A stretch of DNA of 64,000 nucleotides from Centroscyllium fabricii. Its lineage: Eukaryota. Positions 1 through 64,000 of the stretch are shown in pieces. The translations under genes and the position numbers were made by a program. The number at the start of each line of letters is the position of its first letter. Position 1 is the first letter of the stretch. Location of the stretch: the NCBI GenBank assembly GCA_051313645.2, contig JBNRSN020000014.1:119908001-119972000 (forward strand), given 5' to 3'. The notes under the pieces were generated by a model. It searched no databases and was not told the DNA's origin. It saw nothing but the letters and a program-made list of their open reading frames with translations.

Positions 1-450
1 CCAGGTAACAGGACACAGATAGACATCTGCGGCCCACCAACTAATACACAAGCACTCAACAGCAATGAGATTTAGAGCTTCCAACGAATGAGAGTATATT
101 GGGACTAGGGTAAAGTTAACATCTCCTTGGACATATATTTGGACCCTTGGCACAAACAGATCGATTGCCGAGTGCAGAGATCAATGGGCCTACATTGAAG
201 GTTAGAATACAAATGCAACAACAACAATGCCTTGCCTTTCATGATGCTGCAAAGGAATTAGTGATGCAGCTAAGAAATGAATAGCTGCATCTCTGATATT
301 CAATACATGTGGCACCAATGGTTGGCTGCAACACAGACCATCGTGTAGGGAATGGCGGCCAACATGCTGGTGCTGCAATATCTGAAACTAGTAATCAGGA
401 GATTTCTTAGGCTTCTAATGAGGCTGTAGTCAATGTTGCGGGAAGGTATC

Positions 451-3331
451 ATAGAATCATAGAATCATAGAAATTTTACAGTGCGGATAAGGGCCATTCG
501 GCCCATCCAGTCCGCACCGGCCCAGGAAAACTCCTCCCTGTACTAACCCCAGTTGCCCGCACCTGGCCCATAACCCTGTATGCTATGGTCCTTCATGTGC
601 TGGTCCAAGTATTTTTTAAATGTTGTGATGGTTCCTGCCTCCACCACCCTCACAGGCAGGGAGTTCCAGTCTTCCACCACCCTCTGGGTAAAGAAATTTC
701 TCCTTACCTCCCCCCTAAACCTCCCCCCCCTGATCTTGAATCTATGTCCCCTGGTGCTTGACTCTCCCACCAGGGGAAACAATGCCCCTTTGTCTACCCT
801 ATCGTGTCCCCTCATGATCTTGTACACCTCAATCATGTCACCCCTCCACCTTCTTTTCTCCAAGGCAAACAACCCCAGCCTGTCCAGCCTTTCCTCGTAG
901 CATAGGTCCGCCAGACCAGGTATCATCCTGGTAAACCTTCTCTGCACCCTCTCCAGGGCAGCCACATCCTTCCTGTAGTGCGGTGACCAGAACTGCACAC
1001 AGTACTCCAGCTGAGGTCTCACCAGTGTGTTATACAGGTTTAACATTACCTCCCTACTTTTGTATACTATGCCCTGGTTAATAAAGGCGAGGATTCCGTA
1101 TGCCTTCTTAACCACCTTGTTAACGTGTCCAGCAACCTTCAGGGAGCTGTGCACCTGTACCCCCAGGTCCCTCTGCTCCTCGGTCCTATTTAACGTTTTG
1201 TTGTTCATGGTATATTCCCTTACCCCATTTGGTCTACCGAATTGAATGACCTCGCATTTCTCTGGGTTGAACTCCATTTGCCATTTTTCTGCCCAATTTA
1301 CCATTATGTCTATATCCTCCTGAAGCCCCTTACTATCCTCATCGTTGTTTACCACCCTTCCGATTTTCGTATCATCAGCGAATTTGCTGATCGTACCCCC
1401 TACTCCCATATCCAAATCGTTGATGTATACTAGAAACAGTAAGGGTCCCAAAACCGATCCTTGGGGGACGCCACTGGTTACTGGTTTCCAGTCACAGAAG
1501 CAGCCCTCTACCATTACCCTTTGTCTCCTATCCCCCAGCCAGTTTTCGATCCACTGTGCCAAGTTACCCTGTATCCCGTGCGCTCTAACCTTTGTTATTA
1601 GTCTCCTATGTGGGACTTTATCAAAAGCTTTGCTAAAGTCCATATATACTACGTCCACAGTACTCCCTTCATCCACCCTCTTTGTTACTTCCTCGAAGAA
1701 TTCCAACAGATTGGTCAGGCACGACTTACCTTTGACGAAGCCATGCTGACTGTCTCTTATTAGACCTTGGTTGTCCAAATGCGAACTGATTTTATCCCTC
1801 AGAATTTTTTCCATTACTTTCCCCACTACAGATGTAAGACTGATTGGCCTGTAGTTGCCCGGTTTGTCCCTACTACCCTTTTTAAACAGGGGTACTACAT
1901 TAGCCGTTCTCCAGTCCTCAGGCACATCCCCTGACGCGAGAGAGGTCCTGAAGATTTGAGACAGGGGGCCCGCAAGCTCCTCCCTGGCCTCGAACAGCAG
2001 CCTGGGGAACATTGCGTCCGGCCCTGGTGATTTGTCCACCTTTAAGCCTCCCAAGATTTCTAGAACTTCTTCCCTTGTAATAGTAATATCCTCAATTACC
2101 CCCCCTACATTCTGTCCGATTTCGATGTCGGTATCGTCCCTCTCTCTTGTGAATACTGAAGAGAAGAATTCATTTAGTACCTCCCCCACCTCCTCAGGCT
2201 CGACGCACAGCTTTCCGCTATCGTCTTTTATGGGCCCCACCCTTTCCCTCGTGATCCTTTTGTTTTTTATATAACTATAAAATGCCTTAGGGTTATCCTT
2301 GATTTTACCGGCCATTGTAATCTCATGACCTCTCTTGGCTTTTCTTATCTCCTTCTTTAAATCCCCCCTATATTTCTTATACTCCCCTAGTGCCTCCTCA
2401 GTTTTTAGCCGTTTATATTCGTTAAAAGCCCCCCTTTTTTTCTTCATTAATTTACATATATCCCTAGACATCCAAGGTTCCCTTTGTTTGTCTCCCCCAC
2501 CCTTAATTTTTGCAGGAACATGTTCCTCCTGTATCTTCCCGACTTCCCCTCTGAAGGCCTCCCACTGCTCTGATGCAGATCTTCCTCTGAGAAGATGGCC
2601 CCAATCTACTGCGGTTACATCGTTCCTAATTTTATTGAAATCCGCCTTCCCCCAGTTAAGTATTTTTACCCCTGGTCCATTTTTATCTTTCTCCATTACA
2701 ATCTTGAAACTAACTGAATTGTGGTCGCTATCCCCGAAGTGCTCCCCCACTGTTACCTCCTCTATCTGCCCGTCCTCGTTCCCAAGTATTAGGTCTAGTA
2801 CCGCCCCCCCCCTTGTAGGTGACCCCACATATTGTTTCAGAAAATTATCTTGGCTGCATTGTAAGAATGCTGAACCATCCGTGCCCCTCACACTTTGATT
2901 CTCCCAGTTGATATTGGGGAAATTAAAGTCCCCTAGTATTGTTACTTTATTATTTTCACTAATCTTCGTAATTTGTTCACATATCTTATCCTCTACCTCC
3001 CCTTTACTGTTTGGTGGTCTATAATATACTCCCAGTAAGGTGCCCCCCCCTTTTTTATTTTTTACCTCCACCCATAGTGCCTCGTTTGAGGATTCGTCCA
3101 TTAGGTCGACCCGCCTAATGGCTGTGATTGAATCCTTAATCAGTATCGCTACCCCTCCTCCCCTTTTACCCTCGTCCCTGTCCCGCCTGAAAATTCTATA
3201 CCCCGGAATGTTTAGCTGCCATTCTTGCCCCTCTTTCAGCCACGTCTCCGTGATAGCTACTATATCATATTCCCATGAGTCAACCAATACCTTTAACTCA
3301 TCCACTTTGTTAGTCAGACTCCTTGCGTATC
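451..3331 (-). mobile_element. Young 5'-truncated CR1-clade LINE (2881 bp), present in one repeat copy only
   Basis: Empty site at 37610-37620 (GTATC|TATAAG); GTATC flanks both ends (446-450, 3327-3331); 3' stem-loop gtgcgga..gggccgaatggccc..tccgcac and (GATTCTAT)n tail. Confidence 0.97.
543..3305 (-). CDS. CR1 ORF2: APE endonuclease + reverse transcriptase (uninterrupted, lacks only the extreme N-terminus)
   Basis: 920-aa ORF with AITETWL, GVYYRPP, GDFNFP, SDH (APE) and PGPD, NYRPISL, QHGF, DFSKAFD, GVPQGSVLGP, FADD (RT). Confidence 0.95.
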   Translation of the reverse strand: MDELKVLVDSWEYDIVAITETWLKEGQEWQLNIPGYRIFRRDRDEGKRGGGVAILIKDSITAIRRVDLMDESSNEALWVEVKNKKGGGTLLGVYYRPPNSKGEVEDKICEQITKISENNKVTILGDFNFPNINWENQSVRGTDGSAFLQCSQDNFLKQYVGSPTRGGAVLDLILGNEDGQIEEVTVGEHFGDSDHNSVSFKIVMEKDKNGPGVKILNWGKADFNKIRNDVTAVDWGHLLRGRSASEQWEAFRGEVGKIQEEHVPAKIKGGGDKQREPWMSRDICKLMKKKRGAFNEYKRLKTEEALGEYKKYRGDLKKEIRKAKRGHEITMAGKIKDNPKAFYSYIKNKRITRERVGPIKDDSGKLCVEPEEVGEVLNEFFSSVFTRERDDTDIEIGQNVGGVIEDITITREEVLEILGGLKVDKSPGPDAMFPRLLFEAREELAGPLSQIFRTSLASGDVPEDWRTANVVPLFKKGSRDKPGNYRPISLTSVVGKVMEKILRDKISSHLDNQGLIRDSQHGFVKGKSCLTNLLEFFEEVTKRVDEGSTVDVVYMDFSKAFDKVPHRRLITKVRAHGIQGNLAQWIENWLGDRRQRVMVEGCFCDWKPVTSGVPQGSVLGPLLFLVYINDLDMGVGGTISKFADDTKIGRVVNNDEDSKGLQEDIDIMVNWAEKWQMEFNPEKCEVIQFGRPNGVREYTMNNKTLNRTEEQRDLGVQVHSSLKVAGHVNKVVKKAYGILAFINQGIVYKSREVMLNLYNTLVRPQLEYCVQFWSPHYRKDVAALERVQRRFTRMIPGLADLCYEERLDRLGLFALEKRRWRGDMIEVYKIMRGHDRVDKGALFPLVGESSTRGHRFKIRGGRFRGEVRRNFFTQRVVEDWNSLPVRVVEAGTITTFKKYLDQHMKDHSIQGYGPGAGNWG

Positions 3332-3581
3332 TATAAGTTTGTCCAGCTACAGTGGTCTGCCTTCAGGGTACTTGCAGCCCTGAACATATACTGGCCTAAG
3401 AAGGGAAACTCAGGCCATGGGTAGTCCGATGACAGGAGGTCAAGACTGAATACCACTCAGATCAGGAATACCGTGCACGGCTGCTTAAACATCACTCTAA
3501 AATAAATCGTAGACACTGCATGTAAATAGAGGTGTGCATAGTTTTGCTTCTTTTAAAGTAATCTGGTTGATAATTAGATAC

Positions 3582-3749
3582 CTTGTTGTTGAACTTGTCC
3601 AGTGCCTCATTCAGTGTAGTTCTGTCAAGCTTCTGAACAAAGACAGTCAGTGCAGATTCATCTGACCTATTTAGAGCCTTTGGGCCAATGAAACACTGGA
3701 ATACACCAGTCAAGGCATCACTGCTTAAACCTGAAAGCAGTAGATCAAT
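3582..3749 (-). CDS. Exon E30 (0-0) IDLLLSGL...LDKFNNK
   Basis: ttgcag / gtatct, 168 nt. Confidence 0.85.
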
Positions 3750-6700
3750 CTGCAAAGCAATCAATTTAGAAAAACATATGTTGGGTTAAGGCATTGATGC
3801 AAAATACCACCAAGTGTGGAACACTCCACTATTGATAAATTCATTCCGTTTTATATGTGCTGAATGTGCTAGTAATAAGAACATAAGAATTAGGAGCAGG
3901 AGTAGGTCATACGGCCCCTCGAGCCTGCTCCGCCATTCAATAAGATCATGGCTGATCTTCAACCTCAATTCCACTTTCCCGCCCGATCCCCATATCCCTT
4001 GATTCTGCTCGAGTCCAAACTAAGAACCTAACAATTAACAACCATTATCCTGCAGTCTTAGAATGGAGCAGCTCTACAACTACTTTGTTTTATCGGAGTG
4101 TAAGCTGTCACAGACGTTCTTGTGTGAAACTCTGGACTGCGACATAGCTTACCTCAGCACATGCGTAGTCTGTAATGTTGAAGTTGCAGAGTTGGCTCAT
4201 GTTAACTTCAGTCAGGAAATTATTCAAAGTCGAACTGTGGGAGAGAAATAAATCTACTCTTAGGGAAGAAATTACACTGAGGAACAAACAACAGAATAAT
4301 TTATTTTGAATTCTCAACATGTCACATGATTTGAAACTAATCCAATTTGTTAACTACGTTTTCTAACAGTTTCTAAGTTATGCACACGAGAGGCTTTGGA
4401 TATCCTCAGTGTCAGGTGAAGCCACACACCAACAAGTTGACAGGGTTATTAAAACAGGGCCTCACTTGAAGCAGTGTGGAAAAGGTATTCTCCCCAAATT
4501 CTTACCTGTTCACAGCTGCACACAATGTTGTTTCTGTTTGAAAAGTAGAAAAAAATTAACATGCAGTAATTATCATACTAAAATTAACTGGTGAAATTAT
4601 TCAAAAAAAGTGTAGAAAAAGCACTCACCATTGACTGTGGTTTTACCAGGCTAAGGAAGAGAAAGCACAATAATAGGTTCAGTACTGAGCCATCTTAAAT
4701 TCATATTGATAAATGTTACATGATAAACTATGCATATATGTAAGTATTATTGCAGATTTTGAAAAAACATTAAACCACTGCCTTTTCCATAAACCAACAA
4801 GTGTAAATTTACTGAAATTCAACCAAAATATTGGTTTTCAAAACACATGTGGGCTAGAAATTGGACTGAAAACTGACACTTTTGAAAATACAAAGTGTTG
4901 AGTCTGTCTTACCGTATCAGGTTGGGGTTCTGAAAATATAACAAAATGGTTATTGTTAAAAGTTGGTCCTGATAATGTGTTACTATTCTTAACCACACCA
5001 TAACATTATACGATAGTACACTCACAGTTACTGATCTCAGAAGAGGAAATATTTCTGAAATGTCACATTCCTTTTGGCAGGTTCCCTCAATCCCATAATA
5101 TAATGGCCTCGATTTTCATTGAACCGTGGAGTCGGGATTGGAGGTGTGCGGGGGTTAAAATCCCGAAATCAGGGGTCCCGACCCCATCCCACCTCCATGC
5201 CAGTTTCAAAGGAGGCGGGAACCTGCCCCGAAATGGGATCCGCCTACCCGAGGCAGAAAGGGATCAGTGCCAATTAACTGCCTGTTAACAGGTAGTTAAC
5301 AGGCAGTTTTTACCCTAATCCCTATTATTAATATTGATGTGTGAGATTCTAGATGGCTCCAAACCACGCCAAGTTAGAGTCGTCGGGCCATCGGGTTGAA
5401 GGACTTGGCGGGGTCAAGATGTCGGTGTTCAGGTGAGTGATATGTGCATGAGTGCAAAGGTAAGTGTGTTTGGTGTGGCTAAAGTGATTAAATGGGCAGG
5501 AAATTCGGTGTCTTGCGCCTGCCGTTAGCTCCCTAAGAGGGCGCTAATGGGGCGCAAGGCACATAGCGCCTGAACTGCAGCCTCCCACGGTATTCAGTGG
5601 GGCGCTAACGTGGGTGGTAGCCGGTAGTGCCCCACTGAATATTAAACACTGTTCGCTGCCGGGGATGACGTCATAAGTGAGTGCAGCGCCACTCTGGGCC
5701 AGCGATTGAAATTGGGTAGCGCACGCTGAGTTTTCGGTGGGGGCTGCCCGCGACAGCTTCAACCTGCCGTAACTGCAGCGGGGGAGCGCTGCTTAAAGAG
5801 GAGGGTGCAGGGCGGCCATTTTTGTTGCTGGCCGACTGCCAGCACCTTCCCCCTATGCCGCCCCCAGCCTGCCCCGCTGCCCCCCCGCCCGCGGTGTGAT
5901 GCCTCCGATCAGAGCCCGGAACTTCCCTCGAGTGCCGGGCTCCTTCGGTGTCATGCCGTCCCACAGCGGCCCCGCGGGGCTCTGGCCGAAACTGCGCTAG
6001 GCCCCTCCCCTTTAATCGGGGAGGAAGGCCTGCAGTACCACGGAGCGGCACTCTGCGCTGCATGACGCAGCAACCCACAGCGCCCAGAACTTCGGCTGTA
6101 GCGCCTAAAGAACGAGGCTGGGCGCCTGTAATAGCGCCCAACCTCCGACTATGGGCGCTACAACCAAATTTCAGCGCTAACGGCGCCAGCAGTCGCAGGC
6201 GTTAAAGCAGTGCTGCACCGATGTTACCGCGAGAAAACGTGTGCAACCCAATTGATCCCCAAATAAGTTTTACATACCTTTTCTTACCTTTTCAGCTTTC
6301 CTTCCTTTAGGTCCCAGGAGTTCCTCATCTCACCGGCACAAAAAGCAGAAAGGCTGCGAACTGTCAAAAGTGACAGCCTGCAGCTTTCTGTGCAGGAGAG
6401 ACTTCTAACTGAGTCTGTGGAGACGGACTCGGGTTAGAAGCAAGGCTGCCAGTGTTTGACAGCTTCAAACAGCTGTGAAACACTGATATTTCATCTGTCA
6501 AAATGTCTTAACAGATGAAATTTCAGTCTCTGACTTCACCTGTTGCCGGGTGGCCCTGAATTGGCCTGCTGTGCGGGCTCAACAAGGTCAATCAAGTTAA
6601 ACTCGCGTGGATTGGCCGCATCTCGATGGAGGCGGGACAACAACCCCCGAAAGTTGCAATCTCACCTCCCATCCGACTTCTGAATGAAAATCACCCCCAA

Positions 6701-9700
6701 TGTGTCCACACCTGATGTTTGACATGTACTGTACTGTAAAATCGACGGGCCTGACAGTAAATCTTAGCCCCTTTAAGCATCTGTCACTGCCTTAGCTGTG
6801 CTAATCCTAAGGACTCTTGACATTACATTATAATCAATGTGTGCAATTAGTACAAAATGGCAATAAAACCAAAAGTGCAGAACTGTTATCACCAAGGAAT
6901 TATGTTGAAAGTGTCATGGAGGCTTTCACATACACGACAAAAAAACTACTGATATTTGAGCATAGTACTTTCTGGTTTCAGCAAGGAATTACCTGATGAA
7001 TTATCTGGAATTCCTCCTGTCAACCCAAGTCTCCTCACTTCAGACTCAGTATGTGAGGCCACCCAAACGAGCACTACTGTTTCATTCACTCCATCTTGAA
7101 GAGCTTGAAGGTTAAATCCAAGCAAGTCGATCAGATTCTGGGAATTCAGTTTCTGAAACAGAAAAAAAAATTGATGAATGAGTCCAACATATTAGATTTC
7201 ACACCTCATCAGGAACTTGCCCTTTATTAACTTGACAGCATGAAATCAAGGTGCAGGATGGGACTGGCAATGTTGGATTTGAACTCGTGATCAGTTTGCA
7301 GTATCTTCGATCCCTTACTAGAAGATTCATACATTACTCAGTATAAGGTACATCTTATACATTTCAAGTCTGTTGGAGTTATATTCTAACAATAAGTGAT
7401 GCTGGTCACTGCAGTAAGTGGTCCCCACTTCTTGTGTTCAGGAGCGTGTCTGGTAGTGCCCAATATATAATTACATACTTGCATAACTTGAGGGCGTAAC
7501 AATAGCATCACCTTCTGCTGTCATCTAGATATTGCATCTCTCACATGCACCCTCACGTATGCTTGTCCCATCTTTCAATATGAAGACTATAAACCGCACT
7601 GCCTTGTCATGCGTTAGCAGTTCAGCCAGAAAATAAGTTATTTGACCTAAGGGCGGCACGGTGGCACAGTGGTTAGCACTGTTGTCTCACAGCACTGGAG
7701 ACCCGGGTTCAAATCCAGCCTCGGGTACTATCTGTGTGGAGTTTGCACATTCTCCCCGTGTCTGCGTGGGTTTCCTCCGGGTGCTCCGGTTTCCTCCCAC
7801 AGTCCAAAGATGTGCGTGTTAGGTTGATTGGCCAGGATAAACTGACCCTTAGTGTTATGGCGATTGAATATGTGGGGTTACGGGGATAGGGTGGGATATG
7901 TGTCAGTGCAGGCTCGATAGGGATCGAGGGGTATGGGGATAGGGCAGGGGTGGGCTGCTGGGTTTGGATGATCAGCCATGATCTCATTGAATGGCGGATT
8001 GGGCTCAAAGGGCCGAGTGGCTTCCTCCTGCTCCTGGGTTCTATGTTTCTCACAATTTACAATATTATTTGAACCACATGCCCAGTGTCCACTGTATTCT
8101 TTTGCTGAGATGTCTATTATTTAGAATTCTAAAGAGTGCAGCATTTACTGTGGGTTTTACAGCCTTTCCATTCATTATAGTTTCAATCATATAACACCAG
8201 ACACAATTACTTCCTCTACATTTATATTACTGAAGGGCAATTCTACAATGACATGCGATCAATCAACAGCACGGTTTCAGGATCGATGGGCTGAGAATGA
8301 GATGTGAGATAAAGAAACTGGAATCACAGCCATACTAATATAAGCAGAAGATCATAATCATACTGTACATACCTTTACTTCTTCAGGATCCAAACCCTTG
8401 AAGGTTGCAAAGTCCATGTTAACCCTATTATTTGCAAGATACTTCAGATCATCAGCTGAGGCTCCACCTGAAGAAAACAGAGACATTTGTTACTTGCCCT
8501 CTACAGTATAACAAGTTATACACCTTGGCGATGACCTTTGAGGGTAAGGCGAGTGCGGAAATATGTATTCCTGCCAGAGGGGAAGGAGGCCTAATAAATA
8601 GGGAGGCGGCCTTGGACGATTTCTTGGTATATTGCCCCAATAACTTCTTGAAACGAATTTTCAAAGGGGAAGCATCTGTTGGCACTCTTCATGTTCAAGT
8701 AGCAGTTTGGGAGAATTCCTGAGCACCCCACCCTAAGGCGCACTGATCCCACGCTTGGTGGGAGCAGACTTGCGTTCCGTACTGGGCCTTCCACAGTCCC
8801 CAATTGCAGAACTGAGATAATTGATGCAAGAATGCATCTAGTTTCCCCATTGGAGTGGCAGAGAGCTGCTTGGATTTTCCGTTGAGCAATTGGGACAGGG
8901 ACCTCTATAGTCCCCCTGCAGGCATAGATAGGCTCCCCCAAATATTAAGAGAATTTGGGACTGGTTCAACTTCCTTTTCAGACAGGAGTCCTGCTTCAAC
9001 GCACTTCTAGTGGTGGCGTGTGGTTCCTGGAATTCCAGCTCTATCAACTTCAAGGAGAAACAAAAATTCCAGTGAAATCATTCTTCTGCCATTGTTGCTT
9101 TTCCAACAGCACTCATCATTATGTAATACAATGGAGTTTTAATTGCTGATTTCTGCTAATTTTATCAAATTGTAACAAAATTGGGTCAGCGATAGATTTT
9201 AAATATAGCGAATTCATCAAAAATGAACAGACATGAAATGAACGGAGTCAGCTGTTGCAGCTGGTTAAACTGCAGCAATATTTTTGCACACACTTGAGGG
9301 TCCTTAAGCCTTTGCCAATCTGAGCCTCTGAATTAGGTAAGTAGAGTGTGTGAATTCCAGAGCAGACAGGCAGAGACTCTGCCTGTGAGCACCTCAGGAG
9401 CTTAGATTGAAGACACAAATATGAAGATGGTTTCCTTGTGAGTCAGACACCTGGCTGAGCAAAAAAAATAAGCCTAATTTTACTCACCAACATACACCTT
9501 TATCAGGTGAAAGTAGGGGATCGGGTTACTTTGCTGAGAGCTCAGTGCAGAGAGCGCCTGACTGTAAAGCAAGTTTTTCTTCGACTGTGTGCACACAGAA
9601 AGATCCAGAGCTCCTGCATCTCTGTGGGAGAAAGGTTGCAATGTTAATTTTGTTTTGCATTTCTGCAACTGCACCAGGTAAGGGCCTTGTCGCTGCACTT

Positions 9701-12700
9701 TTCAGCCCAAAGAGATTTACCCAATATTTTGGCAATATGTGGTAGAGTGTCCAATAGAATGTGCGACGTATCCAAGTTTGCCGTCGATACTAAGATGGGA
9801 GGGAAAGCAGTGAGTGAGGAGGACATAAAAAACCTGCAAAGGGACATAGACAGGCTAGGTGAATGGGCAAAGATTTGATAGATGGAATATAATGTTGGAA
9901 AGTGTGAGGTTATTCACTTTGGCAAAAAAAATCAAAGAGCAAATTATTATCTAAATGGAGAGAAACTTCAAAGTGCTAAAGTACAAAGGGATCTGGGAGT
10001 CATGGTGCATGAAACACAGAATGTTAGTGTACAGGGACAGCAGGTAATCAGGAAGGCCAATAGAATCTTGGCCTTTATTGCAAGGAGGGTGGAGTTTAAA
10101 AACAGGGAAGTCCTGCTGCAGTTATACACGGTATTGGTGTGGTCACATCTGGAATACTGTGTGCAGTGTTGGTTTCCATATTTGAGAAAGGATATACTTG
10201 CTCTCGAGGCAGTTCAGAGAAGATTCACTCGGTTGATTCCGGAGATGAGGGGGTTGACTTATGAGGAAAGGTTGAGTAGTTTGGGCCTCTACTCATTGGA
10301 GTTCAGAAGAGTGAGAGGCGATCTTATCGAAACATTGTGAAGGGGCTTGATCGGGTGGATGCGGTGAGGATGTTTCCACTGATGGGTGAGACTAGAACTA
10401 GGGGGCATAATCTAAGAATAAGGGGCTGCCCCCTTTCAAAACTGAGATGAGAAGAAACTTCTTCACTCAGAGCGTGGTGGGTCTGTGGAATTTGCTGCCC
10501 CAGAGAGCTGTGGAAGCTACTACTTTGAATAAGTTTAAAACCGAGATAGACAGTTTCTTGGAAGTAAAGGGAATTAGGGGTTACGGTGAGTGGGCAAGTA
10601 AGTGGACGTGAGGCTTGGTTCAGATCGACCATGTGATCTCTTGGACAAGTTTCGATCGCCTAGATGGGTCGGAGAGAAATTTTCCAGATTTTTTCTCCCA
10701 AATTGGCCACTGGGTTTTTCTCAGGTTTTTCACCTCTCCCGGAAGATCGCTTGGGTTAGGGCGGGATGGAGAGTGAAAGTAGATTTGAGGTTAAGATCAG
10801 ATCAGCCATGATCTTGTTGAATGGCGAAGCAGGCTTGAAGGGCCGATTGGCCTACTCCTGTTCCTATTTCTTATGTTCTTATGCCAAACTCTCAATCACA
10901 TCTCCCAGCGTAATTCGAACTTTTACTGACAATGGGGCAGAAATTCCGATGACCGCGGGGCCGCAGTGCGTGAGTAGGGAGTGGGTACACACGCGTACGG
11001 CCCTGGAATTGTAGGTAGACGCCATTTCCCTGGGATACCTGCAATTCTGAAGAAGACCAGCAGGGGGTCGGGAGCTGAATCGCATTGGCCTGCGCACCAG
11101 GAGGTGCGCAGTGCACGTCCGATTTGTTTCAGAGTTTTTGATCGGGGTAAGTATTGAAGATTTTACACCTCAAAATATCAGCCGTAGCGACCCCTTTTTA
11201 GCAGGTAAGTCTTTATTTTATAAAATTTAAGTATTTTTTTAACAGGTTTTAAAAAAAAATTAACTTTAAAGACAGGTATGTACTTTTTTAGGGCAGTTAA
11301 AAACTTTTTTTTAAATGTCAAAATTTTTATTTTTTGTTTAAAATAGGTAATTAATTTTAGTTATAGTAATGTTAAAAAAGTGATGTTTAAAAATTTTTTA
11401 TTTTACTGTTTAATGTGTTTTTGAGGCTCTTCCTTTTCATAACTTACACAGATCTCTCTGTTAAAGTTATGAATGGAGGATTCCTTCCATTCATTGGCTC
11501 CCCGCGGACCACATGGTCCCACGCGAGCTCTCGAACTAACTCCGTCGCTGAGTTGCCTCAGCACGGCGCCTGTGGCCTGGAGCAGCACTACAAATCGGAA
11601 TTTCAAATCCCAGAATTGGAGAACGGCAGGAGCGCAGGGTAAGTGGACTTCGGAGGCTTGCACACGCAGGAAGCCTCCGAGGCTAATTTTTGGGCCACTA
11701 TCAATTCAGTGACTCATGTTTGAAAGGGCATGTGTATTCACTGGGAGACTTTAGCAGAGGGCAGGATTGGCTTCTGCTGTGATGCTTTCCATAGAGAAAT
11801 AGCCTGCTCACGTGGCTCACACTCAACGAATAGTTGTTTGGACTGGGTACAGGCCTGTGGCAAATGTACACCAGAAATGTTCAATGTTCAAAATTCAGAA
11901 GTGATTGAACCGGTGAGAGCATTCTGTCAGCTGTGAAGTTGTTCAACAAGGTGTCTCCTCATCACTGTTTGCTTCACAATTGCACTGCACTATGTCGCTT
12001 CATAGACTAACTTTGGTTCTGATGTAAATGGTCACAATTCACTCGTCAGGAAACTTGCAATGAAAAGATGCGACACTTACGTCAAGTTTGAAATTGCCAT
12101 CAGCTGACTTTCATCCAGAGTACACAAGTTGGCTCCACCAATAGCTTTCAATGAAACTGCGTTTAGAATACCATCTAATTGGAGGTATCTTGTAATGATG
12201 GATTTAACCTGCAGAAGGAATTTTAAAAATTGTTCATACCTCACTGTTACATAGAAGGACGTGTAATTTAAGATGCTGCTTTATTTGATGCTCGTTTTCC
12301 ACAAATTTATAACGACGCAATATTTGCATAAAATTCCAATAATTGTACTATTCTCCTTTTGGAAAATATCCATCAATATATTTTTTAATTGCACCTCATA
12401 TTATTTATCAAATTTCCACTGTACCATTGCCCATTCCCAGCAATTACACACTGTACCCAACTTCCTGCAGCTGTTTCAAAGCACTGGCCCAAGGTGGTTC
12501 TGGTTTCAAGGAAAGACAAAGGGGGCAAAATGGAATCGCGCCCATTTTTGGTGCGCTAACTTCGCTGGGGCGCTACTTTTAGCACCCCGGAAAAATTAGC
12601 ACTCCTGCAGCCAAAATTGAGTGGTAGCGCCCCAAGAGGGAAGCGGGGTGCCGCGGTATTGCAGGCCTTCCTCTCCTTCTTAAAGGAGAAGGGCCATGCA

Positions 12701-15700
12701 TAGAGCGACACCGAGCCCAGTTGGGTCACCGGGGTTCGGAGTGCTGGGCTCATGGAGCGCAGCTGGCACTCCGCGGGGGGGCGGGTCAGGATGCCGCAGA
12801 CGGTTGCGCAGGCAAGTGCTTGCAGGCGGCCTGCAACAAAAATGGCAGCCCCGCATCTCGCTTTTAAATAGCGCTGCCCGGCTGCAGGTAGGCCCACCTG
12901 ACCCCGTCGGACATAGCGTCCGGCAGTAAGACACAGGGGGCGATACCGAAGATCGTGGAAGGGGCGCTGCGCACAGTGATGACGTCATCGCCAGTGGCAC
13001 AGCGCAGCGGGGCGCTAATAGTTACCGCCGCTGTTAACCTCCAGCTGAATTTCGCGGGAGGAGTTGGTGGCGACATGCCCGGGCGCGAGTTGCTTTGCGG
13101 CCCATTAACGCCCTAACCGTTGGCGCCCTCTTAGGGCGTTAACGGGAGGCACAAAGGAACCGAATTTTTCCCGCTGAAGGTCTTAAACTTCAGAGAGCAA
13201 ATTCCACATTTCACTCATGATCAAGTCACATGTCTGCAGATACCAATATTTTCACATTAATATTCTCCTGGTTTCAGTACCGTTGTGATTTCCAACTGCG
13301 GCATCATTAATGCGGAAAGTGTCACAACTTGCGTGATATTCCAGCTGCTGACTTCTGTCGCATTAAACACTGTGGCTATCCTCCCCAGCAGTTGAATCTG
13401 GCTTTCTGGTAGCCCATTGGGATAAATCTGTTTCAGGAAAACCAAAACAATAAAATTCAGTCAATTTGTTAGGAGTGATCAGCAGTATTCAAATCCAGCT
13501 TCAAATTCCTTTTTGGATCTAGAATATTTAGCAACAGCTTATTTCCAGATCTGTTCATTAACCCTTGACCTTACTGGCTGGAATCTTTACCTTAGAGTCA
13601 GGGCGGGAGCGTGCAAACGGCACAGCGGGTCGCCCTCCCGAAGTTTTCAACAGCGTGTTCTGCACTGAGCGTTTAACTCAATTACATCAATTGAAACAAT
13701 CACGTGGGTTTCCTCGGCCAATTAAATGGAGAGCGTCTGATGACGTAACCGATGACTTGCTTTCAGCTCAGGTATTTAATGGAGTCTTGCACACATCCCA
13801 ATTGAAGGTTGTTGGAGGAGGCTTACAGGTGGTTGGGAGTGGTGGCTATTGGTCTATATTGAAGAGATGTGTGTGGGTGCAAGCAAAGATGGAGCCACAG
13901 CGATAGAAGGGTGCGCCCAAGAGAGAACCGGAGGTGGCCCGCCAATATATACTAATTTGACGACTGCAGAGGAGGCCCTCGAAATAAGTGGCGTGACAGA
14001 GCTGCTGGTGGTGGGAGACGGAGAGAGGGGGACCTCCCAGCAACCTGCTAACAGAATTAAATATCCCGCATGACATACAACAGTCACTCATGGTGACTAA
14101 TGTCAGCAGACAGTGAAATATCATCATGTGCATACTGGTAATGTTACACATTCTTATCATAAGTGTTTTATTCATGACTTTACTCTCCCACAGGTTCATC
14201 AAGAGCACCCACCCCCACTGTCCAACCGGAGGAGGAAGACGACTCTTCAGAGGAAGCTCCATTCTCGGAGGATGCACAGTCACCAGACCCATGTGCACTC
14301 AGCAGCAGCGCAGATCTATACACATCAGTGGGTCCAGCAGGACATGGAGCAGTGCTGTCACCTGGTGTCTCATACATCTCAAGTGAGCAAGAGCAGATGG
14401 TGGAGACAGGGAGAGGAGTGGAGACTCCTCGCTGGAGGGCGCATCACGCTCCAACCTCTGCTCAGCTGGATGCAGATGCTGAACCTCGGGGGCTTTTCCA
14501 GCCACAATCGGTGCGATTGTAGAGAATGGAGAAATCCATCTCTAACATGAGCACCACCATATCACAGGTGATGGCAACAAAGTGCTGTTCCATGGAAAGG
14601 ATGGCCTCCTGCATGGAGCAGCTCAGGTGCCAGTCGAATGTGAACAACAGATTGCAGTCTCTCACTGACTTCATCTTTAGGAGGGATACCAACATAGACT
14701 TAGACCTTCATTGCCCCACTGCGATGTCCAGTTCCATGCAAGCAGGGAAGTGTAGGTGGCCCATGAGAGGGATGATGTTGAGAGGGGATGTGGAATTGGG
14801 GGCTCTGCGCAAAGTGCTCCCACTTCTCCACCACTGACTCCCCCTCAGGCAGAGCCCCACATGCTGCTTTGGATCCCGATGGCTGAGTCTGCCCTTGCAC
14901 AGGTGCAGGAGGAGCAGTCTTTGCCGGGTGCCCTCACAGGCCCTAAAACCCAGAGGACATCCATCAAAAGTGTCGAAGCAGTCACAGCAGAGAAGTAGCA
15001 GCCTGCCTCTACCTATTCCCTGGCTGTGGCAGGAAAAGAGCAGCCAGAGAAACCAAGAGGGCATAGCTGGAGGGTGTCTTCCGAAGTTGCTGAAGCCACA
15101 GGGGTTGCACCTCGTAGAAGCACTCGGAAAAGAAAAAAGACACAATCGTAGATGCACATGCGTGTTTGACAAAATGTTGGTGGTTAAGTTTCACTTCTAT
15201 TTATGATGCACATAAATTTATTTATTTGCACTACTTTCCCATCTTGTCCATTTTTGCCTGCTACCTGGGAAGTGGCTGGGTTACCTGAAGTGAATGATGA
15301 GACATTACTTAACCTTGAGCAATGAGGATATGGTTGACATGAATGGTTTGGTCCTTTTAGGACTGCTTTGTGGTGTTGGTGGGCGGCAGGGGGAGAGAAG
15401 TTGGTACAGAATCTGGGAGTCAGATGGTGCACTGGTACAACTTAAGTAAATCGGGCCATTATGAGGCCATCTCCACTTCCGGTTCCTTCTCCTCCACCTC
15501 GCGTTCCAACTGTTCCTCCTCCTTCGAAGAGGCTGTTCTCTCTGCGCCTTGCTCCTCCTGCAGCGAGCATTTAGGTGGTGGAAGACTTCCGGTTCACAAA
15601 CACTCCTGGGTGATGTGCGGTTGCCTTGCTAGCCACATATGAGCAGCCAGAGCCGCAACACCGAGCACCCGCTCAGTAACACTAGCTTCATCAGTGACGA

Positions 15701-18700
15701 CATTTACATACGTGGCTTACGTGTGAAACATGGCATCGGTCACCTGGGTGATGCATTTGTGGGTGGCCGTCTGAGAGATCCTGCAAATGTCTGCTGCAGA
15801 TCCTGGAAAAAGCCTGAGGCGAAGAAGTTGAGGGTGGTGGTGACTTTGACAATCACTGGTAAGGCATGTTCACCAGGCCCTCTGGGCAGCAGGTCATCTT
15901 CCAGCAAGTTACAAATGTCTGCAACGACCTGGCATGATAGCCTGAGCCTCCTGAAGCACTGCCGTTCAATCATGTCCAGGATGCTCATCTTCTGTCTGTA
16001 TACCCTGCGTTGAGGGTATAGCCTTCGGCGCGGTGCACCCCTGTGCTGATCCCCTCTTTCATGTGGAGCATCAGGTCGATGAAGAGAAGGCTGCTGGTGT
16101 CGTTGCCGTTGGGGCTCATTTTGGTCCAAATCCGAGTTCCAAGGTGAGACTGCATAACTGGCACCCATGCAGATCTGATAGATGCCAGGTAAAGTGGAGA
16201 TCAGAATTCTCCAATGAAGTGAGAGTGACTTGTAATGTGGGGAGGGTGTCTTCCGAAGTTGCAGAAATCACCTGCAAACTCCTGAAAGCAAAATCTCTGC
16301 ACAAAATCGTGTCATCAAGTGGGAGTAAGTCAATGATTGGTCCAGTGAGGATCCTTAGGTTTTGAATGATTGTAAGGGAACAAGAAGGCAGTCCCGACAG
16401 CCACAAAGGGTGGAAGATTTCAGGAAGAATCCAGGGGACACCAGAGAGACAAGTGACAAAAGGCACAGGGTGCGGCCGAGTTACAGTCATGACTTTGACC
16501 CAGAGCATAACGGGGTAATGTAAGTCTCAATTATACTCTGTAAACTGCTCTAATACTAAGGTATAAAGCCTTGCTTGTGTTGAATAAAGTTAAATCACTG
16601 TCACCGATACGGGTCAACTTCGAACCTTTTGCAATCAGTGTGCCTCTGGGTCACTTATCTCATAGCTATTTCTGATACCTTCCTTTGTGCAAAGTGGTTG
16701 TCACATTCCTCTCTATTATAACATCACGGCAATTTAAAAATTGCTTCATTTCCTGTGAAGCACTGTGGGATGGCCTGAGGCAGTGAAAGGCACTATATAA
16801 ATGCAAGTACAAAAGCAAAATATCGCAGATGCTGGAAATCTGAAATAAAAATGGAAAATGTTGTAAATACACAGCAGGTCAGGCAGGATCATTGGAGAGA
16901 CAAAAAGAGTTAATGGTTCAGGTGGATGACCTTTTGACGAACCCGACCTGCTGAGTATTTGCTGCATTTTCTGTTTTTAGATAAATGCTAATTTCTTCTT
17001 TCTCTCTTTTCATACCTGTAATAGTCTCTTTTTCAGAACTTCCAGCTGAGTAGAATCAAAGGCAAGAGATCCCAGTTGGAGGACATTGTTTTTCAGCACA
17101 AGTTTACTCAAACAGAGGTCTAACTGGGCGGCATCATAGATTGCAGGTGTCAGGTCATTAATGGCTTCTGCTGCTATCGGTCCCTCTGTACAGACTGGAA
17201 ACAAAACCTTCTATTAGTTATAATACTTCAGTTTGCTGGTAAACATGCTCTCAAAATATCAAAAATGACCATTTAATCAAAGCCATTCCTGGATTACTGA
17301 ATTGCCGGTGAAAGGTAACACTGGTGAAATTATAGATCTGCAATTGAAAAAGAATATTTTAGCATCACTTTGCTATTTTCAGCATAGTGACCTTACTCTG
17401 TCACCCGCAGAACAATGGACACTCAACACAAAGCTATATGGGTTGCGGGACAAGTAAGCAAACTGCACGTGTCCATCAAGATCCTCTTGTTCCATTGATG
17501 CTCATGAACAATGTTCCCGCTAAGGTGCCCGTGCACACGGCCGCACAGTAATCTGAAAGGTTATATTGTAAATACCGCACATGCACACAAACTTCAAGGG
17601 ACTCCGCATTAAAAGAAGAAGGCCGCGCAAAACAAAGCGCAGATTCCAGGGAACATTGCTCATGAACTGAGGCTGCATCATATTCATAAATGAAGGACAG
17701 TCCTGTCCTTTCACTGATGACTTATGCTCTACATACATAATGGTGCTTCTCCTGCAGCATCCTGGAACTCCCTCGCTAACATGCACTGCGGGAGTACCTT
17801 CACCACACAGGCTGCAGCAGTTCAAGAAGAAGGTTCACCTTCTCAGGGGCAACTAGCGAGGAGCAATAAATGCTGGGCTTGGCAGCGACGCCCACATCCC
17901 AAGAATGAATATAGAATAATATGAATTACATACTTGCTGTATTGTTTGATCTTCCTCGTAAATTGAGCTGATTTATGAATAACAGCAGGTCACTTGGGGG
18001 TTGCAATCTTTTTGCTTTTTTAATAAATCTTGGGAGAGCTTCATTAAGGACAACCTGCATGGGACAAAATGAGAAAAGCTGAAGAATGTCACAGAAAGAA
18101 TATCTGATTTCATACAGTTCCTGATTTGCCTGCGGTAACATTTGCAAGAAAACATATTTCACCAACGAAAACATTTGCTGGAAAACATTAGTGCTAGTGC
18201 TATACTGGAAAGAATGGTGCTTGCAGGACAAAGGGACGATTGCCATGCAATTCACAAGCCCACCCTCCAACATCTAATTCAATGGAAGCCTCCAGTGCTA
18301 AGCATGTTTGAAAAAGAACACAACCACATGTAAAAGGAGCTCTGCGTAGAGTTCTCAATGAGCCTCACCAGATTCTAAGAAATCTACAATGATTTAGAAA
18401 CCAACACATTTTCAGATTCAATTTTGGGCCTCCAAATATAGGGTTCAACAAAACCACCACAACCATATTATAGGTCAGTGACAAACTGCCCAATATCATC
18501 GTCCACGTTAATGAAGTTACCATGCATGTCATTGTGATTTCAAACTGGAACTCATTTTTATGTGGATGCAAATGTTTTGATCAAATAAAAAGTGAAAACA
18601 TATCTTCATCACGTGGGATTTGGGTCACTTAGTGTTTCTCAAGAACAGGTTTTAACTGAAGAGTGTATTATAGTCCAACCAAGATTTTCAGTGGGGTTAT

Positions 18701-21700
18701 TGTCTCACAAATTTAGCTATCTGAATCAATTTTAAACCAAGTAAAGCATACCCTGTTTACTTGGGTCCATGTTTCGGTCAAAGCCAACGGAAGATTTCCT
18801 AGATCGCGTATTGTAGATGACGACCAAGATGAAGGAACACTACAGAAAAAGAAGACGCTCTGAGTTAAGAATACATTCCTATAACTGCCACCTTAAAAAT
18901 ACAACTGATAAGTACCGTCTGTGTTTCAACAGCAAATAATCTGCAACGGATATCCTCTAAAAATTCATGCTCCAGCTTTTCTGAATTACACTGAGCAATT
19001 TTAAAATCCCATGCCTAACACCCAAAAGTCACCGTACTTTCAAAATCATTCCCATGAAAATATACACAGAATTTTCCAACTGAGATGTGGAGGAAGGAAA
19101 AACTTGAAAATTAAGAACCCTTTTCTCACACACTTACAACTACCTTTCTTCTGGCCACAGGCTGCTAGAGCAGTCAGTAGAGTGCTTAGGAATATGGTAA
19201 TTGCAAAACAAAAAAAGACCAAGGTTCATCTTGTTCACCTTCTACCATCCTGCAAGTTGCAAGATACAATGATATGGAGTTGTTGACTAATCATGGCGAT
19301 CAATCTCTATCAATTAGTCTGCAACAAATCCAGACATCAGGTGAGGAAAGCCCCAGTGGTGGAAAGCTTTGGGAACCATAGGTCCACAGTTACTTGTTCT
19401 CCCAAGCATGCACGCACCTCTCCTTGCTCGACCAAGGCGGATTTCAGGCCCAAGTCTGCTGTTATTTCAATTCACTTGCTTCTACTACGGTATACATGGG
19501 GATTGTTGTGTAGACAGTATCCACATTCCCCTTAGAAAGTTCACAGTATTACACGAAGCAATGAAGCATGAAAATAAGAGACTCTGGTGTCATCTGTAAG
19601 GAAATACGTGAACATTTCACACTCACCCGTATTTGCTGGCTCCACTCTGAAGGAGAACTTCAATTGCTCTCTTCTGATCCTCTCTGTAGGAAATGCAATT
19701 CTTTAATGCATCCAAAATGGAAATATCAGATTCGGTGATAATGGATCCCTCGAGGTCACAGACCAAAACACCCAGTACGGTCACACTTTCCTTCGTCAGA
19801 TTTCTGCCAGAAATTCGCTGAATTTTGGCAAAATGATCAACATTAATTCAGCAGTACAATAATTCTTTGCACACAAATGAAACTCAGTTCATCTTTACCA
19901 TTTGAAGACGACAACAGTGGCATGAAATAACAGTGTCAAAATTCATCAATATTATCAAGAAAATGAGAAATATTCATTTGGCCATGGACTTCATTTTAAA
20001 CTCAGATTACAGCTTCAGCTGAATGGATCCCAAAATATTTTGCCACTGATCAACAGTGCAACATTCAGTCCATTTCACCACTTTAACTGGGCAATTCAGA
20101 TACAAAACTTTCTACTCTAACCTAGTATAATGGGAGTGAAGCGTAAGTAAGGAAAGTGTTTGTAATCCCCAGAAATCTTTGGAAGTGCAGTCAATGTTGT
20201 TTTGTAGGCAAAATTTGAAGCCAATTTACACACAGCCAGGTCACACAAACAGGCAGAAAGGCCTCATGTGAAAGACAGCACATCCCACAATACAGCACTA
20301 ACTGTCTGTACAGATTATGTGTTCATGTACTGAAGTGGGACTTTAACTGACAACTTTCTGATACACAGCTAAGAGTGTTACCGTTCAGCCAAACAAACAA
20401 TGTTGTGGTTGGCAGGTTCAAGATGAAACAGGATGCAACATATACACTTAACGAAGCATGTTTCAGAAATGTTTTATTTCAGGCTGGGACTCTCAAAGGA
20501 AGGGACTATTTCCAGTTGTCTATCAGTATATTAAAAAGCTTAGAAATCATATGATGTTCCATATCATGATAGTAATGCTCACTTTGTAAGCACAGCCGAC
20601 TGCATTTGTGGTTACTAAAGAGATTTTATTGCACTGATCTAATGACCTAACAGCCTTTACTCATTCCTACATTCTCAAATTCTTATATTCTAACCAATGT
20701 ATCAATGATCAAAACTCAAAAGCAAATACTGACCATTTTGGAAAGGAGGTAGCTGTGGTAATTAGAGCGAAGAAACATCCCAAAGTCTTCCACCCCCTAA
20801 GCCTGGGCACTGAGGACAAATGTCACATCCAGGCCACTGGACCTGGTGTCCAGTAATTGAGTTATTATCAGTTTATTGTGACCATGTCTAACACTTCGGT
20901 TCGTATTGGCCCTTGAAGGACCAACTCACTTGGCATCCTAATACAATAGGTGGTATGGTGAGACATTCCTTATAATCATACATTGTGCCAATGTGTGATT
21001 GGTTAGAGGAGTGATGCTCCTTTTCACAATCAGTGCTGTCCATGATGCTGGTTTTATTAATCCCTAGCTTGTACCTGCTGAGCGCTTTATCCTTACCAAA
21101 CAGGTTCTGGCATCATTCAACATATTTCGTCGTCTTGCTGATCGTTTTCCTAAGATATTAATGTTTGATTTCCCAACTAATTTGAAGAATGTCTGGCAGT
21201 TGGAGGATCTCCTGAAGTGTGCAGAGCTACAAAGTGAAACAGGAGATAGGTTCAGATTATATTAAGGAGGATGACCAGATTGATTGGTGACTTCCATAGT
21301 CCCAATTGTCTCTCCTTTTCTCCCTTCTTCTACTCAAGGTGCACACAGTCAAAGAATTTCACACACATACAAACACACGCACACACTTCCCAGATGGATA
21401 TCAGTGTGAGATCCCCAAATCTTCCACCTCTGGGCATTGAGGACAATTGTCACAGCCATACCACTGCCTTCACATCATCTCATTTTGTAACATTAATTTA
21501 TGGATTATATGCACAATGAAAGAGTTAAATATTAGAATTTTAAAAGCTTGTTGGTTGAGTCAAACTCAAACTAAACAACATTCTATGCTGTTCTTTTGTT
21601 TTCCTCCTGAATCATTCTCGAGTTACTTTTTCAATAGATGTCCCAGAGGCATATACCCTTGACATCAAACATCATTCACAAACACAGGTAAAATAGAGGG

Positions 21701-24700
21701 AGGTGGTGACCTGCTCCTGGCTGTTGAGTGTAGTAGATCGCGTTAATCTCACCTCTAATTTTCCTCCCTTATAAAATCATAGAATAGTACAGCACAGAAG
21801 GAGGCCATTCGGCCCATCGGGTCTGTGCCGGCTCTTTTGAGGAATAATCCGTTAGTCCCACTCTCCCGCTCTTTCCCCATAGCCATGCTTTATTTTCTCC
21901 TTCAAGTATTTATCTAATTCCCTTTTGAAATCTATTCAATTTGAATGCCCCACCCTATCAGGCAGTTATATCCCAAAGGCAGTTACAAGTTAAAGCGCTC
22001 ATGGGTCCTTACGGATTTCATTATCAAAGCTCTTTTCAACAAAACAATTGAGGAAAATGTCGATAAAATAGAACATACTTGAAGAACAGCAGAACATCCA
22101 CAGGGAAGGTGTCTATGGCTAATCGCGTTCCATTAGAAGTTAATCTAGCAGCCATACAGTCCAGCTGAAAAGAGAGGCCACAAATTCAGGTTGTGAACAG
22201 AAAGATAAAAACCTACATTCGTTGGTGATGTTCCTCAGGACACCCCATTTTCTTTTGTTGTAAATGGCTTTCTCTGAATTTGGTGAGCAGTTGATTATAG
22301 AAAGTTTTGCCAAATCACAACAACCAACATTTCACCTCCATACAAACTGTAACTTACGACTCGACTCAGCTACATTTCAGACTTAAAATCATTTTCACTC
22401 ACATTTTCGTCCTCGGGAATTTGACATGTATCTACAGGAAACAGTATCCCCCGGGTGCTCCGGTTTCCTCCCACAGTCCAAAGATGTGCGGGTTAGGTTG
22501 ATTGGCCATGATAAATTGACCCTTAGTGTTAGGGGGATTTAATATGTGGGGTTACGGGGACAGGGTGGGATATGTGTCGGTGCAGGCTCGATAGGGATCG
22601 AGGGATATGGGGAGAGGGCAGGGGCGGGGTACTGGGTTTGGATGATCAGCCATGATCTCATTGAATGGTGGAGCAGGCTCGAAGGGCTGAATGGCCTACT
22701 CCTGCTCCTATCTTCTATGTTTCTATGAAACTCTTTTTTTATCCGGCACCGACAGGACCGGCGTGGTGCTGGTTTATCAAAAAGTCAGGATTACAGAGAG
22801 GTATTGTTAAAAGGTACAACAGGCCATAAACTCAGGCTTCCCTGTTGCTTAGCAACAGCTTCAAGAACAAATCCAGGCTTCCCTATTGCTTAGCAACAGG
22901 TGCAGGAACCCGATTACACAGCCACAGATCCAGGAACCGCCACTAATATGCAGTAAAACTTACCTGAACCTACTCCTGAATTTTGCCGGTTAATAGAGAA
23001 TTCAGGATATTTAGGTGCCGTTTAAACGAGAGTTTACTGTACTTGAATATCAAGTCGGGGAGCTATCACACATTTTGTTAACTCAAGTCAATCTTGCAGT
23101 TAGATAGTGGAATGGGCATCTTACACGGTCAACTGTCCATGCTGTAAGATTCTGTACTTCAGTCATTTGGTCAATGTTGACCATAGCCATTTTGTCATGT
23201 TCTACCCTAGTCCTGATATTACAGGGTAGATTTAACAAATTTGTGCTCCTGGCACTGACCCTTGGTGCTCGGAGTACATATCATGAATTAGAGCGTGGAG
23301 GTCATTGAGTCCCATAGGATTTTCCATTCATTAAAATTTATTTGCAAAATACACTCTGTTACTTTTACATTTAAGAACATAAGAAATAGGAGCAGGAGTA
23401 GGCCATTCGGCCCTTCAAGCACGCTCCGCCATTCAATGAGATCATGGCTAAACTTCTGCTTCAACTCCATTCACCGACCCTATCGCCATATTCTTTGATG
23501 CCCTTACTAGTCAGAAATCTAGCGACTTCTGTTTTGAATATACCAAATGACGTAGAGAATTCCACAGATTCACCACCCTCTATGTGAAGAAATATCTTCT
23601 CAACTCAGTCCTGAATGGCCTACCCTTGATCCTGAGGCTGTGGCCCCTGCCAAGGGGAACATTCTCCCAGCATCCATCCCATCAAGCCCTGTAATGATTT
23701 TGTATGCTTCAATGAGATCCCCTCTCATTATTCTGAATTCATGAGAATACAGGCCTAGTTTACTCAATCTCTTCTCATACAACAGTTCCGCCAACCCAGG
23801 AATCAATCTTATGAACCTTCGTTGCATTCCCTTCTATGGCAAGTATAACCTTCCTTAGGTAAGGAGACCAAAATTGTACACAGTACTCCAAGTGTGGTCT
23901 CAGCAAGGCCCTTTATAATTGGAGTAAGACTTCTTTACTCCTGTACTCAAATCCTCTTGTAATGAAGGCCAGCATACCATTTGCCTTCCTAAATGGCTTG
24001 CTGCAGTTCCACTTTCACTTTCAGTGACTCATGTACAAGGCCACCCAGGTCCCTTTGTGCATCTGCATTTCCCAAATCTTTCACCATTTAGGAAATACTC
24101 TGCCTTTCTGTTTTTTCTACCAAAGTGGATAACTTCACACTTATCCACATTATATTCCATCTGCCATGTTCTCGCCCACTTACTGGGCTTGTCGAAATCC
24201 CCTTGAAGCCTCTTCACATCCTCTTTGCAACTAACACTGCCAGCTAGCTTTGTATCATCAGCAAATTTGGGAATGTTACATTTAGTCCCCTCATCCAAAT
24301 CATTGACATAGATTGTGAATAGCTGGGACCCAAGCACCGATCCTTGCTATACCCGACTAGTCACAGCCTGCCATCCTGAAAAAGACCAGTTTATCCCTAC
24401 TCTTCGTTTTCTGTCTGTTAACCAATTCTCAATCAATGCTGGTATATTACCCCCTATTCCATGTGCCCTAATTTTGTTCACAAACCACATGTGTTGGACC
24501 TTATTGGAGACCTTCTAAAAATGCAGATACACCACATCTACCGGTTCCCCTTTGTCTACTCTACTCCACTAGTTACATCCTCAAAGAACTCCAATTGGTT
24601 TGTCAAACAAGATTTCCCTTTCATAAATCCATGTTGACTCTGTCCAATCTTACTATTAGTTTCTAAGTGCCCAGTCATTGCATCCTTTATAACAGATTCA

Positions 24701-27700
24701 AGCATTTTTCCAACTACTAATGTGAGGCTAAGAGGTCTGTGGTTCCACGTTTTCTCTCTCCCTCCTTTAAATAGTGGAGTTATATTTGTTATCCTCCAAT
24801 CTGAAGGAACCATTCCAGAATCTATAGAATTTTGGAAGATCACAACCAATGCGTCCACTATTCCGATGGCCACCTCTTTCAAAACCCTAGGATTTCGGTC
24901 ATCCGGTCCTTGGGATTTATCGACTTTTAGTCCCATTAATTTTGTTAGTACTGTTTTTTACTAATAATTCCTTTAAGTTCCTCATTCTCAATTAAACCAA
25001 TCCATCAGCAACAATGGAAAATGTGCTTAATGGGAATACACTCAAACTTTCCTCCAATGCGATTTTTGTGAATGACCTCACCTGACTTTCATCAAGCACG
25101 ACCCCTTTACCCTTCATTGCTTGAACAAGCTGAATAAATGTCGGATCATTCAGGGTCTTCACTGCACCACAACTGAAGCCTTGCAGGACAGAGGGTGAGA
25201 ATCTGAAACAAATAATGGCATCATAAATTCATTTCTAAATAACTCACTTTCTTCGTAACTTTCAAACCTGTTATCACAATCTCTACATCATTTATATTTG
25301 TAACACAATCATCCATTGAGTGACTGGATCTCCACTTTATTACATTTTACCCATCTGAACACCGAGATACTGGGCCTATTTCAGCAATCATGAGGGGCTG
25401 AGTTGTGGAACGAGGGCTATCACACAAGTTTACAATCTGAAATGTACACCCACTTGGGCCAAATCATTCAACTCAATGTAATAATTTCAGTTGATGCAAG
25501 TTCTGCTGCAGCCTAATGTGGCTCACTGTATGCCTGAAATCTTCATTTCATACTTTAGAGCTGATCAAACAGGAACTTTTGGATTCTAAGAATTACAGGG
25601 GACACATTGACCAATTGGAGCTCCCAAATTTGGGACCCAGAAATAGTTATTGTCATTGCATTGGACAAAATATTCAACTCGTAAACATTGCTCTGTGAAA
25701 GATAGTGCGAGCATTCCACTCACAACAGGTTTAATTATTGACTTAAACTAGAACTCCGTTCCTTGGATAAAAGATTCTGCTCTACAGATTATGGCCGCGA
25801 TTTTACCTGAAGAGGCGAGTTGGGAGCGGGTCAGCTGACTTGTGGGTTCTGATCCTGCCCCCAACGACGCCCGACGCACAGACGCTATTTTGCGTCAATT
25901 GGCCTGGTTAAGCCTGCCCTGCAGACTTGCCGGCCAAGTAAGAGAAAGCCGGTGTCAGATGACGTCAGTTGAGGACGCATCATCTGCAAGTTTTCTTAAA
26001 GGGGACACGCTCATTTTTGTTTGACAGAATATTTTTCAATGTTTAACAGCACTGAGGTGCTGCAAACACTGACAATCAGTGTACAAAGGTGACCCCTTGC
26101 ACCCAGACTCTCCAGAGACCCTCTTCTTAGGATAGAACAGATGGCAGCTGAAGGTGAGGTTACAGAAGCAATCTGTCACTGGTGAGAGAGGTTCTCCCAA
26201 TGAACTGGGACTACACAAACACTTCAAACTTTACTATCTACAGAAAAGTCTAGTGGGGAGAAATTTAGAAACATAGAAACTAGGAGCAGGAGTAGGCCAT
26301 TCGGCCCTTCGAGCCTGCTTCGCCATTCAATGAGATCATGGCTGATCAACCAAACCCAGTACCCTGTCCCTGCCCTCTCCCCATATCCCTCGATCCCTAT
26401 CGAGCCTGCATCGACACATATCCCACCCTATCCCCGTAACCCCACATATTCAATCCCCCTAACACTAAGGGTCAATTTATCCTGGCCAATCAACCTAACC
26501 CGCACATCTTTGGACTGTGGGAGGAAACCGGAGCACCCGGAGGAAACCCACGCAGACACGGGGAGAATGTGCAAACTCCACACAGATAGTACCCGAGGCT
26601 GGATTTGAACCCGGGTCTCCAGTGCTGTGAGGCAACAGTGCTAACCACTGTGCCACATTGCCGCCCTAATTTGGTTGCTTTCCGCCTGCCGTTAGCGCTC
26701 TAAATTCTGTGGGAGGTTAGTGACGGCGGTAATTTTTAGTGCCCCACGGTACTGCCCCACCGGCGATCACGTCGTCACCGTGCGCCGCGCCTGCTCGCGA
26801 CCCGGCCGCGATCTTTGGTAGCGCACCCTGACTTACTGCCGGCCGCCACATTCGACGGGGTCAGGGGGTCTAACTGCAGCCGGCGCGGCGCTTATTAAAG
26901 GCGAGGTGCCGGTGGACATTTTTGTTGCTGGCCACCAGCCAGCACCTGCCTCCGTTGCAGTCCCTGGTCTTCTGAGCAGCACCCCCCGCCATCCCCAGAG
27001 TGCCGGGGGCACTCCATGAGCCAGCACTTTTGCCGGCACTCTGCTCCCAGTGGCCCTGGGTCGCACTGCGCAACGCCCTATCCCCTTAAGGGGAGGAAGG
27101 CCTACAATACAGTGCCGCAATATCCCCTCGCAGCGCCCCAAGAGGGAGGTGGGCCGCGACCAATGAATTTTGGCCGCGGGGGTGCTAGTTTTTTCGCCCT
27201 CTTGGGATGCATTACCAATGAATTTCGGCCGCGGGTTGCTAATTTGTTCGTAGCGCCCCGGTGACGTTAGAGTCCCAAAGGGGGCGCAGCTCAATATTTT
27301 CCAATGAATCAAAAATGATTTTCCAGCATTTCTTAGCTCTGAAACTCACCAGTGTGCCATTGGATCCTTCACACAACTTGCAGCTATCATCAATGAAGAA
27401 ACATTACAGTAGACCCACAACACGCCACACTTACCTGCCACGGTGTCCAGATGTCGGGAAGCCCGCTGTCGACCTGGCAAATTTGGAGAAAGCCTCTTAA
27501 CTGCCTCTTAACAAGCAGTTAAGTGGCTATAATCCTCTTCCCGCCGCTCGAAGTCGGATGCGTGCACAAATCGGGGACCCGACTCCCGGGAAGATTGATT
27601 GGAGGCGGGTTGGAAGCGGGTTCGGGACCCGCTGCCAATCTTTGATTTTGCCAGCAGTCTCCCCTTCAAACCCGACCACTGAGCACCGGCAAAATCGAGC

Positions 27701-30700
27701 GCTATATATCAAGGCTCAAACAAAACCAAATTACACAGATGAGAATATAGACAGACGGAAGATGATAGGCAGAGAACCAGATCGATTGTCAAAGAATATT
27801 GCTTACTTCTTAAAATTGTTGCTGTTTCTGACCACATATTCAAAGAACACAGCAGACTGTGGGACAAAAACATTTAAATCATTAATATACACAATGGAGT
27901 TACAAACTGCTTTTACACTAACACAATCTTGATAGTGCTCGGTCAAGTCTGATTTTTAAACTTATCTTTGAATTAATGCACATTTGCCAACTGCAGCTGA
28001 TTTTCTTTCCAGGCATTGCCTTCGACAGTCAAACAATAGAATCATTTACCTGACTGGGCACCCACTGTTTGTTGTTGACATCATTGAGACTGAGGTTTGA
28101 AGCTAACAGCACAGGTGGGACCTCTTTGGCTAGAACAGATGGAATGTTCTTTACTGTGGTTACCGGGTCTTTTACATACCGCAACACCTGAGTTAGAATG
28201 AAACAGAATAGAATTTAAACCAGAACATACAACACCATGTGAGCAGCAGCTAGGGATGAAAACAGTCTTCAGACAAAAGCATTAATATAGGCAGAAGTAG
28301 GAAACAAATTAATTTTAGATTAATTTTAATACCACTGATATGTATCCCATGTCACTCACCTGCAGAACACAGATCATTTGTATAGGTTGTGGTGCTGCTC
28401 CAATATTCTGAACGAATGTCGGGTTTGAGATTACACTGATGAACACCCGAGGATCAATGCGTTGGAACACACCGCTTGGAATACCAGACAACAAGCTTCC
28501 CAGACTCCGCAGATTCTGTGTGCTAGTGACCTAGTTAACAAGCAGAAGACAAATCAAATGTTGTCAGGAGATGTCACAGGATTAAATCAGTTTTCCACTT
28601 TTTGTGGCATGACAGTGCGATTACAAACGTGTCCGCCTCCCCACACAATTGTGCAGAGAAAAGGTGATGAGAAATAACAGAAAATATTCTGCTGTCACTT
28701 CAATTGGCTTCACCTCTCCACACTTGGCTTAAGGGTCAATTCCTCTCTGTTTACACAAGAACCTGGATCGATAAGGACAATTACACGGTGTTGAAGATCA
28801 TTGGAACTCATGTAACTCATGCTTCTGCACTTCACTCTCACAGGGTTTTTACGCCAGATCTTTCCTCCGTTTCATTCAGCCATCTATAATGTATATATAA
28901 TGTATAATACTATAATGCATTTCTGATTTATTCAGCTCTTACCCGGAAGCCATTTCTGAGTAACGTAGTTACAATCGCATTGGCCTGGCCAAAATTCCAG
29001 CCTCTGACATTACTCAGGCTTGGCAGGGCTTGCTCCAGAGTGTTCCCATCAATATCGCCAACCTGTGACAATGACAGTCCGACAGCTGTTTGTCCCAAAG
29101 TATTCAAAGTGCTGACTGAAAAGTTGTCAATTTTGCTCACTAAAACTATCGACAGCTGGAAAAGAAACAGAAATAGCATTAATACTGGACGTCTTTCTCA
29201 GCATACACTTTAAGTGAAATCACAAGGTTTTGCAGCAAATATTTCCTATTTACCTTAAGTTGTTCGTCTGTTGGACCTTCAGCAGGTAATGTTTCATTGG
29301 CAGTTGTGTTAGGTGGCATGCTCTGCCCACAGACTTGGTTTATCTTTCCAATCACAGCCAGGACTTGCTGTGCACTCAAGGACTGAAGTAGATTAGTGTC
29401 GGTAATGAAGCAGACCAGCGAGTCTGGCAGACTGTAAAAGAATGTCAGTCACAGATTGTATTATTATATCTTTCAGAACCACAGCGCCCTGTGCCCTGTA
29501 GATACATTAAGATATGCTACAAATAAGATCTTTGAAAAATTTCCTAGTGTTGCAGAATATTTTACAAGGGTTCATCACCCACTCCCATCTCAAACAGCAT
29601 ATTTTCCTTTGTTCAGCTTACCCTCTATTTTCCCCAAAAATACTTTATTTCGTTTCAAAGTTGCAATAATTTTTTCATACAAAGATCTGAAATTATTTTA
29701 AAAAACTCTCTTTCTCTTTGTCTCTCCCTCTTTCTGTTGCACAGCTGTCAGTAATTAGAATATTTACATCTTCGAACGTTCAACAAAACAAGGCTTGGGC
29801 CTTCAAGTTCTGCAGGGATTATCCTCTCACCAACTGTGAGCTCTTTTTAAACATTAGATCTTTAAAAAACATTACATTTAAGTTTTTGACTTCTTTTAAA
29901 ACTGGCTTCAATCAATCAATTCATTTTGTTCAAACTCAGACCACCTGCTCTGACAACCCGTTCCGCATTCCCTGCCGGCCTTTGTCTTCCCGCCTTCGGG
30001 CATCCTGCTCACCCAACCCGCTTGACCTTCGGCTTCTGATGGACTGTTTCCCCATACCCCACTCTTCTACTTCCCCGCATCCCTGCTCAACAAATTTAGA
30101 ATACAGTTTTCTTTAAAAAAATTCACAGATCCATAAAGATTATGAACAGAATCTTCCATTTCACAACTTATGTTGGGAAAATATGAACTGTGTAAGACTT
30201 ACCTCGAAATATTAACATTAGGATTGTTTTCAAGCAGCAAGTTGAGGTAGACCTTTGAAATTTCTGTGGATAATGTCAAATTTGCTAGCAGTCCCAGGTT
30301 TTCAGGGTTTACAGCGAATTCTTGAAGCTGCGCAGAGATTAGGAGAAATGACAAATATTGACACCAGTGATGCAATGTTCTTTCTATAGTTTAAACAATG
30401 AAACTTTAAGGTTCATGTTGCTGCAACACACAATTGTGGTGAATATGGATTCCAACAACACTTCTCAGTGGCTTTAGTGGCAAACTCCTAATATAAAAGC
30501 CGGTCGGGGTATAGTGTCATCTTGGGTGGTTGCACAAAATGGGCGATCATGAATCGGCAGCTCATTTTGCACTCCACCCGATTTTCTTATCCATTGACTT
30601 TAAATGGACTGCCGATTCGCTCTCTCATGTTTCGTGCTGCGGCCCAACACGAGTTACACCCCACAGGAAGCAAAATATTAAATTAGTTGGCAACATAATT

Positions 30701-33700
30701 CACAGTAGATTTGTCATGCACTCGAAGCTTCATGTAACCCAATCTTTGAGAACAGATCACTTCTCCCGAGAACCCAATCATTTACCATCCCAATCTTAGA
30801 GTAAAAGGAAAATGTGTACCTGTGTTTCATTATCAGAGAAAGACTGAAGATCAGTCAGTGACACTTGGTTCATATATAGTCCCAGATATTGAGCAAACCA
30901 AGCAGTGGAGTTCAGGGCTGGATCATTTACATTATAGCATTTCGGTCTGGGACCTGTTGTATAAAATAATTCCACATTAACGCTAAATAAAATGGTGTGT
31001 CATTTTTAAAAACATGTTGTAAATTCCACACAATTTTTGCTACCAAAAGGGACTCTCACCTTCCCCCTCTAGAATTATTGCTCATTTTAAAACAACCTAT
31101 CTCCCCTCCCCATGGTGGCGATTCTCGCTGGGGTAGAGTACCATGGGTGCCAGCAGCCTGGCACTACTCTGCAATTTGTCATGTCTGAGCCTAAACAGGA
31201 AGTGTCAGCAGGCTTCTTGACTGCAGAGAATCATAACCCAGCTGGATACCGTTGTGGTAATCATGATTACCATTGTATATAGTTGAGTTACACTACAGAC
31301 CAGCATGTATAGTGGCTGGGTGCATTGTATATAGTTTTGTATAACGACACTGTCGCGAGGTCAGGTCAGCCACACCTCTAACTCCTCCCCTCAGGTGAGA
31401 GCCTTATAGGTGAGGTCTGACCTGCCCCCATTCATTCTGTACTCAATGTTCGACTGGAGACTAGCTCCATTCTAAAGTGATTAAAAGCCTATAGTTAAGG
31501 TAACTACTCGTCTTTGTCTTATTGACGATACGTCAACCGTCTTCACCGCTCATCAACTCAGACACCATTTCTAATAAAGATCTCTGGATGGTGACAGCAG
31601 CGAAAACCCTGGCTGATTTTTCACTTTCCTCGTCTAAGACCAGTAAGAATAGTCCCAATTCTGAGACTTTAAAACAATAGAGTGTAACTTCACCTTGTTG
31701 TAGGTAAGCTTTAATGCCATTGTAGATGTCCTTCCGTTTCTCTGATGTAAAGTCACTGTAACCAGCACTCAGTGTTCTCACACTAAAGGTGAAATTTAAC
31801 AACATTTTAGAATTTCATCTGCAGATTGAGTTCAATTACTGATAAGTTCAATTTAAAGAACCACAATAGAAATGAAGATATTCTAATGATAGAACCAAGA
31901 GAGGACAGCTAACCACAATCTTTGTTTGTGTGTGTGTGTGTGTGCGAAGCCCCTCAGACTCTCCTTTCCTTTTTATTCCTAATTATAGATGATGACCACC
32001 AGCAACCTGGATATTAGATATTCTTTATCATATCATATTGTCCTTTCTCAGTGATAAACATTCAGCTGTAGCTCTCTGCTGATATAATGAGCAAACTAAT
32101 GCTGGAGAACGATTTACACAGGACAATGAGGGACTTTGCTCACTTGAAGATACATTCGGAACGACTGGGATTGTACTTACATTTTCCTGTAGGAAAGGCA
32201 GCGAACTCTCAGGGTGTTGTTGGAAGACAAAAGAGAGGTGGTGATAAATGGAAGATATGGAGTTAGTCTAACATTAAGCCATTCATCCACCTCTGCTTCA
32301 TTGAGTACAGGCAGGCTGTCGGTAAACTGAGGCCACAGACCCTCTATGATGGCAACTCGGTTACCAGCTGACAGATTACTCTGCAAAAGGAAATAGACTT
32401 GTTTTAAAACGAAATACTGTAATTGTAACATGATAAAGATTCCCTCAGCTTGCCATGTGATTCTACCAAGTAGATCCATTCTTGAAGACTAGCTTTGCTG
32501 AACTGGAAACTAGGACTGAGCATTTGTTACAATCAGAGTTAGGCTTTGGAGGGAATCAAATTTTGGAAACATCTAAAATTGAGCAACCCCCACAGCTGTC
32601 ACTACAAAGCCCTGAAATGCCAAGAAGCGAACATAAAGAAAAGTCGCCTCAGCCAACTGGCCCTGGGACTCAGTGAAGTAACTACTAACACTACTAGTAA
32701 CAACCAGCCCCAGGACAGTGACATCCTAGCACACAGAATTCGACCCAACACAATTATTATTAAACAAAGAGAAAAATATTTGTCATACTGGACAGAAACG
32801 ACAAAAACCCAAAACAAACTAGATTGTTATTTGGCCCTAAACAGACCGTACACCACGGCTGACTACCTGACCATGGTGAAAGACAGCAAACTGAGAAAAA
32901 CCCTGACAATGTACAGACTTAGTGAGGATAACCTAGCCATCGAAGGCAGCAGACACAGACAGACTTGGCTGCCCAGAGAGGAACGGCTGTGCTCTCACTG
33001 CAGTCAGGGAGTGGTGGAGACAGAGCTGCATTTCCTCACAACCTGTGAAAACTATCAGGACATAAGGGGGAATTTCAACCCAAAATACATAAAAACATGC
33101 CCTGGATTAAAAAATTTGAACGACCACCAAAAACTTCCATATCTATTGGGGGAACAGAGGAACTGTATAAAATTAGCGGCAAACTACGTCACAGCTTGCC
33201 ATAAGCAGAGGGACAACCAGTGACCATTGAATCTAAGAAAAGATTATGAGATTTATCTGTGTCTATATGTGTATACGTTTGCATATTTATCCATTCACTG
33301 TATGTCTAGACCTGCATTTGTATGTTCAATTGTATATGTCCTTTTTCTGTGCTTTGGCAACATAAGATGTATCTTATTATGCCAATAAAGTAATTTGAAT
33401 TGAATTGAATAAAATTACTGTTCTGATTCTGATCCACAAGTTTAAGTTATAACATTGCAAACCCCACCACCCCCATCTGCCTTGTGCTGTTGGCGAGTTC
33501 TCTTGTCCGAGTCCAGTCACTGCACACTTGTATGTTCCAATGGGAAATCGTGGAAAACATTCCTGTGGTCCCCAGATTTCATCCAGACGTTCCTCAGCTG
33601 GCTAAGAAATGGGCAGGAAAGAAAAACCTCCACAATCCTTATACCCTGTTAAACCTTGTCCATGCGCACGTTAAATGTACAGTCAAAGCATCCATACCTT

Positions 33701-36700
33701 CTTACACCCACACCCTTGCCCTCCTGTTAAAGAGGCATTTAGACTTCCAATAACTACTCCAGGACCACAGCCCATATACTCTCACTGCTCCGATATAATG
33801 GGCACTATTTTGTTTGAACCACTACAGTTTATCTACATTACATCCTGTGATCTGAAAAGTAAAATAACAGTTGCAGCTCACTTTGCCGCTTTTTTGATTG
33901 AATTCATCTATGAATGTAGCCAGATTCTGGATGGGCTGAATGTAGAATAACACTGTGGTCAGAATCTTGTTGTCATTAATGAATCCAGGCTTGCTCAGCA
34001 TATCAGCCAATTCACTGGGATCAGTGACATTCAACACCTGTAAAAACACAATGAGGAATTTCTCAACTTCATGTAAATAACTGGCAGCAGACCATGTAAA
34101 GCAGCTGAATGCACGGCATCACTAGATTAAACTTGTAAAATATTAGTGCCAATCACGGCCACTGTTAATCCTGTTTCATGTTACAGACCAGCATGACTTG
34201 AGTTCACACTCACAAGCCTGGTCCTGAAACACTTCACAACGCTGACTCAACCCCCAGGGGAGGGGTTTGTTGGATATGAGGGGCTTCTTCTGAGGGCCAC
34301 GGGGAAAATAATCGAATGGGTCAATGTGAAGCAGTATTATGCTCTTTCTCGGAACATGTCACACAACACTTGGATAAAGGTAACTTCCCTGGCCTCTCAG
34401 TCAGCAACTAGCACATGGCGCACGAGCTTGAAGGATCAGAAAATTGGCTTCCCATCCCTCTCCCCCATGAAGCCATTGGTGAAAATAACCTAGACCGGTT
34501 TTCTGCTCAAGCAGCTGAGTTTCTAACTCACTTCGCTATCCAGCTGCTCAAAATGTACCCACAGTTCAAATCAGGCCCAGTGTTCGCGGGCTTCATCCAA
34601 GGGAAGACACACTCTAAAATTGCTAGACTCACTGCAGCTGCTACTAGAATATCAGGTGAGTAAAGCTCACCTGGAAACACAGACACCCAGCCCAGTTCAC
34701 AAAAGAAAAATAATTTTGTTTTACCTCAACAGCACGTTTGGAAGGAAGCAGGAAGAACGCATCAGTCAGAGTTAGCAACTCAGAGAACCTTTGGAAATAG
34801 GTGTCCACGTAGACAACATAACTGTTGCCTTCATAACAACGAAGTGGGATTGCTGGGAGAAAGAGGGAAAATATTAGGTCAATTTGCAAACATAGATGTC
34901 AACTTCTCATTAATTGTAAACATCTGAAACCCATATTATGCAGCAGGGTAACACATGCAGAGTTATTGATTAACAGATATTCAGAACCAAAAACTCATTT
35001 AATGTTCTCTTTCATTCACAACTGCCTTTCTAGCTTACCTGTGGTGTTGAGGTAACCGAAGATCCACACTTTCAGCACAGACTCTCTTGTTCCACGTGTC
35101 ATATCATTGAATCCGTTGCTCAGTCCTTTTACACTAAATGGATAAACATTGATAGTATTATTTATTAGATATCAGCTCTGTAGTAATCCTTCAGCTGGTG
35201 GAGAACAATTTTAGGATCTTTCCCTAATGATGCTCAATGATCAGGTCTGGTGTCAGTAACTGAAAGCTGGTGCCAGTATCTGTCCCATGGTGATGAACCT
35301 CTCTCAGGGATCAGTTCCAAAATGGGCTGATAAAAATCTCCTGTTTTTAGGTCTTTTCTTTCATTTTTCGCACCAATCTTCTCCCTTCTTCTTCAGACAG
35401 TCTATCTCCTTACTGCAGTACAATTCCACAGCCATGGGGCACCCTCTGGTAACTCAGGCTGCTGAAGAATCTTAATGACAGAGCTGAAGTATTTCAGTAC
35501 CAGTGACCAGCTCTAAATCTATCTAATTCTTGGGACTCATACAGCACACATTCGCGTCATGCAGAATATTTTATACAGTGACTTCTTGCAGTATTCTGAA
35601 TTACCAGGAGGAAAAGCCTGAGGCTTGGATCTAGCAATACTGACACACTGGGCAGTCAGTCTCACCTGTTACTGAATTGTGTTTGGAGCTTGAAATTCCG
35701 ACAGTCTGTATAAGGCACTTCATACTAAGGGGGGGAATTTCATGTCCCCATGAGGTGGGGTTTTCGGCGGCTCGGCTGGCAAAATAGCACAACCAGTGTG
35801 TCGCGACCCTCCCCGCCGTATCCCCGCCGCTTTATCATTTTCCACCGCCCCAAAACCTTCCCGCCGCCGGCCGGCGGGGATGGGTTGTCACCTCGTTAAG
35901 AGCCCTTAATTGGGATGATTAATGCCATTTTAACGGCCCTCAGCCATTTTGAGCTATTTCCCGCCCTAACCCCATCACCTTAAACCCCGCTGGGTGAAAC
36001 CCAGTGGGAGCACAGCGCTGGTTATTACTTTTTCCTTCAAGATGTGAAGGACATGCTGCCAAATGCTTGACATGCCTCCAGCACCTTAGAGGAGTAAGTT
36101 ACTCCGTAGTTGCTGCAACAGCTGTGAGCAAAAACTGAGAAATCTCAGCTTTGCACATTTGCTCACAGCCGGTGCGAGCTGTCAAGGATTCTGAGCCCGC
36201 CCGCCCACCTGTCAGTCATCAGCACTCACCTTTCCCATTGGTTCCACTCGACTATGATGTCACAGTGGAGTGTTTCCATGGGAACTGTCAACAACCAGTG
36301 CTGGAACTGTCAATCAAACTCCTTGCAGCCCATCCCGATTGAGTTAATTACCACCCGCTGCCGCCGGCGTGGATTTAACAACTCAATTAAATTAAAATTG
36401 CGTGGGCTTCCCAGCTGTTTGGGCGGGCGGGACAGGAAGCCACCCAGACCAATCCCCGCCTGGTTCCCGTCCTTCCGGCAAAGTCCCCTCCTAAGTGTGC
36501 TCTCTGACTATTCACGATTTAAAATGTTTTGACAGGGATTGCTTTTCCAGTTGAATATGCAGCAATGGATTATTGTAAAAGAGAGTCATTCACTCACACT
36601 GCTTGGTAACCATCACAAGTTATGTTTCTTGTCAAAAGGCGGCTCAGCACTGACTGAGAAGTGCCAGCAATGAACGGCCTGAATCGCTCCTGGAACCATT

Positions 36701-39700
36701 TTTTCAGGAAAGTTGCACTGGTTAAGTTTTCATTGGTCTTCACAATCTCCCACAGGGCATTCATGAACGTGATCTTTGTCATCAGAGGAATTGCTGATGT
36801 GTTCAGGGTCTGAAACAAACCATGACCTGTGTTTTAACTCAGTGAGCAAAGAGCTTCTTTTACAGGTTTCAACACTGATATTTCCCTTCAGAGAAGAACT
36901 GGAAATTGGAACATTTCTAATCCAAAATATCATGCAGTGGAATCGGACAAGTGTAGGAAACAAAATATTTCCTTTTTCTCAGTTGGATCAGCCAGGTTGC
37001 AGAGCACCCACACCACAACAATGAATGCAATTGCATTTATAAAGCAGCTTTTCAGTTCCAAAGACATCCCAAAGTACTTCAAAGCCAATTAACTATTTTA
37101 GAAACGTAGTCACTCTTGCGATGTAGGTAAAGTCAAAACCACTCAAACAACCACTAGCCCTGTACCAGGTAACAGGACACAGATAGACATCTGCAGCCCA
37201 CCAACTAATACACAAGCACTCAAGAGCAATGGGATTTAGAGCTTCCAATGAATGAGAGTATATTGGGACTAGGGTAAAGTTAACATCTCCTTGGACATAT
37301 ATTTGGACCCTTGGCACAAACAGATGGATTGCCGAGTGCAGAGATCAATGGGCCTACATTGAAGGTTAGAATACAAATGCAACAACAACAATGCCTTGCC
37401 TTTCATGATGCTGCAAAGGAATTAGTGATGCAGCTAAGAAATGAATAGCTGCATCTCTGATATTCAATACATGTGGCACCAATGGTTGGCTGCAACACAG
37501 ACCATCGTGTAGGGAATGGCGGCCAACATGCTGGTGCTGCAATATCTGAAACTAGTAATCAGGAGATTTCTTAGGCTTCTAATGAGGCTGTAGTCAATGT
37601 TGCGGGAAGGTATCTATAAGTTTGTCCAGCTACAGTGGTCTGCCTTCAGGGTACTTGCAGCCCTGAACATATACTGGCCTAAGAAGGGAAACTCAGGCCA
37701 TGGGTAGTCCGATGACAGGAGGTCAAGACTGAATACCACTCAGATCAGGAATACCGTGCACGGCTGCTTAAACATCACTCTAAAATAAATCGTAGACACT
37801 GCATGTAAATAGAGGTGTGCATAGTTTTGCTTCTTTTAAAGTAATCTGGTTGATAATTAGATACCTTGTTGTTGAACTTGTCCAGTGCCTCATTCAGTGT
37901 AGTTCTGTCAAGCTTCTGAACAAAGACAGTCAGTGCAGATTCATCTGACCTATTTAGAGCCTTTGGGCCAATGAAACACTGGAATACACCAGTCAAGGCA
38001 TCACTGCTTAAACCTGAAAGCAGTAGATCAATCTGCAAAGCAATCAATTTAGAAAAACATATGTTGGGTTAAGGCATTGATGCAAAATACCACCAAGTGT
38101 GGAACACTCCACTATTGATAAATTCATTCCGTTTTATATGTGCTGAATGTGCTAGTAATAAGAACATAAGAATTAGGAGCAGGAGTAGGTCATACGGCCC
38201 CTCGAGCCTGCTCCGCCATTCAATAAGATCATGGCTGATCTTCAACCTCAATTCCACTTTCCCGCCCGATCCCCATATCCCTTGATTCTGCTCGAGTCCA
38301 AACTAAGAACCTAACAATTAACAACCATTATCCTGCAGTCTTAGAATGGAGCAGCTCTACAACTACTTTGTTTTATCGGAGTGTAAGCTGTCACAGACGT
38401 TCTTGTGTGAAACTCTGGACTGCGACATAGCTTACCTCAGCACATGCGTAGTCTGTAATGTTGAAGTTGCAGAGTTGGCTCATGTTAACTTCAGTCAGGA
38501 AATTATTCAAAGTCGAACTGTGGGAGAGAAATAAATCTACTCTTAGGGAAGAAATTACACTGAGGAACAAACAACAGAATAATTTATTTTGAATTCTCAA
38601 CATGTCACATGATTTGAAACTAATCCAATTTGTTAACTACGTTTTCTAACAGTTTCTAAGTTATGCACACGAGAGGCTTTGGATATCCTCAGTGTCAGGT
38701 GAAGCCACACACCAACAAGTTGACAGGGTTATTAAAACAGGGCCTCACTTGAAGCAGTGTGGAAAAGGTATTCTCCCCAAATTCTTACCTGTTCACAGCT
38801 GCACACAATGTTGTTTCTGTTTGAAAAGTAGAAAAAAATTAACATGCAGTAATTATCATACTAAAATTAACTGGTGAAATTATTCAAAAAAAGTGTAGAA
38901 AAAGCACTCACCATTGACTGTGGTTTTACCAGGCTAAGGAAGAGAAAGCACAATAATAGGTTCAGTACTGAGCCATCTTAAATTCATATTGATAAATGTT
39001 ACATGATAAACTATGCATATATGTAAGTATTATTGCAGATTTTGAAAAAACATTAAACCACTGCCTTTTCCATAAACCAACAAGTGTAAATTTACTGAAA
39101 TTCAACCAAAATATTGGTTTTCAAAACACATGTGGGCTAGAAATTGGACTGAAAACTGACACTTTTGAAAATACAAAGTGTTGAGTCTGTCTTACCGTAT
39201 CAGGTTGGGGTTCTGAAAATATAACAAAATGGTTATTGTTAAAAGTTGGTCCTGATAATGTGTTACTATTCTTAACCACACCATAACATTATACGATAGT
39301 ACACTCACAGTTACTGATCTCAGAAGAGGAAATATTTCTGAAATGTCACATTCCTTTTGGCAGGTTCCCTCAATCCCATAATATAATGGCCTCGATTTTC
39401 ATTGAACCGTGGAGTCGGGATTGGAGGTGTGCGGGGGTTAAAATCCCGAAATCAGGGGTCCCGACCCCATCCCACCTCCATGCCAGTTTCAAAGGAGGCG
39501 GGAACCTGCCCCGAAATGGGATCCGCCTACCCGAGGCAGAAAGGGATCAGTGCCAATTAACTGCCTGTTAACAGGTAGTTAACAGGCAGTTTTTACCCTA
39601 ATCCCTATTATTAATATTGATGTGTGAGATTCTAGATGGCTCCAAACCACGCCAAGTTAGAGTCGTCGGGCCATCGGGTTGAAGGACTTGGCGGGGTCAA

Positions 39701-42700
39701 GATGTCGGTGTTCAGGTGAGTGATATGTGCATGAGTGCAAAGGTAAGTGTGTTTGGTGTGGCTAAAGTGATTAAATGGGCAGGAAATTCGGTGTCTTGCG
39801 CCTGCCGTTAGCTCCCTAAGAGGGCGCTAATGGGGCGCAAGGCACATAGCGCCTGAACTGCAGCCTCCCACGGTATTCAGTGGGGCGCTAACGTGGGCGG
39901 TAGCCGGTAGTGCCCCACTGAATATTAAACACTGTTCGCTGCCGGGGATGACGTCATAAGTGAGTGCAGCGCCACTCTGGGCCAGCGATTGAAATTGGGT
40001 AGCGCACGCTGAGTTTTCGGTGGGGGCTGCCCGCGACAGCTTCAACCTGCCGTAACTGCAGCGGGGGAGCGCTGCTTAAAGAGGAGGGTGCAGGGCGGCC
40101 ATTTTTGTTGCTGGCCGACTGCCAGCACCTTCCCCCTATGCCGCCCCCAGCCTGCCCCGCTGCCCCCCCGCCCGCGGTGTGATGCCTCCGATCAGAGCCC
40201 GGAACTTCCCTCGAGTGCCGGGCTCCTTCGGTGTCATGCCGTCCCACAGCGGCCCAGCGGGGCTCTGGCCGAAACTGCGCTAGGCCCCTCCCCTTTAATC
40301 GGGGAGGAAGGCCTGCAGTACCACGGAGCGGCACTCTGCGCTGCATGACGCAGCAACCCACAGCGCCCAGAACTTCGGCTGTAGCGCCTAAAGAACGAGG
40401 CTGGGCGCCTGTAATAGCGCCCAACCTCCGACTATGGGCGCTACAACCAAATTTCAGCGCTAACGGCGCCAGCAGTCGCAGGCGTTAAAGCAGTGCTGCA
40501 CCGATGTTACCGCGAGAAAACGTGTGCAACCCAATTGATCCCCAAATAAGTTTTACATACCTTTTCTTACCTTTTCAGCTTTCCTTCCTTTAGGTCCCAG
40601 GAGTTCCTCATCTCACCGGCACAAAAAGCAGAAAGGCTGCGAACTGTCAAAAGTGACAGCCTGCAGCTTTCTGTGCAGGAGAGACTTCTAACTGAGTCTG
40701 TGGAGACGGACTCGGGTTAGAAGCAAGGCTGCCAGTGTTTGACAGCTTCAAACAGCTGTGAAACACTGATATTTCATCTGTCAAAATGTCTTAACAGATG
40801 AAATTTCAGTCTCTGACTTCACCTGTTGCCGGGTGGCCCTGAATTGGCCTGCTGTGCGGGCTCAACAAGGTCAATCAAGTTAAACTCGCGTGGATTGGCC
40901 GCATCTCGATGGAGGCGGGACAACAACCCCCGAAAGTTGCAATCTCACCTCCCATCCGACTTCTGAATGAAAATCACCCCCAATGTGTCCACACCTGATG
41001 TTTGACATGTACTGTACTGTAAAATCGACGGGCCTGACAGTAAATCTTAGCCCCTTTAAGCATCTGTCACTGCCTTAGCTGTGCTAATCCTAAGGACTCT
41101 TGACATTACATTATAATCAATGTGTGCAATTAGTACAAAATGGCAATAAAACCAAAAGTGCAGAACTGTTATCACCAAGGAATTATGTTGAAAGTGTCAT
41201 GGAGGCTTTCACATACACGACAAAAAAACTACTGATATTTGAGCATAGTACTTTCTGGTTTCAGCAAGGAATTACCTGATGAATTATCTGGAATTCCTCC
41301 TGTCAACCCAAGTCTCCTCACTTCAGACTCAGTATGTGAGGCCACCCAAACGAGCACTACTGTTTCATTCACTCCATCTTGAAGAGCTTGAAGGTTAAAT
41401 CCAAGCAAGTCGATCAGATTCTGGGAATTCAGTTTCTGAAACAGAAAAAAAAATTGATGAATGAGTCCAACATATTAGATTTCACACCTCATCAGGAACT
41501 TGCCCTTTATTAACTTGACAGCATGAAATCAAGGTGCAGGATGGGACTGGCAATGTTGGATTTGAACTCGTGATCAGTTTGCAGTATCTTCGATCCCTTA
41601 CTAGAAGATTCATACATTACTCAGTATAAGGTACATCTTATACATTTCAAGTCTGTTGGAGTTATATTCTAACAATAAGTGATGCTGGTCACTGCAGTAA
41701 GTGGTCCCCACTTCTTGTGTTCAGGAGCGTGTCTGGTAGTGCCCAATATATAATTACATACTTGCATAACTTGAGGGCGTAACAATAGCATCACCTTCTG
41801 CTGTCATCTAGATATTGCATCTCTCACATGCACCCTCACGTATGCTTGTCCCATCTTTCAATATGAAGACTATAAACCGCACTGCCTTGTCATGCGTTAG
41901 CAGTTCAGCCAGAAAATAAGTTATTTGACCTAAGGGCGGCACGGTGGCACAGTGGTTAGCACTGTTGTCTCACAGCACTGGAGACCCGGGTTCAAATCCA
42001 GCCTCGGGTACTATCTGTGTGGAGTTTGCACATTCTCCCCGTGTCTGCGTGGGTTTCCTCCGGGTGCTCCGGTTTCCTCCCACAGTCCAAAGATGTGCGT
42101 GTTAGGTTGATTGGCCAGGATAAACTGACCCTTAGTGTTATGGCGATTGAATATGTGGGGTTACGGGGATAGGGTGGGATATGTGTCAGTGCAGGCTCGA
42201 TAGGGATCGAGGGGTATGGGGATAGGGCAGGGGTGGGCTGCTGGGTTTGGATGATCAGCCATGATCTCATTGAATGGCGGATTGGGCTCAAAGGGCCGAG
42301 TGGCTTCCTCCTGCTCCTGGGTTCTATGTTTCTCACAATTTACAATATTATTTGAACCACATGCCCAGTGTCCACTGTATTCTTTTGCTGAGATGTCTAT
42401 TATTTAGAATTCTAAAGAGTGCAGCATTTACTGTGGGTTTTACAGCCTTTCCATTCATTATAGTTTCAATCATATAACACCAGACACAATTACTTCCTCT
42501 ACATTTATATTACTGAAGGGCAATTCTACAATGACATGCGATCAATCAACAGCACGGTTTCAGGGTCGATGGGCTGAGAATGAGATGTGAGATAAAGAAA
42601 CTGGAATCACAGCCATACTAATATAAGCAGAAGATCATAATCATACTGTACATACCTTTACTTCTTCAGGATCCAAACCCTTGAAGGTTGCAAAGTCCAT

Positions 42701-45700
42701 GTTAACCCTATTATTTGCAAGATACTTCAGATCATCAGCTGAGGCTCCACCTGAAGAAAACAGAGACATTTGTTACTTGCCCTCTACAGTATAACAAGTT
42801 ATACACCTTGGCGATGACCTTTGAGGGTAAGGCGAGTGCGGAAATATGTATTCCTGCCAGAGGGGAAGGAGGCCTAATAAATAGGGAGGCGGCCTTGGAC
42901 GATTTCTTGGTATATTGCCCCAATAACTTCTTGAAACGAATTTTCAAAGGGGAAGCATCTGTTGGCACTCTTCATGTTCAAGTAGCAGTTTGGGAGAATT
43001 CCTGAGCACCCCACCCTAAGGCGCACTGATCCCACGCTTGGTGGGAGCAGACTTGCGTTCCGTACTGGGCCTTCCACAGTCCCCAATTGCAGAACTGAGA
43101 TAATTGATGCAAGAATGCATCTAGTTTCCCCATTGGAGTGGCAGAGAGCTGCTTGGATTTTCCGTTGAGCAATTGGGACAGGGACCTCTATAGTCCCCCT
43201 GCAGGCATAGATAGGCTCCCCCAAATATTAAGAGAATTTGGGACTGGTTCAACTTCCTTTTCAGACAGGAGTCCTGCTTCAACGCACTTCTAGTGGTGGC
43301 GTGTGGTTCCTGGAATTCCAGCTCTATCAACTTCAAGGAGAAACAAAAATTCCAGTGAAATCATTCTTCTGCCATTGTTGCTTTTCCAACAGCACTCATC
43401 ATTATGTAATACAATGGAGTTTTAATTGCTGATTTCTGCTAATTTTATCAAATTGTAACAAAATTGGGTCAGCGATAGATTTTAAATATAGCGAATTCAT
43501 CAAAAATGAACAGACATGAAATGAACGGAGTCAGCTGTTGCAGCTGGTTAAACTGCAGCAATATTTTTGCACACACTTGAGGGTCCTTAAGCCTTTGCCA
43601 ATCTGAGCCTCTGAATTAGGTAAGTAGAGTGTGTGAATTCCAGAGCAGACAGGCAGAGACTCTGCCTGTGAGCACCTCAGGAGCTTAGATTGAAGACACA
43701 AATATGAAGATGGTTTCCTTGTGAGTCAGACACCTGGCTGAGCAAAAAAAATAAGCCTAATTTTACTCACCAACATACACCTTTATCAGGTGAAAGTAGG
43801 GGATCGGGTTACTTTGCTGAGAGCTCAGTGCAGAGAGCGCCTGACTGTAAAGCAAGTTTTTCTTCGACTGTGTGCACACAGAAAGATCCAGAGCTCCTGC
43901 ATCTCTGTGGGAGAAAGGTTGCAATGTTAATTTTGTTTTGCATTTCTGCAACTGCACCAGGTAAGGGCCTTGTCGCTGCACTTTTCAGCCCAAAGAGATT
44001 TACCCAATATTTTGGCAATATGTGGTAGAGTGTCCAATAGAATGTGCGACGTATCCAAGTTTGCCGTCGATACTAAGATGGGAGGGAAAGCAGTGAGTGA
44101 GGAGGACATAAAAAACCTGCAAAGGGACATAGACAGGCTAGGTGAATGGGCAAAGATTTGATAGATGGAATATAATGTTGGAAAGTGTGAGGTTATTCAC
44201 TTTGGCAAAAAAAATCAAAGAGCAAATTATTATCTAAATGGAGAGAAACTTCAAAGTGCTAAAGTACAAAGGGATCTGGGAGTCATGGTGCATGAAACAC
44301 AGAATGTTAGTGTACAGGGACAGCAGGTAATCAGGAAGGCCAATAGAATCTTGGCCTTTATTGCAAGGAGGGTGGAGTTTAAAAACAGGGAAGTCCTGCT
44401 GCAGTTATACACGGTATTGGTGTGGTCACATCTGGAATACTGTGTGCAGTGTTGGTTTCCATATTTGAGAAAGGATATACTTGCTCTCGAGGCAGTTCAG
44501 AGAAGATTCACTCGGTTGATTCCGGAGATGAGGGGGTTGACTTATGAGGAAAGGTTGAGTAGTTTGGGCCTCTACTCATTGGAGTTCAGAAGAGTGAGAG
44601 GCGATCTTATCGAAACATTGTGAAGGGGCTTGATCGGGTGGATGCGGTGAGGATGTTTCCACTGATGGGTGAGACTAGAACTAGGGGGCATAATCTAAGA
44701 ATAAGGGGCTGCCCCCTTTCAAAACTGAGATGAGAAGAAACTTCTTCACTCAGAGCGTGGTGGGTCTGTGGAATTTGCTGCCCCAGAGAGCTGTGGAAGC
44801 TACTACTTTGAATAAGTTTAAAACCGAGATAGACAGTTTCTTGGAAGTAAAGGGAATTAGGGGTTACGGTGAGTGGGCAAGTAAGTGGACGTGAGGCTTG
44901 GTTCAGATCGACCATGTGATCTCTTGGACAAGTTTCGATCGCCTAGATGGGTCGGAGAGAAATTTTCCAGATTTTTTCTCCCAAATTGGCCACTGGGTTT
45001 TTCTCAGGTTTTTCACCTCTCCCGGAAGATCGCTTGGGTTAGGGCGGGATGGAGAGTGAAAGTAGATTTGAGGTTAAGATCAGATCAGCCATGATCTTGT
45101 TGAATGGCGAAGCAGGCTTGAAGGGCCGATTGGCCTACTCCTGTTCCTATTTCTTATGTTCTTATGCCAAACTCTCAATCACATCTCCCAGCGTAATTCG
45201 AACTTTTACTGACAATGGGGCAGAAATTCCGATGACCGCGGGGCCGCAGTGCGTGAGTAGGGAGTGGGTACACACGCGTACGGCCCTGGAATTGTAGGTA
45301 GACGCCATTTCCCTGGGATACCTGCAATTCTGAAGAAGACCAGCAGGGGGTCGGGAGCTGAATCGCATTGGCCTGCGCACCAGGAGGTGCGCAGTGCACG
45401 TCCGATTTGTTTCAGAGTTTTTGATCGGGGTAAGTATTGAAGATTTTACACCTCAAAATATCAGCCGTAGCGACCCCTTTTTAGCAGGTAAGTCTTTATT
45501 TTATAAAATTTAAGTATTTTTTTAACAGGTTTTAAAAAAAAATTAACTTTAAAGACAGGTATGTACTTTTTTAGGGCAGTTAAAAACTTTTTTTTAAATG
45601 TCAAAATTTTTATTTTTTGTTTAAAATAGGTAATTAATTTTAGTTATAGTAATGTTAAAAAAGTGATGTTTAAAAATTTTTTATTTTACTGTTTAATGTG

Positions 45701-48700
45701 TTTTTGAGGCTCTTCCTTTTCATAACTTACACAGATCTCTCTGTTAAAGTTATGAATGGAGGATTCCTTCCATTCATTGGCTCCCCGCGGACCACATGGT
45801 CCCACGCGAGCTCTCGAACTAACTCCGTCGCTGAGTTGCCTCAGCACGGCGCCTGTGGCCTGGAGCAGCACTACAAATCGGAATTTCAAATCCCAGAATT
45901 GGAGAACGGCAGGAGCGCAGGGTAAGTGGACTTCGGAGGCTTGCACACGCAGGAAGCCTCCGAGGCTAATTTTTGGGCCACTATCAATTCAGTGACTCAT
46001 GTTTGAAAGGGCATGTGTATTCACTGGGAGACTTTAGCAGAGGGCAGGATTGGCTTCTGCTGTGATGCTTTCCATAGAGAAATAGCCTGCTCACGTGGCT
46101 CACACTCAACGAATAGTTGTTTGGACTGGGTACAGGCCTGTGGCAAATGTACACCAGAAATGTTCAATGTTCAAAATTCAGAAGTGATTGAACCGGTGAG
46201 AGCATTCTGTCAGCTGTGAAGTTGTTCAACAAGGTGTCTCCTCATCACTGTTTGCTTCACAATTGCACTGCACTATGTCGCTTCATAGACTAACTTTGGT
46301 TCTGATGTAAATGGTCACAATTCACTCGTCAGGAAACTTGCAATGAAAAGATGCGACACTTACGTCAAGTTTGAAATTGCCATCAGCTGACTTTCATCCA
46401 GAGTACACAAGTTGGCTCCACCAATAGCTTTCAATGAAACTGCGTTTAGAATACCATCTAATTGGAGGTATCTTGTAATGATGGATTTAACCTGCAGAAG
46501 GAATTTTAAAAATTGTTCATACCTCACTGTTACATAGAAGGACGTGTAATTTAAGATGCTGCTTTATTTGATGCTCGTTTTCCACAAATTTATAACGACG
46601 CAATATTTGCATAAAATTCCAATAATTGTACTATTCTCCTTTTGGAAAATATCCATCAATATATTTTTTAATTGCACCTCATATTATTTATCAAATTTCC
46701 ACTGTACCATTGCCCATTCCCAGCAATTACACACTGTACCCAACTTCCTGCAGCTGTTTCAAAGCACTGGCCCAAGGTGGTTCCGGTTTCAAGGAAAGAC
46801 AAAGGGGGCAAAATGGAATCGCGCCCATTTTTGGTGCGCTAACTTCGCTGGGGCGCTACTTTTAGCACCCCGGAAAAATTAGCACTCCTGCAGCCAAAAT
46901 TGAGTGGTAGCGCCCCAAGAGGGAAGCGGGGTGCCGCGGTATTGCAGGCCTTCCTCTCCTTCTTAAAGGAGAAGGGCCATGCATAGAGCGACACCGAGCC
47001 CAGTTGGGTCACCGGGGTTCGGAGTGCTGGGCTCATGGAGCGCAGCTGGCACTCCGCGGGGGGGCGGGTCAGGATGCCGCAGACGGTTGCGCAGGCAAGT
47101 GCTTGCAGGCGGCCTGCAACAAAAATGGCAGCCCCGCATCTCGCTTTTAAATAGCGCTGCCCGGCTGCAGGTAGGCCCACCTGACCCCGTCGGACATAGC
47201 GTCCGGCAGTAAGACACAGGGGGCGATACCGAAGATCGTGGAAGGGGCGCTGCGCACAGTGATGACGTCATCGCCAGTGGCACAGCGCAGCGGGGCGCTA
47301 ATAGTTACCGCCGCTGTTAACCTCCAGCTGAATTTCGCGGGAGGAGTTGGTGGCGACATGCCCGGGCGCGAGTTGCTTTGCGGCCCATTAACGCCCTAAC
47401 CGTTGGCGCCCTCTTAGGGCGTTAACGGGAGGCACAAAGGAACCGAATTTTTCCCGCTGAAGGTCTTAAACTTCAGAGAGCAAATTCCACATTTCACTCA
47501 TGATCAAGTCACATGTCTGCAGATACCAATATTTTCACATTAATATTCTCCTGGTTTCTGTACCGTTGTGATTTCCAACTGCGGCATCATTAATGCGGAA
47601 AGTGTCACAACTTGCGTGATATTCCAGCTGCTGACTTCTGTCGCATTAAACACTGTGGCTATCCTCCCCAGCAGTTGAATCTGGCTTTCTGGTAGCCCAT
47701 TGGGATAAATCTGTTTCAGGAAAACCAAAACAATAAAATTCAGTCAATTTGTTAGGAGTGATCAGCAGTATTCAAATCCAGCTTCAAATTCCTTTTTGGA
47801 TCTAGAATATTTAGCAACAGCTTATTTCCAGATCTGTTCATTAACCCTTGACCTTACTGGCTGGAATCTTTACCTTAGAGTCAGGGCGGGAGCGTGCAAA
47901 CGGCACAGCGGGTCGCCCTCCCGAAGTTTTCAACAGCGTGTTCTGCACTGAGCGTTTAACTCAATTACATCAATTGAAACAATCACGTGGGTTTCCTCGG
48001 CCAATTAAATGGAGAGCGTCTGATGACGTAACCGATGACTTGCTTTCAGCTCAGGTATTTAATGGAGTCTTGCACACATCCCAATTGAAGGTTGTTGGAG
48101 GAGGCTTACAGGTGGTTGGGAGTGGTGGCTATTGGTCTATATTGAAGAGATGTGTGTGGGTGCAAGCAAAGATGGAGCCACAGCGATAGAAGGGTGCGCC
48201 CAAGAGAGAACCGGAGGTGGCCCGCCAATATATACTAATTTGACGACTGCAGAGGAGGCCCTCGAAATAAGTGGCGTGACAGAGCTGCTGGTGGTGGGAG
48301 ACGGAGAGAGGGGGACCTCCCAGCAACCTGCTAACAGAATTAAATATCCCGCATGACATACAACAGTCACTCATGGTGACTAATGTCAGCAGACAGTGAA
48401 ATATCATCATGTGCATACTGGTAATGTTACACATTCTTATCATAAGTGTTTTATTCATGACTTTACTCTCCCACAGGTTCATCAAGAGCACCCACCCCCA
48501 CTGTCCAACCGGAGGAGGAAGACGACTCTTCAGAGGAAGCTCCATTCTCGGAGGATGCACAGTCACCAGACCCATGTGCACTCAGCAGCAGCGCAGATCT
48601 ATACACATCAGTGGGTCCAGCAGGACATGGAGCAGTGCTGTCACCTGGTGTCTCATACATCTCAAGTGAGCAAGAGCAGATGGTGGAGACAGGGAGAGGA

Positions 48701-51700
48701 GTGGAGACTCCTCGCTGGAGGGCGCATCACGCTCCAACCTCTGCTCAGCTGGATGCAGATGCTGAACCTCGGGGGCTTTTCCAGCCACAATCGGTGCGAT
48801 TGTAGAGAATGGAGAAATCCATCTCTAACATGAGCACCACCATATCACAGGTGATGGCAACAAAGTGCTGTTCCATGGAAAGGATGGCCTCCTGCATGGA
48901 GCAGCTCAGGTGCCAGTCGAATGTGAACAACAGATTGCAGTCTCTCACTGACTTCATCTTTAGGAGGGATACCAACATAGACTTAGACCTTCATTGCCCC
49001 ACTGCGATGTCCAGTTCCATGCAAGCAGGGAAGTGTAGGTGGCCCATGAGAGGGATGATGTTGAGAGGGGATGTGGAATTGGGGGCTCTGCGCAAAGTGC
49101 TCCCACTTCTCCACCACTGACTCCCCCTCAGGCAGAGCCCCACATGCTGCTTTGGATCCCGATGGCTGAGTCTGCCCTTGCACAGGTGCAGGAGGAGCAG
49201 TCTTTGCCGGGTGCCCTCACAGGCCCTAAAACCCAGAGGACATCCATCAAAAGTGTCGAAGCAGTCACAGCAGAGAAGTAGCAGCCTGCCTCTACCTATT
49301 CCCTGGCTGTGGCAGGAAAAGAGCAGCCAGAGAAACCAAGAGGGCATAGCTGGAGGGTGTCTTCCGAAGTTGCTGAAGCCACAGGGGTTGCACCTCGTAG
49401 AAGCACTCGGAAAAGAAAAAAGACACAATCGTAGATGCACATGCGTGTTTGACAAAATGTTGGTGGTTAAGTTTCACTTCTATTTATGATGCACATAAAT
49501 TTATTTATTTGCACTACTTTCCCATCTTGTCCATTTTTGCCTGCTACCTGGGAAGTGGCTGGGTTACCTGAAGTGAATGATGAGACATTACTTAACCTTG
49601 AGCAATGAGGATATGGTTGACATGAATGGTTTGGTCCTTTTAGGACTGCTTTGTGGTGTTGGTGGGCGGCAGGGGGAGAGAAGTTGGTACAGAATCTGGG
49701 AGTCAGATGGTGCACTGGTACAACTTAAGTAAATCGGGCCATTATGAGGCCATCTCCACTTCCGGTTCCTTCTCCTCCACCTCGCGTTCCAACTGTTCCT
49801 CCTCCTTCGAAGAGGCTGTTCTCTCTGCGCCTTGCTCCTCCTGCAGCGAGCATTTAGGTGGTGGAAGACTTCCGGTTCACAAACACTCCTGGGTGATGTG
49901 CGGTTGCCTTGCTAGCCACATATGAGCAGCCAGAGCCGCAACACCGAGCACCCGCTCAGTAACACTAGCTTCATCAGTGACGACATTTACATACGTGGCT
50001 TACGTGTGAAACATGGCATCGGTCACCTGGGTGATGCATTTGTGGGTGGCCGTCTGAGAGATCCTGCAAATGTCTGCTGCAGATCCTGGAAAAAGCCTGA
50101 GGCGAAGAAGTTGAGGGTGGTGGTGACTTTGACAATCACTGGTAAGGCATGTTCACCAGGCCCTCTGGGCAGCAGGTCATCTTCCAGCAAGTTACAAATG
50201 TCTGCAACGACCTGGCATGATAGCCTGAGCCTCCTGAAGCACTGCCGTTCAATCATGTCCAGGATGCTCATCTTCTGTCTGTATACCCTGCGTTGAGGGT
50301 ATAGCCTTCGGCGCGGTGCACCCCTGTGCTGATCCCCTCTTTCATGTGGAGCATCAGGTCGATGAAGAGAAGGCTGCTGGTGTCGTTGCCGTTGGGGCTC
50401 ATTTTGGTCCAAATCCGAGTTCCAAGGTGAGACTGCATAACTGGCACCCATGCAGATCTGATAGATGCCAGGTAAAGTGGAGATCAGAATTCTCCAATGA
50501 AGTGAGAGTGACTTGTAATGTGGGGAGGGTGTCTTCCGAAGTTGCAGAAATCACCTGCAAACTCCTGAAAGCAAAATCTCTGCACAAAATCGTGTCATCA
50601 AGTGGGAGTAAGTCAATGATTGGTCCAGTGAGGATCCTTAGGTTTTGAATGATTGTAAGGGAACAAGAAGGCAGTCCCGACAGCCACAAAGGGTGGAAGA
50701 TTTCAGGAAGAATCCAGGGGACACCAGAGAGACAAGTGACAAAAGGCACAGGGTGCGGCCGAGTTACAGTCATGACTTTGACCCAGAGCATAACGGGGTA
50801 ATGTAAGTCTCAATTATACTCTGTAAACTGCTCTAATACTAAGGTATAAAGCCTTGCTTGTGTTGAATAAAGTTAAATCACTGTCACCGATACGGGTCAA
50901 CTTCGAACCTTTTGCAATCAGTGTGCCTCTGGGTCACTTATCTCATAGCTATTTCTGATACCTTCCTTTGTGCAAAGTGGTTGTCACATTCCTCTCTATT
51001 ATAACATCACGGCAATTTAAAAATTGCTTCATTTCCTGTGAAGCACTGTGGGATGGCCTGAGGCAGTGAAAGGCACTATATAAATGCAAGTACAAAAGCA
51101 AAATATCGCAGATGCTGGAAATCTGAAATAAAAATGGAAAATGTTGTAAATACACAGCAGGTCAGGCAGGATCATTGGAGAGACAAAAAGAGTTAATGGT
51201 TCAGGTGGATGACCTTTTGACGAACCCGACCTGCTGAGTATTTGCTGCATTTTCTGTTTTTAGATAAATGCTAATTTCTTCTTTCTCTCTTTTCATACCT
51301 GTAATAGTCTCTTTTTCAGAACTTCCAGCTGAGTAGAATCAAAGGCAAGAGATCCCAGTTGGAGGACATTGTTTTTCAGCACAAGTTTACTCAAACAGAG
51401 ATCTAACTGGGCGGCATCATAGATTGCAGGTGTCAGGTCATTAATGGCTTCTGCTGCTATCGGTCCCTCTGTACAGACTGGAAACAAAACCTTCTATTAG
51501 TTATAATACTTCAGTTTGCTGGTAAACATGCTCTCAAAATATCAAAAATGACCATTTAATCAAAGCCATTCCTGGATTACTGAATTGCCGGTGAAAGGTA
51601 ACACTGGTGAAATTATAGATCTGCAATTGAAAAAGAATATTTTAGCATCACTTTGCTATTTTCAGCATAGTGACCTTACTCTGTCACCCGCAGAACAATG

Positions 51701-54700
51701 GACACTCAACACAAAGCTATATGGGTTGCGGGACAAGTAAGCAAACTGCACGTGTCCATCAAGATCCTCTTGTTCCATTGATGCTCATGAACAATGTTCC
51801 CGCTAAGGTGCCCGTGCACACGGCCGCACAGTAATCTGAAAGGTTATATTGTAAATACCGCACATGCACACAAACTTCAAGGGACTCCGCATTAAAAGAA
51901 GAAGGCCGCGCAAAACAAAGCGCAGATTCCAGGGAACATTGCTCATGAACTGAGGCTGCATCATATTCATAAATGAAGGACAGTCCTGTCCTTTCACTGA
52001 TGACTTATGCTCTACATACATAATGGTGCTTCTCCTGCAGCATCCTGGAACTCCCTCGCTAACATGCACTGCGGGAGTACCTTCACCACACAGGCTGCAG
52101 CAGTTCAAGAAGAAGGTTCACCTTCTCAGGGGCAACTAGCGAGGAGCAATAAATGCTGGGCTTGGCAGCGACGCCCACATCCCAAGAATGAATATAGAAT
52201 AATATGAATTACATACTTGCTGTATTGTTTGATCTTCCTCGTAAATTGAGCTGATTTATGAATAACAGCAGGTCACTTGGGGGTTGCAATCTTTTTGCTT
52301 TTTTAATAAATCTTGGGAGAGCTTCATTAAGGACAACCTGCATGGGACAAAATGAGAAAAGCTGAAGAATGTCACAGAAAGAATATCTGATTTCATACAG
52401 TTCCTGATTTGCCTGCGGTAACATTTGCAAGAAAACATATTTCACCAACGAAAACATTTGCTGGAAAACATTAGTGCTAGTGCTATACTGGAAAGAATGG
52501 TGCTTGCAGGACAAAGGGACGATTGCCATGCAATTCACAAGCCCACCCTCCAACATCTAATTCAATGGAAGCCTCCAGTGCTAAGCATGTTTGAAAAAGA
52601 ACACAACCACATGTAAAAGGAGCTCTGCGTAGAGTTCTCAATGAGCCTCACCAGATTCTAAGAAATCTACAATGATTTAGAAACCAACACATTTTCAGAT
52701 TCAATTTTGGGCCTCCAAATATAGGGTTCAACAAAACCACCACAACCATATTATAGGTCAGTGACAAACTGCCCAATATCATCGTCCACGTTAATGAAGT
52801 TACCATGCATGTCATTGTGATTTCAAACTGGAACTCATTTTTATGTGGATGCAAATGTTTTGATCAAATAAAAAGTGAAAACATATCTTCATCACGTGGG
52901 ATTTGGGTCACTTAGTGTTTCTCAAGAACAGGTTTTAACTGAAGAGTGTATTATAGTCCAACCAAGATTTTCAGTGGGGTTATTGTCTCACAAATTTAGC
53001 TATCTGAATCAATTTTAAACCAAGTAAAGCATACCCTGTTTACTTGGGTCCATGTTTCGGTCAAAGCCAACGGAAGATTTCCTAGATCGCGTATTGTAGA
53101 TGACGACCAAGATGAAGGAACACTACAGAAAAAGAAGACGCTCTGAGTTAAGAATACATTCCTATAACTGCCACCTTAAAAATACAACTGATAAGTACCG
53201 TCTGTGTTTCAACAGCAAATAATCTGCAACGGATATCCTCTAAAAATTCATGCTCCAGCTTTTCTGAATTACACTGAGCAATTTTAAAATCCCATGCCTA
53301 ACACCCAAAAGTCACCGTACTTTCAAAATCATTCCCATGAAAATATACACAGAATTTTCCAACTGAGATGTGGAGGAAGGAAAAACTTGAAAATTAAGAA
53401 CCCTTTTCTCACACACTTACAACTACCTTTCTTCTGGCCACAGGCTGCTAGAGCAGTCAGTAGAGTGCTTAGGAATATGGTAATTGCAAAACAAAAAAAG
53501 ACCAAGGTTCATCTTGTTCACCTTCTACCATCCTGCAAGTTGCAAGATACAATGATATGGAGTTGTTGACTAATCATGGCGATCAATCTCTATCAATTAG
53601 TCTGCAACAAATCCAGACATCAGGTGAGGAAAGCCCCAGTGGTGGAAAGCTTTGGGAACCATAGGTCCACAGTTACTTGTTCTCCCAAGCATGCACGCAC
53701 CTCTCCTTGCTCGACCAAGGCGGATTTCAGGCCCAAGTCTGCTGTTATTTCAATTCACTTGCTTCTACTACGGTATACATGGGGATTGTTGTGTAGACAG
53801 TATCCACATTCCCCTTAGAAAGTTCACAGTATTACACGAAGCAATGAAGCATGAAAATAAGAGACTCTGGTGTCATCTGTAAGGAAATACGTGAACATTT
53901 CACACTCACCCGTATTTGCTGGCTCCACTCTGAAGGAGAACTTCAATTGCTCTCTTCTGATCCTCTCTGTAGGAAATGCAATTCTTTAATGCATCCAAAA
54001 TGGAAATATCAGATTCGGTGATAATGGATCCCTCGAGGTCACAGACCAAAACACCCAGTACGGTCACACTTTCCTTCGTCAGATTTCTGCCAGAAATTCG
54101 CTGAATTTTGGCAAAATGATCAACATTAATTCAGCAGTACAATAATTCTTTGCACACAAATGAAACTCAGTTCATCTTTACCATTTGAAGACGACAACAG
54201 TGGCATGAAATAACAGTGTCAAAATTCATCAATATTATCAAGAAAATGAGAAATATTCATTTGGCCATGGACTTCATTTTAAACTCAGATTACAGCTTCA
54301 GCTGAATGGATCCCAAAATATTTTGCCACTGATCAACAGTGCAACATTCAGTCCATTTCACCACTTTAACTGGGCAATTCAGATACAAAACTTTCTACTC
54401 TAACCTAGTATAATGGGAGTGAAGCGTAAGTAAGGAAAGTGTTTGTAATCCCCAGAAATCTTTGGAAGTGCAGTCAATGTTGTTTTGTAGGCAAAATTTG
54501 AAGCCAATTTACACACAGCCAGGTCACACAAACAGGCAGAAAGGCCTCATGTGAAAGACAGCACATCCCACAATACAGCACTAACTGTCTGTACAGATTA
54601 TGTGTTCATGTACTGAAGTGGGACTTTAACTGACAACTTTCTGATACACAGCTAAGAGTGTTACCGTTCAGCCAAACAAACAATGTTGTGGTTGGCAGGT

Positions 54701-57700
54701 TCAAGATGAAACAGGATGCAACATATACACTTAACGAAGCATGTTTCAGAAATGTTTTATTTCAGGCTGGGACTCTCAAAGGAAGGGACTATTTCCAGTT
54801 GTCTATCAGTATATTAAAAAGCTTAGAAATCATATGATGTTCCATATCATGATAGTAATGCTCACTTTGTAAGCACAGCCGACTGCATTTGTGGTTACTA
54901 AAGAGATTTTATTGCACTGATCTAATGACCTAACAGCCTTTACTCATTCCTACATTCTCAAATTCTTATATTCTAACCAATGTATCAATGATCAAAACTC
55001 AAAAGCAAATACTGACCATTTTGGAAAGGAGGTAGCTGTGGTAATTAGAGCGAAGAAACATCCCAAAGTCTTCCACCCCCTAAGCCTGGGCACTGAGGAC
55101 AAATGTCACATCCAGGCCACTGGACCTGGTGTCCAGTAATTGAGTTATTATCAGTTTATTGTGACCATGTCTAACACTTCGGTTCGTATTGGCCCTTGAA
55201 GGACCAACTCACTTGGCATCCTAATACAATAGGTGGTATGGTGAGACATTCCTTATAATCATACATTGTGCCAATGTGTGATTGGTTAGAGGAGTGATGC
55301 TCCTTTTCACAATCAGTGCTGTCCATGATGCTGGTTTTATTAATCCCTAGCTTGTACCTGCTGAGCGCTTTATCCTTACCAAACAGGTTCTGGCATCATT
55401 CAACATATTTCGTCGTCTTGCTGATCGTTTTCCTAAGATATTAATGTTTGATTTCCCAACTAATTTGAAGAATGTCTGGCAGTTGGAGGATCTCCTGAAG
55501 TGTGCAGAGCTACAAAGTGAAACAGGAGATAGGTTCAGATTATATTAAGGAGGATGACCAGATTGATTGGTGACTTCCATAGTCCCAATTGTCTCTCCTT
55601 TTCTCCCTTCTTCTACTCAAGGTGCACACAGTCAAAGAATTTCACACACATACAAACACACGCACACACTTCCCAGATGGATATCAGTGTGAGATCCCCA
55701 AATCTTCCACCTCTGGGCATTGAGGACAATTGTCACAGCCATACCACTGCCTTCACATCATCTCATTTTGTAACATTAATTTATGGATTATATGCACAAT
55801 GAAAGAGTTAAATATTAGAATTTTAAAAGCTTGTTGGTTGAGTCAAACTCAAACTAAACAACATTCTATGCTGTTCTTTTGTTTTCCTCCTGAATCATTC
55901 TCGAGTTACTTTTTCAATAGATGCCCCAGAGGCATATACCCTTGACATCAAACATCATTCACAAACACAGGTAAAATAGAGGGAGGTGGTGACCTGCTCC
56001 TGGCTGTTGAGTGTAGTAGATCGCGTTAATCTCACCTCTAATTTTCCTCCCTTATAAAATCATAGAATAGTACAGCACAGAAGGAGGCCATTCGGCCCAT
56101 CGGGTCTGTGCCGGCTCTTTTGAGGAATAATCCGTTAGTCCCACTCTCCCGCTCTTTCCCCATAGCCATGCTTTATTTTCTCCTTCAAGTATTTATCTAA
56201 TTCCCTTTTGAAATCTATTCAATTTGAATGCCCCACCCTATCAGGCAGTTATATCCCAAAGGCAGTTACAAGTTAAAGCGCTCATGGGTCCTTACGGATT
56301 TCATTATCAAAGCTCTTTTCAACAAAACAATTGAGGAAAATGTCGATAAAATAGAACATACTTGAAGAACAGCAGAACATCCACAGGGAAGGTGTCTATG
56401 GCTAATCGCGTTCCATTAGAAGTTAGTCTAGCAGCCATACAGTCCAGCTGAAAAGAGAGGCCACAAATTCAGGTTGTGAACAGAAAGATAAAAACCTACA
56501 TTCGTTGGTGATGTTCCTCAGGACACCCCATTTTCTTTTGTTGTAAATGGCTTTCTCTGAATTTGGTGAGCAGTTGATTATAGAAAGTTTTGCCAAATCA
56601 CAACAACCAACATTTCACCTCCATACAAACTGTAACTTACGACTCGACTCAGCTACATTTCAGACTTAAAATCATTTTCACTCACATTTTCGTCCTCGGG
56701 AATTTGACATGTATCTACAGGAAACAGTATCCCCCGGGTGCTCCGGTTTCCTCCCACAGTCCAAAGATGTGCGGGTTAGGTTGATTGGCCATGATAAATT
56801 GACCCTTAGTGTTAGGGGGATTTAATATGTGGGGTTACGGGGACAGGGTGGGATATGTGTCGGTGTAGGCTCGATAGGGATCGAGGGATATGGGGAGAGG
56901 GCAGGGGCGGGGTACTGGGTTTGGATGATCAGCCATGATCTCATTGAATGGTGGAGCAGGCTCGAAGGGCTGAATGGCCTACTCCTGCTCCTATCTTCTA
57001 TGTTTCTATGAAACTCTTTTTTTATCCGGCACCGACAGGACCGGCGTGGTGCTGGTTTATCAAAAAGTCAGGATTACAGAGAGGTATTGTTAAAAGGTAC
57101 AACAGGCCATAAACTCAGGCTTCCCTGTTGCTTAGCAACAGCTTCAAGAACAAATCCAGGCTTCCCTATTGCTTAGCAACAGGTGCAGGAACCCGATTAC
57201 ACAGCCACAGATCCAGGAACCGCCACTAATATGCAGTAAAACTTACCTGAACCTACTCCTGAATTTTGCCGGTTAATAGAGAATTCAGGATATTTAGGTG
57301 CCGTTTAAACGAGAGTTTACTGTACTTGAATATCAAGTCGGGGAGCTATCACACATTTTGTTAACTCAAGTCAATCTTGCAGTTAGATAGTGGAATGGGC
57401 ATCTTACACGGTCAACTGTCCATGCTGTAAGATTCTGTACTTCAGTCATTTGGTCAATGTTGACCATAGCCATTTTGTCATGTTCTACCCTAGTCCTGAT
57501 ATTACAGGGTAGATTTAACAAATTTGTGCTCCTGGCACTGACCCTTGGTGCTCGGAGTACATATCATGAATTAGAGCGTGGAGGTCATTGAGTCCCATAG
57601 GATTTTCCATTCATTAAAATTTATTTGCAAAATACACTCTGTTACTTTTACATTTAAGAACATAAGAAATAGGAGCAGGAGTAGGCCATTCGGCCCTTCA

Positions 57701-60700
57701 AGCACGCTCCGCCATTCAATGAGATCATGGCTAAACTTCTGTTTCAACTCCATTCACCGACCCTATCGCCATATTCTTTGATGCCCTTACTAGTCAGAAA
57801 TCTAGCGACTTCTGTTTTGAATATACCAAATGACTGAGCCTCCACAGCCCTCTGGGGTAGAGAATTCCACAGATTCACCACCCTCTATGTGAAGAAATAT
57901 CTTCTCAACTCAGTCCTGAATGGCCTACCCTTGATCCTGAGGCTGTGGCCCCTGCCAAGGGGAACATTCTCCCAGCATCCATCCCATCAAGCCCTGTAAT
58001 GATTTTGTATGCTTCAATGAGATCCCCTCTCATTATTCTGAATTCATGAGAATACAGGCCTAGTTTACTCAATCTCTTCTCATACAACAGTTCCGCCAAC
58101 CCAGGAATCAATCTTATGAACCTTCGTTGCATTCCCTTCTATGGCAAGTATAACCTTCCTTAGGTAAGGAGACCAAAATTGTACACAGTACTCCAAGTGT
58201 GGTCTCAGCAAGGCCCTTTATAATTGGAGTAAGACTTCTTTACTCCTGTACTCAAATCCTCTTGTAATGAAGGCCAGCATACCATTTGCCTTCCTAAATG
58301 GCTTGCTGCAGTTCCACTTTCACTTTCAGTGACTCATGTACAAGGACACCCAGGTCCCTTTGTGCATCTGCATTTCCCAAATCTTTCACCATTTAGGAAA
58401 TACTCTGCCTTTCTGTTTTTTCTACCAAAGTGGATAACTTCACACTTATCCACATTATATTCCATCTGCCATGTTCTCGCCCACTTACTGGGCTTGTCGA
58501 AATCCCCTTGAAGCCTCTTCACATCCTCTTTGCAACTAACACTGCCAGCTAGCTTTGTATCATCAGCAAATTTGGGAATGTTACATTTAGTCCCCTCATC
58601 CAAATCATTGACATAGATTGTGAATAGCTGGGACCCAAGCACCGATCCTTGCTATACCCGACTAGTCACAGCCTGCCATCCTGAAAAAGACCAGTTTATC
58701 CCTACTCTTCGTTTTCTGTCTGTTAACCAATTCTCAATCAATGCTGGTATATTACCCCCTATTCCATGTGCCCTAATTTTGTTCACAAACCACATGTGTT
58801 GGACCTTATTGGAGACCTTCTAAAAATGCAGATACACCACATCTACCGGTTCCCCTTTGTCTACTCTACTCCACTAGTTACATCCTCAAAGAACTCCAAT
58901 TGGTTTGTCAAACAAGATTTCCCTTTCATAAATCCATGTTGACTCTGTCCAATCTTACTATTAGTTTCTAAGTGCCCAGTCATTGCATCCTTTATAATAG
59001 ATTCAAGCATTTTTCCAACTACTAATGTGAGGCTAAGAGGTCTGTGGTTCCACGTTTTCTCTCTCCCTCCTTTAAATAGTGGAGTTATATTTGTTATCCT
59101 CCAATCTGAAGGAACCATTCCAGAATCTATAGAATTTTGGAAGATCACAACCAATGCGTCCACTATTCCGATGGCCACCTCTTTCAAAACCCTAGGATTT
59201 CGGTCATCCGGTCCTTGGGATTTATCGACTTTTAGTCCCATTAATTTTGTTAGTACTGTTTTTTACTAATAATTCCTTTAAGTTCCTCATTCTCAATTAA
59301 ACCAATCCATCAGCAACAATGGAAAATGTGCTTAATGGGAATACACTCAAACTTTCCTCCAATGCGATTTTTGTGAATGACCTCACCTGACTTTCATCAA
59401 GCACGACCCCTTTACCCTTCATTGCTTGAACAAGCTGAATAAATGTCGGATCATTCAGGGTCTTCACTGCACCACAACTGAAGCCTTGCAGGACAGAGGG
59501 TGAGAATCTGAAACAAATAATGGCATCATAAATTCATTTCTAAATAACTCACTTTCTTCGTAACTTTCAAACCTGTTATCACAATCTCTACATCATTTAT
59601 ATTTGTAACACAATCATCCATTGAGTGACTGGATCTCCACTTTATTACATTTTACCCATCTGAACACCGAGATACTGGGCCTATTTCAGCAATCATGAGG
59701 GGCTGAGTTGTGGAACGAGGGCTATCACACAAGTTTACAATCTGAAATGTACACCCACTTGGGCCAAATCATTCAACTCAATGTAATAATTTCAGTTGAT
59801 GCAAGTTCTGCTGCAGCCTAATGTGGCTCACTGTATGCCTGAAATCTTCATTTCATACTTTAGAGCTGATCAAACAGGAACTTTTGGATTCTAAGAATTA
59901 CAGGGGACACATTGACCAATTGGAGCTCCCAAATTTGGGACCCAGAAATAGTTATTGTCATTGCATTGGACAAAATATTCAACTCGTAAACATTGCTCTG
60001 TGAAAGATAGTGCGAGCATTCCACTCACAACAGGTTTAATTATTGACTTAAACTAGAACTCCGTTCCTTGGATAAAAGATTCTGCTCTACAGATTATGGC
60101 CGCGATTTTACCTGAAGAGGCGAGTTGGGAGCGGGTCAGCTGACTTGTGGGTTCTGATCCTGCCCCCAACGACGCCCGACGCACAGACGCTATTTTGCGT
60201 CAATTGGCCTGGTTAAGCCTGCCCTGCAGACTTGCCGGCCAAGTAAGAGAAAGCCGGTGTCAGATGACGTCAGTTGAGGACGCATCATCTGCAAGTTTTC
60301 TTAAAGGGGACACGCTCATTTTTGTTTGACAGAATATTTTTCAATGTTTAACAGCACTGAGGTGCTGCAAACACTGACAATCAGTGTACAAAGGTGACCC
60401 CTTGCACCCAGACTCTCCAGAGACCCTCTTCTTAGGATAGAACAGATGGCAGCTGAAGGTGAGGTTACAGAAGCAATCTGTCACTGGTGAGAGAGGTTCT
60501 CCCAATGAACTGGGACTACACAAACACTTCAAACCTTACTATCTACAGAAAAGTCTAGTGGGGAGAAATTTAGAAACATAGAAACTAGGAGCAGGAGTAG
60601 GCCATTCGGCCCTTCGAGCCTGCTTCGCCATTCAATGAGATCATGGCTGATCAACCAAACCCAGTACCCTGTCCCTGCCCTCTCCCCATATCCCTCGATC

Positions 60701-63700
60701 CCTATCGAGCCTGCATCGACACATATCCCACCCTATCCCCGTAACCCCACATATTCAATCCCCCTAACACTAAGGGTCAATTTATCCTGGCCAATCAACC
60801 TAACCCGCACATCTTTGGACTGTGGGAGGAAACCGGAGCACCCGGAGGAAACCCACGCAGACACGGGGAGAATGTGCAAACTCCACACAGATAGTACCCG
60901 AGGCTGGATTTGAACCCGGGTCTCCAGTGCTGTGAGGCAACAGTGCTAACCACTGTGCCACATTGCCGCCCTAATTTGGTTGCTTTCCGCCTGCCGTTAG
61001 CGCTCTAAATTCTGTGGGAGGTTAGTGACGGCGGTAATTTTTAGTGCCCCACGGTACTGCCCCACCGGCGATCACGTCGTCACCGTGCGCCGCGCCTGCT
61101 CGCGACCCGGCCGCGATCTTTGGTAGCGCACCCTGACTTACTGCCGGCCGCCACATTCGACGGGGTCAGGGGGTCTAACTGCAGCCGGCGCGGCGCTTAT
61201 TAAAGGCGAGGTGCCGGTGGACATTTTTGTTGCTGGCCGCCAGCCAGCACCTGCCTCCGTTGCAGTCCCTGGTCTTCTGAGCAGCACCCCCCCGCCACCC
61301 CCAGAGTGCCGGGGGCACTCCATGAGCCAGCACTTTTGCCGGCACTCTGCTCCCAGTGGCCCTGGGTCGCACTGCGCAACGCCCTATCCCCTTAAGGGGA
61401 GGAAGGCCTACAATACAGTGCCGCAATATCCCCTCGCAGCGCCCCAAGAGGGAGGTGGGCCGTGACCAATGAATTTTGGCCGCGGGGGTGCTAGTTTTTT
61501 CGCCCTCTTGGGATGCATTACCAATGAATTTCGGCCGCGGGTTGCTAATTTGTTCGTAGCGCCCCGGTGACGTTAGAGTCCCAAAGGGGGCGCAGATCAA
61601 TATTTTCCAATGAATCAAAAATGATTTTCCAGCATTTCTTAGCTCTGAAACTCACCAGTGTGCCATTGGATCCTTCACACAACTTGCAGCTATCATCAAT
61701 GAAGAAACATTACAGTAGACTCACAACACGCCACACTTACCTGCCACGGTGTCCAGATGTCGGGAAGCCCGCTGTCGACCTGGCAAATTTGGAGAAAGCC
61801 TCTTAACTGCCTCTTAACAAGCAGTTAAGTGGCTATAATCCTCTTCCCGCCGCTCGAAGTCGGATGCGTGCACAAATCGGGGACCCGACTCCCGGGAAGA
61901 TTGATTGGAGGCGGGTTGGAAGCGGGTTCGGGACCCGCTGCCAATCTTTGATTTTGCCAGCAGTCTCCCCTTCAAACCCGACCACTGAGCACCGGCAAAA
62001 TCGAGCGCTATATATCAAGGCTCAAACAAAACCAAATTACACAGATGAGAATATAGACAGACGGAAGATGATAGGCAGAGAACCAGATCGATTGTCAAAG
62101 AATATTGCTTACTTCTTAAAATTGTTGCTGTTTCTGACCACATATTCAAAGAACACAGCAGACTGTGGGACAAAAACATTTAAATCATTAATATACACAA
62201 TGGAGTTACAAACTGCTTTTACACTAACACAATCTTGATAGTGCTCGGTCAAGTCTGATTTTTAAACTTATCTTGGAATTAATGCACATTTGCCAACTGC
62301 AGCTGATTTTCTTTCCAGGCATTGCCTTCGACAGTCAAACAATAGAATCATTTACCTGACTGGGCACCCACTGTTTGTTGTTGACATCATTGAGACTGAG
62401 GTTTGAAGCTAACAGCACAGGTGGGACCTCTTTGGCTAGAACAGATGGAATGTTCTTTACTGTGGTTACCGGGTCTTTTACATACCGCAACACCTGAGTT
62501 AGAATGAAACAGAATAGAATTTAAACCAGAACATACAACACCATGTGAGCAGCAGCTAGGGATGAAAACAGTCTTCAGACAAAAGCATTAATATAGGCAG
62601 AAGTAGGAAACAAATTAATTTTAGATTAATTTTAATACCACTGATATGTATCCCATGTCACTCACCTGCAGAACACAGATCATTTGTATAGGTTGTGGTG
62701 CTGCTCCAATATTCTGAACGAATGTCGGGTTTGAGATTACACTGATGAACACCCGAGGATCAATGCGTTGGAACACACCGCTTGGAATACCAGACAACAA
62801 GCTTCCCAGACTCCGCAGATTCTGTGTGCTAGTGACCTAGTTAACAAGCAGAAGACAAATCAAATGTTGTCAGGAGATGTCACAGGATTAAATCAGTTTT
62901 CCACTTTTTGTGGCATGACAGTGCGATTACAAACGTGTCCGCCTCCCCACACAATTGTGCAGAGAAAAGGTGATGAGAAATAACAGAAAATATTCTGCTG
63001 TCACTTCAATTGGCTTCACCTCTCCACACTTGGCTTAAGGGTCAATTCCTCTCTGTTTACACAAGAACCTGGATCGATAAGGACAATTACACGGTGTTGA
63101 AGATCATTGGAACTCATGTAACTCATGCTTCTGCACTTCACTCTCACAGGGTTTTTACGCCAGATCTTTCCTCCGTTTCATTCAGCCATCTATAATGTAT
63201 ATATAATGTATAATACTATAATGCATTTCTGATTTATTCAGCTCTTACCCGGAAGCCATTTCTGAGTAACGTAGTTACAATCGCATTGGCCTGGCCAAAA
63301 TTCCAGCCTCTGACATTACTCAGGCTTGGCAGGGCTTGCTCCAGAGTGTTCCCATCAATATCGCCAACCTGTGACAATGACAGTCCGACAGCTGTTTGTC
63401 CCAAAGTATTCAAAGTGCTGACTGAAAAGTTGTCAATTTTGCTCACTAAAACTATCGACAGCTGGAAAAGAAACAGAAATAGCATTAATACTGGACGTCT
63501 TTCTCAGCATACACTTTAAGTGAAATCACAAGGTTTTGCAGCAAATATTTCCTATTTACCTTAAGTTGTTCGTCTGTTGGACCTTCAGCAGGTAATGTTT
63601 CATTGGCAGTTGTGTTAGGTGGCATGCTCTGCCCACAGACTTGGTTTATCTTTCCAATCACAGCCAGGACTTGCTGTGCACTCAAGGACTGAAGTAGATT

Positions 63701-63737
63701 AGTGTCGGTAATGAAGCAGACCAGCGAGTCTGGCAGA
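3582..63737 (-). CDS. msln: Giant multi-exon mesothelin-like protein (mesothelin/otoancorin/stereocilin family); internal part only, 52 exons in window, open at both ends
   Basis: 52 AG..GT-bounded exons with compatible phases and no in-frame stop. E14-E25 align motif by motif with human mesothelin as recalled: [11 protein letters not shown]~[18 protein letters not shown]~[17 protein letters not shown]~LGGLACDL, YGVPSSWS~[17 protein letters not shown]~[28 protein letters not shown]~GGAPTEDLKAL..VSMDLATF, GLTGGIP~GLQGGIP. Exact orthology (msln vs mslnl) not established. Confidence 0.85.
3877..4019 (-). mobile_element. CR1/SINE 3'-tail fragment (copy at 38160-38302)
   Basis: taagaacataagaa..ggagcaggagtagg..cggccc..ccattcaataagatcatggctgat. 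Confidence 0.8.
4153..4234 (-). CDS. Exon E29 (2-0) STLNNFL...[13 protein letters not shown]
   Basis: ccacag / gtaagc, 82 nt. Confidence 0.85.
4506..4533 (-). CDS. Micro-exon E28 (1-2) ETTLCAAVN
   Basis: ttcaaacag / gtaaga, 28 nt; bridges phase 1 to phase 2. Confidence 0.75.
4629..4650 (-). CDS. Micro-exon E27 (0-1) PGKTTVN
   Basis: strong ctttctcttccttag acceptor / gtgagt donor, 22 nt. Confidence 0.65.
4913..4929 (-). CDS. Micro-exon E26 (1-0) EPQPDT
   Basis: attttcag / gtaaga, 17 nt; phase fits only when paired with E27. Confidence 0.55.
5105..6698. mobile_element. Non-autonomous PIF/Harbinger-type element with a nested GC-rich MITE (~5494-6260)
   Basis: Imperfect TIRs GGCCTCGATTTTCATT / rc GGGGGTGATTTTCATT, 3-bp AAT TSD; CpG-rich interior. 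Confidence 0.7.
6993..7152 (-). CDS. Exon E25 (0-1) [12 protein letters not shown]...[12 protein letters not shown] (end of mesothelin homology)
   Basis: tttcag / gtaatt, 160 nt; equivalent to the last pre-GPI exon of mesothelin. Confidence 0.9.
7651..8050 (+). mobile_element. Full-length tRNA-derived V-SINE (shark HE1-like)
   Basis: A box TGGCACAGTGG, B box GGTTCAAATCC, V-domain GGGTTTCCTCCGGGTGCTCCGGTTTCCTCCCACAGTCCAAAGA, CR1-like tail. Confidence 0.9.
8373..8467 (-). CDS. Exon E24 (1-0) [11 protein letters not shown]...NMDFATF...EVK
   Basis: cttcag / gtatgt, 95 nt. Confidence 0.9.
9488..9621 (-). CDS. Exon E23 (2-1) [10 protein letters not shown]...YFHLIKVYV
   Basis: ccacag / gtgagt, 134 nt. 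Confidence 0.9.
9755..10883 (+). mobile_element. Decayed 5'-truncated CR1 LINE (RT C-terminus + 3' UTR)
   Basis: [39 protein letters not shown]; in-frame stop; TTCTTATG tail. Confidence 0.92.
10934..11696. mobile_element. MITE with GC-rich arms and AT-rich core (copy at 45217-45979)
   Basis: Ends GGGGCAGAAATT / rc GGCCCAAAAATT; flanks AAT/ACT. Confidence 0.6.
12081..12208 (-). CDS. Exon E22 (0-2) VKSIITRYL...[10 protein letters not shown]
   Basis: ctgcag / gtaagt, 128 nt. Confidence 0.9.
12521..13174. mobile_element. GC-rich MITE related to 5494-6260, opposite orientation (copy at 46804-47457)
   Basis: Shared motifs (gccattttgttgc, gatgacgtcat, ccgttag/taacgg); GGGG..AAATT-type ends. Confidence 0.65.
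13281..13427 (-). CDS. Exon E21 (0-0) [15 protein letters not shown]...WNIT...LEITT
   Basis: aaacag / gtactg (weak donor), 147 nt. Confidence 0.88.
13576..16370. mobile_element. Degenerate two-gene PIF/Harbinger transposon (HARBI1-like transposase on -, Myb/SANT-like partner on +)
   Basis: Minus ORF 15740-16168 RVYR..LDM.E.QC.RRLRLS..VVADIC..L...L.P....[19 protein letters not shown]; plus-strand ERTGGGPP...LTTAEE near 13920; convergent, frameshifted; right boundary uncertain. Confidence 0.8.
16680..16980. mobile_element. Old SINE/L2-type 3' tail followed by a short self-complementary (Penelope-like) repeat (copy at 50963-51263)
   Basis: tgaaaggcactatataaatgcaag tail; inverted arms gaaaatg..cagcaggtc / gacctgctg..cattttc; family assignment from recall. 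Confidence 0.5.
17016..17194 (-). CDS. Exon E20 (1-0) CTEGPI...QLDLCL...[11 protein letters not shown]
   Basis: ttccag / gtatga, 179 nt. Confidence 0.9.
17934..18054 (-). CDS. Exon E19 (0-1) [10 protein letters not shown]...LRGRSNNTA
   Basis: atgcag / gtatgt, 121 nt; positionally equivalent to the mesothelin furin-site exon. Confidence 0.85.
18752..18839 (-). CDS. Exon E18 (2-0) [14 protein letters not shown]...QVNR
   Basis: ctgtag / gtatgc, 88 nt. Confidence 0.9.
19627..19817 (-). CDS. Exon E17 (0-2) RISGRNLT...LGVLVCDL...GASKY
   Basis: attcag / gtgagt, 191 nt. Confidence 0.9.
21097..21226 (-). CDS. Exon E16 (2-0) [14 protein letters not shown]...ARTCL
   Basis: ttgtag / gtaagg, 130 nt. 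Confidence 0.9.
21775..21965 (-). mobile_element. CR1 3'-end fragment (copy at 56058-56248)
   Basis: atcatagaa..acagcacagaaggaggccattcggcccatc tail/stem-loop. Confidence 0.75.
22079..22164 (-). CDS. Exon E15 (0-2) LDCMAARL...FPVDVLLFF
   Basis: tttcag / gtatgt, 86 nt; matches mesothelin LRCLAHRL...PLDLLLFLN. Confidence 0.9.
22435..23039. mobile_element. Tc1/mariner (Tigger/pogo-like) MITE interrupted by a truncated V-SINE (22443-22730); copy at 56718-57322
   Basis: TA flanks; reconstructed TIR CAGGAAACTCT..TTATCCGGCAC vs rc CAGTAAACTCTCGTTTAAACGGCAC; GAAAC duplicated around the SINE. Confidence 0.7.
23372..24992 (-). mobile_element. Decayed CR1 LINE (RT + 3' end)
   Basis: Fragmented ORFs with [40 protein letters not shown]. 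Confidence 0.92.
25082..25202 (-). CDS. Exon E14 (2-0) [14 protein letters not shown]...VVLDESQ (start of mesothelin homology)
   Basis: tttcag / gtgagg, 121 nt; matches the mesothelin LLGFPC...VKLSTEQ exon. Confidence 0.9.
25793..27702. mobile_element. Harbinger-type non-autonomous element containing a MITE (26255-27302), which contains a V-SINE
   Basis: TIR GGCCGCGATTTTACC / rc GCGCTCGATTTTGCC, TAT TSD. Confidence 0.7.
26267..26667 (-). mobile_element. Full-length V-SINE (HE1-like); copy at 60572-60972
   Basis: Reverse complement of the 7651-8050 family; AATTT TSD. Confidence 0.9.
27807..27856 (-). CDS. Exon E13 (0-2) [16 protein letters not shown]
   Basis: ccacag / gtaagc, 50 nt; required to bridge phases. 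Confidence 0.8.
28050..28187 (-). CDS. Exon E12 (0-0) VLRYVKDP...NNKQWVPSQ
   Basis: actcag / gtaaat, 138 nt. Confidence 0.85.
28360..28530 (-). CDS. Exon E11 (0-0) [19 protein letters not shown]...ICVLQ
   Basis: aactag / gtgagt, 171 nt. Confidence 0.85.
28943..29155 (-). CDS. Exon E10 (0-0) LSIVLVSKI...LGQTAVGLS...GWNFGQA...NGFR
   Basis: ttccag / gtaaga, 213 nt. Confidence 0.88.
29254..29431 (-). CDS. Exon E9 (2-0) LPDSLVCFI...PTDEQLK
   Basis: ttacag / gtaaat, 178 nt. Confidence 0.85.
30203..30327 (-). CDS. Exon E8 (0-2) [11 protein letters not shown]...NPNVNIS
   Basis: gcgcag / gtaagt, 125 nt. Confidence 0.85.
30820..30953 (-). CDS. Exon E7 (1-0) [25 protein letters not shown]...NETQ
   Basis: caacag / gtacac, 134 nt; paralogous to E3. 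Confidence 0.85.
31253..31535 (+). mobile_element. Solo LTR (283 bp)
   Basis: TG...CA termini, exact 5-bp TSD ACCGT (31248-31252, 31536-31540), ATTAAA near 31480. Confidence 0.8.
31694..31782 (-). CDS. Exon E6 (2-1) [11 protein letters not shown]...IKAYLQQ
   Basis: ctttag / gtgaag, 89 nt; paralogous to E2. Confidence 0.8.
31927..31944. repeat. (TG)n microsatellite
   Basis: tgtgtgtgtgtgtgtgtg. Confidence 0.9.
32181..32380 (-). CDS. Exon E5 (0-2) SNLSAGNR...[12 protein letters not shown]...CLSYRK
   Basis: ttgcag / gtaagt, 200 nt; paralogous to E1. Confidence 0.85.
32553..33410 (+). mobile_element. 3' fragment of a non-CR1 LINE with C-terminal CCHC finger (RTEX-like)
   Basis: Open ~220-aa frame with YRLS..LAIE.GR-like motif and [10 protein letters not shown]....[10 protein letters not shown]; AATAAA and (TTGAA)n tail. 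Confidence 0.75.
33882..34037 (-). CDS. Exon E4 (0-0) [12 protein letters not shown]...[11 protein letters not shown]
   Basis: ttacag / gtgagc, 156 nt. Confidence 0.85.
34725..34852 (-). CDS. Exon E3 (1-0) [12 protein letters not shown]...LPSKRAVE
   Basis: tcccag / gtaaaa, 128 nt. Confidence 0.8.
35039..35133 (-). CDS. Exon E2 (2-1) [11 protein letters not shown]...IFGYLNTT
   Basis: atttag / gtaagc, 95 nt, open frame. Confidence 0.85.
35729..36491. mobile_element. Harbinger-type MITE
   Basis: TAA TSD both sides; ends GGGGGGGAATTT / rc GGAGGGGACTTT. Confidence 0.7.
36598..36809 (-). CDS. Exon E1 (phase 0-2) [12 protein letters not shown]...[12 protein letters not shown]...CDGYQAV
   Basis: tttcag acceptor, gtgagt donor, 212 nt; in frame after E30' (37865-38032). 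Confidence 0.85.
37865..63737 (-). CDS. Upper copy of the exon set (E9'-E30')
   Basis: Exons: 63560-63737, 63249-63461, 62666-62836, 62356-62493, 62113-62162, 59387-59507, 56362-56447, 55380-55509, 53910-54100, 53035-53122, 52217-52337, 51299-51477, 47564-47710, 46364-46491, 43771-43904, 42656-42750, 41276-41435, 39196-39212, 38912-38933, 38789-38816, 38436-38517, 37865-38032. Identical to the lower copy except two synonymous changes that I noticed. Confidence 0.85.
39388..40981. mobile_element. Copy of the 5105-6698 nested Harbinger-type element
   Basis: Offset 34283. Confidence 0.7.
41934..42333 (+). mobile_element. V-SINE copy
   Basis: Offset 34283 of 7651-8050. Confidence 0.9.
44038..45166 (+). 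mobile_element. Decayed CR1 copy
   Basis: Offset 34283 of 9755-10883. Confidence 0.92.
47859..50653. mobile_element. Degenerate Harbinger copy
   Basis: Offset 34283 of 13576-16370. Confidence 0.8.
57655..59297 (-). mobile_element. Decayed CR1 copy (retains 22 bp missing from the lower copy)
   Basis: 57835-57856 absent between 23551 and 23552. Confidence 0.92.
60098..62008. mobile_element. Copy of the nested element 25793-27702
   Basis: Offset 34305/34306. Confidence 0.7.
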
Positions 63738-64000
63738 CTGTAAAAGAATGTCAGTCACAGATTGTATTATTATATCTTTCAGAACCACAGCGCCCTGTGC
63801 CCTGTAGATACATTAAGATATGCTACAAATAAGATCTTTGAAAAATTTCCTAGTGTTGCAGAATATTTTACAAGGGTTCATCACCCACTCCCATCTCAAA
63901 CAGCATATTTTCCTTTGTTCAGCTTACCCTCTATTTTCCCCAAAAATACTTTATTTCGTTTCAAAGTTGCAATAATTTTTTCATACAAAGATCTGAAATT

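Follow-up and report, generated by a model that had tools for sequence, protein, structure and literature searches.

What follows the last mesothelin exon of a mesothelin-like gene if the exon for the GPI signal is not there? The question is raised by a window of 64,000 nt of Centroscyllium fabricii DNA, the whole stretch analyzed here, in which the initial annotation saw a GPI-signal exon replaced by a linker of three micro-exons. We consider it likely that these micro-exons are in-frame joints of one very large mesothelin-like gene, probably constitutive and copied from the small exons behind its signal-peptide exon. An ordinary mechanism would then explain the joints, and the gene revealed in this way is less ordinary.

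The joint between modules 5 and 6

All features of the window lie on the minus strand. Exon E25 (7152-6993, 160 nt, phase 0 to 1) is the last mesothelin-domain exon of module 5 and, by a comparison made on relatives, corresponds by homology to the C-terminal portion of the solved mesothelin structure. The 2,063-nt junction intron behind it (4930..6992) consists mostly of repeats and has no GPI-type exon: as the initial annotation had anticipated, 20 candidate acceptors yielded no hydrophobic phase-1 terminal exon (best hydropathy 1.11), and none was found in any of the nine junction introns of the locus. Then come the micro-exons E26 (4929-4913, 17 nt, phase 1 to 0), E27 (4650-4629, 22 nt, phase 0 to 1) and E28 (4533-4506, 28 nt, phase 1 to 2), the last of which starts the Cys-containing helical domain of module 6. 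The second and third exons of that module are E29 (4153..4234, 82 nt, phase 2 to 0) and E30 (3582..3749, 168 nt). The sequence near 6287 offers a strong donor for a possible alternative exon, but it sits in high-copy repeat DNA and was set aside.

The micro-exons are real: they and E25 have AG..GT ends, their frame is open, and the arrangement recurs at all nine internal module junctions as a (3n+2)/22/28-nt triplet with identical phases. Their peptides, and the read-through peptide of E25, match those first reported. E26 and E27 keep the frame only as a pair (39 nt), dropping one of them shifts it, and E25 spliced straight to E28 stays in frame, all as originally proposed. That the micro-exons link modules is likewise borne out: module 5 (4629..38816), a complete unit of 34.3 kb and 30 exons that includes them, encodes 1,262 aa in 3,786 nt with no stops. 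The window also holds the joint between modules 4 and 5 (38789..41435), with E25 at 41435-41276, E26 at 39212-39196, E27 at 38933-38912 and E28 at 38816-38789. Across the paralogous junctions E26 is 17, 20 or 23 nt long, always 3n+2, and the 23-nt form is also present in the DNA run X2.

As a chance test we scanned 844 kb around the gene for triplets of candidate exons of 10-35 nt placed 60-400 nt apart. At all four thresholds the gene strand had 8 or 9 such places and the opposite strand none, with a scoring matrix that is a rough splice consensus and a first threshold that was fixed after the scores were seen. Because 8/9 of the triplet places are mutual copies, the count amounts to about two independent events.

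Transcript data come from X1, one sample of assembled contigs that is RNA-like (RNA by the tool's guess), in which rare forms would be dropped during assembly. Its cover is confined to exons: one contig record (record 8) covers E25 end to end, 70 nt of E29 are covered at the depth of that record, and at E30 the cover ends with the exon. Over the unique parts of the junction intron X1 cover is nil, where DNA cover in X2 is continuous. Specifically, an 876-nt contig continues for 137 nt after E25, which is 17+22+28+70 and thus the length expected if all three micro-exons are included. From these lengths and depths, rather than from the splice joints themselves, we infer that the RNA-like contig includes the micro-exons, E26 among them.

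A predicted gene of probably symmetric modules

The assembly predicts a gene spanning ~630 kb with ten modules, about 328 exons and about 14,000 aa; the total length is approximate because automated chaining made two exons too long and left out at least one. Modules 1 to 9 form a single open frame of 9,713 codons in 232 exons, all with AG/GT ends, and chaining modules 9-10 or the 5' part introduces no phase break, while the whole gene is spanned by no single read or contig. Eight units are 99% identical across exons 11-27. The exact number of modules is uncertain: the assembly has seven near-identical copies, against a depth ratio of about 4 to 7 in X2. Eleven exon matches to PF06060 exceed the Pfam cut-off genome-wide, ten of them at this locus, and the family is matched by 6/6 relatives. 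Another mesothelin-like locus is present at 124.9 Mb, 4.7 Mb from this one; no GPI exon was found within about 9 kb of it.

The gene opens with a 64-nt ATG exon that qualifies as a signal-peptide exon by homology and composition, with 52-57% identity to the N-termini of skate proteins (lowest E 4e-7). Two other candidates for the first exon, which lie 8 kb and 46 kb upstream of the 5' triplet, proved false when a skate N-terminus placed the real exon; the farther one is a repeat. No matches came from searching for homologues with an N-terminal exon. After the signal-peptide exon and a phase-1 intron come exons of 32, 22 and 28 nt, then the body, another phase-1 intron and a single GPI-type exon. 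To judge from its sequence, this last exon would encode the anchor signal: it has 35 codons with a Ser run followed by a hydrophobic tail (hydropathy 2.0), is conserved in relatives, and is followed by AATAAA 278 nt from the exon start. The E25 equivalent before it, in module 10, has 187 nt and is 9 codons longer than E25. The GPI exon is thus kept once, after module 10, and a matching triplet stands at the 5' end of the gene, which leaves the idea that one replaced the other unsupported.

The two kinds of triplet agree closely in layout, 32/22/28 nt with introns of 272 and 99 nt at the 5' end versus 17/22/28 nt with introns of 262 and 95 nt at the junction. E28 is a copy of the gene's fourth coding exon, the 28-nt exons having 16-17/28 bases and a Cys in common. 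E27 is likely a copy of the third coding exon, although it shares only 4/22 bases with it (8/22 for the module-9 copy), and E26 has no evident sequence likeness to the 32-nt exon, so that for these two exons homology rests on length, phase and position, plus the first Cys in the case of module 9. The same layout and phases behind the signal-peptide exon suggest that the joints are duplicated 5' exons of a phase 1-1 unit.

Class 1-1 modules are symmetric-phase duplication units. In our gene, phase 1 recurs behind the ATG exon and each E25 and again ahead of the GPI exon, so the stretch between the two phase-1 introns would form such a unit, which unequal crossing-over can multiply with the frame intact and the signal and anchor exons uncopied. 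The small 5' exons would be carried along at each duplication of the gene body, and the anchor exon would stand only after the last unit. The phase-1 flanks and the tandem duplication between signal-peptide and anchor exons are as in known class 1-1 modules, but there the unit is a domain of one or two exons, while here it is a whole gene body of 30 exons and 34 kb, and the locus would clearly exemplify an entire gene body that behaves as one symmetric module. Phase symmetry and disorder are treated in PMC3632108.

Other readings of the joints

The most serious alternative is that E26 and E27 form a regulated cassette, omitted together in certain tissues or modules, which would tune the spacer length and one glycosylation site. 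This reading is compatible with the proposed 5'-exon origin, and the reading frame permits it. Among the internal junctions listed in relatives (eight cartilaginous-fish species), 14/26 have linker peptides, whereas 12/26, including some in skates, are direct joins without the two exons. One junction has the two exons in thorny skate (Amblyraja radiata) and lacks them in little skate (Leucoraja erinacea) and in a protein from a Logan contig; for this reason, “constitutive” may be the wrong word. An E26-like peptide occurs in a Rhinoraja model, and the E25 bin of X1 holds a second, unexplained contig signal. Against this, the X1 contig crosses the junction at the inclusion length, and the direct joins of relatives, known from protein models, may reflect genomic loss or missed annotation. 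The splice scores of the micro-exons also exceed the module medians (acceptors 5.8-6.4 versus 5.0, donors 4.7-7.4 versus 4.4). Regulated neural-type micro-exons are 3-27 nt long, frame-preserving and alternatively spliced; none of the exons here (17, 22 and 28 nt) has a length divisible by three, and the frame is kept only by the 17+22 pair. On balance we regard regulated skipping as possible but doubtful.

It is unlikely that the linker arose by fusion of separate anchored genes, with exons created de novo or with E26 as the decayed remnant of a GPI exon. E26 and the GPI exon do both begin in phase 1 with a Glu codon, and E26 is unlike the 5' 32-nt exon. However, neither a second GPI exon nor a trace of one or of its 3' UTR was found elsewhere in the 844 kb, and since E27 and E28 agree with the 5' exons in length, phase and spacing, the idea holds at most for E26.

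Slightly less probable still is the suggestion, made in the initial annotation, that intron retention, or polyadenylation within the intron, after E25 yields a graded series of short isoforms that lack the anchor. For human MSLN, a soluble variant 3 is known (PMC4247962), and PMC8946840 describes splice variants over exons 15-17 and terms the human minor variants inconsequential in cell lines. Two skate gene models (P0160 and P0012) end in read-through at an E25-like exon, but longer skate proteins run past the P0160 stop. Release after any module finds no support in the locus: the read-through stop is lost at junctions 6-8 (3/8 junctions) and unrelated at junction 9, and at junctions 1-7 the first poly(A)-type hexamer comes only after about 970 nt of intron, within repeat DNA in the window's copy, with none at junction 9. 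X1 cover is also absent in 6688-6961, a weak point given that X1 consists of contigs only. Retained-intron RNAs without polyadenylation would likely be decayed.

A locus made up of separate arrayed genes, or expanded too far by the assembly, with joints that go unused, is very improbable. In favor of it, modules 4 and 5 share 99.84% identity over 26 kb, the X2 depth ratio goes down to about 4.4 and the locus is split in several RefSeq models, but only one ATG/signal exon and one GPI exon were found, the copies differ at 1-24 of 2,330 exonic nt (21 synonymous versus 18 non-synonymous codon variants) and in intron length, relatives have single models of 4,700-7,881 aa, and the X1 contig crosses a joint, even if the exact copy number may still be off.

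Relatives and the predicted product

The reading of the micro-exons as joints of one large gene also accords with other cartilaginous fish. Multi-module models are already in RefSeq, labelled “uncharacterized”: XP_048465576.1 (whale shark, 4,700 aa), XP_059510198.1 (zebra shark, 7,881 aa), XP_032896963.1 (thorny skate, 7,628 aa) and XP_055507061.1 (little skate “mslna”, 2,223 aa), the last of which links mslna to the shark gene by name only. They share with our gene the module order, two junction peptide types, the terminal GPI tail and the N-terminal peptides, but have 3-4 internal junctions versus 9 here. At the first of these the two exons are absent and the modules are joined directly, an arrangement not found at any junction of this assembly. 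Skate proteins, two of them from 10.5 kb Logan contigs, start with the same signal-peptide and triplet peptides. Bony-vertebrate relatives such as sea bass mslnb (XP_051242506.1, 4,675 aa), axolotl XP_069503376.1 (6,351 aa) and catfish XP_060716102.1 are likewise large and repeat-expanded, and several open with a signal peptide, a short Cys peptide and a Cys-containing domain; by comparison of the proteins, many have a long Ser/Thr-rich stalk after the E25-like exon and not a micro-exon joint. Such genes are often split or nameless in annotations. Literature searches, with most subscription papers outside their reach, found no paper on multi-module mesothelin in fishes.

At the protein level the predictions bear out the flexible Pro/Thr hinge of the initial annotation for E26 but not for E28 and the end of E27. 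An AlphaFold2 model of the bamboo-shark junction is all-helical (mean pLDDT 91.3), and only residues 84-93, which are E26 plus two, fall below 50, while a helix at 95-103 covers the end of E27 and E28. E26 is thus a predicted Pro-rich spacer, short and disordered, that gains or loses whole codons, and E28 together with the end of E27 would begin the first helix of the next module, with an N-x-T glycosylation sequon formed across their joint. In Foldseek the top matches of a relative's junction model were mesothelin (rmsd 1.1-1.2 over about 82 columns) at an E of only 0.03, with no match at 0.001 or better.

The human precursor (MSLN; PF06060; PDB 7UED, 8FSL, 8CXC) has in common with the shark gene a signal peptide, an MPF-like part, the furin position, the mesothelin solenoid and a C-terminal GPI signal, and a relative's module aligns to solved mesothelin (E 4.7e-24) beginning just after the furin position. 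The human precursor is a single unit of 622 aa in 17 exons (PMC8946840). In place of the single MPF and mesothelin unit of mammals (~620 aa), the shark gene is predicted to have ten units and about 14,000 aa, each unit with an extra N-terminal helical region of several hundred residues. Unlike in human MSLN, the units are joined by micro-exons, and the furin motif is missing in units 1-8. The shark relative is ~twenty times as long as the human protein and apparently still expanding in 34-kb steps.

In the window, the exon that ends at the mesothelin furin-site position (17934..18054) is without an R-x-K/R-R motif, as are modules 1-8 throughout, whereas modules 9 and 10 carry R-S-K-R. Because furin-type sites survive only there, release by cleavage appears likelier, on sequence grounds, than release as intron-retention isoforms. 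The encoded protein would form a helical chain of about 14,000 residues, GPI-anchored and with heavy N-glycosylation. Cleavage at the putative sites would free a fragment of ~12,000 residues, while about 330 residues, a piece the size of mesothelin, would stay on the membrane. More tentatively, we suggest that this cartilaginous-fish precursor may grow by whole-gene-body duplication and shed a megadalton-scale glycoprotein, a giant MPF, through near-membrane cleavage while ordinary mesothelin stays on the surface, with optional micro-exon pairs adjusting the joints and a unit number that varies between species and perhaps individuals.

The normal function of mesothelin is poorly known, and the knockout has no phenotype (PMC2628672). 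A lineage with ten copies in one protein, of which only the last two have cleavage motifs, offers a natural comparison for the roles of the MPF part and the mesothelin part. The corresponding human piece has 327 aa (PMC2628672), compared with about 330 aa after the module-10 site of the shark.

Micro-exons at the junction of modules 5 and 6

The last mesothelin-domain exon of module 5, E25 (window 7152-6993, minus strand, 160 nt), ends in phase 1 and, as the initial annotation had claimed, is followed on the same strand by three micro-exons of compatible phase, all with AG/GT ends: E26 (4929-4913, 17 nt, phase 1-0), E27 (4650-4629, 22 nt, phase 0-1) and E28 (4533-4506, 28 nt, phase 1-2). Because the phases run in this order, E26 and E27 can only be dropped as a pair, so that frame is indeed restored only by the two together. 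On a rough scale, their acceptors score 5.8-6.4 and their donors 4.7-7.4, above the module medians of 5.0 and 4.4. Across 844 kb around the gene, the gene strand has such triplets at 8 or 9 sites and the opposite strand has none, at all four thresholds, in a scan that uses an approximate splice matrix and where most sites are copies of one another. E26 varies in length between junctions but always as 3n+2 (17 nt at 1-7, 23 nt at 8, 20 nt at 9), and inclusion of the exons would, from the sequence, create an N-x-T sequon across the E27/E28 joint. Read-through of E25 gives the expected polar peptide of 15 residues. The E25 donor lies inside an apparent 12-nt tandem duplication (window 6984-7005), and ray and skate proteins suggest that a donor 9-12 nt upstream of the E25-type donor is used at some junctions.

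For a stretch with about 8% exonic sequence, one sequencing run, X1, which we took as RNA by guess, contains 0.08 of the words; it covers exons without unique intron DNA, whereas a DNA run, X2, covers both. In an 876-nt contig of X1, letters 578-739 lie on E25 and 137 are left over, which equals 17+22+28+70. The bin depths are approximately whole multiples of the depth of this contig, corresponding to about 19 positions of E27, 29 of E28 and 70 inside E29, the 82-nt exon that follows. From these lengths and depths we infer inclusion of E26-E28 in this one sample, E26 itself being placed indirectly. The E25 bin of X1 carries an additional signal of about 456 depth-positions. A contig of X2 matches the 23-nt form of E26 (about 20 differences and 7 gap letters in 212 letters).

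Among 26 internal junctions listed for 27 proteins of relatives, 14 have linker peptides (8 species, of the Pro/Thr type in 5) and 12 are joined directly, counts that come from non-independent rows, mostly predicted models with exon borders deduced from peptides. At one junction, the E26 and E27 equivalents are annotated in thorny skate and not in little skate or in a protein from Logan contigs (assembled-run contigs of relatives). Both lineage-specific loss of two exons and missed annotation fit this difference. The paired skipping of E26 and E27 proposed initially fits as well, but the sole contig here agrees with inclusion, though contigs lose rare forms.

The GPI exon and the origin of the joints

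Overall the observation is confirmed, while its interpretation is partly supported. The micro-exons had been read as replacing the GPI-signal exon, but this exon is kept: module 10 is followed by a phase-1 intron and an exon of 35 codons in which a Ser run and a hydrophobic tail precede a stop, AATAAA lies 278 nt from the start of this exon, and proteins of relatives have a matching C-terminal end (Ser run, hydrophobic tail). We found no second copy in 844 kb and, as anticipated for the intron after E25, no candidate for a hydrophobic terminal exon in any of the nine junction introns, because the anchor exon sits outside the duplicated unit.

At the other end of the gene, skate N-termini served to place the first coding exon (64 nt, ending in phase 1). 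Behind it come three exons of 32, 22 and 28 nt (phases 1-0, 0-1 and 1-2), separated by introns that measure 272 and 99 nt, and then an 82-nt exon. In the junction counterpart the four lengths are 17, 22, 28 and 82 nt, the phases are identical and the introns measure 262 and 95 nt. The 28-nt exons of junction and 5' end have 16-17 of 28 bases and a Cys in common, the 22-nt exons no more than 4 of 22 bases (in the module 9 copy 8 of 22, with the first Cys kept), and E26 resembles the 5' 32-nt exon in position and phase only. Matching N-terminal peptides occur in skate proteins, two of them from 10.5-kb Logan contigs. A likely origin is duplication of a symmetric unit, reaching from the phase-1 intron after the signal exon to the one before the GPI exon. 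Symmetric-phase modules of this kind are termed class 1-1. Phase symmetry is treated as a mark of module duplication in at least one account (PMC3632108).

An AlphaFold2 model of a relative's junction, that of bamboo shark (293 aa, from a 29-row alignment of modest quality), has a mean pLDDT of 91.3, dropping below 50 only at residues 84-93, which by counting are E26 plus one residue before and two after; a predicted helix (95-103) takes in the last part of E27 and the first part of E28. Over its first ~80 residues the model superposes on C-terminal mesothelin (rmsd 1.1-1.2, E 0.03), and many relatives start with a signal peptide followed by the E28-type Cys motif. The pLDDT and helix pattern would therefore reduce the suggested flexible Pro/Thr hinge to about 10 residues around E26, with E28 predicted to be part of the next domain.

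Unanchored forms and possible furin-type cleavage

Intron retention after E25 had also been expected to release unanchored isoforms, for which we find no support: junctions 1-5 have the read-through stop, 6-8 have lost it and 9 has an unrelated peptide, and the first poly(A)-type hexamer lies about 970 nt inside the intron at junctions 1-7. The idea has precedent, since a soluble variant 3 of human MSLN is described in one report (PMC4247962) and minor splice variants, inconsequential in cell lines, in another (PMC8946840). Human mesothelin is, by the accounts cited, released by furin and sheddases (PMC2628672, PMC13080647, PMC10035497). The solved mature mesothelin aligns to a relative's module starting directly after the equivalent of exon 18054-17934. 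Exons of this type end in R-S-K-R in modules 9 and 10, and no similar motif was found in those of modules 1-8; sharks and rays mostly have the same pattern, with some terminal sites matching only partly. Cleavage at these sites would free some 12,200 residues, with about 330 staying behind on the membrane (exon lengths added by hand), compared with 327 residues for human mesothelin.

Gene structure and exchange among modules

The 34.3-kb unit is represented in the window by parts of three copies, the two best-covered being 99.84% identical over 26 kb; one contig holds 8 close copies of the micro-exon region and 10 of E25. In the wider region analysed (119.57-120.41 Mb of the same contig), one unit has 30 exons (3,786 nt, 1,262 aa, no stops) with 28 N-glycosylation sequons and 21 Cys. 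Projection from the eleventh exon of module 1 to the third exon of module 9 gives 232 exons, all AG/GT, with 9,713 stop-free codons, and the chain through the divergent 5' part and modules 9-10 has no phase break. The whole gene would have about 328 exons, encoding 13,992 aa and spanning some 630 kb; these figures are approximate because two exons are over-extended in this chain and at least one is missing. For one exon the nearest proteins belong to sharks (84-86%), followed by those of rays and chimaera (67-77%), which makes a shark the likely source of the genome; by its sequence, the gene is a mesothelin-family member. Its N-terminal region (contig positions 120164284-120209295) shows duplication on a smaller scale, with a sub-repeat of four exons (119/~165/209/104 nt) in about four tandem copies. 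Another mesothelin-like locus, 4.7 Mb off (124918001-124928000), matches the gene in 3'-end exon layout; a GPI exon was looked for there within about 9 kb and not found.

Multi-module mesothelin-like proteins are already known as RefSeq models, labelled uncharacterized (sharks and skates 4,700-7,881 aa, axolotl 6,351 aa, sea bass 4,675 aa); our literature search found no description of them. A mesothelin-like protein in one table row of a catshark semen proteome is putatively related to this gene at most (PMC11083954). Whole modules are repeated, with other linkers, in two further proteins from other genomes as well (P0045 and P0017, a 2,855-aa unnamed protein and the axolotl model), and this suggests that they expanded independently.

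Modules 1-8 differ in exons 11-27 at 1-24 of 2,330 nt. Of the codon variants 21 are synonymous and 18 non-synonymous, and together these figures suggest that exchange has been recent and under purifying selection. Depth in X2, which may be the source of the assembly, is 40-44 for the common unit (63.5 in one contig) and 9.5 for the module-8 contig; the resulting ratio, about 4 to 7, compares with 7 assembled copies, so that copy number is approximate. Module 1 (120119250-120149132) is a mosaic, with exons 5-10 72-89% and exons 11-27 98-100% like the internal unit; a crossover is suggested to have replaced the direct first junction, which is present in relatives and absent from this assembly. 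Local gene conversion is suggested by two exons of the otherwise divergent module 9 (119733472-119733352 and 119713688-119713542), whose identity to the internal unit is 99% and 91%. The fourth exon of module 2 (120057917-120058147) has an in-frame 15-nt deletion (197 vs 212 nt), and in three modules (119884182, 119848758 and 119993663) an 80-nt partial duplicate of the beginning of exon 24 precedes that exon by about 500 nt.

Unit introns vary through insertions. One of 2.9 kb (window 454-3326), in module 6 only, carries on the minus strand an endonuclease/reverse-transcriptase-like open frame of 939 codons; we take it to be a CR1-type LINE, and it is marked as recent, later than the unit duplication. 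Another intronic element, presumably Harbinger-like, has transposase-like frames and was copied along with the unit (window 13800-16600 and 48100-50900).
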